The notes beneath the pieces are model-generated. The model was not told the DNA's origin. It did no database searches and saw nothing but the letters and a program-made list of their open reading frames with translations. From Desulfobulbus propionicus DSM 2032 (GTDB lineage Bacteria; Desulfobacterota; Desulfobulbia; Desulfobulbales; Desulfobulbaceae), in assembly GCF_000186885.1 (NCBI RefSeq), contig NC_014972.1:3570001-3602000 (forward strand): a stretch of 32,000 nucleotides of DNA. The letters run 5' to 3'. This document shows positions 1 to 32,000 of the stretch, piece by piece (positions within the stretch are counted from its first letter, which is position 1; each line of letters begins with the position of its first letter). The translations under genes were made by a program, and so were the position numbers.

Positions 1-121
1 TTTGCTGTTCTTCGGAGGTTACGGTTTCCTGGTCATTGGCCAGCGCCGGAACGGCCATCCACGGCATCAGAGCCAGGGCAAAGAGTAACTGGCTCGGTTG
101 CAGTCTTATTCTTGATTGCAT
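1..121 (-). CDS. Secreted/periplasmic protein of unknown function, N-terminal fragment running off the left edge
   Basis: ATG at 121-119 follows an AAGGAGA-type RBS (minus strand: aaaaggagacacccATG). Translation is MQSRIRLQPSQLLFALALMPWMAVPALA/NDQETVTSEEQQ, a classic n-h-c signal peptide with an A-L-A cleavage motif. The frame stays open to position 1 and lies 35 nt downstream of the receptor stop. It is absent from the ORF track because it is truncated. Confidence 0.5.
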   Translation of the reverse strand, partial: MQSRIRLQPSQLLFALALMPWMAVPALANDQETVTSEEQQ

Positions 122-156
122 GGGTGTCTCCTTTTTGCTGTTTCTTTAGTTCAATC

Positions 157-2259
157 TCAAAACTTATAGGAATAACTGAGAAAAAAGGACTGACCAGGTT
201 TGGGGTAACCCTTTTTCTCGTAGTAGTCCTCGTCAAAGAGGTTATCGATGGTCAGCGCCACCCGGTGGTGCTCCAGAAAATTGTAGCCCACCACAAAATC
301 GATCACGGTAAAGGAAGGGTATTCGATCTCCGGGTAACCGGCGGTAACCCAGTCGGTGTCACGCATCGGTCCAACGGTACGAAAATGGAGACGGCTGTCG
401 ATGGTGCCATCATCGTATTCCACCCCATAGTTATAGGTGTAGTCGGCGACATTGTAGATATCGCGATTGGTGCCGGCAGTGACCTCCTCTTCCGCCGAAA
501 AGATGGTGGTATTGTTGACGTAGAACTTGAGGCTGCGGTTCCAGTGCAGGGGTACGCCGAGATCAAAACTCAAGGTTGATTCCAGCCCCTGAATATCGGC
601 ACCCAGTGCGTTGATATAGGTTTTGACGTTACCGCTCTGGGTGGTGGTGATGCGATCATCGACCGTGGTGTCGAAATAGGTGACATCCAATGCCACACCC
701 CAGGCAGGGAGTTCATAGCCGACACCCGCGTCCCAGGTGGTCGAGGTTTCGGGATCAAGTCCGCTGTTGCCTTGGGTGATCATGGTGACGCCGCCGACCA
801 TGGTTTCGGAATAACCGGCCAGTTCAAAAGCGCTGGGCGGGACAAAGGCTTGGCCGATGGTGGAATGCAGTCGAATACCGGAATCAAAGAGGTAGTTGGC
901 GCCGACCCGGGGACTGAAGGTGGAAAAATCCTCGGTCGTGGGATCAAAGCCGCTCATGTAGGGGGTGGACAGGGTTTCAACCTCAAAGGTGTCATAACGT
1001 CCGCCGCCGGTGAGGGTCAGGCGTTTATCATTGAACTTCCACACCGATTCGAGATAACCGGCCAAGTTGGTGCGGCCTTCATCGGGGGAAGAGGGCGCCT
1101 TGCGGCTGCCGCTGGTGGTGTAACTGCGCGAGAGTTTTTCGATGTACTGGTAATCGAATCCAGCAATAAACTTGTGATCGCCCCAGGTGTAGGTATCCTG
1201 CAACTGCCACCCATCCCAGGTGGTGTCGGAATCATAGCTCCGATAGGTGGGAACGGTTTTGCTACCGGAATAGTTCGAGTAATTTTCAGCCTCTTCCTCG
1301 GTATGGTAGACGGTGGCCCCGACCTCATTATTGGCGCCCAGTCCGCCACCGACCCGCAGATCGACACCGTTATTGTCGATATCCTTGCTGCCGCTGCGCA
1401 CATCGCCGTAGGCCACGTCACCGGGGGTTTCAATGTCACGGCCCTGGTACATATTGGCGGAAAAATCCGCTCGCCAGTCATCGGCAAAATTGCCGCCAAT
1501 GCGCACTGAACCGTTGCGGGTGCTGTAGGCGGTGCTGGCGCGTTCATCACCATTGTCCCCGGTTTTCAGATTATCGGCCTGCTCGTACCGGCCAGCAGCC
1601 ACATTAAAATCCAGCTTGTCGGCAATAATGGCCCCACCGGTATTCAGTTTCTCGAAATTGGTATCAAAGCTGCCAAATCCGGCCTCTACCTCACCGGCAA
1701 TGCCCTTAGTATTTTTCTTGGTGATCACATTGACCACGCCTCCCATAGCCTCGGCACCGTACAACGAGGAGGCGGGTCCTTTAAGGACCTCAATGCGTTC
1801 GACGTTATCGGTGAGCACGGTGGCCAGGTTGGTGGCACCAATGGGGCGGCCGTCGAGAAGAATCAAGCTGTGTTTGGTGATACCGGAAAACTCGGGCCGG
1901 AAGCCGCGGATGCCGATACCTGCCAAGGCTCCCGGATACTCGATCACACTGACCGAACTCGATTTTTTCAGCTGTTCGGTGATCATGGTGGCTGCGGTCA
2001 TCTCGATGTCGTGGCTGTCGATGACCTCGATCTTGGTGGGAATCTCGAGGATGTTCTCCTCACTTTTGGTTGCCGTGACCACCATTTCTTCGGCTTTTTG
2101 CTTGATTGCCACGTCATCTTGCTTCTCCTGCTCAATCTGGACGGATTTCTTCTTGGCCGCCTCGATGGCGGGTTGATCCTGGGCCATGATCGGTTGTGCC
2201 GTACACAGCACCAGGGCCAGTACAAGCCGATCAAATCGTTTCACTCCTTTTGGTTGCAT
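157..2259 (-). CDS. TonB-dependent outer-membrane receptor (BtuB-like corrinoid receptor candidate)
   Basis: 700 aa with signal peptide MQPKGVKRFDRLVLALVLCTAQPIMA and a TonB-box-like EEMVVTATK. The plug motif reads IEVLKGPASSLYGAEAMGGVVNVITKK and the C-terminal beta-signal ends ...SYSYKF. RBS caggagagcaaaggATG. A cobalamin riboswitch lies directly upstream. Confidence 0.93.
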   Translation of the reverse strand: MQPKGVKRFDRLVLALVLCTAQPIMAQDQPAIEAAKKKSVQIEQEKQDDVAIKQKAEEMVVTATKSEENILEIPTKIEVIDSHDIEMTAATMITEQLKKSSSVSVIEYPGALAGIGIRGFRPEFSGITKHSLILLDGRPIGATNLATVLTDNVERIEVLKGPASSLYGAEAMGGVVNVITKKNTKGIAGEVEAGFGSFDTNFEKLNTGGAIIADKLDFNVAAGRYEQADNLKTGDNGDERASTAYSTRNGSVRIGGNFADDWRADFSANMYQGRDIETPGDVAYGDVRSGSKDIDNNGVDLRVGGGLGANNEVGATVYHTEEEAENYSNYSGSKTVPTYRSYDSDTTWDGWQLQDTYTWGDHKFIAGFDYQYIEKLSRSYTTSGSRKAPSSPDEGRTNLAGYLESVWKFNDKRLTLTGGGRYDTFEVETLSTPYMSGFDPTTEDFSTFSPRVGANYLFDSGIRLHSTIGQAFVPPSAFELAGYSETMVGGVTMITQGNSGLDPETSTTWDAGVGYELPAWGVALDVTYFDTTVDDRITTTQSGNVKTYINALGADIQGLESTLSFDLGVPLHWNRSLKFYVNNTTIFSAEEEVTAGTNRDIYNVADYTYNYGVEYDDGTIDSRLHFRTVGPMRDTDWVTAGYPEIEYPSFTVIDFVVGYNFLEHHRVALTIDNLFDEDYYEKKGYPKPGQSFFLSYSYKF

Positions 2260-2386
2260 CCTTTGCTCTCCTGTGATGGTTGGTTATTTCTCGTGAACAC
2301 AGAGGCAAAGCGGCACCCTCCTGAGCAAGGAAGCAATTTCCTTGCGATGCGCATCCCTGTATCCTCGACAGTCGTGGCACAATTGG

Positions 2387-2568
2387 CATGGTCGGCAGGT
2401 CTTCTGACTCTCCTCCCCCAACCGAACCCTTCCCATGCGGTATGCACAGTGGCGTTCTCTCGGTGGGGCGCCCTGATTTTCGGTCAAGGCGGGGATAACA
2501 GCGGCGGGACCGTTCCCGATTTGCACGGGATTCCCTTTTACCGTCCGCAACTTCGGACGACCGACATG
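2387..2568 (-). promoter_or_regulatory. Cobalamin (B12) riboswitch aptamer no.1, expression platform extending to about 2260
   Basis: The minus strand carries core elements: ggtaaaaGGGAAtcccGTGcAAAtCGGgaaCGGtCCCGCcGCTGT, GCCACTG, GGGAAGG, and the B12 box AGTCAGAAGACCTGCC (revcomp of 2393-2408). P1 forms between catgtcggtcg and cgaccatg. Downstream hairpin gcaaggaa/ttccttgc (2325-2345) has no U-run, so control is probably translational or Rho-dependent. Confidence 0.85.
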
Positions 2569-2584
2569 CACATTGATCATTCTG

Positions 2585-3808
2585 TTACGGCATGGTTGTT
2601 TCCTCCTGATCACGCATGGTGCATGCAGGGGTGGCCCCGGCTGAGCCCAGCGTTTCCATACTCCGCCATTTTTCCGCAAACCCCAGGGCAAGTGCCCGGC
2701 AGGTGAGATGGAGAAAGGCCTGGTTATCGGTCTGCCGGCAGGTTGGCGCCAGGGTCTGGCGATAGTGGTCCAATCGGCAATAATCACCGCTGACGGCACA
2801 AGCCGTCTGCGCGGCATAGGCGGCCATGATCTCACTCCAGCAGGTCCTGGGCAGCACGCCCCAGGCAATTTTGTCGCGCAGATGCATCAGGGCGGCCACT
2901 GCGGCCACGGTGAGCGGATCATGTTCAAAGGCGAGGAAATTGGCGCGCAGCAGATCCGCCTGATCCTGATCCAGGAAGGCGCAGATTTCGTCGGCCAGCC
3001 CGGCGCGATTGATGCCGAAGCGTTCCAGATGGATCTTGAGCGAACATTGCCCGGCCGGGGTGAGGTTGTTCTGCCGGGCCAGGGTACCCTTGATCGCCTC
3101 AAAGACGGCACGTCCGATCAGTTCGCCGAGCTTGGCGTGCTTGCCGGCACTGGTCAGGAGCGGTCCATTACCCTCCATGGCCGCCACCGCAATCTGATCG
3201 GTGCCAGTGCCGGTGGCCAGGCCATCGGAGTAGCGGGAGTTGACCGCCAGTTCCTGGAGCACTGCGGTTTTGGCCTCGGTGGCGGTCATGATGCAGCGGG
3301 TCAGGGCACCGGGGATGAGCGGCTGGCTGATAAAGAGCAGGGTGTTAATGGTGCCGGGGCCAGGGATGGTTTCCGCCGGCGGCAATCGTTCAAAACCCTC
3401 CGCAGTTTCCACCACTGAAGCCGGGTCACCGACCCTCCCGGCATTGCCCTCGACGCCGCCGGTACAGACAGCCGCCACGGTGAGATCGCGAAACTGCTGC
3501 ACCGCGATGCAGGCATGGTGCATGTTGGCCGCTGTACCCAAGGTGGCGCAGGCCTCGGCCTCCAGGTTGTGCCGCTCGCAGATGGAACGGCGGTAGGCCA
3601 GAGGATCACGATAGGCCATGGAAGGCAGACGATGGCAGTGCCCGGCCGGTTCACAACTCTGGTGGTTGTAGAGGCAGGTCAGATCGGTACGCAATCCCCC
3701 TGCCACCCGGCAGGTGGAGAGCACGCTGTGCGGCTTGAGGAAGCGGGCATAGATGATCTTTTCTTCGCGGTGGAGTTCCACGCCGTTGTAGAAGGTGTCG
3801 ATGAGCAT
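2585..3808 (-). CDS. cbiZ: Adenosylcobinamide amidohydrolase CbiZ (cytoplasmic form) with ~150-aa C-terminal extension
   Basis: 407 aa with no signal peptide. CbiZ motifs are GTINTLLFIS, IMTATEAKTAVL, ATGTGTDQIAV and GKHAKLGELIG. The C-terminal ~150 residues are helical and unassigned. Confidence 0.88.
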   Translation of the reverse strand: MLIDTFYNGVELHREEKIIYARFLKPHSVLSTCRVAGGLRTDLTCLYNHQSCEPAGHCHRLPSMAYRDPLAYRRSICERHNLEAEACATLGTAANMHHACIAVQQFRDLTVAAVCTGGVEGNAGRVGDPASVVETAEGFERLPPAETIPGPGTINTLLFISQPLIPGALTRCIMTATEAKTAVLQELAVNSRYSDGLATGTGTDQIAVAAMEGNGPLLTSAGKHAKLGELIGRAVFEAIKGTLARQNNLTPAGQCSLKIHLERFGINRAGLADEICAFLDQDQADLLRANFLAFEHDPLTVAAVAALMHLRDKIAWGVLPRTCWSEIMAAYAAQTACAVSGDYCRLDHYRQTLAPTCRQTDNQAFLHLTCRALALGFAEKWRSMETLGSAGATPACTMRDQEETTMP

Positions 3809-3917
3809 GTTGGTCGGTTGTTTCGTCTGTGGGTTGATAGTCTGTTGGGTTTTATGCGGAAGGGTTCGGCTGCCTGAAAAGATACAGACTCAACAGCTCT
3901 CAGCTCTCCACCTCTCC

Positions 3918-4652
3918 TCAATCCCTGGCCCGATTGACCGAGTGCAGGGCCAGCCAGAAAAAAAACAGGCCGATGACCAGCAGTACCAGATAATCAAAAC
4001 CTTCCGCCGGCTGGCCGAGGCTGGTGGCACGGATGGCGTGTGAGGCATGGGTCAAGGGCAGAAAGGAAAGCAAGGCCTGGGCCCAGACCGGCAGCTTTTC
4101 CACCGGGAAAAAGGTGCCGCCCAGAAAGGCCATGGGGGTGATGATAAAGCTGGTGAGCAGGCTCTGGTCGGCATGCGACTTGACCAGCATGGCCATGGCC
4201 ACCGCCAGGGAGGCGAACACGAAGCAGTTGAGCGCGACCGCCAGCCAGAACAGCAGCCCATAGTGAAGCACTACGCCAAAGGGCAGACTGAGCAGCAAAA
4301 TCACCGCCACACCCAGGAGCGCCCGGGTCATACCGGCCAGGGTCTCACCGGCCACATAGGCCAGATTGCTGATCGGTGCAGCCTGGAACTCCTCGAAGAT
4401 GTTCCAGTAAAAACGGGCCACATTGATGTCGGTGGCAATAGCAAAGGCCTGGGTCATGCTCGCCATGGCCACCAGGCCAGGGATAAGAAAATGAAGGTAG
4501 GACTGCTCGCCGAAACGAATCAAATCGCCCATGGCATAGCCAAAGGTGATCAGATACAGCAGCGGCGACACCGCCATCCCGGCCAATTGGCGCTTGAAAC
4601 GGTACTTGAGAATCAACATCTCCCGCAGATAGACCGCGACGAACCCGTTCAT
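3918..4652 (-). CDS. ABC-2 type transporter permease
   Basis: 244 aa with about 6 TM segments, starting MNGFVAVYLREMLILKYRFKRQL as is typical of the ABC-2 membrane family. The ATG overlaps the stop of the upstream ATPase (ATGA). Confidence 0.85.
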   Translation of the reverse strand: MNGFVAVYLREMLILKYRFKRQLAGMAVSPLLYLITFGYAMGDLIRFGEQSYLHFLIPGLVAMASMTQAFAIATDINVARFYWNIFEEFQAAPISNLAYVAGETLAGMTRALLGVAVILLLSLPFGVVLHYGLLFWLAVALNCFVFASLAVAMAMLVKSHADQSLLTSFIITPMAFLGGTFFPVEKLPVWAQALLSFLPLTHASHAIRATSLGQPAEGFDYLVLLVIGLFFFWLALHSVNRARD

Positions 4653-5488
4653 GACACCACCTTCTTGCCGGTGAGGCTTAAGAAGGCATCCTCAAGATTG
4701 ACCCGCCGCAGGGTAAAGCCGCAGTCCTGGGCAGCGGTAAATGCGGCGGCCTGGTCACGGTCGGCAAAGTAGAGGGTCTGCATCCCTTCTCCGTTCATCT
4801 GATCCACGGCCCAGTGGCCCAGGCGGGCCATCAAGTGTTGGGGGTTATCCAGGGCAACGATCCTGCCCTGGTCGAGAAAGGCCACCCGACCGGCGAGGAA
4901 TTCCGCCTCCTCGATGTAATGGGTGGTGAGAAAGATGGTGGCCCCATCCTGCTGCACCCGCTTGATCAGCGCCCAGATGCGGCGGCGAATCCCCGGATCC
5001 AGGCCAACGGTGGGTTCGTCCAGAAAGAGGATCTTTGGTTCGTGCATCAGCGCCCGGGCGATCATCAACCGCCGCTTGAGCCCGCCGGAGAGCTGTTTGA
5101 CCAGCGAATCCGCCCGGTCGAGCAGCTCGACATAGCTCAGCAACTCCTCGATCTTCTGCCGGCGGCGGCGTGCATCCATGGCAAAGAGCCGGCCGTGAAG
5201 GTCGAGGTTCTCGCGCACGCTCAACTCGCTGTCCAGGTTGATATGCTGGGTGACCAGCCCGCACTGCCGCTTGGCAGCCTGTGCGTCGGTGACAATGTCG
5301 TGACCGCCCAGGGTCACCCGCCCGCAGCCGATACGGGTCAGACCGGTGAGGATGCGGATGGTGGTGGTTTTGCCGGCACCGTTGGGACCGAGAAAAGCAA
5401 ACAGCTCGCCCGCGTCCACCGAGAGATCGATGCCGTCCACGGCCTTGACCTTGCCGTAGAATTTCTGCAGTTGGTTGATGTGGATCAT
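4649..5488 (-). CDS. ABC transporter ATP-binding protein (ABC-2/DrrA-like)
   Basis: 279 aa with Walker [10 protein letters not shown], signature LSGGLKRRL, Walker B ILFLDEPTVGLD and an H-loop in TTHYIEE. Confidence 0.92.
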   Translation of the reverse strand: MIHINQLQKFYGKVKAVDGIDLSVDAGELFAFLGPNGAGKTTTIRILTGLTRIGCGRVTLGGHDIVTDAQAAKRQCGLVTQHINLDSELSVRENLDLHGRLFAMDARRRRQKIEELLSYVELLDRADSLVKQLSGGLKRRLMIARALMHEPKILFLDEPTVGLDPGIRRRIWALIKRVQQDGATIFLTTHYIEEAEFLAGRVAFLDQGRIVALDNPQHLMARLGHWAVDQMNGEGMQTLYFADRDQAAAFTAAQDCGFTLRRVNLEDAFLSLTGKKVVS

Positions 5489-5525
5489 GAGTGTTTATGG
5501 GGTTTGTACGTTTTCTTGGAGAAAA

Positions 5526-5624
5526 GGAGATCCCTCACCTGCGTTCGGGATGACATCCGGGAGTTGACCAAGCTGTCTAATGGCCGCGCTTCCTCTGTCA
5601 TGTCGAGCGCAGCGAGAAATCTCC
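5526..5624. repeat. Imperfect inverted repeat (about 29-nt arms, 42-nt spacer) between chlI-like and the ABC-2 genes
   Basis: The left arm is ggagatccctcacctgcgttcgggatgac (5526-5554). The right arm is gtcatgtcgagcgcagcgagaaatctcc (5597-5624). They are mostly complementary, with wobbles and one bulge. On the transcribed (minus) strand TTTTCTCC follows. A related half-copy sits at 30136-30162. Confidence 0.6.
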
Positions 5625-5637
5625 CCGTTCAAAGCCA

Positions 5638-6678
5638 TCACTGCCCGGCCAGTGCCCGTTTACGCAGGGCCTGGACATTATCGGCGATCTCCATCAGCGG
5701 TTGCCGCCGTACCCGGTGCGGCAGGACCAGTTCGGCGCTGGCGCTGATGTCTGCCGATTCGACCTTGGTACGGCCGTCCAGGGCCGCCAGGGTCTTGGCG
5801 GTCTTGAGCATGATGATGTCGCCGCGATGCCCGTCCACCCCAACTTCCAGGCAGGTTTGCGCGATTTCGAACAGCAGCGGCCGCTGCACCTCAACCTGCG
5901 GGTAGAGGGCGCGGGCGATGAGCAAGCGGTCGGCCAGGGCCTCGGACTCGGCGATCCAGCGGGCGGCAAAGCCCTCCGGATCGAGATCAAAGGCAGCCCG
6001 CCGCTCCATGATCGTCACCCGGTCTTCCGCCCGGTGAATCCCCTCAATGTTAACGCAGAGACCGAAGCGGTCGAGCAACTGCGGCCGCAGCTCTCCTTCT
6101 TCCGGGTTCATGGTCCCCACCAGGGTGAAACGGGCCGGATGGGAAAAGGAGACCCCCTCACGCTCGATGGTGTTGACGCCCATGGCAGCGGAATCGAGCA
6201 GCACATCCACCACATGGTCATCGAGCAAGTTGACCTCATCGACATAGAGGATGTTGCGGTGTGCCTGGGCGAGGATGCCGGGCTCGATCCGTTTTTCCCC
6301 TTTTTTCAGGGCATGTTCGAGATCAAGGGTGCCCACCACCCGGTCCTCGGTGGCGCCCACAGGCAGCTCCACCACCCGCACCTTGCGCTTGCTCACCTCA
6401 GGGCAGGCCTCGGGAGGATGGCCTTGGGTGAGCAGACGGATCTCGGTAAACACATCCAACTCCGACTCGGGGTCGAGTTGGAACGGATCCTCGCTGAACA
6501 CTGCAATCTCGGGGAGGATGTCAGCCAGGGCACGGACCGCCGTCGACTTGGCCGTGCCCTTCTCACCGCGGATGAGCACCCCGGAGAGACCTGGATTGAC
6601 CACATTGAGCATCAGGGCCAGTTTCATTTTTTCCTGACCAACAATGGCGGTGAAGGGATAGATGGGTCGGTTGTTCAT
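5638..6678 (-). CDS. ChlI/BchI-like AAA+ ATPase subunit of a class I (CobN-type) chelatase
   Basis: 346 aa. The N-terminus [40 protein letters not shown] is the ChlI signature with Walker A. Walker B is [20 protein letters not shown], and [20 protein letters not shown] follows. The ATG overlaps the chlD-like stop (ATGA). Confidence 0.93.
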
Positions 6679-8720
6679 GGGTGTTGTCCTCGCACGATGT
6701 TGACCAAGGCTTCAGCCTTGAGGTCATCGATTTTAAAGTATTGGGCCTCCATGGCCCCGGCCAGCCGCCGGGCCAAACCGAAGGTGACCAGACCGGCCTC
6801 CTCGGTATCGACGACGATGGAGCGGATGCGCTGGTCACGGCCCAGGGCCTCAGCCAGGCGCAGTGACTCCTCCACCGGCTTCTGCTCCCCCAGGGAGACG
6901 TTGCACTTGCCGTCGGTGATAAAGAGCACAATGGGTTGGGCGGTGGGGTTCTTGATCAGGTAGTTGCGCACCTGCTCAAAACTCTTGGCCAGTCCGGCGG
7001 AAAGCGGGGTGCGCCCACCCACCGGCATCTCGGCAAGCAGCCGGCCGGCCATATCCACCGAGGTGGTGGGCGGCAGGTTGATGAAGGCCGCATCGCGGCG
7101 GAAGGTGATCATCGAGACCTTGTCGCGCTTCTGGTAGGCATCAAGCAGCAGCGACATCACCGCACCCTTAGAGGCGGCCATCCGCCCCCGCGCCCCCATG
7201 GAACCGCTGGCATCGACCACGAAGAGGAGAAAGTTGCCGATACGTTTCTCGCGCACCTTGGAGCGGATATCCTGGGGCCTGAGCTGCACCGCCAAGTCGC
7301 TGCCGTTTTTCCCTGCCCGCTGCTGCTGATACGGGGCAGCGGCGCGCAGGGTGGCATCGAGGGCAAAGTCGCCGTTATTGTGCAGGGTGCTCTTGACGTA
7401 TCGCCCCTGCTTCTGCGAGATACGGCTGCGCGTGCGTCGGCCCGAGCCCCGGCGCACCACCCGGTCCTTGGCGGCAGCAAGCGGTTTGACTTGAAAGGTG
7501 GAGCCGATGGCAAAGACCTGGTCCTCGCGTTCTGCGGCTGCCTGGCCCTGTATTTCCTCCTCGGCCTGTTCCTCGGATTGCGATTCCTCCTGGCTCTGCT
7601 CCTGCGGTTGGGGTGGAGGCGGTGCCGTCTGGCTTTGAGGATTCTCCTGGGGTTGTTGCTGTTCCTGCTGCTCGCTCTGTTCTTCCTGCTCCTGTTGGTC
7701 GGTTTCCTCGGGCAAAGGGGGTTCCGGTGGGGGCGGAGGGGGTGGGGGCTGGGCATCCCGGCGGCGGTGCAGCAGCACCAACGGCGCCACCTTGCCGATA
7801 TGTTCCACACTGACCTCGGTCTTGCCCTCCAGGGCGGCCAGGGCTCGCGCCGCCTGCTCCAGCACCAGGTCGGCCCGGTGACCGGCAACATTATTTTCTT
7901 GGCAGAGAGCAGCGATGAAGCCGCGCAGTCCCTTGCTGAGTCGCACCCAGGGCAGCAGGGTCTGTCCCTGGATGATACGGTGCGCCAGTTGCTCGTTCTC
8001 CTCGCGGTAGCGGCGAACAAAGCCGGCCGGATCCTGATCAAAGGCCTCGCGCCGCTCCATCAGTTCGACCCGCAACTCAGGCTCCTCGGCCCCGGTCACC
8101 TCCAGACAGAGGCCGAAGCGGTCGAGCAGTTGCGGCCGCAACTCGCCTTCTTCCGGATTCATGGTGCCCACGAGGATAAAGCGCGACGGATGGCGGTAGG
8201 AGATGCCCTCGCGCTCGATACGGTTCTCCCCGCTGGCCGAGGCATCGAGAATCAGATCGACGATGTGATCATCAAGCAAGTTGACCTCGTCGATGTAGAG
8301 CAGGCCGCGGTGGGCCTCGGCGAGCAGGCCAGGGGAGACCACCACCCGCCCCTCGCGCAGGGTACGGGGGAAATCAATGCCACCGCTGACCCGATCTTCG
8401 GTGGCATTGAGCGGCAGATCCACCAAGGGTACCGGCCGGGTGGCACGGGGCAGATCCGGAAAGCGCCGCTCGCATTCCGGGCAACGTGGGCTTGAGGGCG
8501 CGGGCGAACAGCTGTTGACGCAACCCGCCACCACCTCCATCTCCGGTAGCAAGGCTGCCAGGGCCCGCACCATGGTCGACTTGGCCGTGCCCTTTTCGCC
8601 GCGCACCAGCAGGCCGCCAACGCCGGGATTGATGGCCGCCAGCAGCAGCGCCTGCTTGAAGCTGTCCTGGCCGACCACCGCCGCCAGGGGATAGATCGCT
8701 TTTCTCATGCAATTCCCCAT
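6675..8720 (-). CDS. ChlD/BchD-like chelatase subunit (AAA+ N-domain, Pro/Gln/Glu-rich linker, C-terminal vWA domain)
   Basis: Start re-called to ATG 8720-8718 ([21 protein letters not shown]...), which shares one base with the TGA of the upstream receptor. The AAA+ region reads GEKGTAKST and [13 protein letters not shown]. The linker is [34 protein letters not shown]. The vWA/MIDAS region reads [10 protein letters not shown].... Confidence 0.9.
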
Positions 8721-10431
8721 CACATCCTCCAACTGACACCGGCCATCCAGGTCAGGGGCGGGCCGAGCAGGCCATCGGCGTAGTAGTAGGTGGTGTCGGC
8801 GAGGTTCTTGATCTCGGTGAACAGGGCGTATTGGCCCAGCCGGTATTCGGCGCGGAGATTGGCCAAGGCATAGTCGGGCACGGTAGTGGTGTTGGCGCGA
8901 TTGAGGAAGACCTCGGAGACGTACTTGGCGGAGAAGACCGTGGTCAGCCGCTCGCTCACCTGCCAGGTACAATCGAAGGTGGCGGTATGCTCGGCCTTGG
9001 CCGGGACGAACAGGCCACTCTCTTCGTCAATGGCCCGCATGTAGGTGTAGCCGGCCTTGAGGTTGAGGGGGGTGATCGGTTTCCAGTTGATCGCCACATC
9101 GCCGCCACGGTAGCTGACCTCGCCGAAATTCTCGTACTGGCCGATGCCATCATAACCGGTGACATAGGTGATGCGGTCGCTGAGCAGGTTGTAGAAGACC
9201 GAGGTCCGCAGGGTGAGTTGTTCGATCGGCGTCAGTGCCAGGGCCAGGCTGTAGTTGTCGGCGGTTTCCATGCCCAGGTCCGGATTGGGCCGGGTGGAGC
9301 TGGTGTGGTTATAGCGCTGATAAAATGAGGGAATATTGTTGCTGCCGCTGTAAGAGCCGGTCAGGCTCCAGCACGGTTGCTGGTAGAGCAGTTTCAGTTC
9401 CGGATTGAGCACATCGTCAAAGGCGGTGTTGGCATTGACGCGCAGGCCCCCGGACAGGGACCAGGGACTCTGCCCTTGATGGATGGTCTGGCTGGCAAAG
9501 AGGGAAAAAACCTCCTCGCTCTGATCAGCAAAGGTGGTGCCGTGGGCCTGGGCCAGGCGATAACCGGCGCCGTAGGCCAGTTCGCCCAACCCGCCGGTGG
9601 TGATGGATGCACTCAGATCCTCGCCCAGTTCGTTGACCCGCAAGCGTTGGTCCAGGGCTCGGCTGATATCGGTGTTGTGCTGCTCACCGCTATTGAAGAA
9701 GGTGGCGCTGGTATAGCCGTAGGCGCGGGCCTGGGCGGAGAGGATGGCAGTCTCGTTTTCCTTGCGCGATTGCGGGGTGGGGTAGTCCGGCAGGCCGGTC
9801 AGACCCCGCTCATCGTGGACAAAATCAGCGCCGAGATTGATGCCCCGCTCTTCATCCGCATTGTAGGCGAGCTTGAGCCCGGCCCGGTGGCGCAGGCTGT
9901 CGTCGTTGATCGTGTAGCCCTGGGTGGTTTCCACCTCGCCACCGGCCTCTGCCCCCCATTGGCCACGGCGAGCCTGGACATTGGCTCCGGCATACCCGGT
10001 ATCCTGGTTGCCGCCGTAGGTCTTGATCGATCCGCTGACGGCGCTGATCGCCCGGGTGGTGACAAGGATCACCCCGCCGCCCGCATCCTGGCCGTAGCGC
10101 ACCCCGCCCTTGCCGCGCAGGATCTCGATCCGCTCCACCTGGTCCGGGTCGACCATGGACCAGTTGATAGCCCCGTAGCTGGAGGTGGGATCGTTGATCG
10201 GCCGTCCGTCCACGAGCACCCGCACCTTGGAGGAACCGTGGATGCTCACCGAGGTGTCACCGGCACTCACCCCGGGCACATGGTTGAGCAGATCAGCCAT
10301 CTTGTTGGCCTTCAACTGCTTGATTTCCTCAGCCGTGAGGATGATGGCGCCTTCCTCCTCCTGGCCCGAGCCTGCACCCGGTGCCAAAAGCGTGCCCAGG
10401 CAGGTCAGCAGCGCGCAGGCCCAGGGCCGAA

Positions 10432-10444
<13 letters not shown>
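8720..10444 (-). CDS. TonB-dependent outer-membrane receptor (short, BtuB-size) embedded between cobN and chlD-like
   Basis: Start re-called to ATG 10444 (MERIIRPWACALLTCLGTLLAPGAGSG signal peptide), 13 nt inside the cobN 3' end. It has a TonB-box-like GAIILTAEE and the plug motif IEILRGKGGVRYGQDAGGGVILVTTR. A beta-barrel-like alternating sequence runs to the C-terminus ...MAGVSWRM. Confidence 0.9.
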
Positions 10445-14210
<3,766 letters not shown>

Positions 14211-14211
<1 letters not shown>

Positions 14212-15458
14212 CAGGCCTCCTCGGTATGGGGGGAAAAGGATCGGCAACAGGCAAAGGTTTCCAGGCAGGCGATCAGGGCCGTGGCGTCGGCGCAGTGCCG
14301 AGGAGCGGATTCGCCGTTGACCCGTAAACCCGGCGGCACCCCCTGGCGCAGACTGAGCAGGGGCAGACCGCGATCAAGGGCGCCCTGCAGCAAGTCCACA
14401 TTGGCCTGGTTGGCCGGCCCCACCGGAAAACCGCTATCAATGACCAGATCACAGCCGTCCATCAATTCCAGGGCCTGCTGGGTGGCCGCGCCGTTGATCG
14501 TGGCCATGGGCTCGACCGCAACGCAATCCGCGCCGAGCGAGCGGGCCACATACCAGTCGAGGTCATTGCCGTGGACCACACCGGTGGCCAGGGCAAAACC
14601 CTTTTTGGCCAGGATGCGGTAGACCAGGGCGCCGCTGCCCATGCCGCCGACCACGAAGGCGCGGCCGTGGTCGCCGGCGCTTTTGAGCTCGATGCCACCG
14701 AGATCCCGATTGAACCGGGCCTTGTCAAACTCGTAGAGGGTGGTGACACTGTCGCCGCTGAGCACTGCTTCCGGGGCACCCCAGGCCATCAACCCGCCGT
14801 CGCGGATCAGGGCCACCTGGTCACTGACCTTGGCCGCCACATCCACATCGTGCAGCGAGGCAATCACCGTGATGCCCTGGCTGCGGCAGAGGTCGCGGAG
14901 GATGGCCATCACCTCCACCCGGTGTTTGAGATCCAGATGCATGGTGGGTTCATCGAGCAGCAGCATCCGCGGCGCCTGGGCCAGAGCCCGCGCCATCAAC
15001 ACCTTCTGCCGTTCACCGTCGCTGAGATCGACAAAGGCACGCTCGGCCAGCTCCAGGGCATGGACCGCAGCCAGCGAGGAACTCACCGCCACCTGATCCT
15101 GGGAGCCGAGGCGACCGAGGTAATCGGTATGGGGATAGCGGCCCAGGGCCACGAACTCGAACACCGAAAACATCGGCGGCGCGATCTTGTCGGTGAGCAC
15201 CACCGCCATGGTCCGGGCCAGGTCCATGGCGGAGAGCTGCGACAAAGGCCTGCCCTGCACCCTGATCTCGCCGGCCACGGGGGAAAGGTGACGGGACAGG
15301 GTGCGGAGCAGGGTGGTCTTGCCGGCGCCGTTGGGTCCGAGCAGACTGATGAACTCCCCGGGGCGGCAGGTAAAGGAGAGATCGCGCAGCACAGTGCGGT
15401 TTTTGTAGCCGACACTCAGGCCGGTTACTTCCAGGATGGGGGATTGGTTGGTGCTCAT
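14211..15458 (-). CDS. ABC importer ATP-binding protein (FepC/BtuD-like) fused to an unassigned ~160-aa C-terminal domain
   Basis: 415 aa. The N-terminal ~255 aa carry Walker [10 protein letters not shown], signature LSDGERQKV, Walker [13 protein letters not shown] and an H-loop SLHD. The C-terminal part ([34 protein letters not shown]...) looks Rossmann-like but I cannot name it. Confidence 0.9.
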
Positions 15459-16504
15459 AGTTTGACCCTCCGTTTGAGCAGCAGGGTGATAACAATCGGG
15501 GCGCCGAAAAAGGCGGTGATCGCCGAGAGCGGTAACTCCACCGGCGCCATGACCGTGCGGGCGATCAGGTCGCAGAGGCTGGCCACCAGCCCGCCCATGA
15601 GGCAGGCGCCGGGGATGAGGATGCGGTTATCCGAGGTGCCGAAACCGAGCCGGGCCATGTGCGGCACGGCCATGCCGATGAAAGCCACCGGCCCGGCCAT
15701 GGAGGTGACCATCCCGGCCAGGGCGCAGGCACAGAGCAGGATCAAGAGGCGGAAGCGGCGGATGTCGACTCCCATGGAACCGGCGTACTCCTCGCCGAGC
15801 AAAAAGGCGTTGAGCGGTTTGCTCTGCACATAGAGCAGCACCAGGATGGCGCCGCCAGCGGCCAGCAGCAGCCAGATCTCATCCCACTTGAAGCCGGAGA
15901 AACTGCCCAGCTGCCAGAGGACAAAGCCCTTGATTTTGTCCTTCTCGGCAAAGGCGGTGAGGATGGCGCTGACCGCACCGCAGAGGTAGCCCATCATCAG
16001 GCCGACGATCAACAGCGTCACCCCGCCTTTGACGCGGTTGGCAATGGCGAGCACGACCAGCATAACCCCGTAGGCGCCGGCAAAGGCGGCCAGGGTGGAG
16101 ATGAACGGGGTGAACAGGGTCCAGCCGATGGTGACGCTGGTGAGCATCACAAAGGAAACCATCAGGGTGGCGCCGGAACTGATGCCGAGGATATAGGGGC
16201 CGACAATAGGGTTGCGGAAATAGATCTGCAACAACAGCCCCGAGGCCGCCAGATAGGCACCGCCGAAGACTGCGGCAATGGCACGGGGAATGCGGATATT
16301 CCACAGGATGGCGGTGGTGGTCGAGGCATCCTGCGGATGGCAGAGCGCCTGCCAGATCTCGTTGAGGGGAAAGGAAATCGAACCGATGGCCACATTGAGC
16401 ACCAGCATCACCAGGGTGAGCATCCCAAGCAGGGCAAAAACCAGCGGTGGACGCCGCAGCAGCAGCGGTCGCACCTGGGGCAGACAGCATTCAGAGGTGG
16501 TCAT
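15455..16504 (-). CDS. FecCD/BtuC-family ABC importer permease
   Basis: 349 aa and polytopic. Typical FecCD features are RIPRAIAAVFGGAYLAASG and the C-terminal PLSAITAFFGAPIVITLL. ATGA overlaps occur at both ends. Confidence 0.92.
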   Translation of the reverse strand: MTTSECCLPQVRPLLLRRPPLVFALLGMLTLVMLVLNVAIGSISFPLNEIWQALCHPQDASTTTAILWNIRIPRAIAAVFGGAYLAASGLLLQIYFRNPIVGPYILGISSGATLMVSFVMLTSVTIGWTLFTPFISTLAAFAGAYGVMLVVLAIANRVKGGVTLLIVGLMMGYLCGAVSAILTAFAEKDKIKGFVLWQLGSFSGFKWDEIWLLLAAGGAILVLLYVQSKPLNAFLLGEEYAGSMGVDIRRFRLLILLCACALAGMVTSMAGPVAFIGMAVPHMARLGFGTSDNRILIPGACLMGGLVASLCDLIARTVMAPVELPLSAITAFFGAPIVITLLLKRRVKL

Positions 16505-17646
16505 GATTGCTCCTTGACGGGTGGGGGCTCGGTATTGGGCAACTCGGTGAAGTAACGCAGCCGGTAGTTGGGATAGGCCTCGGGATGGAGGATGGCGCTG
16601 ATCTCGGTGAGGATCTCGTCCAAGCGGTCCGCCGACTGGCTGTAGTGGGGGAGCGGCGCATAGACCCGGCCGCGTTTGAGTGGGCCGATGTCCCTGATCA
16701 GCGGGTTGAGCTTGGCCAGGGCCTCCTTGGAGGTGGCCCCCATTTCTCCGGTGCGGTAGGTAAAAAAGATATCCGCATCCTGGCCGGAGTAGAGAAAGCG
16801 CTCCACGGTGATCTCGATGCAGGCGGTGCCGAAGACATCCTTGAATTGGTAATCGGACTGGGCCAGTCCCACCAATTCCCCCACCCAGGCGTTGCCCGGT
16901 TCAACCATGACCCGTTTTTCGTAGATATCGCCCCACATCACCTTGGGCTGATGGGCCAGGCCGGCGGTGCGGGCGCGGATGTCGCTCAGTGCCGCATCGA
17001 TGCGGGCAAAATAGCTCTCCGCTTCGCGCTCCTTGTGGAAGAAGGGAGCGAGAAACTGGACAAAACGCATACGGGTATTGAGGCACATGGCGGTGGGCGT
17101 GGTGGTGACCACGGCGGGAATACCGAGATCATCGAGCAGGGGAATCACCCCCGGATCCCAGGTGAGCACCAGTTCCGGGTTGCTCTGCTTGAGCCGCTCG
17201 AAATCGATACTGGCAGCATCGCCGAGATAGGCAATCCGCCCGGCCTCCATGCCCTGCCTGATCTCGGGAATGTACCAGCGTTGAGCCGGCGAGGTCACCC
17301 CCACCAGGGTCTGTTCGAGTACGCCCAGGGCTCGGAGCACAGCAATATCAAAGGCCCCGTAGGCGGCCACCCGCTGCACCGGGGTGCGCACCACCTGGCT
17401 CGGCCGCACATCGGTGGGCATGGCCGCCTCGCGGGGGATGAGCACCAGGGTGCGGCCGGCGCCGTCGCGGACCTCGGTACGCTCAGGTGAGATGCGGTTG
17501 ATACTGAACTCACCTATTTGCAGAAAGGCGGGTTGTTGCCGCTCAGGTCCGGAGCCGTTGGCCGCGTCCTTATCGCTGCGACACCCAGCCAAAACCAGCA
17601 GCCCAATCAGCGCGCTGAGCAGCCAGAAAAAAGATATTCGTCTCAC
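16501..17646 (-). CDS. Periplasmic substrate-binding lipoprotein of the BtuF/siderophore (class III) family
   Basis: Start re-called to GTG 17646 (RBS GGGAGG 10 nt upstream, GTGA overlap with the resB-like stop). The track's TTG at 17676 is less likely. The lipobox is LLVLAGC. A binding-protein-like fold is suggested by RVAAYGAFDIAVLRALG and PELVLTWDP. Confidence 0.88.
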   Translation of the reverse strand: MRRISFFWLLSALIGLLVLAGCRSDKDAANGSGPERQQPAFLQIGEFSINRISPERTEVRDGAGRTLVLIPREAAMPTDVRPSQVVRTPVQRVAAYGAFDIAVLRALGVLEQTLVGVTSPAQRWYIPEIRQGMEAGRIAYLGDAASIDFERLKQSNPELVLTWDPGVIPLLDDLGIPAVVTTTPTAMCLNTRMRFVQFLAPFFHKEREAESYFARIDAALSDIRARTAGLAHQPKVMWGDIYEKRVMVEPGNAWVGELVGLAQSDYQFKDVFGTACIEITVERFLYSGQDADIFFTYRTGEMGATSKEALAKLNPLIRDIGPLKRGRVYAPLPHYSQSADRLDEILTEISAILHPEAYPNYRLRYFTELPNTEPPPVKEQS

Positions 17647-18449
17647 GATGTGCGAGCCTCCCGAATCATCATCCAATCAAAGAAATAGAGCACAAGGCCC
17701 AGGGAAAAGAGAACCATACCTGCCAGATAGAGCCCGACCCCCGGATCCTTGCGCACAAAGAGATCGACTCTGGTTTTCATCTTCATTCCACCCTGACTTT
17801 TAGGGAAAAAATTGCGCAGATGCAGGCTGTAGCCCTGAAACCGCACCGGTCGGGTACAACTGAGGATCGCCTCCCGCTTGGTCATGCCATCATCAAGCAG
17901 CAGCCTGACTCGGGCGGTGATGACCTCATCCTCAAGAAAGGCGAGGCGCTTGCCCTGGTAGTACTCGGGTTCAAAGGCGATGAGTTCGACCTGACCCCTC
18001 GTGCCGGGTAAGGAGAGGTGGGTACCCGGCACCAGGGTACTGCCGGTCAGGACGTCGGTGAACAGATAGCTGCACAGATAGCCGGCAAGGATGATGATCA
18101 GGGCGTAGTGCATGATGTGCGGCGCCAGCTTGAGCAGCCCCGGCCATCCACTGCGGCGGACGGCCAGGAGCTGGCGCATGCGGTTGGTGGTACAGACGAA
18201 GGTGTTGGCAGTCAGGACACTGAGCAGCACCAGCAGCAGGAAAAACCAGCTGGTCTGCTCCAGGTTGTGGCTGCCGTAGGTACGCATCCAGGCTGTCAGC
18301 CCCATGTCGTTGAGCGGGACGAACAAAGCGGTGTGCCGCACCAGGCAGAAATACCCCCAGATCAGATCCAGCGTCAAAAGCACGCAGAGGCCAATGGTCA
18401 GGTTGATGCTGGCTAACCCCTGCCAGATGACGGTGCAGATTCCTTTCAT
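17643..18449 (-). CDS. ResB/CcsB-like membrane protein, unusually short
   Basis: 268 aa with about 4 TM segments. A ResB-like periplasmic segment reads ...AILSCTRPVRFQGYSLHLRNFF, and the C-terminal TM is preceded by KDPGVGLYLAGMVLFSLGLVLYFF. The ATG overlaps the ccsA-like stop (ATGA). Confidence 0.75.
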   Translation of the reverse strand: MKGICTVIWQGLASINLTIGLCVLLTLDLIWGYFCLVRHTALFVPLNDMGLTAWMRTYGSHNLEQTSWFFLLLVLLSVLTANTFVCTTNRMRQLLAVRRSGWPGLLKLAPHIMHYALIIILAGYLCSYLFTDVLTGSTLVPGTHLSLPGTRGQVELIAFEPEYYQGKRLAFLEDEVITARVRLLLDDGMTKREAILSCTRPVRFQGYSLHLRNFFPKSQGGMKMKTRVDLFVRKDPGVGLYLAGMVLFSLGLVLYFFDWMMIREARTS

Positions 18450-19231
18450 GGCATCACCAGACCACGAAAGGGGCCAATATCAGGTAGGCAGCTTAAGCAA
18501 AGGACAACCAGGCCACCCAGACCAACGAAGATGGCCCTTGCCTGCTGGCTCCAGGTTTTGCTGAGGTGAAGATGGAGGACGCAGGCATAAAAGAACCAGC
18601 CCGCCATGGTCAGGGTCAGGGCCGGATCCTCCCAGACCACCGGCGTACCCCAGCCCAGATAGCACCAGAGTTCGCCGCAGAACATGGAAGCCGTCCACAG
18701 TCCGAATCCCAGCGCGGCCCAGCGCAGGGACTTATGCAGGGCAACCGTGGGTCGCAGACCATCGATCCACCTGTCGCTCAGGGGCCAGACGCACAGGGCC
18801 CAGGCGGCGCTGATGACACAGCTTGCCTTGGCGAAGAGGGCAAACCAGAGAAACCCATGACTGAGCAGGGTCTTGGACTTGAGAAAGGGCAGATAAAAAT
18901 CCTTGGGGAAAGCGAGAGACGTGACCACCAGAGCAACAAGCAGCGCAAGGACAAGCCGCCAGAGCATGCGCTCGCCCGGCTCTGAGCCGTTGCCGATACA
19001 CAAGGCCAGCAGCCCCAGGCAAAGCGGCAGCGCCACGGCGCCGAGATGCATCGGCAACATCGGCCAGGCCTGGGTATAACGAAGGGCAACAATCACCAGG
19101 TTGCATCCCAGGGCCGGCAGCAGCAGAATCCGCGAAAGGAATACCCACCGCTGCGGCAGGAAGGCGGCCATCAGCGAGGTCAGATAACAGAGTCCGGCGC
19201 AGAGCCATGTTGTCTGGGTCAGGTGGTTCAT
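18446..19231 (-). CDS. CcsA/ResC-family (cytochrome c assembly-type) membrane protein with degenerate WWD motif
   Basis: Start re-called to ATG 19231 (MNHLTQTTW...). The track's 19447 start would run through the riboswitch terminator. 261 aa and polytopic. The WWD-like segment is GELWCYLGWGTPVVWEDPALTLTMAGWFFYACVLHLH, with flanking His residues (SHGFLWF, LHLH). Confidence 0.8.
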   Translation of the reverse strand: MNHLTQTTWLCAGLCYLTSLMAAFLPQRWVFLSRILLLPALGCNLVIVALRYTQAWPMLPMHLGAVALPLCLGLLALCIGNGSEPGERMLWRLVLALLVALVVTSLAFPKDFYLPFLKSKTLLSHGFLWFALFAKASCVISAAWALCVWPLSDRWIDGLRPTVALHKSLRWAALGFGLWTASMFCGELWCYLGWGTPVVWEDPALTLTMAGWFFYACVLHLHLSKTWSQQARAIFVGLGGLVVLCLSCLPDIGPFRGLVMP

Positions 19232-19421
19232 ACTTCTACCCCCGAAATAACGGGGAGATGAAGCGACAGCCTGCGCATGGCGGCAGGACTCCGACAGGGG
19301 TGGAAATGATGAACAGAGATGGGTATGACCTGAAGGTGTTGCATGGCTCCTCGCACACGGGTTCGGTGGTGGAGTCAACAACGGGGAGAAGGGGGCCACG
19401 GCCTGCGGTTGGTGGGCGGGC

Positions 19422-19464
19422 AAAAAAAAATCCCGGATCGAATACAATAAATTCGATCCGGGAT
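19422..19464 (-). terminator. Intrinsic terminator forming the expression platform of riboswitch no.2
   Basis: Minus strand reads ATCCCGGATCGAAT-ttattgt-ATTCGATCCGGGAT followed by T9. That is a perfect 14-bp stem (19430-19443 / 19451-19464) plus a U-run (19422-19430). Confidence 0.8.
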
Positions 19465-19536
19465 AGCCCTATTTATCCGCAGAAATATATCAGATTACCG
19501 GGTACGCCGCCGTCCACGCAGTCGTCTCCAAACATC

Positions 19537-19699
19537 CATTCAGGCAGGTCTTCTGACTTCCGGCTCATCCTACTAACTGCGTCTTCCCAACCCTTCTAGG
19601 GTCAGTGACTTTGGTGCAGCGTTCGTCCCCGGTCACAGCGGCGGGCCCGTCCCCGATTTACGCGGGGTTCCCTCTTGCGTTCTTGCGAACACCTGAATG
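19537..19699 (-). promoter_or_regulatory. Cobalamin (B12) riboswitch aptamer no.2
   Basis: P1 is cattcagg / cctgaatg. The core reads agaGGGAAccccGCGtAAAtCGGggaCGGgCCCGCcGCTGT, GTCACTG and GGGAAG, with B12 box AGTCAGAAGACCTGCC (revcomp of 19543-19558). Confidence 0.9.
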
Positions 19700-19704
19700 T
19701 GCAA

Positions 19705-19735
19705 TGCATAAAACAGATACACCGGGCAAAGTCAA
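19705..19735 (-). promoter_or_regulatory. Candidate sigma70-type promoter for riboswitch no.2 operon
   Basis: Minus strand reads TTGACT (19735-19730), N19, TATGCA (19710-19705), then 6 nt before the P1 strand ATTCAGG. The other two riboswitch cassettes show the same -10/6 nt/ATTC..CAGG layout. The spacer is long, so confidence is low. Confidence 0.3.
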
Positions 19736-20005
19736 GATAATTACATGACAAAGCCTTTAATAAAATAAAATAATTGCGGTTTTTTTCAGCAACATTCCTC
19801 GCATCTACCCTAATCACGCCACACCAGGCATGAACATCCACGACACAAATACCGAACAGATGATGTACAGATATTGATACAATTTATCTTTTTGGCAAAC
19901 GCGCACAAAGAGTACAATGCAATTTTTTATCACCAGCAATGATCAACAACAACTCCGACTTCCAACCATTCTGAAATTGCAGTCAAAAGCTCCGTGCTCT
20001 TCTTT

Positions 20006-20917
20006 TTACAAATGGGCCATGGCCACCTTGAGCTGCGCAATCCACATGTCGACAATGGCATCAACCTCACCCAGACCCTTCATCACCGGCACGCTCTCGA
20101 TGCCGGCTTTGGCGAGCTGACTTTTCCAGGAGTCGGGCTCGTCGCCGGCCATGTCGTTCATAGCATGGTCGCCAGCTACGGTCATAAAGGGAATGAGATA
20201 GGCTTTTTTGATCTTCTTGGCCATCAGCATGTCACGGATCTCTTCAAAAGTTGGGTGGCCTTCAACGGTGCCAACATAGAGGTTGGCATCCATCTGCTGC
20301 GCCTTATACATCAGGGCGCTGTACATGGCATCCGTGGGATGATGGGTGCCGTGGCCCATGAACACCACTGCCTCACCCGCCTTGCGCTCCTTGGGCACGA
20401 CCTTCGTGGTGATGATCTTTAGTGCCTGCTCCATGGTCTCGTCGCTGATCAGCAGCGGCAGGGAGACTTTCACCTGCTCGATGCCGCCGACCATCTGACC
20501 AAAAAGGCGGGCATTGGCATTGATCTCATGGAACTCGGCACCGGGGATCATGTGTAATGACTGCACCGCCACCTTGGTGTAGCCTTCGTCCATCAACCGG
20601 GCCAGGGCCATCTCCGGGGAGTCGATCTGCTTGCCCTCTTCTTTGGCCAGCTTTTTGCGGATGATGTTCGAAGTATAGGCCCAGCGCACCTCGGTGCCGG
20701 GGAAGGCTGCCTTGACTCGCTTCTCGATATTGGTAAACGAGGCCTGGGCCTTTTCCACACTGGTGCCGAAGGTCACCAGGAGGATGGCGATTTTATCCTC
20801 TTTTTTCTTACCGTGCTCCATGGCCTTGGCGGTTGCGGCCTGGAAACAGACCGCAACCAAAGCGGCAACGGCTACGGCCATCATTTGTTGTACCAGTCGT
20901 TGAATGTGCATGTTCAT
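20006..20917 (-). CDS. cbiK: Sirohydrochlorin cobaltochelatase CbiK with N-terminal signal peptide (periplasmic CbiK type)
   Basis: Start re-called to ATG 20917 (RBS aaaggagaaaATG). The track's 453-aa ORF is an out-of-frame run through tonB. Signal peptide is MNMHIQRLVQQMMAVAVAALVAVCFQAATAKA. CbiK motifs are ILLVTFGTS, VVFMGHGTHH and PFMTVAGDHA. Confidence 0.9.
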   Translation of the reverse strand: MNMHIQRLVQQMMAVAVAALVAVCFQAATAKAMEHGKKKEDKIAILLVTFGTSVEKAQASFTNIEKRVKAAFPGTEVRWAYTSNIIRKKLAKEEGKQIDSPEMALARLMDEGYTKVAVQSLHMIPGAEFHEINANARLFGQMVGGIEQVKVSLPLLISDETMEQALKIITTKVVPKERKAGEAVVFMGHGTHHPTDAMYSALMYKAQQMDANLYVGTVEGHPTFEEIRDMLMAKKIKKAYLIPFMTVAGDHAMNDMAGDEPDSWKSQLAKAGIESVPVMKGLGEVDAIVDMWIAQLKVAMAHL

Positions 20918-20996
20918 TTTCTCCTTTTCATTGATATAGTCGATGCATCCGTACGTGCCTTGCTCGCTGTACGGCCGCATCATGGGTTGAGTTGGC

Positions 20997-21745
20997 TTAT
21001 CCTTCCAGTTTGAAGGTGATGGTCTGTTCCACCAGGGCTTTGACGGCCACGCCGCCTTTGGTGCCTGGTCGAAATCGCCAACCGGAGATACATCGCAATA
21101 CGGCTTGCTCAAACACTCCTTCTGGATCGGCGTCCAACACAGCGACCTTGTCCACTTGCCCCTGCTCATCGACCACGAATTTGACCTTGATCCAGCCCTC
21201 GATGTTACGGCGCTTGGCGGCTGGAGGATAGACTGGTGGAGCCTTTGCAACCGCAGCCAATGGGCCATCAAGCTGACCGACAGTATAGATGCCGCCCCCA
21301 CCCCCACGTGCGCTTTCTCCCTGGGCGGAGCTCGCGGAGGGAGTTGCCGCCGAGGCCGCAGCGGCACTTACATTACTCGTCGACACCGAGGATGTCGTGC
21401 CTTGAGGTTGCATTTGCGGCGAACTGGCGGCCACCGGGACTGTCTCCACAGGTGTTTTTTGTTCTTCAACAGGTTTCTTTTTACCACAGGTGGTGGCGAC
21501 TTTTTCGCCACCGGCTTGGGCATGTTTTTCTTCTTGACCGGGGCAGGCGCTTTCGAGGCCGGAGGCGAAGCAGGAACAGCTTGCGGTGGTCCAGCCTCTG
21601 GAGGACCTGATGCCTGCAGAATGGAAAAGTCCAAAGCCACCGGTAGGCGTACCGGCGGGGTGTGCTGACTGATGGTCACGGCTGCGAGAAAAAACATCGC
21701 ATGTACGAGCAGGGAAAACTGGGTAGCTTTGATTTGTCGGGTCAT
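20997..21745 (-). pseudogene. tonB: TonB energy transducer, reading frame interrupted by an apparent 1-nt frameshift
   Basis: ORF 21368-21745 encodes the N-terminal TM and Pro/Lys-rich region (...APAPVKKKNMPKPVAKKSPPPVV). ORF 20997-21449, in another frame, encodes the linker and TonB C-terminal domain (...YPPAAKRRNIEGWIKVKFVVDEQGQV...). Adding one A to the A5 run (plus-strand T5 at 21478-21482) joins them as ...PPPVVKKKPVEEQKTPVETVPV.... The total length of 749 nt is not a multiple of 3. Confidence 0.8.
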
Positions 21746-22125
21746 AGCTGCTGTTCGGTTTGCAAACTTAAGGTTGTAAAACCAAGACGTTTGAGTGCCT
21801 CATACACATCGACAAATAACTGGAGGGGAATATCCTTATCTGCACGGAGAATGATTGGAGTGAGCCGATCCGCATCGGCCAGAGTGGCTTCTAATCCCTC
21901 TAAAGGTATTTCCATCGAGTCAACCCAGAGCTTGCCCTCCTTGTTGACGACAAGGGTGCGCGGATGGATCGCGGCCAGTTCTTCGCTGGCCTCGGCCTTG
22001 GGCAGTTCGACCTTAATGCCGCCGGTGGCGATAAAGGTGGAGGTGGTGAGGACGATGGTTAGCAGCACCAGCATTACATCCACCAACGGGATGACATTGA
22101 GATAATCAAACTCCTTTTCGTCCAT
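21742..22125 (-). CDS. exbD: ExbD/TolR-family biopolymer transport protein
   Basis: 127 aa starting MDEKEFDYLNVIPLVDVMLVLLTIVLTT, the typical ExbD N-terminus and TM. ATGA overlap with the tonB start. Confidence 0.9.
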   Translation of the reverse strand: MDEKEFDYLNVIPLVDVMLVLLTIVLTTSTFIATGGIKVELPKAEASEELAAIHPRTLVVNKEGKLWVDSMEIPLEGLEATLADADRLTPIILRADKDIPLQLFVDVYEALKRLGFTTLSLQTEQQL

Positions 22126-22537
22126 GGCAGATATCCCATTGCATCAGCAGCACCTTGCAGCGGCGCAGCAGCAGGTTGTAGAGAGTGACCGCTGGGATGG
22201 CCACCAGCAGTCCCAAAGCCGTGGCTTTCAGCGCCAGGGCTAGGCCGGTCATGATTTTGGTGGTGTCGAAACCAGCCGCGCCGATGTCGTAAAAGGTGAG
22301 CATGATGCCCAGTACCGTGCCCAGCAGGCCGATATAGGGGGCGTTGGCGCCGATGGTGGCAATCAGGTGCAACTTATGGGAGAGGTGCAACTCCAGCACC
22401 TTCCGATCCGCGTACTGCTCGACACGCACTGCGCGATACACCAGCCAGCGTTCCATCGCCAGGGCCAGGGCTACCACACTCATGAAGAGCAGCAATCCAA
22501 GAATCCCATAATCAATCAAATTGTGAAGATATTCCAT
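22106..22537 (-). CDS. exbB: ExbB (MotA/TolQ/ExbB proton-channel family)
   Basis: Start re-called to ATG 22537 (RBS gggaggagtctcATG). 143 aa with 3 TM segments and the signature PYIGLLGTVLGIM. Confidence 0.9.
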   Translation of the reverse strand: MEYLHNLIDYGILGLLLFMSVVALALAMERWLVYRAVRVEQYADRKVLELHLSHKLHLIATIGANAPYIGLLGTVLGIMLTFYDIGAAGFDTTKIMTGLALALKATALGLLVAIPAVTLYNLLLRRCKVLLMQWDICHGRKGV

Positions 22538-22763
22538 GAGACTCCTCCCACGATGAAAGCAAAAAAAACAACGGGTTCGACAAAACAGAATCACCAACGT
22601 AAGAGCAACGGCCTTGGGCTTGCGCCTGAAAGCCACGCTCAATCGGTGGAGGGAACAGAGAGGAAAAGAAGAGATGAAGGTTCCTTTGCATAACTACTAC
22701 TCACTTGTAAAAGGAGGTAGAACGACGGCAAAGGAGCACCTGACACCGTGGCCAGCATAGAGC

Positions 22764-22806
22764 AAAAAAAAATCCCGGATCGAATACAAAAAATTCGATC
22801 CGGGAT
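22764..22806 (-). terminator. Intrinsic terminator forming the expression platform of riboswitch no.3
   Basis: Minus strand reads ATCCCGGATCGAAT-tttttgt-ATTCGATCCGGGAT followed by T9. The stem is identical to the terminator at 19422-19464. Confidence 0.8.
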
Positions 22807-22878
22807 AGCCCTATTTATCCGCAGAAATATATCAGGTACCGGGGTACGCCGCCGTCCACGCAGTCGTCTCCAAACATC

Positions 22879-23044
22879 CATTCAGGCAGGTCTTCTGGCT
22901 TCCGGCTCATCCTACTGACTGCGTCTTCCCGACCTTTTCTCAAGGTCAGTGACTTAAGGTGCAGCGTTCGTCCCCGGTCACAGCGGCGGGCCCGTCCCCG
23001 AATCGCACGGGGTTCCCTCTTGTGTTCTTGCGAACACCTGAATG
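22879..23044 (-). promoter_or_regulatory. Cobalamin (B12) riboswitch aptamer no.3 (near-duplicate of no.2)
   Basis: It has the same P1 (cattcagg/cctgaatg) and the same core as no.2. The B12 box is AGCCAGAAGACCTGCC. GTCACTG and CCCGCcGCTGT are present. Confidence 0.9.
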
Positions 23045-23049
23045 CTGGA

Positions 23050-23080
23050 AGGATAGAAACTATAGCTCCTAAAATGTCAA
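23050..23080 (-). promoter_or_regulatory. Candidate promoter for riboswitch no.3 / exbB operon
   Basis: Minus strand reads TTGACA (23080-23075), N19, TATCCT (23055-23050), then 6 nt before ATTCAGG. It is bracketed by a 9-bp inverted repeat, GGATAGAAA (23051-23059) / TTTCTATCC (23090-23098). Confidence 0.3.
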
Positions 23081-23258
23081 GAAAATATTTTTCTATCCAT
23101 CCTATTGGCCATCTCGATAATAGTAAAATGTGTAATATGGGTATAAGATCGCAACAAATTGCAATAGCGACATTTTTCACGATTACTTGACACTGCTACA
23201 CAACCACGTCGTGAGACGTGTCGAAATCTTTCCCTGCAACGCCTTCTACTTTTTTCGC

Positions 23259-23286
23259 TTGACTTTCACTGCAAACCGTCTAAACA
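23259..23286 (+). promoter_or_regulatory. Candidate promoter for riboswitch no.4 / plus-strand operon
   Basis: TTGACT (23259-23264), N16, TAAACA (23281-23286), then 6 nt before the P1 strand ATTCTCAGG at 23293. Confidence 0.4.
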
Positions 23287-23292
23287 CAGCCC

Positions 23293-23456
23293 ATTCTCAG
23301 GCGCTCGCAAGAGCTTAATAGGGAACTCCGTGTGAATCGGAGACAGGCCCGCTGCTGTATTCGGGGACGACCGCTGCATTTTGAGTCACTGACCTTGTTG
23401 TCGGGAAGACGCAGCCAGTAGGATGATCCGTGAGTCAGAAGACCTGCCTTGAGAAT
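23293..23456 (+). promoter_or_regulatory. Cobalamin (B12) riboswitch aptamer no.4
   Basis: P1 is attctcagg / ccttgagaat. The core reads aatAGGGAActccGTGtgAAtCGGagaCAGgCCCGCtGCTGT, GTCACTG and GGGAAGA, with B12 box AGTCAGAAGACCTGCC (23434-23449). Confidence 0.88.
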
Positions 23457-23516
23457 TGAGCGAATGCTTCGTGGACGGAGGCGCGCTCGCACCATATCCA
23501 CGGATAAAAAAGGGAC

Positions 23517-23561
23517 ATCCCGGATCGAATACTTTGAGTTTTCGATCCGGGATTTTTTTTT
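23517..23561 (+). terminator. Intrinsic terminator forming the expression platform of riboswitch no.4
   Basis: ATCCCGGATCGAA-tactttgagtt-TTCGATCCGGGAT followed by T9. The stem sequence matches the two minus-strand terminators. Confidence 0.8.
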
Positions 23562-23606
23562 GCCGAACCCACCTATGAAAGTGCAGGTGTCACGCAGGAG
23601 GATGGT

Positions 23607-24029
23607 ATGCAACGATGTTTCGCTGTTCTGATCGCTTTCCTGTTCGTTGTTTTTACATCCCCCCAGGCATCTGCGGTGGCCGCCACGACTGAAGACGCCG
23701 CCATTACTGCCAGCAGCTGGCTCACGCTCGTCGATGGTGGCTATTACGTGCAGAGTTGGCAAACTGCCTCCCGATTTTTTCGTTCTGCCATTGCCGAGGC
23801 CACCTGGGCCGCCTCCCTGCAAGCAGCACGTTCGCCCTTGGGCAGCCTGGTCCGCCGCGAACAACGCGCAAGCCAACTGGCGACCAGCCTACCCGGCGCA
23901 CCTGACGGCGAGTATTGCATCCTCAGTTTTGCCACCGAATTGACCAACAAAAAAACCGCCGTCGAAACCCTGACCATGATGCGTGAAGCAGACGGTCAAT
24001 GGCGGGTTGCCGGCTACTTCATCAAGTAG
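23607..24029 (+). CDS. Exported small protein, DUF4019-like
   Basis: 140 aa, RBS aggaggatggtATG, signal peptide MQRCFAVLIAFLFVVFTSPQASA. The body (SWQTASRFF...ATWAASLQAARSPLG...LPGAPDGEYCILSF...GQWRVAGYFIK) matches my recollection of the DUF4019 family. Confidence 0.75.
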   Translation: MQRCFAVLIAFLFVVFTSPQASAVAATTEDAAITASSWLTLVDGGYYVQSWQTASRFFRSAIAEATWAASLQAARSPLGSLVRREQRASQLATSLPGAPDGEYCILSFATELTNKKTAVETLTMMREADGQWRVAGYFIK

Positions 24030-24056
24030 ACAGCTCAATCTTTCCAGGAGAACGCC

Positions 24057-26099
24057 ATGCGCCCCCTTGCTTTGTTCACCCATGTCCTGCTTGTGCTGCT
24101 GTTGTGTGCAGTTGCGGTCTGCGACACCCAGGCTGGCCAATATCCGCATGCCTTCAAGGATAGCCTCGGCCGCGAGGTATCCCTGACCAGCCCGCCGCAG
24201 CGAGTGGTCTGCCTGCTCAGCTCGGTGACCGATCTGCTCTTTGAGCTGGATCGCACTGAGTTCCTGGTGGGGTTGAGCCGCCAGGACTTGCTCAATCACA
24301 GCGCCTTGCGGGTACCGAGCATGGGCAGCTTTTTCCAGCCCGATCTGGCAGCGATCTCGAACGCCAAACCGGATCTGATCATTGCCTCCACCTCGCAGCA
24401 GGCCATGCTGCAGCCGTGGTTGGATGATCCGCAGCAGCACACCAAGGTGCTCTTTTTCCGGGAAGGCTCGCTTGAGGAAGGCTTTGCCCGCATGGCCCAG
24501 ATCGGTACCCTGGTGGAACGCGAACAACAGGCGCAGGCCATCATCAATCGCAACCGCGAGCAGATCGGGCTGGTGCAGGCCCGTCTCAAACAGATGCCGC
24601 CGGAGCAGCGCAAACGGGTGGCTCGGGTGGTGGCCGGAAATGATGGTATCTCATGCCCCGGCGATGATTCCTTCCAAAACGAGATGATCGCCGCTGCCGG
24701 TGGCATCGCGCCGCAATGGGCCAAGAACGGTGGTTTTGTGGAGGTGGATGTAACCAGCTGGCAGGCCTTTAACCCGCAAATGATTTACGGCTGCGATCGC
24801 AACATGGAGGCGGTCCACAAGATGCTTGCCCAAGAAGGGTGGAAAGAGGTCGAAGCGGTGCGCAACCGGGCCATCACCCAGCTGCCCTGCTCCATCGCCT
24901 GCCAGGTGACGCCCCATGTGGGGGCCGCAGTGCAGTGGCTGGCAGCCTCCTTCTATCCGGAACTGATGGCCGATGTCGCCAAGGCGGTCAGCAACAATAC
25001 GGTGCAAGGCGAGCGGCCACTCAACCTTGATCTGCCCTATGTGGCCTCCGCCAAAGTGGTCAATCACCGGGTCAACGATGCCGACTTCAAATCCCTGGTG
25101 CTCCGCTTCACCACCCCCCAGACGGTACTCTCCACCACCGAAGGCAATGCGCAGGCCGTGCAGGCGGTGGGCAATACCTCCGTGCCCATGCATGCCAGCC
25201 TTGGCCACATGGCCTTTGGTGTCGAGCAGGTACGCAAGGATGTGGCCGCCAACCTCGGCTATACGCCGGCCACCTACACCGGCATGATGACCGGCGCCGA
25301 CATGGACAACCTCTCAATGCAGGTGCGGCGCGAGGGTGATCTGGAGGCCGTAGCCCTGGTGACCGCCGGAACGCGCGGTAACGCTCAACGGATGTCAAAG
25401 GATGTTGGCTATGCCCACGCCTCGGGCACCATCAACATCCTCCTGCTCACCAACCGCACACTCGCATCCGAGGCCATGGCCCGGGTCATCATCACCGCCA
25501 CCGAGGCCAAGACCGCCGCTCTCTTGGATCTCGATATCCGCAGCACCGCACTGCCCTGGCCCTACCCGGCCACCGGCACCGGTACGGACTCGATGATCGT
25601 GGTCCAGGGTGAAGGCCCCTTGGTCCGTTACACCGGCGGCCACGCCAAGATCGGCGAGTTGATCGCCAAGGCGGTCCACGCCGGGGTGACCGAGGCTCTC
25701 ATCGGCCAAAACGGCATCAAGGCCGGACGAAACGTCTTGCAACGACTCGATGAACGCAAACTGAGTTTGGAGCGACTGGTGCAACTCTACCCCTCCACCC
25801 TGCCGCCCCAGGAACTGGAACGCAGGCTGGAGCGAGCCCTGGAGGAGCCGGCCATTGCCGGCTTCATCGAAACCGCCCTGGCCATCAGCGATGCGTCTGG
25901 CAGCGGCCAGATTGCCAATTTGACCGCCTTTGAGCGGATGTGTTCCGCCATGAGCGAGCAGCTGACCGGCACCACCACCCTTGTCCCGGCAACTATCAAC
26001 ACCCCGGATCTCCTGCCACCGGTCATGGCCAGGGTCTTTGGCCTGCTGGTGGCCGGGTTGAGCACAGGTCCTACCACTTCCAAGGAGTCCCAACCATGA
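24057..26099 (+). CDS. Fusion protein: signal peptide + BtuF-like periplasmic binding domain + CbiZ adenosylcobinamide amidohydrolase domain
   Basis: 680 aa with N-terminal MRPLALFTHVLLVLLLCAVAVCDTQAG. Residues ~30-300 are class III binding protein-like (RVVCLLSSVTDLLFELD, NAKPDLIIAS). Residues ~330-590 carry the CbiZ motifs GTINILLLTN, IITATEAKTAALLDL, ATGTGTDSMIVV and GGHAKIGELIA. A ~90-aa helical tail follows. The stop overlaps the next ATG (ATGA). Confidence 0.85.
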   Translation: MRPLALFTHVLLVLLLCAVAVCDTQAGQYPHAFKDSLGREVSLTSPPQRVVCLLSSVTDLLFELDRTEFLVGLSRQDLLNHSALRVPSMGSFFQPDLAAISNAKPDLIIASTSQQAMLQPWLDDPQQHTKVLFFREGSLEEGFARMAQIGTLVEREQQAQAIINRNREQIGLVQARLKQMPPEQRKRVARVVAGNDGISCPGDDSFQNEMIAAAGGIAPQWAKNGGFVEVDVTSWQAFNPQMIYGCDRNMEAVHKMLAQEGWKEVEAVRNRAITQLPCSIACQVTPHVGAAVQWLAASFYPELMADVAKAVSNNTVQGERPLNLDLPYVASAKVVNHRVNDADFKSLVLRFTTPQTVLSTTEGNAQAVQAVGNTSVPMHASLGHMAFGVEQVRKDVAANLGYTPATYTGMMTGADMDNLSMQVRREGDLEAVALVTAGTRGNAQRMSKDVGYAHASGTINILLLTNRTLASEAMARVIITATEAKTAALLDLDIRSTALPWPYPATGTGTDSMIVVQGEGPLVRYTGGHAKIGELIAKAVHAGVTEALIGQNGIKAGRNVLQRLDERKLSLERLVQLYPSTLPPQELERRLERALEEPAIAGFIETALAISDASGSGQIANLTAFERMCSAMSEQLTGTTTLVPATINTPDLLPPVMARVFGLLVAGLSTGPTTSKESQP

Positions 26100-29000
26100 A
26101 CCGCCTTTGTCTGCTCGTGCTGCTCCTGCTCGGTTGGGTGCAGTCGGCCCCGGCAATGCCCACCGCCAAGGTGGCTATCCTCGAAATCGATATCAACGGC
26201 TATCAGTTGCAGCAGGCTATTGGAGCCCTTGAACTGCCGCCCGCCATCGAAACCCGATTCTTCACCCTGGAGGACCTGGAGCACGATCCTCGTGCCAAGG
26301 ACTTTGTGCGCGAATCCTCGGTGGTCTTGGTCAACGTCATGGCCAACCAACTGGCCAGCTACATGATCGATCAACAACTGCTGACCGGCCGCGCGGTCTA
26401 TGGCCTCAACCAGGCCAGCAACCCCGAAGAACTCACCAAGAAAGGTTTTGTGTTTGACCGCGAAATCATGGCCTATTACCGCCACATGAGCCTGGCCAAT
26501 ATGGTCAACCTGGTACGACTGGCCGCACACCGCCACATCGACCAGGCCATCAGCTATCAACCGGTCGAGATCCTGCCCGAAATCTGCCTCCATCATCCCG
26601 ATGCACCGCGCACCTTCACCACGGTTGCTGACTACCTCGCCTGGGACCGGCAGCGGCCGGGATACCAGGCCGACCGGCCCCGGGTGGCCATCCTCGAATA
26701 CAACAACAGCCTCAAGGTGGGCCAGGTGGAGGCGGTGGACAAACTCATCCGCCGCCTGGAGGCTGGTGGCCTTGCCGTACTGCCCTGCTTCGGGTCGCTG
26801 CAGCAAACCCTGACCCAATACCTCCAGCCCATTGACGGCAAGCCGCCGGTGGATCTGGTGCTGGCCTTTACCCTCAAGTTCGCCTCAGCTCTCAACGAGG
26901 AGGTTCGGATTGCCCTGGAGCGGCTGAATGTACCACTGTTCAACGTCATCTCCACCTATGCCGAGACCGTGGATGAGTGGCGGCAGAGCCCTGTGGGGAT
27001 CAGTCCGATGGCCTCTGCCTGGGCCGTGGCTACGCCCGAGTTTTCCGGCGCCATTGAGCCGACGGTGCTGCTGGGCAAGCAGCAACTGGTCGATCCGCTC
27101 AGTGGCCGCAAGCTCTATGTGAGCGAGACCGTGGATGAAGCGATCGATTTTCTCATCCCCCGGCTGCACAACTGGGCCGCCCTGCAACGCATGGCCAACC
27201 CCGACAAAAAGGTGGCTATCCTCTACTACAACCACAGTCAAGGTAAGCAGAACATCGCCGCCGCCTACCTCAACGTCTTCCGCAGCCTGCAAACCATCCT
27301 TGCCCGCATGCAGGCCGAGGGCTACCGCATCGACAAGCCCGAACGACTGAACGAGGAACAGATTCAACAACTGGTGCTGGCCAGCGGCCGCAACATCGGC
27401 TCCTGGGCGCCGGGCGAACTCGACAACCTGCTGGCCTCCGGCGGGGTGGAGCAGGTGAGCATCGAGGAGTACACCACCTGGTTTGAACGGTTGCCCGGAG
27501 CCTTCAAAAAACCGGTGATCGCCCAATGGGGCCAGCCCAAGGACTGCGCCATCATGACCAGAGACGGAAAGCTGGTCTTCCCCATGGTCAAGCTGGGCAA
27601 CGTGGTGCTGCTGCCGGAACCGGCGCGCGGTTGGTCCGATGATCCGATGAAGCTCTACCACGATACCACCCTCTACCCGCACCACCAGTACATTGCCGCC
27701 TATTTGTGGCTCAAGGAAAAATTCCACGCCGACGCCATGATCCACCTCGGCACCCATGCCACCTACGAATGGCTGCCGGGCAAGCAAGCCGGGCTGGCGC
27801 CCTCGGACCCGCCGGAGATCATGGTCGGTACCATCCCTAACATCTACCCCTACATCGTTGACGATGTCGGCGAGGGGGTGCAGGCCAAGCGGCGCGGCCG
27901 GGGGGTAATCGTCGACCACCTCACCCCGCCGATGAAGGAGGCCGACCTGCACCATGAATACAAGCAGCTGGGTGATCTCTTCAAGCAGTATGAGACGGCC
28001 CGCACCGTTGGCAGCGAAACCGTGCCTGAGTATCGGAACAAGATCGGCCAACTGGTGGAGAAGATGGGCATTGCCAAGGATCTGCGCCTGACCACCATGG
28101 ATGAGGCAGCCATGGAAAAAATCCATCTCTACCTCCACGAGATCGACGACAACTCGCTGCCCTTTGGCCTGCACACCTTTGGCAAGGCCTACGCCGAGGA
28201 TGCCACCGCCTCGACCATTGAGCTCATTCAAAAGCAAAATCCCCAGGCCGATGACGACAAGATTCGCAAGGACCTGGAGGGCTCGCCCCTGCGGGAGATG
28301 AACAACCTCATCCGCGGCTTGAACGGCGAATATGTGCCGCCGGGCGAGGGCAACGATCCGCTGCGCAACCTGGCCGCCATCCCCACGGGCAAGAACTTTT
28401 ACGGATTTTCCCCGGCCAAGGTGCCATCCAAGGCGGCCTGGGCCGTGGGCAAACGTGCTGCCGAGGAGATGATCCGCGCCAAACAGGAGAAGGAGGGCCA
28501 CTATCCGGAAAAGGTGGGCGTGGTGCTCTGGGCCACCGAGACCACTCGCAACGAGGGGGTGCATGAGGCGACCATCCTCTGGTTGATGGGGGTGGAGCCG
28601 GTTTGGGATGCAAGCGACCGGGTCACCGGCAGTCGGGTGGTGCCCGGCCGGGAACTGGGACGGCCGCGCATCGACGTGCTGATCAATCCCTCCGGCTTGT
28701 ATCGCGACATGTATCCGGAAAAGCTGTTGTTCCTCGACGAGGCGGTGCAGCAGGCCCTGGCCCAGACCGATATTGAAAACTTCCTCGCCCGCAACCAGGT
28801 GACGATCAAAAAAGCCCTGCTGGCCAAGGGCATGAGTGAGCAGGAGGCCGATGAGCAGTCGCGCTTTCGCATCTTCACCGAAGCGGTCGGTTCCTATGGC
28901 AACGGGGTCGAGGAGATGGCCGGCGCCTCCGGGCTCTGGGATTCGGATGAGTCGATAAGCAACATCTACCTCAACCGGGTGCAGTTCGCCGTCGGCCGGG

Positions 29001-30067
29001 GCAAGTGGGCCGTGCCGGTGAAGGAGACCTTCACCGAGAACCTGCGCGGTGTGGACACCGCTGTGCATTCTCGTTCCAGCAATGTCATCGGCATCATCGA
29101 TACCGACGATTTCTTCATGTACCTGGGCGGCATGTCGCTGGCGGTGAAGAATGTGCGCGGTCAGGCCCCGGACACCCTGGTCACCATGCACCGCAAGAAG
29201 GATGAGCTGGGAGTGGAGGACGTGGCCAAGACCATCGGCATGGAGATGCGCACCCGCTACCTCAACCCCCAGTGGATCGAGGGCATGAAGCGCGAGAATT
29301 ACGGCGGCGCTCGGCAGATGGCCGACTTTGCCGAAAATCTCTGGGGCTGGCAGGTAACGGTGCGTGACGCGGTCGGCGCCGACAAGTGGCAGCAGATTTT
29401 CGAGGTCTACGTGGAGGATAAGTACGGCCAGGGCTTGGCCGAATTTTTCGATAAGCACAACCCCTGGGCCTACCAGTCGATGACCGCACGTATGCTGGAG
29501 GCGGTGCGAAAGGGCTACTGGCAGGCGGACGAACAGGTGACCAAAAAACTGGCCGCCGAGTATGCCACCAACGTCATCCAGCGCGGCGTGGCCTGCTGCG
29601 ATCATACCTGCAACAACCCCATGCTCAACCAGATGGTGGTCAACCTCATCTCCATGCCCGGCGTGCTCAGCCCGCAGATGGTGGAACAGTTCAAACTGGC
29701 CATCGAGCAGATGGCCAAGAAAAGTTTAGAGCAGCAGACCGCCGAACGGGCGGAACTGATCACCAGATTGAACGAGGTTCCGGCCGGGGAGCAAAAGCAG
29801 CAGGCGACCGAACCGCCACCGCAGCAACAGCCTGAGCAGACGAAGTCCAACCAGGAGATGCAACAACCCGAGCCGGTGCCGGAGAAGGAGGCCAAGGCGA
29901 CCGAAGACGGCAAGGCCCCGGAAAACGTCCAGGGCTACAAGATGGAGGAGATTAAAACCAAGGATGAATCCACCGAGCTGAGTTCCTCGGGTATCCAATG
30001 GGCGGCGAGTCTGTTTGTGCTGGTGGTGCTGGCGCTGTTTGTGTGGGGCTCGCGGCGGAGATGGTGA
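26096..30067 (+). CDS. CobN/Mg-chelatase-family protein, exported form with signal peptide and C-terminal membrane anchor (HmuS-like architecture)
   Basis: Start re-called to ATG 26096 (MNRLCLLVLLLLGWVQSAPA/MPTAK). 1323 aa. CobN motifs are HLGTHATYEWLPGK, NIYPYIVDDVGEGVQAKRR and DHLTP. The C-terminus has a P/Q/E/K-rich linker, then SSSGIQWAASLFVLVVLALFVWGSRRRW (TM helix plus Arg cluster) at the extreme end. Confidence 0.9.
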   Translation: MNRLCLLVLLLLGWVQSAPAMPTAKVAILEIDINGYQLQQAIGALELPPAIETRFFTLEDLEHDPRAKDFVRESSVVLVNVMANQLASYMIDQQLLTGRAVYGLNQASNPEELTKKGFVFDREIMAYYRHMSLANMVNLVRLAAHRHIDQAISYQPVEILPEICLHHPDAPRTFTTVADYLAWDRQRPGYQADRPRVAILEYNNSLKVGQVEAVDKLIRRLEAGGLAVLPCFGSLQQTLTQYLQPIDGKPPVDLVLAFTLKFASALNEEVRIALERLNVPLFNVISTYAETVDEWRQSPVGISPMASAWAVATPEFSGAIEPTVLLGKQQLVDPLSGRKLYVSETVDEAIDFLIPRLHNWAALQRMANPDKKVAILYYNHSQGKQNIAAAYLNVFRSLQTILARMQAEGYRIDKPERLNEEQIQQLVLASGRNIGSWAPGELDNLLASGGVEQVSIEEYTTWFERLPGAFKKPVIAQWGQPKDCAIMTRDGKLVFPMVKLGNVVLLPEPARGWSDDPMKLYHDTTLYPHHQYIAAYLWLKEKFHADAMIHLGTHATYEWLPGKQAGLAPSDPPEIMVGTIPNIYPYIVDDVGEGVQAKRRGRGVIVDHLTPPMKEADLHHEYKQLGDLFKQYETARTVGSETVPEYRNKIGQLVEKMGIAKDLRLTTMDEAAMEKIHLYLHEIDDNSLPFGLHTFGKAYAEDATASTIELIQKQNPQADDDKIRKDLEGSPLREMNNLIRGLNGEYVPPGEGNDPLRNLAAIPTGKNFYGFSPAKVPSKAAWAVGKRAAEEMIRAKQEKEGHYPEKVGVVLWATETTRNEGVHEATILWLMGVEPVWDASDRVTGSRVVPGRELGRPRIDVLINPSGLYRDMYPEKLLFLDEAVQQALAQTDIENFLARNQVTIKKALLAKGMSEQEADEQSRFRIFTEAVGSYGNGVEEMAGASGLWDSDESISNIYLNRVQFAVGRGKWAVPVKETFTENLRGVDTAVHSRSSNVIGIIDTDDFFMYLGGMSLAVKNVRGQAPDTLVTMHRKKDELGVEDVAKTIGMEMRTRYLNPQWIEGMKRENYGGARQMADFAENLWGWQVTVRDAVGADKWQQIFEVYVEDKYGQGLAEFFDKHNPWAYQSMTARMLEAVRKGYWQADEQVTKKLAAEYATNVIQRGVACCDHTCNNPMLNQMVVNLISMPGVLSPQMVEQFKLAIEQMAKKSLEQQTAERAELITRLNEVPAGEQKQQATEPPPQQQPEQTKSNQEMQQPEPVPEKEAKATEDGKAPENVQGYKMEEIKTKDESTELSSSGIQWAASLFVLVVLALFVWGSRRRW

Positions 30068-30135
30068 GGTGGTCACTGCAAAGGAGCGATGACACCGGGG
30101 TGGTTCGTGCTTGGGGAAAGAATACCCAGCTCCCG

Positions 30136-30162
30136 GTCATTTCGACCAAAGGGAGAAATCTC
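30136..30162. repeat. Half-copy of the gtcat..tcga....gagaaatctc repeat seen at 5597-5624
   Basis: gtcatttcgaccaaagggagaaatctc versus gtcatgtcgagcgcagcgagaaatctc. About 20 of 27 positions are shared by eye, and it is intergenic. Confidence 0.4.
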
Positions 30163-30361
30163 TGTACTCCGGCATCACAGCGGTGGGCAGGCATACTGCC
30201 GCCTGCGCCACCCTACGAGATCGATCATGCACGTTTTGATCGTTCCCATACTGGAGCGTAGAAAACAAACCCTGATTTCTGCGCCTCTGCGGGAGAACAA
30301 AAATGATCACCATACAGAGTTCAACAGCCTTGTTTTGCAACCCTAGAAAAGGAGAACCACA

Positions 30362-31108
30362 ATGCTCTACAAATCGCTGATTCTAGGTGTGCTCTTCAGT
30401 ATCGGTATCTTTGCCGGCAAAAGCGGCATTGGCCTGGCCTATCTGCTTGGGCGCACGCCATCCTGGCGAGGCAAGGCCCTGCGTCTGCTTGGTTTTGCCC
30501 TGCTCTACGCCCTGGTGTTCGCATTGGCGGCCTGGGGCCTGCGCCTCCTTGATCCCCTGGCGCACCTGGGGACTATCCAGCGTTTCCTGCAGTCCGGAAT
30601 GCAGGCGCACCTATTGATGGCCGGGGTGATGATTGCCTGGGGGCTGGCCTTGCTGCGCAAACCCCATCAGCACGGCAGCGCCAGTCGCGGCTGGCTGCTT
30701 TTGACCCTGCCCTGTCCGGTCTGCGCCACGGTGATCGTCTTCAGCCTCGCCTTTGGCCTGTCACTCTTTCCCGACCACTTTTCCCAGGTGGCCGGCGGTC
30801 TCTACCTGGCCTTTCTTGTTATCAGCCTGATGGTGATGGGCTTGATGCTGGGGTTGGGTAAAATGACCGCGCAGTCTGCGGAAACCCTGCTCGGCGGGGC
30901 CATGGTGCTGCTCGGTACCTACTTCCTGCTCTCCATGGCCATCCTCCCCCAATTCACCGATGTCGATGCGATCTACCGCATGGCCCATCACCAGGTTCCC
31001 GGTCAACAGCAGGATCTGCGTGCCCTGCTGCCGCTGGTAGTCCTCACTTTATCAACCTTTCTGGCCGGTTTTGGCCGTACCCACCAAAAAATACGGAGTT
31101 CGCACTAA
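30362..31108 (+). CDS. Polytopic membrane protein with intramembrane CPVC motif (DUF2162-like predicted transporter)
   Basis: 248 aa, RBS aaaaggagaaccacaATG, about 7 hydrophobic segments, LLTLPCPVCATVIVF within a TM. The family name comes from recollection of CobN-linked DUF2162 genes and needs HMM confirmation. Confidence 0.6.
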   Translation: MLYKSLILGVLFSIGIFAGKSGIGLAYLLGRTPSWRGKALRLLGFALLYALVFALAAWGLRLLDPLAHLGTIQRFLQSGMQAHLLMAGVMIAWGLALLRKPHQHGSASRGWLLLTLPCPVCATVIVFSLAFGLSLFPDHFSQVAGGLYLAFLVISLMVMGLMLGLGKMTAQSAETLLGGAMVLLGTYFLLSMAILPQFTDVDAIYRMAHHQVPGQQQDLRALLPLVVLTLSTFLAGFGRTHQKIRSSH

Positions 31109-31713
31109 TGGATATCGGCGCCCTGCTGCAAACCTTCATCTACCTGGTTTCCTCCTCCCTGCTCTACCCGGTATTGCTGGCACTCAGCCTGCTGGTGCTG
31201 GTGGTCATCGTCCAGGCCGGTGGTTTCTTTGCCGAGTGGCTGGAACGGGCACGGCTCAAACCCTGCCCTTCCCAGAACCTGCCCCGGCTCTTGCAAACCG
31301 GCCAGGCCCAGGGGATGATCTCGCACCGGGTCAACCACTACTTAAAGATCCTCACCGAGATCCGCGACCAGCCGGGAAATCATGGTATCGCCGTGGAAAA
31401 CCTGCTGCAATCCACCACCCTGGAGTTGTGGAAATCCATGGACCGGCTGCGCATCCTGGTGCGCACCGGCCCGTCGCTTGGCCTACTCGGCACCCTCATC
31501 CCCATGGGCACCGGCCTGGCCTCCCTGGGTCAGGGCGACATGACCAAGCTCAGTTCAGATCTGGTCATCGCCTTCACCACCACCGTGGTCGGCATGGCGG
31601 TGGGTACGGTGGCCTTCTGTTTCTACACCCTGCGCCGCCGTTGGCTGGAAGAGGATATCAAAAACATGGAACTGGCCACCGAACTGCTGCTCAATGGGCC
31701 GGTGGAGCACTGA
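31108..31713 (+). CDS. MotA/TolQ/ExbB-family proton-channel protein (non-canonical, CobN-associated)
   Basis: 201 aa. The TAATG overlap links it to the previous gene. It has an N-terminal TM plus a C-terminal pair with the signature GPSLGLLGTLIPMGTGL and VIAFTTTVVGMAVGTVAF. Confidence 0.8.
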   Translation: MDIGALLQTFIYLVSSSLLYPVLLALSLLVLVVIVQAGGFFAEWLERARLKPCPSQNLPRLLQTGQAQGMISHRVNHYLKILTEIRDQPGNHGIAVENLLQSTTLELWKSMDRLRILVRTGPSLGLLGTLIPMGTGLASLGQGDMTKLSSDLVIAFTTTVVGMAVGTVAFCFYTLRRRWLEEDIKNMELATELLLNGPVEH

Positions 31714-31714
31714 G

Positions 31715-32000
31715 ATGCACTACTTCCGCCCGCGCAGAACGAGCAAATCCCGCAAGGGTTTCAGCGACCCGGCCTTCCGTGACGACGATCCCATGACCGG
31801 AGTGGCCAACCTCTTTGACATTGGCCTGGTGTTCATTGTCGGCCTGCTACTGACCCTGTTCAACGCCTACCGGCTCCAGGATCTGTTCGACAGCAAATCG
31901 GAGATGACCATCATGAAACAGCAGGCCTCGGGCGAGATGGAGATCATCGTCAAGAAAGGCACCGAAATCAAGGCCTCGCGTGTCACCCAAGAGGCGGCCC
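31715..32000 (+). CDS. Small single-TM protein (DUF2149/ExbD-like partner), truncated by the window end
   Basis: ATG at 31715 lies 1 nt after the previous stop and the frame is open to 32000. Translation is MHYFRPRRTSKSRKGFSDPAFRDDDPMTGVANLFDIGLVFIVGLLLTLF.... The ANLFDIGLVF plus TM segment resembles the ExbD/DUF2149 N-terminus. It is not in the ORF track because there is no stop. Confidence 0.55.
   Translation, partial: MHYFRPRRTSKSRKGFSDPAFRDDDPMTGVANLFDIGLVFIVGLLLTLFNAYRLQDLFDSKSEMTIMKQQASGEMEIIVKKGTEIKASRVTQEAA

Follow-up and report, generated by a model that had tools for sequence, protein, structure and literature searches.

On the minus strand of the 32,000-nucleotide stretch of Desulfobulbus propionicus DSM 2032 DNA that we analyzed (the window), a cobalamin riboswitch and its terminator are followed by the genes for a CcsA-like WWD protein and a ResB-like protein, and then by btuF, btuC, btuD, and cobN (Table 1). 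The genes for an ABC ATPase, an ABC-2 permease, and CbiZ form the distal end of this gene string. Within the operon, the genes are translationally coupled: the junctions read ATGA between the CcsA-like and ResB-like genes, GTGA between the latter gene and btuF, ATGA for both btuF/btuC and btuC/btuD, and TGATG for btuD/cobN, which amounts to overlaps of 4 nt and 1 nt. An earlier note on this DNA had described a CcsA/ResB-like pair that follows a riboswitch and is linked by overlaps to a binding lipoprotein, a permease, and an ATPase; the matches to RF00174 and Pfam and the junctions confirm this arrangement.

Table 1. Features of the riboswitch-controlled gene string and of the unit upstream of it (positions in the window).
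Feature	Position	Strand	Remarks
Upstream unit: riboswitch RS-A, exbB, exbD, tonB	20997-23056	-	
Cobalamin riboswitch aptamer RS-B	19526-19711	-	RF00174, full model
Intrinsic terminator, 14-bp stem, 7-nt loop, T8	19420-19464	-	Terminator scan and sequence; hairpin at 19464-19430
CcsA-like WWD protein	18446-19231	-	261 aa; PF01578
Mini-ResB/CcsB-like protein	17643-18449	-	268 aa; PF05140
BtuF-like periplasmic binding lipoprotein	16501-17646	-	GTG start, LAGC lipobox; PF01497
BtuC-type (FecCD) permease	15455-16504	-	PF01032, 266 bits
BtuD-type ATPase with C-terminal extra domain	14211-15458	-	PF00005
CobN-type class I chelatase large subunit	10432-14211	-	PF02514, 1312 bits
TonB-dependent receptor (plug domain match)	8720-10444	-	PF07715
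ChlD-like (AAA+/VWA) and ChlI-like (AAA+) chelatase motor subunits	5638-8972	-	PF01078, PF13519, PF17863
ABC ATPase, ABC-2 permease, CbiZ (adenosylcobinamide amidohydrolase)	2585-5488	-	PF00005, PF01061, PF01955

The RS-B aptamer matches RF00174 with 107.6 bits (E 2.8e-26; gathering score 31.5). The terminator that accompanies it, seen in a terminator scan and in the sequence, is the expression platform of the riboswitch, and a scan of the minus strand found no sigma-70-like promoter between this terminator and the ATG at 19231. The locus of the pair is present in 55 species-level genomes, almost all of them from Thermodesulfobacteriota, and a cobalamin riboswitch is located upstream on the same strand in 46 of these loci; eight others are cut by contig ends, and a single one truly lacks it. 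With its aptamer and expression platform, and with a same-strand riboswitch kept in orthologous loci, the operon is part of a cobalamin-riboswitch regulon. The 320-nt leader, including the RS-B terminator, is duplicated in the window at 22762-23086, and the RS-A riboswitch (23056-22868) belongs to the upstream unit, whose tonB gene is split by a frameshift. In relatives, the RS-A/exbB/exbD/tonB unit lies directly upstream of the CcsA-like gene.

The operon combines a Peripla_BP_2 binding protein, a FecCD permease, and an ABC ATPase, and thus encodes a type II importer. The best NCBIfam match of the permease is BtuC (NF003001) and that of the ATPase is "corrinoid ABC transporter ATPase" (NF007082; 245 bits), both with scores under the respective cut-offs; an MJ0874-like domain is recorded in one BtuD orthologue. 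When the profile of the BtuF-like protein was compared with solved structures, weak matches to uncharacterised, siderophore, and haem binders were obtained, so that homology does not assign B12, haem, or a siderophore as its ligand. The CobN protein scores 978.6 bits against TIGR02257, above the cut-off of 822, and the TonB-dependent receptor is syntenic in most loci. The earlier note had connected the pair with a periplasmic set of CbiK, CobN-like, and CbiZ proteins. The CobN N-terminus has no signal peptide, and the protein is consequently predicted to be cytoplasmic. A CbiK protein with a signal peptide is indeed encoded just upstream of the pair in the window; since its gene sits in a recent insertion together with the duplicated riboswitch leader, and CbiK occurs in the flanks of only two of the 55 loci, the proposed connection lacks comparative support.

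Both members of the pair are genuine, if divergent, homologues of the system II proteins. The CcsA-like protein matches PF01578 with 40 bits (gathering cut-off 29.9), and scores 37.4 bits against the equivalog TIGR03144 (cut-off 187.6) with a coverage limited to the WWD-TM region. Its hhalign values to canonical CcsB/ResC proteins are 92% (Kineococcus CcsB) and 77% (Brevibacillus ResC). Eight TM helices are predicted, and the AF2 model has a pLDDT of 83. In a Foldseek search of the PDB, this AlphaFold model had no match of significance, and CcsBA, CcmC, and CcmF were not recovered; searches of the PDB sequences, both with single sequences and with the family profile, returned nothing relevant.

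We assessed the ligand and pocket residues of the family by alignment, following the roles described for P-His1/2, TM-His1/2, and the CXXCH pocket (PMC10663686). The motif WGTPVVWEDP (residues 194-203) lies in a variant WWD region that extends from W189 to A204. It had been taken for a degenerate WWD motif in the earlier note, but GWGTPVVW[DE]DPA is invariant across the aligned CcsA-like proteins and represents a conserved variant of this family. The canonical WGxxWxWDPKE, with its CXXCH-pocket residues, is not found in these proteins: the equivalent of W837 is Val, and those of K842 and E843 are Pro and Ala. The statement that the flanking His residues remain holds for two of them. H125 (P-His1, where a core TM helix reaches the periplasm) is present in all 40 members, with LKSxTLxxH aligning to LQSYWLKIH, and H220 (TM-His2, in YLHxR of the helix that follows the WWD loop) is present in 39 of 40 and aligns with ResC H365 and CcsB H285. 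It does not hold for the second periplasmic His, since the canonical C-terminal P-His2 motif GLHSYAG, in the loop behind the last core TM helix, is replaced by GPFR (F255 in 38/40, R256 in 40/40), and none of the 40 members possesses a His at this position. Beyond residue 222, a His occurs in one member, where it sits in the loop just after TM-His2. An extra His, H222, is found in 38 of the 40 proteins.

The match of the ResB-like protein to PF05140 is borderline (24.9 bits; cut-off 24.6), but the assignment has independent support from hhalign to Brevibacillus ResB, which gives 74% over residues 4-180, and from structure comparison. Besides its four TM helices, the protein has a beta domain on the periplasmic side (about 100 aa) and a loop on the cytoplasmic side (about 20 aa), and hence falls short of canonical ResB with its approximately 450-550 aa, large periplasmic domain, and cytoplasmic loop. 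Its AF2 model (pLDDT 86.6) matched CcsBA 7S9Y in Foldseek with an E of 4e-7 and a probability of 1.00; the only significant PDB matches were CcsBA 7S9Y, CcmF 6ZMQ, and CcsBA 7S9Z (E 4e-7 to 3e-5). C86, H111, and H114 are present in each of the 31 aligned members, and H114, the TM-His1 equivalent, which stands where the helix preceding the periplasmic domain begins, aligns with H230 of Brevibacillus ResB. In phmmer, this protein also matched ribosomal protein uL5 (E ~0.02); these matches were set aside as chance.

The family is small. Among 1.84 billion representatives, 44 matched the CcsA-like family at E<=1e-30; matches to canonical CcsA proteins had E values of about 1e-12 to 1e-8, and these proteins form a separate NJ clade. 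In all 55 species-level loci the order CcsA-like, ResB-like, BtuF, BtuC, BtuD is constant, and CobN follows in nearly all of them. The alphaproteobacterium Oleispirillum carries the five-gene cassette alone, amid unrelated genes and without CobN, which identifies the BtuFCD importer as the conserved partner of the pair. A sister clade of short WWD/mini-ResB pairs occurs in TonB-receptor/ExbBD loci with Oxidored_molyb- and TP_methylase-domain proteins. The pair was not mentioned in the study of delta-proteobacterial B12 regulons by Rodionov et al. (2004), and our search of the literature for CcsA, ResB, WWD, or haem handling in combination with the cobalamin riboswitch, BtuF, corrinoids, or CobN found no paper that links them. 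Canonical maturation genes were found neither in the window nor in the 55 loci, where tblastn with ResB, ResC, CcsB, CcmB/C/E/F, and five canonical CcsA representatives as queries matched the family genes alone; likewise, the genes examined in the neighborhood of the pair included no resA/ccdA-type thiol-reduction genes. None of the 23 window proteins contains a CXXCH, CXXCK, or CX3-4CH motif, and on this ground we rejected a synthetase dedicated to a cytochrome encoded in the operon.

CcsBA/ResBC is the system II cytochrome c synthetase, which channels haem across the membrane and presents it in the periplasm. It is the best match of the pair in sequence and structure: like H. hepaticus CcsBA (7S9Y/7S9Z) and the B. 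subtilis-type ResBC, the pair is a two-protein membrane module of the WWD and ResB/CcsB types, and shares with them P-His1, TM-His1, TM-His2, the ResB cysteine at the cytoplasmic end of TM2, and the periplasmic beta domain of the ResB part. It differs from them in being smaller (261 vs. 328-408 aa, and 268 vs. 553 aa for Brevibacillus ResB), in its reversed gene order with the ccsA-like gene first, in the altered WWD and P-His2 motifs, in the additional His beside each TM-His, and in its position upstream of btuFCD under a B12 riboswitch rather than in a resA/ccdA or apocytochrome context.

CcmC, which in system I belongs to the CcmABCD haem-release complex (PDB 7F04), is a WWD protein that works with an ABC-transporter ATPase, and CcmC-CcmAB provides the only precedent for a haem-handling protein that is coupled to an ABC system (PMC10663686, PMC9616876). 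In contrast to the importer of the locus studied here, which is of type II and has a periplasmic binding protein, CcmAB is exporter-like; CcmC possesses both P-His and no TM-His, and its hhalign value to the family is negligible (2.8%). CcmF (6ZMQ) is, like the pair, of the WWD type and has a TM bis-His site (for haem b), but it consists of one chain of about 650 aa, has both P-His, and works with CcmE and CcmH in cytochrome c maturation. E. coli YpjD (263 aa, function unknown) is similar in size to the CcsA-like protein and belongs to PF01578 as well; a kinship was rejected, since hhalign gives 18%, and YpjD, which has neither a WWD motif nor a ResB partner or btu context, is more distant than canonical CcsA. 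With respect to the importer, the locus resembles BtuCD-F and the Bacteroidota BtuS/HmuS loci, with Peripla_BP_2, FecCD, and ABC_tran proteins, a TonB-dependent receptor, a CobN-like protein, and a cobalamin riboswitch. The described btu/cobN systems of this kind lack WWD/ResB-type proteins, and HmuS/BtuS are periplasmic haem dechelatases (PMC12583661, PMC6460266), unlike the cytoplasmic CobN predicted for the operon of the pair.

We propose, with a probability of roughly 55%, that the pair is a module for tetrapyrrole handling that has been recruited into the uptake or salvage of corrinoids, and not a cytochrome c synthetase. Since it is always found beside a B12-type importer and is switched off by B12, it probably handles a B12-like molecule rather than making cytochromes. 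The earlier note had likewise suggested a place for the pair in corrinoid metabolism, and this central idea is supported by several points: the phylogenetic placement of the proteins in a clade apart from canonical CcsA, their fixed position beside btuFCD in 55 species, the recurrence of the riboswitch in the survey of these loci, the loss of P-His2 and of the CXXCH-pocket residues, and the lack of a CXXCH protein in the window. The pair is a compact, divergent system II haem-handling module, built from an eight-TM CcsA-type WWD protein and a four-TM mini-ResB, and a fixed part of what is probably a B12-riboswitch-repressed uptake and salvage machine, together with TonB/ExbBD and the outer-membrane receptor, the BtuF-like protein, the BtuCD-type importer, a cytoplasmic CobN-ChlID chelatase, and CbiZ. 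The bis-His tetrapyrrole site at the inner leaflet is kept (H114 of the ResB-like and H220 of the CcsA-like protein), joined by the extra conserved H111 next to H114 and H222 next to H220. At the periplasmic face, one His (H125) is retained beneath a WWD loop that is strictly conserved in its remodelled form; its second counterpart there is lost, and so are the residues of WDPKE by which the CXXCH of an apocytochrome is positioned. We infer that the ligand of the complex is a metal tetrapyrrole distinct from the haem of cytochrome c, probably a corrinoid or another cobalt tetrapyrrole that needs just one protein His as axial ligand. The complex may hold this ligand or move it between the periplasmic face and the inner leaflet, perhaps in physical association with BtuCD and in cooperation with BtuF.

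Several observations count against this proposal, among them the ambiguous homology of the BtuF-like protein and the Foldseek search that did not link the CcsA-like model to CcsBA, CcmC, or CcmF. Haem b would suit the retained His ligands equally well, and E. coli-type BtuCD-F imports B12 without a CcsA/ResB-like partner, which offers no reason why the pair would be required. In Bacteroidota btu/hmu operons, CobN-like proteins act on haem (PMC12583661, PMC6460266), so that a non-corrinoid tetrapyrrole is possible for the pair despite the riboswitch. More speculatively, and with odds that we regard as clearly below even, short WWD and mini-ResB proteins in general might constitute an unrecognised branch of the haem-handling superfamily that serves TonB-dependent import and not cytochrome c biogenesis, within which the clade studied here would form a His-lined path or platform in the inner membrane for corrinoids or other cobalt tetrapyrroles, together with BtuCD-F. 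If true, this would be the first case of a non-haem substrate in the superfamily, B12 acquisition by bacteria would gain a new component, and the sister clade would handle yet another imported cofactor-like molecule.

Alternatively, the pair could be a CcmF-like transmembrane reductase, in which a stable haem b at the TM bis-His site passes electrons from the membrane or the cytoplasm to the periplasmic WWD/His site without any translocation; a Co(III) corrinoid or a periplasmic partner would be possible targets. The sister-clade pair adjoins Oxidored_molyb-like proteins in an arrangement that resembles MsrP/MsrQ, and the ResB-like model has CcmF as its second-best match in structure. Both TM-His1 and TM-His2 are invariant, and CcmF uses the same ligands for a fixed haem b in reduction (PMC10663686). 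Nevertheless, we consider this reading rather unlikely: the residues cannot tell a channel from a reductase, and no quinol-binding or other electron-input feature was identified. Furthermore, we know of no need for periplasmic corrinoid reduction prior to uptake via BtuF/BtuCD.

Less likely still is that the pair is a genuine haem exporter or a specialised synthetase for cytochrome c or another haem protein, merely co-regulated with B12 uptake, that loads haem onto a periplasmic binder such as CbiK(P) or serves an unusual attachment motif. Its superfamily membership, the retention of three of the four haem-ligand His, and the CbiK encoded nearby would fit such a role, but the loss of P-His2 and of the CXXCH pocket, the window proteins free of CXXCH and CXXCK, the rarity of an adjacent CbiK, and the missing resA/ccdA-type genes speak against it. 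Repression by B12 is ill-suited to a housekeeping role in cytochrome-rich sulfate reducers, and the cassette is also present in the alphaproteobacterium Oleispirillum, whose group normally relies on system I. Wolinella does possess dedicated CcsBA isoenzymes for unusual motifs; unlike the pair, however, these reportedly retain every important conserved feature of CcsB/A (PMC10663686).

A cobalt-handling function without any tetrapyrrole, in which the membrane His cluster H111, H114, H220, and H222 is a Co2+ path to the CobN chelatase, appears highly improbable. In favor of it, two extra conserved His adjoin both TM-His positions, the pair is linked to a cobaltochelatase-type CobN, and B12 riboswitches commonly control cobalt transporters; against it, the entire WWD/P-His1 periplasmic platform is conserved without a role in ion transport, the minimal Oleispirillum cassette encodes BtuFCD without CobN, and to our knowledge no member of the WWD superfamily transports ions.

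Haem trafficking for cytochrome c is regarded as the sole task of the WWD/haem-handling superfamily (CcmC, CcmF, CcsBA), and databases accordingly name proteins such as these "cytochrome c biogenesis protein CcsA". The loss of one haem ligand and of the apocytochrome pocket, the co-inheritance with a BtuFCD-type importer, and the repression by B12 suggest that in this small, sharply conserved subfamily the WWD scaffold is reused for another tetrapyrrole. Such reuse of the scaffold in tetrapyrrole handling for corrinoid uptake would correct a systematic misannotation, and would offer a naturally occurring variant in which the binding and movement of tetrapyrroles by WWD proteins can be dissected, with the five-gene cassette of Oleispirillum as a compact unit that can be tested heterologously. 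For the sulfate reducers among the Thermodesulfobacteriota, it would also mean that the uptake or salvage of corrinoids includes a hitherto unrecognised step.

Corrinoid-related genes are densely packed in the window, whose best protein matches are named Desulfobulbus sp.; in a protein database look-up, a protein identical to its ResB-like member was matched on short metagenomic contigs only. Four cobalamin riboswitches are present (97-111 bits; gathering score 31.5). The earlier note had placed a CcsA-family gene and a short ResB-like gene directly behind one of these, here termed RS-B, and riboswitch, gene calls and junctions in the sequence all bear out this arrangement and its coordinates. 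The CcsA-like protein has 261 aa and the ResB-like protein ("mini-ResB") 268 aa. Between the RS-B terminator hairpin and the CcsA-like gene, no sigma-70-like site was found on the minus strand. Successive genes from the CcsA-like gene to that for CobN are joined by ATGA, GTGA, ATGA, ATGA and TGATG junctions, as read from the sequence; translational coupling therefore extends over the first six genes.

Features of the corrinoid locus (window positions)
Feature	Position	Strand	Remark
Riboswitch RS-B	19711-19526	minus	covariance-model match, upstream of CcsA-like gene
Terminator hairpin	19464-19430	minus	14 bp plus T8 tract, downstream of RS-B
CcsA-like gene	19231-18446	minus	first in string
ResB-like gene	18449-17643	minus	
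BtuF-like lipoprotein gene	17646-16501	minus	
BtuC gene	16504-15455	minus	
BtuD gene	15458-14211	minus	C-terminal extension of about 150 aa
CobN gene	14211-10432	minus	
TonB-dependent receptor gene	10444-8720	minus	
ChlD-like and ChlI-like genes	8972-5638	minus	
ABC ATPase, ABC-2 permease and CbiZ genes	5488-2585	minus	
CbiZ gene	3808-2585	minus	Cys-rich C-terminal extension (17 Cys in 407 aa)
Leader direct repeat, about 320 nt	19420-19741 and 22762-23086		aptamer plus terminator; 95% and 81% identity
Split tonB homologue	21745-20997	minus	N-terminal part 21745-21494; C-terminal TonB_C part 21290-21006
Third riboswitch unit	23283-31713	plus	DUF4019, BtuF-CbiZ fusion, 1375-aa CobN-like protein, DUF2162, ExbB-like protein

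Several further traits of the locus were recorded. An MJ0874-like domain is on record for an orthologue of the extended BtuD protein. The two parts of the tonB homologue lie in different frames and match a single TonB of a relative; the frameshift, located in the Pro/Ala-rich linker, either marks a pseudogene or is an error of the assembly. In the plus-strand unit, the CobN-like, DUF2162 and ExbB-like proteins resemble hmuS-hmuT-hmuU of the haem dechelatase system of Bacteroidota, here under B12 control.

The strongest evidence on the CcsA-like/ResB-like pair comes from comparative genomics. A single scan across 185,579 species genomes yielded 55 loci with a member of the CcsA-like family, nearly all from Thermodesulfobacteriota (Desulfobulbales, Desulfobacterales, Desulfarculia and Desulfacinum); outside this pattern stand a 'Pelobacter' MAG and the alphaproteobacterium Oleispirillum naphthae. 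Besides O. naphthae, isolates with the cassette include Desulfobulbus elongatus DSM 2908, D. rhabdoformis DSM 8777, Desulfogranum japonicum DSM 18378 and Desulfosarcina variabilis (CP159846). When the 55 loci were mapped by tblastn, the order CcsA-like, ResB-like, BtuF, BtuC, BtuD proved constant wherever the sequence extends, with CobN, the receptor and ChlD/ChlI next in nearly all of them. The ResB-like gene follows its partner in every locus with sequence available, usually across a gap of 0-50 nt. With a covariance model trained on the window's own four riboswitches, we found a same-strand riboswitch upstream of the CcsA-like gene in 46 of the 55 loci, either less than 1 kb away (21 loci) or at a distance of 1.9-6.2 kb (25 loci), in which case exbB-exbD-tonB or a TonB-dependent receptor gene intervenes. 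Eight loci end too near the CcsA-like gene to be scored, and O. naphthae is the only one among the 55 without a riboswitch in the 10 kb upstream (Rfam check).

In O. naphthae (locus L042, 9923-14759), the genes for the CcsA-like and ResB-like proteins, BtuF, BtuC and BtuD occur alone, without CobN, among unrelated neighbours (a TctC-type receptor gene, a nucleoside transporter and an amidase). This cassette looks like a minimal functional unit acquired by horizontal transfer; since it is isolated, the minimal co-inherited unit is the pair plus BtuFCD, which points to the importer rather than the chelatase as the functional partner of the pair. The pair shares inheritance, translational coupling and regulation with a type II ABC importer, as part of a B12 regulon. 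In the full-text literature we found no paper tying CcsA, ResB, WWD or haem-handling proteins to cobalamin riboswitches, BtuF, corrinoids or CobN, and the published paper on the delta-proteobacterial B12 regulon does not mention the pair. Two loci deviate in structure. In a Desulfamplus sp. (L017, 9322-11262), the genes of the pair are 512 nt apart, and a second cobalamin riboswitch (10768-10958) in this gap gives each of them one of its own. A Desulfosarcina sp. (L058, 10001-11103) retains a weak CcsA-like remnant (29% identity), directly behind which lie short CobN fragments and then ChlD/ChlI/ABC/CbiZ; the locus seems to have decayed, with loss of the ResB-like gene, BtuFCD and most of CobN.

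Judged by profile and model comparisons, both proteins are relatives of CcsA and ResB, albeit distant ones, and the pair can be traced to system II. The CcsA-like protein scores above threshold with PF01578 (40 bits versus 29.9) and far below the cut-off of the system II equivalog TIGR03144 (37 bits versus 188). In hhalign comparisons, a profile of 40 family members matched Kineococcus CcsB with 92% and Brevibacillus ResC with 77% over the WWD region and the next two helices; the corresponding values for Escherichia coli CcmC and YpjD were 2.8% and 18% (barely aligned). Its AlphaFold model (pLDDT 83, eight helices) gave no significant Foldseek match, which we treat as a failure of the method and not as evidence against homology. 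The ResB-like protein sits at the threshold of PF05140 (24.9 versus 24.6), and its family profile matched Brevibacillus ResB with 74% from TM1 up to where the periplasmic domain begins. Its AlphaFold model (pLDDT 86.6) comprises four TM helices and a beta domain of about 100 residues; the only significant PDB matches were CcsBA (7S9Y, E 4e-7; 7S9Z, 3e-5) and CcmF (6ZMQ, 2e-5). When 1.84 billion cluster representatives were searched with the CcsA-like profile, 44 proteins passed a limit of E<=1e-30, 102 passed E<=1e-10 and 601 passed E<=1e-3. By their motifs and in a crude neighbour-joining tree, they fall into the CcsA-like family, whose proteins NCBI names 'cytochrome c biogenesis protein CcsA' or 'hypothetical protein', a sister clade, and canonical CcsA, which groups with the reference ResC and CcsB sequences.

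Common to all WWD proteins are a four-helix core, the WWD loop and the periplasmic haem ligands P-His1 and P-His2; in CcsBA and CcmF, the inner-leaflet haem is held by TM-His1 and TM-His2, and the pockets for the CXXCH cysteines are built by WDSKE and N-terminal WWD residues (PMC10663686). We mapped these residues onto ResC, CcsB and ResB sequences and counted them in 40 CcsA-like and 31 ResB-like members.

Haem-ligand and WWD-loop positions in the pair
Position	Pair	Canonical	Conservation
P-His1	CcsA-like H125, LKSxTLxxH	LQSYWLKIH	40/40
WWD loop	CcsA-like W189..GWGTPVVW[DE]DPA	WANEAWGRFWGWDPKE	invariant
TM-His2	CcsA-like H220, LHLHL	YLHLR	39/40
Additional His adjoining TM-His2	CcsA-like H222		38/40
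P-His2	CcsA-like GPFR	C-terminal GLHSYAG	F255 38/40, R256 40/40
TM-His1	ResB-like H114, APHIMHYA	GPYVNHIG	31/31
Additional His adjoining TM-His1	ResB-like H111		31/31
ResB cysteine	ResB-like C86, NTFVCTT	ICSLDR	31/31

The WWD motif, which the earlier note had called degenerate, is instead a strongly selected variant without variation across the family alignment. Its flanking histidines, said to remain, are kept in part: P-His1 and TM-His2 are present, and P-His2 is gone. No CcsA-like member (0/40) has a His at the C-terminal P-His2 position, and the single one with a His beyond residue 222 carries it in the loop directly after TM-His2. By this mapping, the CcsA-like family is left with a single periplasmic His ligand out of two, beneath the conserved loop, and has lost the CXXCH-holding residues; the inner-leaflet bis-His site of the pair is retained, even reinforced.

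CXXCH, CXXCK and CX3-4CH motifs are absent from all 23 translated window proteins, none of the neighbouring genes examined was recognised as resA/ccdA-type, and tblastn detected no canonical cytochrome c maturation system within the 20-kb loci. A role as housekeeping cytochrome c synthetase is unlikely because of the riboswitch-based repression by B12 and because P-His2 and the CXXCH pockets are gone. The suggestion that the pair feeds or drains a periplasmic CbiK/CobN-like/CbiZ set finds no backing in conservation. CobN of its operon lacks a signal peptide and is cytoplasmic; signal peptides occur on three proteins of other riboswitch units, namely CbiK, the 1375-aa CobN-like protein and the BtuF-CbiZ fusion, whose CbiZ would be periplasmic. 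CbiK neighbours the pair in only 2 of the 55 loci. Related genomes have one riboswitch ahead of exbB-exbD-tonB-ccsA-like; in the window, tonB is separated from the CcsA-like gene by cbiK and a second copy of the leader, an arrangement that points to a recent insertion or duplication, and CbiK, given its position beside the duplicated leader, appears to be a recent insertion.

We favour, with a probability of roughly 0.55, a tetrapyrrole-handling accessory of the importer, the tetrapyrrole probably being a corrinoid. The pair would bind a metal tetrapyrrole not bound for a CXXCH, and may move it across the membrane or deliver it to BtuF/BtuCD or to an enzyme that acts later. For a cobalt corrinoid, a single protein His suffices as axial ligand (base-off/His-on B12 binding). 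For this reason, and given the riboswitch and the fact that corrinoid-type models are nearest to BtuC and BtuD, a corrinoid is the most economical candidate. A non-corrinoid tetrapyrrole is possible, as haem is the substrate of CobN-like proteins in the btu/hmu loci of Bacteroidota (PMC12583661; PMC6460266). Among solved structures, the BtuF-like binding protein gave weak matches only, to uncharacterised, siderophore and haem binders, and these do not point to one ligand.

The sister clade consists of proteins of about 250 aa with the motif GWxxPFxWSxRHL and without P-His1. A mini-ResB-like gene again lies downstream (L069, 9001-10510; L071, 9001-10530; L073, 9001-10634; L067; L068), and the setting is that of TonB-receptor/ExbBD-TonB loci of Thermodesulfobacteriota, beside Oxidored_molyb- and TP_methylase-domain proteins; FmdE and molybdate/tungstate-type binding proteins also adjoin these pairs. 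Riboswitches were not found in the sister-clade loci examined. Its occurrence in TonB-dependent uptake loci supports a role outside cytochrome c maturation, and also fits electron transfer by a CcmF-like reductase, in which the pair would keep a fixed haem b and reduce a periplasmic substrate; for the pair studied here, we regard this as rather unlikely. Cooperation between a WWD protein and an ABC ATPase has a single precedent, CcmC in CcmABCD (PMC10663686; PMC9616876), an exporter-like release machine, whereas the pair adjoins a type II importer. That the pair serves as a haem exporter or specialised synthetase seems improbable, and metal transport very improbable indeed. Alongside the tetrapyrrole-handling role that we prefer for the riboswitch-controlled pair, the sister clade suggests that short WWD/mini-ResB pairs in general are parts of TonB-dependent uptake systems.

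Follow-up and report, generated by a model that had tools for sequence, protein, structure and literature searches.

A cobalamin-riboswitch operon in Desulfobulbus propionicus joins a predicted exported CobN-like protein to a CbiZ fusion and a MotA/ExbB-like membrane trio

What might be achieved by an operon that appears to place cobalt-chelatase-like and corrinoid-trimming enzymes outside the cytoplasm, beside a proton-channel-like complex and under B12 control? Such an operon lies in a 32,000-nt stretch of the Desulfobulbus propionicus DSM 2032 genome (NC_014972.1, positions 3,570,001 to 3,602,000; hereafter the window; Table 1), where six co-directional genes encode, in order, a DUF4019 protein, a binding-protein–CbiZ fusion, a CobN-like protein, and DUF2162, MotA/ExbB-like and DUF2149 inner-membrane proteins (the trio). 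Pfam profile searches agreed with all six domain assignments of an earlier sequence-only reading, and the coordinates agreed with its count of four junctions of 27 nt or less, two of them overlaps, and one 294-nt gap (from gene 1 to gene 6: 27 nt, 4-nt overlap, 294 nt, 1-nt overlap and 1 nt).

Table 1 Coordinates of features within the window, with the evidence for each.
Feature	Position	Strand	Evidence
Stand-alone cytoplasmic CbiZ	2585-3808
Cytoplasmic-type CobN	10432-14247
Neighbouring unit exbB-exbD-tonB-cbiK	20006..22537	-	Pfam MotA_ExbB, ExbD, CbiK
CbiK, signal-peptide-bearing	20006-20917	-	Pfam CbiK; signal peptide read from sequence
TonB, split over two frames	21368-21745 and 20997-21449	-	C-terminal domain TIGR01352, 58 bits
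ExbD	21742-22125	-	Pfam ExbD
ExbB	22106-22537	-	Pfam MotA_ExbB
Terminator of divergent riboswitch	22772-22806	-
Second, divergent cobalamin riboswitch, controls exbB-exbD-tonB-cbiK	22868..23056	-	RF00174, 110.7 bits
Cobalamin riboswitch aptamer	23283..23465	+	RF00174, 103 bits vs gathering score 31.5
Intrinsic terminator of riboswitch expression platform	23517..23562	+	Read from sequence
Gene 1, small exported DUF4019 protein, 140 aa (predicted)	23607..24029	+	PF13211, 122 bits
Gene 2, exported class III substrate-binding domain + CbiZ fusion, 680 aa (predicted)	24057..26099	+	Pfam
Gene 3, exported CobN-family protein, BtuS/HmuS-like, 1323 aa (predicted)	26096..30067	+	PF02514 (CobN-Mg_chel), 1052 bits
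Spacer, 294 nt, non-conserved	30068..30361	+	Between CobN-like and DUF2162 genes
Gene 4, DUF2162 (HmuT-like), seven-helix inner-membrane protein	30362..31108	+	PF09930, 125 bits
Gene 5, MotA/ExbB-family proton-channel protein (HmuU-like)	31108..31713	+	PF01618, 46 bits vs cut-off 22.9
Gene 6, DUF2149 (HmuV-like), clipped by window end, complete 131 aa	31715..32000	+	PF09919, 69.6 bits

Details of the earlier picture were revised. The six genes do not complete the operon at the window edge: in locus L001, from which the complete DUF2149 gene was read, a TonB-dependent receptor gene (640 aa) overlaps the DUF2149 stop just beyond the window end. The 294-nt gap is not a meaningful feature, since the CobN-like/DUF2162 junction ranges from -11 to 651 nt across relatives with no conserved sequence; the spacer itself gave no Rfam match at E <= 1 and contained no terminator or promoter consensus. 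Gene 1 carries no weight either, being present in just 3 of 80 related loci; its product, with a signal-like N-terminus ending ASA|VA and no relative with a solved structure, is a lineage-specific accessory outside the module core.

The proposed riboswitch and terminator ahead of the six genes were both recovered. The riboswitch was found again with a model made in this analysis (R1, 188.7 bits), and the strong terminator consists of a 13-bp stem (ATCCCGGATCGAA/TTCGATCCGGGAT) followed by nine T (U in RNA), in a region folding at -47.1 kcal/mol (z = -3.66); a simple terminator scan missed this hairpin because its loop is 11 nt long. The promoter placed further upstream amounts to no more than a TTGACT at 23260 paired with a weak -10, and this candidate did not pass a consensus promoter scan. 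Judged from its sequence, the riboswitch-terminator unit permits transcription of the operon when adenosylcobalamin is scarce. The divergent riboswitch has its own terminator, with a near-identical hairpin.

Export signals were called by hydrophobicity heuristics, not SignalP, and the products of genes 1-3 all have signal-like N-termini by this measure. The CobN-like protein begins with a signal-like segment (residues 4-22); beyond a poorly conserved linker (1221-1292), a transmembrane helix at residues 1298-1316, with RRRW after it, holds the C-terminus in the inner membrane. Among 62 homologues, 59 have the signal-like N-terminus and 61 the anchor helix with its basic tail, features that the cytoplasmic-type CobN of the window lacks, which supports the predicted extracytoplasmic location. 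Mean conservation of the C-terminal helix (0.63) is comparable to that of the catalytic core (0.59-0.68), with lower values for the linker (0.29) and signal peptide (0.26). Similarly, the only transmembrane-like segment of the fusion spans residues 4-22, ahead of a Peripla_BP_2 domain (50-277) and a full-length CbiZ match (350-544, 159 bits). Each of the 47 homologous fusions starts with a signal-like segment, and neither the window protein nor 43 of the 47 has a transmembrane segment between signal peptide, binding domain and CbiZ, so that CbiZ too is probably extracytoplasmic, as had been suggested. The second, stand-alone CbiZ has neither a signal-like N-terminus nor a C-terminal anchor. 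The CbiZ family comprises adenosylcobinamide amidohydrolases, and characterised members act only on adenosylated substrates, whose synthesis consumes ATP and would be difficult to achieve in the periplasm. The label BtuF was only half right: the binding-protein part is present, whereas BtuF identity did not hold, this being a generic class III domain. Among proteins of solved structure, its closest relatives are iron or haem binders. Those relatives, together with one receptor in the window that most resembles haem receptors, count against a corrinoid reading.

To place the operon in a wider context, we surveyed related loci seeded on DUF2149, a design that is silent on CobN-like genes without the trio. 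Across 59 loci of at least 12 kb, 58 carried a CobN-like gene and 51 a TonB-dependent receptor; the binding-protein–CbiZ fusion was found at 37 and a B12 riboswitch on the same strand at 36. The operon is conserved in dozens of sulfate-reducing bacteria, and the recurrence of the gene set, in shuffled order, in dozens of species places it beyond chance; the corrinoid link first drawn from riboswitch and CbiZ extends across species. We consider it probable that the locus is an exported corrinoid/cobalt salvage module in which the CobN-like protein and the trio work together as a four-gene unit, as indicated by a Methanocalculus quartet, a Caldimicrobium gene fusion, the neighbouring exbB-exbD-tonB and the conserved anchor helix.

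The first alternative concerns the substrate. The CobN-like protein scores below every NCBIfam CobN/BchH cut-off. Its best solved relative is the haem dechelatase HmuS (PDB 9d26, 548 bits), as would be expected if gene 3 acted on haem or another metalloporphyrin as in Hmu, with B12 control either indirect (for instance, sparing shared tetrapyrrole precursors) or a reflection of relaxed specificity. In B. fragilis, BtuS1 and BtuS2 influence the use of haem iron (PMC6460266); B12-box structures are reported for the P. gingivalis hmu operon (PMC11681262); and the haem/iron resemblance of the binding domain and one receptor points the same way. We nonetheless find a haem substrate quite improbable: the HmuS-defining Met-rich insertion, His-254 and His-1209 are all absent from the aligned protein (His-254, in HGR, is replaced within A-S-A, and His-1209 by Asp, as in CobN), hmuY is missing, CbiZ fusion and riboswitch recur as above, and PMC10100974 itself sets riboswitch-bearing operons apart from haem use.

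The active site bears on a second alternative. H554, E593 and D1004 of gene 3 align without gaps with CobN H554, E593 and D1100, which sit at two bound Co2+ ions (preprint 10.64898/2026.07.21.739949). The superfamily His (HmuS 538) is retained as H554, active-site motifs are kept in at least 90% of the clade, and almost no variation is seen in the three residues or in a CCDHTCNNP motif. Tight binding of the corrinoid substrate is known from CobN, and the exported protein might accordingly be a very tight periplasmic corrinoid binder or chaperone, fed by the receptor and performing no metal chemistry, on which the membrane complex pulls TonB-fashion to release ligand to the binding-protein–CbiZ fusion and an ABC importer. 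A globular body joined to an anchor helix by a long and variable linker gives it a TonB-like layout in reverse, and btuFCD genes adjoin several modules. HmuS, moreover, has been proposed as a possible haem relay from HmuR to HmuTUV (PMC13227078), with a haem lodged in head and neck domains similar to periplasmic binding proteins (PMC12583661). This is unlikely in our view, because the near-invariant residues and motif would be difficult to account for in a protein that neither catalyses a reaction nor binds metal, and the HmuS head-domain haem ligands are not conserved in gene 3.

Metal-free corrinoids occur in some anaerobic phototrophs, and a third possibility is the forward reaction, in which the exported protein would put Co2+, itself exported or scavenged, into imported metal-free corrinoids, with the proton gradient replacing ATP. 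We judge this very improbable: such corrinoids are seldom found in nature, sulfidic habitats offer little free Co2+, a true cytoplasmic set for such a reaction (CobN, ChlD and ChlI) is already encoded in the window, and the sole characterised exported homologue runs in reverse. In its favour are the retained CobN-type active site and the energy requirement of insertion by class I chelatases (PMC12583661; preprint 10.64898/2026.07.21.739949).

The trio raises the question of what drives the CobN-like protein. The polytopic CPVC protein and the MotA/ExbB-family protein were both confirmed: DUF2162, named a 'predicted transporter' in Pfam, holds an invariant PCPVC motif (PCPxC in 60 of 61 homologues, the archaeal protein among them). 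Its AlphaFold2 model has a pLDDT of 81, and no solved structure is a significant match to the protein. The LGLxGT and TTT helix motifs of gene 5 are kept across 76 homologues and match the ExbB motifs in alignment. Gene 6, described as ExbD/DUF2149-like, proved to be DUF2149 without detectable ExbD homology. Asp35, within its single transmembrane helix, is invariant and lies in an ExbD-like context ([LF]xD[IV]xLV), but its periplasmic domain, small and all-beta, shows no detectable similarity to ExbD, TolR or MotB (hhalign against ExbD, probability 0.3% over 14 columns, not significant; Foldseek, nothing at E <= 0.001). A Caldimicrobium open reading frame fuses DUF2162 to the MotA-like protein. 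In the methanogen Methanocalculus, an archaeon and thus without an outer membrane, DUF2162, MotA-like, DUF2149 and CobN-like genes have overlapping stops and starts, keep PCPxC, the membrane Asp and the C-terminal anchor, and are not accompanied by a TonB-dependent receptor; archaeal evidence amounts to this locus and one literature table.

These observations weigh on the current reading of HmuTUV in Bacteroidota, by which the MotA-like/DUF2149 pair would be an additional ExbB/ExbD-type energiser for co-encoded receptors, DUF2162 an inner-membrane importer of tetrapyrrole or metal, and the CobN-like protein would act alone with a reductant, like purified HmuS. A receptor accompanies the trio in most loci and here lies directly 3' of DUF2149; HmuU/HmuV have been assigned to powering HmuR (PMC10100974, PMC12583661) and HmuTUV to inner-membrane transport (PMC12094164, PMC13227078), consistent with the Pfam name of DUF2162. 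HmuS is a membrane-bound, periplasm-facing dechelatase for which NADH alone suffices for limited in-vitro haem conversion without HmuTUV, although the purified enzyme stalls at 1-2 turnovers and membranes are far more active (PMC12583661). On the other hand, the quartet persists in a methanogen with no receptor, the CobN-like gene tracks the trio more closely than the receptor does (58 versus 51 of 59 loci), a riboswitch-controlled exbB-exbD-tonB already adjoins, the operon has no TonB gene and its DUF2149 no recognisable kinship to ExbD, and conservation of the CobN-like anchor helix matches that of the catalytic core. We therefore consider the receptor-energiser explanation somewhat unlikely. 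Proton-driven coupling between the trio and the CobN-like protein, in which the trio would replace ChlI/ChlD as energy source as earlier suggested, is itself a tentative proposal: the methanogen quartet, the adjoining exbB-exbD-tonB and the conserved anchor speak for it, the missing ExbD homology of DUF2149 and the turnover of purified HmuS without HmuTUV against it. B. fragilis depends on FeoAB to obtain iron from haem (PMC6460266), which leaves a metal-import role for DUF2162 less than obvious.

The neighbouring unit, whose start codons were read from sequence, also carries cbiK, a gene that closes the module in 21 of the 59 loci, which speaks for a role of the module in cobalt supply. Since 21 of 27 module-attached CbiK proteins lack a signal peptide, most are likely cytoplasmic consumers of Co2+, and an exported CbiK is not a core part. 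The presence of cbiK may reflect regulon membership only, as Desulfovibrio cbiK is co-regulated with B12 transport with no such machine present (PMC545781).

Taken together, we propose that the operon would form a B12-repressed extracytoplasmic tetrapyrrole-salvage system of HmuS/BtuS type, a cobalt/corrinoid counterpart of the Bacteroidota hmuRSTUV. The receptor would take up a cobalt tetrapyrrole using energy from the adjoining canonical exbB-exbD-tonB, and the fusion would catch it and cut off the lower-ligand arm, freeing the cobalt axial position and converting diverse cobamides into a single intermediate. The CobN-like protein, with its CobN-type His/Glu/Asp site, would then perform metal chemistry on the macrocycle, while the MotA-like/DUF2149 pair would couple proton flow to it through the conserved C-terminal helix, in the role that an AAA+ motor fills for the class I chelatases of the cytoplasm, and DUF2162 would carry metal, or electrons, across the membrane. 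Taken loosely, as broad salvage plus some form of coupling, we give this chain slightly less than an even chance. If HmuS, the one exported member so far characterised, is a guide, Co2+ removal would be the likeliest chemistry; as a specific claim it is doubtful. The Co-corrin bond is very inert, and we know of no enzymatic cobalt removal from a corrin.

Each component can be compared with a known system. With the class I chelatases CobNST and ChlHID, gene 3 shares the large-subunit fold family and putative metal ligands, but it adds the linker, membrane helix and CCDHTCNNP motif, misses every NCBIfam CobN/BchH cut-off and, being exported, would meet neither an AAA+ motor nor ATP. As in the ExbB-ExbD-TonB, TolQR and MotAB stators, gene 5 is a MotA_ExbB member and gene 6 a small single-pass protein with a membrane Asp; unlike them, the operon encodes no TonB or TolA, and includes DUF2162 as a third partner and an all-beta periplasmic domain. 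CbiZ-dependent cobinamide/cobamide salvage with btuFCD (archaea, Rhodobacter sphaeroides) likewise combines full-length CbiZ with corrinoid-transport genes and B12 riboswitches, whereas here CbiZ lies behind a signal peptide and substrate-binding domain, a predicted location where the ATP-dependent adenosylation of known CbiZ substrates is unavailable. The window CbiK, controlled by a B12 riboswitch with TonB-system genes, resembles in its signal peptide the periplasmic CbiK-P of Desulfovibrio vulgaris, reportedly described by Lobo et al. in 2008.

The operon is less novel than the sequence-only reading suggested: B12-regulated CobN-like proteins, named BtuS, go back to Rodionov et al. in 2003 (cited by PMC6460266), and a 2023 study noted cobalamin riboswitches ahead of Hmu-like operons, including the B. 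fragilis BtuS1 operon (PMC10100974). As far as these descriptions go, and compared by description rather than residues, BtuS is a CobN-like paralogue, neither CobN nor ChlH, behind a B12 riboswitch and adjoining TonB-dependent receptor genes, predicted to be periplasmic and membrane-anchored as here; the described cases are from Bacteroidota and were studied for haem iron alone. In the accessible portions of the literature on BtuS and Hmu-like operons, we found no report of an exported CbiZ fusion or cbiK linkage, and no earlier description of that fusion or of the Desulfobacterota module. The suggested resemblance to hmuSTUV holds (PMC11681262): hmuYRSTUV of B. thetaiotaomicron and P. gingivalis shares the four-gene core (exported anchored CobN-like, polytopic membrane, MotA/ExbB-like and DUF2149 proteins), the TonB-dependent receptor and, between HmuS and gene 3, the superfamily His. 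It differs in its iron/haem rather than cobalamin-riboswitch control, in having HmuY and the HmuS-specific insertion and histidines, in lacking the exported binding-protein–CbiZ fusion, and in its hosts, which are Bacteroidota rather than Desulfobacterota.

The operon is headed by a full-length cobalamin aptamer (RF00174 model positions 1-189 are covered), after which comes an intrinsic hairpin that a consensus terminator scan overlooked because its loop is 11 nt. The same scan did detect the nearly identical hairpin belonging to the divergent riboswitch, and the two back-to-back riboswitches are close paralogues among the four that Rfam recognizes in the window. The promoter proposed by the sequence-only reading fared less well, since it amounts to no more than a TTGACT at 23260 and a weak -10 and went unconfirmed in the consensus scan. 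The gene junctions were as that reading had described (27 nt, a 4-nt overlap, 294 nt, a 1-nt overlap and 1 nt), and Pfam returned the expected domains for the six genes, namely DUF4019, Peripla_BP_2 plus CbiZ, CobN-Mg_chel, DUF2162, MotA_ExbB and DUF2149. On an identical contig the full DUF2149 protein has 131 aa and its stop codon is overlapped by a 640-aa TonB-dependent receptor gene, so the operon extends beyond the window end; the best NCBIfam match of this receptor is the TonB-B12 family, at a score under the cut-off. The 294-nt gap was discarded as a feature, as it yielded no Rfam match, terminator or promoter and is not conserved, the length of this junction elsewhere varying between -11 and 651 nt.

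Coordinates and support of the features discussed (window coordinates unless a locus is named)
Feature	Position	Strand	Support or description
TonB-dependent receptor	157-2259	-	behind a B12 riboswitch
Cobalamin riboswitch	2377-2580	-	Rfam
17-kb operon	2585-19447	-	headed by third riboswitch
Cobalamin riboswitch	19526-19711	-	Rfam
CbiK	20006-20917	-	signal peptide MNMHIQRLVQQMMAVAVAALVAVCFQAATAKA
tonB, whole	20997-21745	-	two overlapping reading frames
tonB, part 2	20997-21449	-	TonB C-terminal domain (TIGR01352, 58 bits)
tonB, part 1	21368-21745	-	transmembrane helix and Pro-rich part
Hairpin of divergent riboswitch	22772-22806	-	consensus terminator scan
Cobalamin riboswitch, divergent partner of the operon's	22868-23056	-	Rfam
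Cobalamin riboswitch of the operon	23283-23465	+	RF00174, 103 bits (gathering score 31.5)
Terminator hairpin of the operon	23517-23562	+	13-bp stem ATCCCGGATCGAA/TTCGATCCGGGAT, then nine U; 52 bases 3' of riboswitch
Binding-protein–CbiZ fusion	24057-26099	+	gene 2
CobN-like protein	26096-30067	+	gene 3, 1323 aa
CCDHTCNNP motif of gene 3	29591-29617		residues 1166-1174
CobN-like ORF continuing into DUF2162, locus L018	5213-9394		
Gene cluster, locus L078 (Sphingobacterium)	7011-15337		
DUF2162 plus MotA-like ORF, locus L079 (Caldimicrobium)	8800-9987		395 aa

Directly upstream on the opposite strand, the divergent riboswitch controls exbB, exbD, a split tonB and a cbiK whose product carries a clear signal peptide, in which it is similar to the periplasmic CbiK known in Desulfovibrio. 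The break in tonB may reflect a frameshift error or else be a genuine disruption. Farther along this strand, the 17-kb operon encodes CcsA- and ResB-like membrane proteins, usually tied to haem export for cytochrome c, together with a BtuFCD-type binding protein, permease and ATPase, a CobN without export signal, a receptor, ChlD, ChlI, an ABC-2 exporter pair and a stand-alone CbiZ, also without export signal. This CobN passes TIGR02257 (979 bits, where 822 are required), and the operon places a bona fide cytoplasmic CobN with ChlI and ChlD in an anaerobe that also carries CbiK. Alongside the operon under study, it gives the organism both a cytoplasmic set (CobN, ChlI, ChlD and CbiZ) and an exported one. 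The top NCBIfam match of the receptor at the window's start is a haem/haemoglobin receptor family (246 bits, under cut-off), with the B12 receptor family ranking below it.

The nearest relatives of the operon proteins come from Desulfobulbus and other Desulfobacterota. Desulfobulbus propionicus has a DUF2162 with 79% identity, and the module is found in Desulfosarcina species as well. To place the operon among related loci, a DUF2149 alignment was run against one genome per species and the 80 best of 162 matches were retained; loci were annotated by phmmer with the window's proteins and by a riboswitch model built from its four copies. In the 59 loci from these best 80 of 162 matches that span 12 kb or more, a MotA-like gene was present in all 59, a CobN-like gene in 58, a TonB-dependent receptor in 51, DUF2162 in 46 (a phmmer undercount), the binding-protein–CbiZ fusion in 37, a same-strand riboswitch in 36, cbiK in 21 and DUF4019 in 3. 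The corrinoid link first proposed for a single operon recurs across DUF2149-seeded neighbourhoods. The order of the module genes is shuffled from one species to another, a pattern that favours selection acting on the set over inheritance of a single arrangement. DUF4019, for which no relative with a solved structure was found, was set aside as a core component (3 of the 80 loci kept from 162 matches).

Several loci depart from this pattern. Four (L024, L053, L047 and L029) have two CobN-like genes for one DUF2162/MotA-like/DUF2149 trio, and in L024 and L053 there are two binding-protein–CbiZ fusions as well, still with one trio. The Sphingobacterium locus runs receptor, MotA-like, DUF2149, CobN-like and a pyridine-nucleotide disulfide oxidoreductase, with neither DUF2162 nor riboswitch; the oxidoreductase could be a source of the reductant needed by HmuS-type enzymes. 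DUF2162 and the MotA-like protein form one ORF in the Caldimicrobium locus, and in L018 the CobN-like ORF continues into the C-terminal portion of DUF2162; both may be genuine fusions or may have arisen in assembly. A 1926-aa gene call (P0081) that combines TonB-dependent receptor domains (Plug and barrel) with a CobN-like domain probably reflects read-through or a frameshift.

The claim that the CobN-like protein and CbiZ lie outside the cytoplasm was borne out by hydrophobicity heuristics, used here in place of SignalP. Signal-like N-terminal segments ending in small residues were seen in genes 1-3, and gene 3 closes with a transmembrane helix (1298-1316) and then RRRW, so that most of the protein lies outside. 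In loci from the best 80 of 162 matches, a signal-like N-terminus was seen in 59 and a C-terminal transmembrane helix in 61 of 62 CobN-like homologues; the same exported topology has been reported for HmuS and BtuS1/2 (PMC6460266, PMC13227078). All 47 binding-protein–CbiZ fusions from those best 80 of 162 matches begin with a signal-like segment, and 43 of the 47 contain no later hydrophobic segment. Domains of this substrate-binding class reside outside the cytoplasm, and no membrane crossing separates the binding domain from CbiZ, from which we firmly infer that CbiZ is exported as well. The CbiZ domain itself is complete (PF01955 profile positions 1-191 of 191, 159 bits), and a sequence search of the PDB returned no CbiZ structure. 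Exported CbiK was dropped as a core periplasmic partner because 21 of the 27 module-linked CbiK proteins, again from the best 80 of 162 matches, lack a signal peptide, which makes them cytoplasmic users of Co2+.

Identification of gene 3 required comparison with two characterized relatives. Pfam assigns it to PF02514 at 1052 bits, yet it falls under all nine NCBIfam CobN/BchH cut-offs (for TIGR02257, 631 against 822), and among solved relatives HmuS (548 bits) outranks CobN (429) and ChlH (418). With HmuS it shares export, membrane helices at the ends and downstream DUF2162, MotA_ExbB and DUF2149 genes. Features by which the HmuS family is defined include a Met-rich insertion at ~695-922, the haem ligands Met-79 and His-254 (within HGR) and the cleft residues His-538 and His-1209 (PMC12583661). 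Within gene 3 residues 708-723 the alignment leaps from HmuS 694 to HmuS 923, and the corresponding segment is 30-31 residues long in Desulfobacterota members. HmuS HGR (254-256) is replaced by A-S-A, with no His at the position anywhere in the clade, and Met-79 falls in a region unaligned to gene 3. While His-538 is kept as H554, Asp1005 stands in place of His-1209, within DTDD where HmuS has SLDH, and DxDD is kept in at least 90% of the gene 3 clade. We therefore rejected the assignment to HmuS, as the Met-rich insertion, His-254 and His-1209 are all missing.

The metal site instead resembles that of CobN, whose H554, E593 and D1100 form a putative active site around two Co2+ ions (preprint 10.64898/2026.07.21.739949). 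Gene 3 H554 and E593 lie on CobN H554 and E593 in an ungapped alignment to 9uk9_A, D1004 lies on D1100 by offset, and all three motifs are nearly invariant within the clade. These residues are also compatible with a rival reading in which the protein runs forward chelation, as CobN does. CobN works in the cytoplasm with an AAA+ motor (CobST or ChlID), whereas gene 3 has export and anchor signals, and the window's ChlI and ChlD genes sit with the cytoplasmic CobN in the other operon. Location and the NCBIfam cut-offs led us to reject CobN as well. Separately, the Cys-rich CCDHTCNNP, almost unvarying across the Desulfobacterota clade, could serve an exported protein as a metal, disulfide or redox site; HmuS has CSGFVCDN at this site, and CobN alignments stop before it.

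Among the membrane trio, gene 5 belongs to the MotA/TolQ/ExbB family (PF01618, 46 bits against a cut-off of 22.9), and its helix motifs align with those of the window's ExbB and E. coli ExbB; the helix 3 acidic residue (ExbB E176) was looked for and is unconserved. For gene 6, described as ExbD/DUF2149-like in the sequence-only reading, DUF2149 was the sole Pfam match, profile comparison with the window's ExbD was not significant (hhalign probability 0.3%), and a Foldseek search of the PDB gave nothing at E <= 0.001 (best E 0.13), with no ExbD, TolR or MotB. A similarity to ExbD-type subunits claimed for the B. thetaiotaomicron counterpart (PMC10100974) was thus not reproduced for this protein. 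DUF2149 has a single helix with an ExbD-like context around Asp35, invariant across 26 and 38 aligned sequences and present in the archaeal homologue, and its AlphaFold2 model (pLDDT 69) predicts a small periplasmic beta unit. DUF2162 has seven helices, matches no solved structure and carries PCPxC in 60 of 61 homologues, in what the positive-inside rule suggests is the cytoplasmic half of helix 4. Such soft ligands in a membrane helix resemble the CPC site of heavy-metal pumps, and a redox role is also possible.

Whether this trio serves the CobN-like protein is a separate question. In the literature, either HmuU/HmuV are linked to HmuR, the receptor, or all of HmuTUV are taken to act in transport across the inner membrane (PMC10100974, PMC12583661, PMC12094164, PMC13227078). 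Several observations favour a unit of trio and CobN-like protein. A single Methanocalculus (archaeal) locus holds a tight DUF2162/MotA-like/DUF2149/CobN-like cluster with the same motifs and anchor and no receptor, and trio loci of at least 12 kb (best 80 of 162 matches) contain the CobN-like gene more often than the receptor (58/59 versus 51/59). The window has a separate riboswitch-controlled exbB-exbD-tonB set, the Caldimicrobium DUF2162–MotA-like ORF points the same way, and the anchor helix of gene 3 is conserved (mean 0.63, against 0.26 for the signal peptide and 0.29 for a 70-residue linker), a layout of conserved anchor and variable linker that recalls TonB. Against such a unit, the archaeal case is one locus and purified HmuS is active without HmuTUV, albeit for 1-2 turnovers only (PMC12583661). 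On balance, we regard proton-driven coupling of the trio to the CobN-like protein as a tentative proposal, somewhat less likely than not.

Cobalt and corrinoids are indicated by the riboswitch, by the CbiZ fusion and by the cbiK that often closes the module. Haem is a rival substrate: at E <= 0.001 the binding domain of the fusion (Peripla_BP_2, 74 bits) matches solved proteins that bind iron or haem, with BtuF not among them, while the corrinoid markers and the substituted haem-ligand positions of gene 3 stand against haem. In the simplest chain, a corrinoid would be imported by the receptor and its lower-ligand arm taken off by CbiZ; the CobN-like enzyme, supplied with energy and reductant, would then remove Co2+, which would enter the cell and pass to CbiK. 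In its most specific form, a stator-like complex of the MotA-like, DUF2149 and DUF2162 proteins would grip the conserved C-terminal helix of gene 3 and power cobalt removal from CbiZ-trimmed corrinoids, and Co2+ would pass via the PCPVC site of DUF2162 to cytoplasmic CbiK, a scheme that we consider improbable. The main objection to the chain is chemical, as we know of no enzymatic demetalation of a corrin, and known CbiZ enzymes prefer adenosylated substrates. A non-catalytic hand-off role for the CobN-like protein is a further rival, against which the near-invariance of the putative active-site motifs speaks.

HmuT and HmuV have been stated to be diagnostic of haem transport (PMC10100974); our survey contradicts this, as the four-gene core is not haem-specific, and on the evidence of one archaeal locus it is independent of an outer membrane. 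Most bacterial and archaeal CobN/ChlH/HmuS homologues were left without assignable function in a 2025 study of HmuS, and the module delimits a large and coherent clade among sulfate reducers, which bears three unambiguous signs of a B12/cobalt role (riboswitch, fused CbiZ and cbiK). Corrinoids may be processed in the periplasm ahead of import, and the operon offers a concrete case for asking whether proton flow replaces ATP in a class I chelatase. Processing before import features, to our knowledge, in no current model of B12 salvage. Should the improbable cobalt-removal scheme prove true, it would be the first enzymatic corrin demetalation and the first chelatase-family enzyme powered by a proton gradient instead of an AAA+ ATPase, a principle that would reach HmuS and archaeal homologues too. 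Free cobalt is scarce in sulfidic sediments, so that a means of regaining cobalt or the corrinoid skeleton would be important in B12 cross-feeding.

Parts of this picture are already described, including the Hmu system with its gene order and exported topology, B12-regulated BtuS proteins and Hmu-like operons with a riboswitch in B. fragilis. The combination is accordingly less novel than the sequence-only reading held, and what stands is the exported binding-protein–CbiZ fusion, which, like the cbiK-bearing module widespread in Desulfobacterota, the gene 3 clade's CobN-type active site and the argument assigning the trio to the chelatase-like protein, we did not find described in the literature searched; nor was anything explicit found there on a proton-driven chelatase, periplasmic corrinoid dechelation or exported CbiZ. 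A paper on nickel in cable bacteria likewise contained nothing pertinent. BtuS was proposed in 2003 for B12-regulated CobN-like proteins (as cited in PMC6460266), and by the definition given there gene 3 fits as a CobN/ChlH homologue distinct from both, and its locus fits in B12-element control and a TonB-dependent (btuB-like) receptor. Gene 3 is therefore best filed with the BtuS proteins, as a sister of HmuS with a putative CobN-type metal site. In the Hmu system haem yields Fe2+ and protoporphyrin, and the proposed corrinoid chain would mirror this conversion.

Follow-up and report, generated by a model that had tools for sequence, protein, structure and literature searches.

A riboswitch-headed gene of Desulfobulbus propionicus joins a class III binding domain to CbiZ behind a predicted Sec leader: a candidate enzyme for corrinoid remodelling before import

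The window analysed here, a stretch of 32,000 nucleotides from Desulfobulbus propionicus DSM 2032, contains an operon that is headed by a cobalamin riboswitch aptamer and includes a gene in which a substrate-binding domain is fused to the amidohydrolase CbiZ (Table 1). The first gene of the operon encodes a DUF4019 protein with a Sec-type leader (MQRCFAVLIAFLFVVFTSPQASA, followed by VA); such a gene lies 5' of the fusion gene in Desulfobulbus loci only. The fusion gene starts at an ATG that is the first possible start past an upstream stop, and a Shine-Dalgarno sequence, AGGAG, stands 7 nt 5' of it. Downstream follow genes for a CobN-family protein resembling the heme dechelatase HmuS, a DUF2162 protein and two proteins of ExbB/MotA-like and ExbD-like character. 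The island is otherwise rich in B12 genes; it also encodes an exported CbiK, a leaderless CbiZ paralogue and a BtuCD transporter.

Table 1. Positions of the operon, of the parts of the fusion protein and of related genes within the window
Feature	Position	Strand	Evidence or remark
Leaderless (cytoplasmic-type) CbiZ paralogue in the B12 island, used as comparator	2585..3808	-	Pfam CbiZ, E 5e-59
btuCD	14211-16504	-	With its own lipoprotein substrate-binding protein (BtuF2)
Cobalamin riboswitch aptamer heading the operon	23283..23465	+	Rfam RF00174, 103 bits against a gathering score of 31.5
DUF4019 gene, first gene of the operon, Sec-type leader	23607..24029	+	PF13211, E 1.3e-35
Fusion gene (680 aa + stop)	24057..26099	+	Open reading frame, Pfam, homologues
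Leader, aa 1-26	24057..24134	+	Sequence; lone modelled helix aa 2-23
Class III (cluster A) substrate-binding domain, aa about 30-310, Pfam core aa 50-277	24144..24986	+	PF01497, Foldseek
CbiZ amidohydrolase domain with N-terminal beta extension, aa 312-552, Pfam core aa 350-544	24990..25712	+	PF01955
C-terminal helical domain, aa 553-680, common to leaderless CbiZ	25713..26096	+	High-pLDDT helices
Exported, C-terminally membrane-anchored CobN-family protein (HmuS-like)	26096..30067	+	Pfam CobN-Mg_chel
DUF2162 polytopic membrane protein	30362..31108	+	PF09930, E 3.6e-36
ExbB/MotA-like proton-channel protein	31108..31713	+	PF01618, E 5.4e-12
ExbD-like small single-TM protein, runs off the window	31715..32000	+	Translation MHYFRPRR...GVANLFDIGLVFIVGLLLTLF

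The original prediction described a single 680-residue reading frame with a hydrophobic leader, a class III binding-protein domain and a complete CbiZ domain, and reading frame, Pfam matches and motifs all bear this out. Peripla_BP_2 (PF01497) is matched with E 1.3e-20 and 74 bits against a cut-off of 27.5, and CbiZ (PF01955) over the whole of its profile (1-191 of 191) with E 1.3e-46 and 159.4 bits against a cut-off of 27; the motifs GTINILLL, ITATEAKTAA and ATGTGTD are all present in the translation. The NCBIfam model for CbiS (NF038002), a bifunctional CbiZ/alpha-ribazole phosphatase, stays at 104 bits, below its cut-off of 250, and its match extends to residue 624, the part in common being CbiZ alone. 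The full-length AlphaFold2 model has a pLDDT of 91.8 and a pTM of 0.89, and the CbiZ domain model alone a pLDDT of 93.4. The C-terminal helical domain is the same as that of the leaderless paralogue of D. propionicus, and its residue D612 is invariant in the fused and leaderless CbiZ families. A hydrophobic helix at residues 655-670 was considered as a membrane anchor and rejected: the model places it confidently inside the C-terminal domain, where it is probably packed rather than membrane-spanning.

Could the junction of the two domains be an artefact of assembly? The fusion protein matches a protein of D. propionicus DSM 2032 with 100% identity. The same two-domain architecture, at the same length, recurs in at least 120 clusters with 38-100% identity to it and in every one of the 79 related loci collected from species-representative genomes, whose labels are nearly all Desulfobacterota. 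A chimera and a chance reading frame are both excluded on these grounds, the source itself being a complete chromosome. The worry about a chimeric join that accompanied the original prediction is thus dispelled, and the combination of Peripla_BP_2 with CbiZ proves to be a recurrent one. It is found across Desulfobacterota orders as well as in metagenomic clusters numbering in the hundreds; at the 50% identity level, about 50 representatives cover both the binding and the CbiZ domain.

The architecture also occurs in modified forms. Variants of about 960 residues hold CbiZ between two periplasmic binding domains (SBP-CbiZ-SBP), and relatives devoid of the binding domain carry CbiZ behind a leader or, as a lipoprotein form, a lipobox; the relatives of both these kinds are flanked by a TonB receptor on one side and by exbB-exbD-tonB on the other. 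One protein of 1948 residues, P0261, reads SBP-CbiZ-HmuS-like-TM: its junction between CbiZ and the HmuS-like part is free of the HmuS-like leader, and the HmuS-like ectodomain ends in a TM segment with a basic tail. Because this triple fusion is a singleton on a single 8 kb contig, we use it as supporting evidence only.

The N-terminus of the fusion protein (MRPLALFTHVLLVLLLCAVAVCDTQA, followed by GQ) has the tripartite form of a Sec leader, with MRP as n-region, LALFTHVLLVLLLCAVAV as h-region and CDTQA as c-region, and its sequence suggests probable cleavage of the signal peptidase I type between TQA and GQ. By a home-made heuristic of hydrophobicity and charge, used in place of SignalP, leader-like N-termini were called in 102 of 120 fusion homologues and in none of 120 leaderless CbiZ paralogues. 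Within the window the same heuristic flags the known outer-membrane and periplasmic proteins and several inner-membrane proteins, and no soluble cytoplasmic ones. Most of the 18 homologues without a call are N-terminally truncated or fail the charge criterion alone while keeping a hydrophobic N-terminus; what is conserved is a physicochemical feature and not a sequence. Export as a lipoprotein or through the Tat pathway was rejected, the fusion protein having neither a lipobox nor a twin-arginine motif (among the 120 homologues, one lipobox-like and two RR-like sequences occur). Since the Sec-type leader is conserved and no membrane segment lies between the binding and CbiZ domains, both domains are predicted to be extracytoplasmic, in agreement with the placement originally proposed, and export of the protein is, at the level of sequence, well supported.

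The cytoplasmic location typical of characterised CbiZ enzymes is therefore not what the predicted leader of the fusion protein indicates. That the protein nevertheless stays in the cytoplasm or faces it, its leader being a non-exporting anchor or its start mis-called, we find very hard to believe: the h-region is admittedly rather long, at 18 residues, and the leader call comes from a heuristic and not from a dedicated predictor, but the start is the first possible one and has a good Shine-Dalgarno sequence, the next Met would cut into the binding domain, and the charge distribution favours an N-in/C-out orientation. The leader is, moreover, conserved in kind across the fusion family and absent from cytoplasmic paralogues, the family of the fused binding domain is periplasmic by definition, and in the variants CbiZ is tied to a second binding domain, a lipobox or an ectodomain with a TM segment at its end.

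Does the CbiZ domain retain what an enzyme of this family needs? An alignment of 43 fusion sequences (the D. propionicus domain and 42 homologues) with 12 leaderless CbiZ sequences has 29 columns invariant across both groups, and all 29 are kept in the fusion, including S359, N373, T412, T436, N442, R445, T458, N460, E483, K485, S496, T506, T508, D511, H529 and Q551. Because every family-invariant residue is retained, the domain looks active, or is at least not obviously dead, and the objection that it might be an inactivated CbiZ is weakened as far as the residues can tell. The domain model matches amidohydrolases of the DmpA/NylC/BapA type; a search of the PDB by sequence returned no CbiZ structure.

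A non-catalytic role has nonetheless to be weighed, in which CbiZ would merely hold a corrinoid and the fusion would serve in the periplasm as a chaperone or buffer with two sites, binding corrinoids and passing them on. The rigid packing of CbiZ on the binding protein in the model, with its pTM of 0.89, and the resemblance of the SBP-CbiZ-SBP forms to relay chains are in keeping with such a role, which we consider improbable, as the preservation of every cross-family invariant polar residue over about 35-100% identity would be unexpected had catalysis been lost, and the Pfam CbiZ match is of full length.

CbiZ is known as a cytoplasmic adenosylcobinamide amidohydrolase, employed in cobinamide salvage by archaea and in cobamide remodelling by Rhodobacter sphaeroides, and the characterised enzymes reportedly act on adenosylated substrates. 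These known enzymes share with the fusion protein the full-length PF01955 domain and the invariant residues, but have neither its Sec leader nor its N-terminal binding domain. The leaderless paralogue of the window begins with MLIDTFYNGVELH, in which no leader is seen, and has 31% identity with the CbiZ domain of the fusion, leaderless paralogues generally showing about 25-31%. Its C-terminus displays, by eye and unaligned, an A..AL..G pattern resembling residues 655-670 of the fusion protein.

The BtuF identity that the original prediction gave to the N-terminal domain is not borne out. The domain shares 22% identity with E. coli BtuF, and no BtuF model appears among the NCBIfam matches of the fusion protein, the best of which (a PGF-CTERM SBP, FecB and IsdE) are all far below cut-off. 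Foldseek ranks proteins that bind heme or siderophores as its nearest solved folds (E 1e-18 to 1e-13, with target TM-scores of at most 0.85 against class III binders), among them the heme binders ShuT, PhuT, RhuT, BhuT and IsdE. It is a class III binding protein in the general sense, for which the label BtuF is not specifically supported. It shares with BtuF the class III (Peripla_BP_2) fold, an export signal and a B12-regulated context, but its family has three invariant cysteines, C246, C278 and C282, that BtuF lacks, together with a CPGDDSFQNE motif. E. coli BtuF docks on the BtuC dimer through two acidic residues, Glu72 and Glu202, which correspond to Ala98 and Thr233 in an alignment that is tentative at such low identity; the aligned positions are acidic in 39/79 to 50/79 orthologues, and among the 79 their state follows no pattern with respect to HmuS-like or BtuCD context. 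As to the pairing of BtuF with btuCD, the fusion gene lies directly upstream of btuCD in 19 of the 79 loci, and in D. propionicus the two are not adjacent.

The heme binders among the nearest folds, along with the likeness of the neighbouring gene product to HmuS, raise the question of whether the ligand is heme or another tetrapyrrole, the operon serving heme-iron acquisition of the Hmu type and the CbiZ-like domain cutting some other amide. We consider this decidedly improbable. A cobalamin riboswitch stands before the operon, and the same holds, on the same strand, for 7 of the 8 related loci examined; the enzyme domain is a genuine CbiZ, the rest of the island is full of B12 genes, and the heme-ligating His of HmuS is not conserved in the HmuS-like neighbour.

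What, then, is this neighbour? Its ATG overlaps the stop codon of the fusion gene (ATGA) and is served by its own Shine-Dalgarno sequence, so that the two genes are translationally coupled. The protein begins with a leader (MNRLCLLVLLLLGWVQSAPA, followed by MPT) and ends in a TM segment and RRRW; a leader is present in 31 of 31 orthologues, and a C-terminal hydrophobic segment with a basic tail in all 29 with a complete C-terminus. It scores higher against the HmuS heme dechelatase 9d26 (548 bits) than against CobN (429) or ChlH (418), whereas for the other CobN of the window, which lies beside ChlI/ChlD, the order is reversed and CobN is closest. HmuS converts heme into protoporphyrin IX and Fe(II), with Met-79 and His-254, the latter in a His-Gly-Arg motif, as heme ligands and His-538 as the catalytic residue (PMC12583661). 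The GTH(538) motif is conserved in the HmuS-like protein, the His-Gly-Arg motif aligns to Phe-Ala-Ser and is not, and the Met-79 region falls outside the alignment.

The surroundings recall the Hmu operon of Bacteroidota, with its HmuR receptor, HmuS dechelatase and HmuT/U/V membrane proteins (PMC12583661). The fusion gene is likewise followed by genes for a CobN-family protein that is exported, bound to the membrane and closest to HmuS, for a polytopic membrane protein and for ExbB/ExbD-like proteins, and most fusion relatives have a TonB-dependent receptor upstream; the fusion operon differs in its cobalamin riboswitch, in having a CbiZ fusion in the place of a hemophore and in the absence of the HmuS heme-ligand motif. 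Among the 79 loci, the fusion occurs together with the HmuS-like gene and DUF2162 in 36, the ExbB-like gene being conserved beside DUF2162, and with BtuCD and no HmuS-like gene in 19; the TonB-dependent receptor is in most loci directly upstream of the fusion, and either BtuCD or the HmuS-like/DUF2162/ExbB-like set lies downstream. A further parallel is the periplasmic CbiK-P of Desulfovibrio vulgaris: there too, as with the exported CbiK of the D. propionicus window, a protein of 'B12-biosynthesis' type is exported in a sulfate reducer, although CbiK-P is a class II chelatase of another family than the CbiZ fusion.

The coupling to the HmuS-like protein and its DUF2162 and ExbB-like companions may signify more than simple remodelling. 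Corrinoids might be dismantled for salvage of cobalt or the macrocycle: CbiZ would strip the loop, the HmuS-like (de)chelatase, perhaps driven by the DUF2162/ExbB/ExbD-like proteins and no ATPase, would then reach the metal, and the cobalt would be released and taken up, by analogy with the conversion of heme by HmuS. The ATGA overlap, the affinity to HmuS that the window's other CobN does not share, the export and membrane anchoring of the HmuS-like protein in all orthologues with complete termini, the adjacency in 36/79 loci with a single joining in one polypeptide, and the exported CbiK of the island are all consistent with salvage, as is the common use of B12 riboswitches in the control of cobalt supply. 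For an enzyme to take the cobalt out of a corrin is, however, chemically demanding, and we know of no case in which it was shown. Since 19 of the 79 loci pair the fusion with BtuCD only, the fusion functions without the HmuS-like gene; the His-Gly-Arg heme ligand of HmuS is absent from the HmuS-like protein, and the triple fusion was seen once, on a single contig of 8 kb. Salvage of this kind is in our estimate unlikely. Its full form, a periplasmic and riboswitch-controlled dismantling in which CbiZ strips the loop, the HmuS-like protein removes or exchanges the cobalt and proton-motive-force components (DUF2162/ExbB/ExbD-like) replace the AAA+ ATPase, appears to us rather unlikely.

We favour, as reasonably likely, the reading of the original prediction, in which the fusion is an exported periplasmic enzyme that cuts the nucleotide loop or aminopropanol arm off captured corrinoids before their import. 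Scarcity of cobalamin would raise expression through the riboswitch, and the protein would be exported by the Sec route and probably processed at its TQA/GQ site. The class III domain would capture a corrinoid brought in through a TonB-dependent receptor of the outer membrane, and the rigidly attached CbiZ domain would hydrolyse the amide between the aminopropanol-phosphate-nucleotide loop and the corrin ring, leaving a product of the cobyric-acid type in the periplasm. This product would pass to a dedicated BtuF/BtuCD importer, which in D. propionicus would be the lipoprotein BtuF2 with BtuCD, encoded on the opposite strand, and elsewhere would involve a second SBP domain, either fused or encoded downstream; the co-transcribed, periplasm-facing HmuS-like protein may be a further recipient. 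The riboswitch and the TonB-receptor/BtuCD surroundings suit a reaction placed between transport across the outer and across the inner membrane. A coupling of CbiZ to uptake was suggested earlier from gene adjacency, and many bacterial cbiZ genes are, like the fusion gene, encoded among B12 transport genes (PMC7733943).

The presence of a leaderless CbiZ in the same organism calls for a reason why there should be a second one in the periplasm. The requirement of the characterised CbiZ enzymes for adenosylated substrates is in tension with a periplasmic enzyme, the periplasm having, to our knowledge, neither an adenosyltransferase nor ATP. The CbiR enzyme of Akkermansia muciniphila and the CobS-dependent remodelling of Vibrio cholerae have the same proposed purpose, the removal of an unwanted lower ligand for rebuilding, although CbiR is of unrelated fold and cuts another bond (phosphoribosyl). 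All cobamide remodelling and cobinamide salvage known to us, whether by CbiZ, CbiR or CobS, takes place in the cytoplasm, after uptake and adenosylation. The cbiR gene, like the fusion gene, is often found beside transport genes, and it has been proposed, as a proposal only and with no exported enzyme described, that CbiR might be coupled to uptake (PMC7733943). Full-text literature searches on CbiZ and cobamide remodelling turned up no account of a CbiZ that is exported or fused. The fusion protein probably cuts corrinoids outside the cytoplasm, a location not known to us from any earlier account of a B12-remodelling enzyme.

If CbiZ is indeed exported in these organisms, editing of B12-like molecules in the periplasm would decide which of them enter the cell, and hence what its riboswitches and enzymes meet, and at least the fusion clade would have to accept substrates that have not been adenosylated inside the cell. 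That the fusion is so tightly linked to an exported HmuS-like (de)chelatase, to an exported CbiK and to ExbB-like proteins points to a set of periplasmic tools for tetrapyrroles that is still largely unexplored; should the dismantling of corrinoids prove true, cobalt or the macrocycle could be harvested from unusable cobamides, and the system would be the first in which an enzyme demetallates a corrin and the first with a class I chelatase driven by the proton-motive force. Extracytoplasmic processing by an exported CbiZ would be part of corrinoid exchange in anoxic sediments, and the fusion family, being widespread in sulfate reducers and syntrophs, could affect the cobamides that circulate in those communities.

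The SBP-CbiZ fusion is encoded by one uninterrupted reading frame with a Shine-Dalgarno sequence (AGGAG) 7 nt 5' of its start codon, in which Pfam places a class III binding-protein domain (SBP; Peripla_BP_2, aa 50-277, E 1.3e-20) ahead of a CbiZ domain covering the whole profile (aa 350-544, E 1.3e-46). The frame and the motifs quoted in the original prediction are all present, which confirms the observation. The encoded protein shows 100% identity to one on a 3.85 Mb contig of D. propionicus DSM 2032. In the whole-chain AlphaFold2 model (pLDDT 91.8, pTM 0.89) aa 2-23 form a lone helix; no hydrophobic segment was found between the SBP and CbiZ domains, and the hydrophobic helix at aa 655-670, confidently modelled inside the C-terminal helical domain, is probably not a membrane span.

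The homologue search returned at least 120 clusters at 38-100% identity; 116 of the 120 listed contain both Pfam domains, mostly within 640-690 aa, and the remaining four are short and apparently truncated. When a single genome was searched for each species, 79 loci matched across both domains, from Desulfobulbales, Desulfobacterales, Desulfatiglandales, Geopsychrobacteraceae, Syntrophobacteraceae, Desulfobacca, Desulfomonilaceae, Desulfarculaceae and Desulfohalobiaceae; a 50%-identity representative library gave about 50 proteins that matched over both domains, and a later search added more than 100 fusion clusters. A chimeric join, which had been named as a possible refutation, is ruled out by the recurrence of the same architecture across these clusters and loci; the domains were joined long ago and selection maintains the arrangement. 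One fusion locus (L004, contig JAIWHJ010000022.1; 52% identity to the query) lies in typical deltaproteobacterial context within a MAG labelled Promethearchaeota, where it is probably a binning contaminant.

The N-terminus of the fusion, MRP followed by LALFTHVLLVLLLCAVAV and then CDTQA, with predicted cleavage before GQ, has the classic n-h-c form, including small -3 and -1 residues, and contains neither a lipobox nor a twin arginine. Homologues keep this form while the sequence varies (for example, LLLVAGPCANIGQA preceding AEYP). A simple heuristic that looks for a hydrophobic stretch of 10 residues, an n-region with net positive charge and a small-x-small motif, and which cannot separate inner-membrane proteins from signal peptides (several inner-membrane proteins of the window score positive), was positive in 102 of the 120 listed fusion homologues and in none of 120 leaderless CbiZ family members. 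The 18 negatives are mostly N-terminally truncated or failed the charge criterion alone; among the window controls, soluble cytoplasmic proteins were negative, and outer-membrane and periplasmic proteins positive.

Three kinds of variant architecture argue independently for an extracytoplasmic CbiZ. Proteins of about 960 aa have the order SBP-CbiZ-SBP. Relatives devoid of the SBP domain still bear either a leader or a lipobox (proteins P0296, P0305, P0315 and P0375; loci L081, 6277-7515, and L082, 1652-2890). P0296, which is nested among the fusions by similarity, has such a segment ending in VLVILLGC ahead of SPG, and its gene belongs to the arrangement BtuF-BtuC-BtuD-TonB receptor-CbiZ-ExbB-ExbD-TonB, after which comes a corrinoid adenosyltransferase gene. 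A singleton of 1948 aa runs leader-SBP-CbiZ-HmuS-like-TM-basic tail, the HmuS-like leader being missing at the junction. The predicted extracytoplasmic location is supported by the conserved leader and the variants, and the same evidence makes a cytoplasmic fusion extremely improbable. Separately, a metagenomic protein of 890 aa (P0376) unites Peripla_BP_2, Plug and a TonB-dependent receptor barrel in one polypeptide, thereby joining a binding protein with an outer-membrane receptor.

Integrity of the CbiZ domain, also claimed at the outset, holds as well: the fusion keeps all 29 columns that are invariant in an alignment of 43 fusion sequences (the window domain and 42 homologues) with 12 leaderless CbiZ, including S359, N373, T412, T436, N442, R445, T458, N460, E483, K485, S496, T506, T508, D511, H529, Q551 and D612. 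The retention of these residues makes it quite unlikely that CbiZ serves here as a non-catalytic holding domain. A sequence search of the PDB found no CbiZ structure. The domain-only model (aa 312-680, pLDDT 93.4) matches NylC, BapA, ThnT and PH0078 (E 2e-5 to 1e-3, probability ~1, with low TM-scores), which are Ntn amidohydrolases of the DmpA/ornithine-acetyltransferase type; its only significant PDB matches are self-processing enzymes of the DmpA/NylC/BapA/ThnT type. The modelled fold suggests that the nucleophile might lie in the invariant ATGTGTD segment, perhaps as a Thr, and raises the question of possible self-cleavage.

Selected features of the window and their coordinates
Feature	Coordinates	Strand	Remark
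Cobalamin riboswitch	2377-2580	-	
Leaderless CbiZ	2585-3808	-	N-terminus MLIDTFYNG
CcsA-like and ResB-like genes	17643-19447	-	
Cobalamin riboswitch	19526-19711	-	
CbiK gene	20006-20917	-	
tonB-like gene	20997-21745	-	two reading frames
Cobalamin riboswitch	22868-23056	-	divergent, back to back with 23283-23465 (+)
Cobalamin riboswitch	23283-23465	+	heads fusion operon
SBP-CbiZ fusion ORF	24057-26099	+	single 680-aa frame from first possible start codon

Behind its riboswitch the operon encodes a leader-bearing DUF4019 protein, the fusion, a CobN-family protein, DUF2162, and ExbB-like and ExbD-like proteins, the last continuing past the window end. The CobN-family gene, whose ATG overlaps the fusion stop (ATGA) and which has its own Shine-Dalgarno sequence, encodes a protein that bears a leader and, just before the residues RRRW, a C-terminal TM; a leader is present in 31 of 31 orthologues adjoining fusions, and a hydrophobic segment with basic tail ends all 29 with a complete C-terminus. 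Among solved structures, the heme dechelatase HmuS is closest to this protein (548 bits versus 429 for CobN), whereas the other CobN of the window, beside ChlI/ChlD, is closest to CobN (769 versus 358 for HmuS). This HmuS-like protein conserves the catalytic GTH motif of HmuS but not its heme-ligating His-Gly-Arg motif. The stretch from the CobN-family gene to the ExbD-like ORF covers 26096-32000 (+). The operon lacks a gene for an AAA+ ATPase partner, which could not act in the periplasm in any case. HmuS is described as a membrane-bound, NADH-dependent enzyme whose heme substrate HmuR delivers into the periplasm; the receptor is thought to draw its energy from HmuU/V of the same operon, which also encodes HmuT, a membrane protein of unexplained role (PMC12583661). 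Proton-motive drive of the HmuS-like protein through DUF2162 and the ExbB-like and ExbD-like proteins is conceivable.

Related loci follow two main layouts. In 36 of the 79 a TonB receptor, (DUF2162, ExbB-like), fusion, HmuS-like protein, (DUF2162, ExbB-like) and sometimes CbiK succeed one another; in 19 the order is TonB receptor, fusion, second SBP (fused or separate), BtuC and BtuD. The other 24 have neither downstream set, many with a TonB-dependent receptor directly upstream. A cobalamin riboswitch lies upstream on the same strand in seven of eight loci tested. The coupling of the fusion and HmuS-like genes makes it attractive to suppose that the two proteins dismantle corrinoids for cobalt salvage, but this is without chemical precedent, the partner is missing in the 19 loci of the second layout, and we consider it rather unlikely. 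In the D. propionicus genome a lipoprotein SBP distinct from the fusion (lipobox LLVLAGC) is encoded together with BtuCD on the opposite strand.

What could the binding domain capture? Pfam and structure matching agree on a class III binding protein, but its closest solved relatives bind heme and siderophores, no BtuF model matched it, and it shares only 22% of its residues with E. coli BtuF; the "BtuF" label is therefore too specific, a functional guess rather than a family assignment. The original interpretation stands as to location and integrity, loses this label, and had overlooked the HmuS-like neighbour. In the low-identity alignment, Ala98 and Thr233 occupy the positions of BtuF Glu72 and Glu202, the BtuC-docking residues; these positions are acidic in 39 and 50 of 79 orthologues, respectively, with no relation to gene context. 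C246, C278 and C282 (24792-24902; YGC and PCxxxC in the C-lobe), absent from E. coli BtuF, are essentially invariant and possibly form a disulfide or ligate cobalt. That the fusion belongs to a heme system is made very doubtful by the cobalamin riboswitches; because of the riboswitch and the fusion to CbiZ, a corrinoid is the most likely ligand.

The four cobalamin riboswitches, all within the 32 kb of the window, appear to control together a B12 island, which includes two TonB receptors, the leaderless CbiZ, an ABC-2 exporter-type pair, ChlI/ChlD/CobN, BtuFCD and CcsA/ResB-like proteins. The CbiK gene, downstream of exbB-exbD-tonB and under the riboswitch at 22868-23056 (-), probably starts at ATG 20917, preceded by an AAGGAG Shine-Dalgarno sequence; its Sec-type leader, MNMHIQRLVQQMMAVAVAALVAVCFQAATAKA before MEHG, predicts export, resembling the periplasmic CbiK of Desulfovibrio vulgaris. 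Between exbD and cbiK, the tonB-like gene is split into an N-terminal TM and Pro-rich part (21745-21368) and a TonB_C-like part (21449-20997). The frame changes beside an A6 run near 21455, which may point to a frameshift, to a sequencing error or to a pseudogene. The CcsA-like and ResB-like genes, of a type associated with cytochrome c assembly and heme export, come immediately after a cobalamin riboswitch and precede btuF-btuC-btuD; this unusual combination might reflect tetrapyrrole handling across the membrane.

Periplasmic corrinoid trimming by the fusion is the best-supported reading. We infer its chemistry and order of steps as follows: a corrinoid brought in by the TonB-dependent receptor would be captured by the SBP domain, the amide to the aminopropanol arm would be hydrolysed by the CbiZ domain, the cobyric-acid-type product would be handed to an SBP/BtuCD importer, and the nucleotide loop would be remade in the cytoplasm. 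The main objection is that characterised CbiZ enzymes are reported to require adenosylated substrates; cobamides released where it is dark and anoxic may retain the upper ligand, or the fusion CbiZ clade may differ. Gene adjacency has already prompted the suggestion that CbiZ is coupled to uptake (PMC7733943); full-text searches on CbiZ and cobamide remodelling turned up no account of CbiZ in fused or exported form. Both domains are already known and two-domain proteins are automatically annotated in databases; the novelty lies in the compartment and gene company of the exported clade. This clade is widespread in Desulfobacterota and riboswitch-controlled, and is linked to TonB receptors, BtuCD and a putative HmuS-like periplasmic (de)chelatase.
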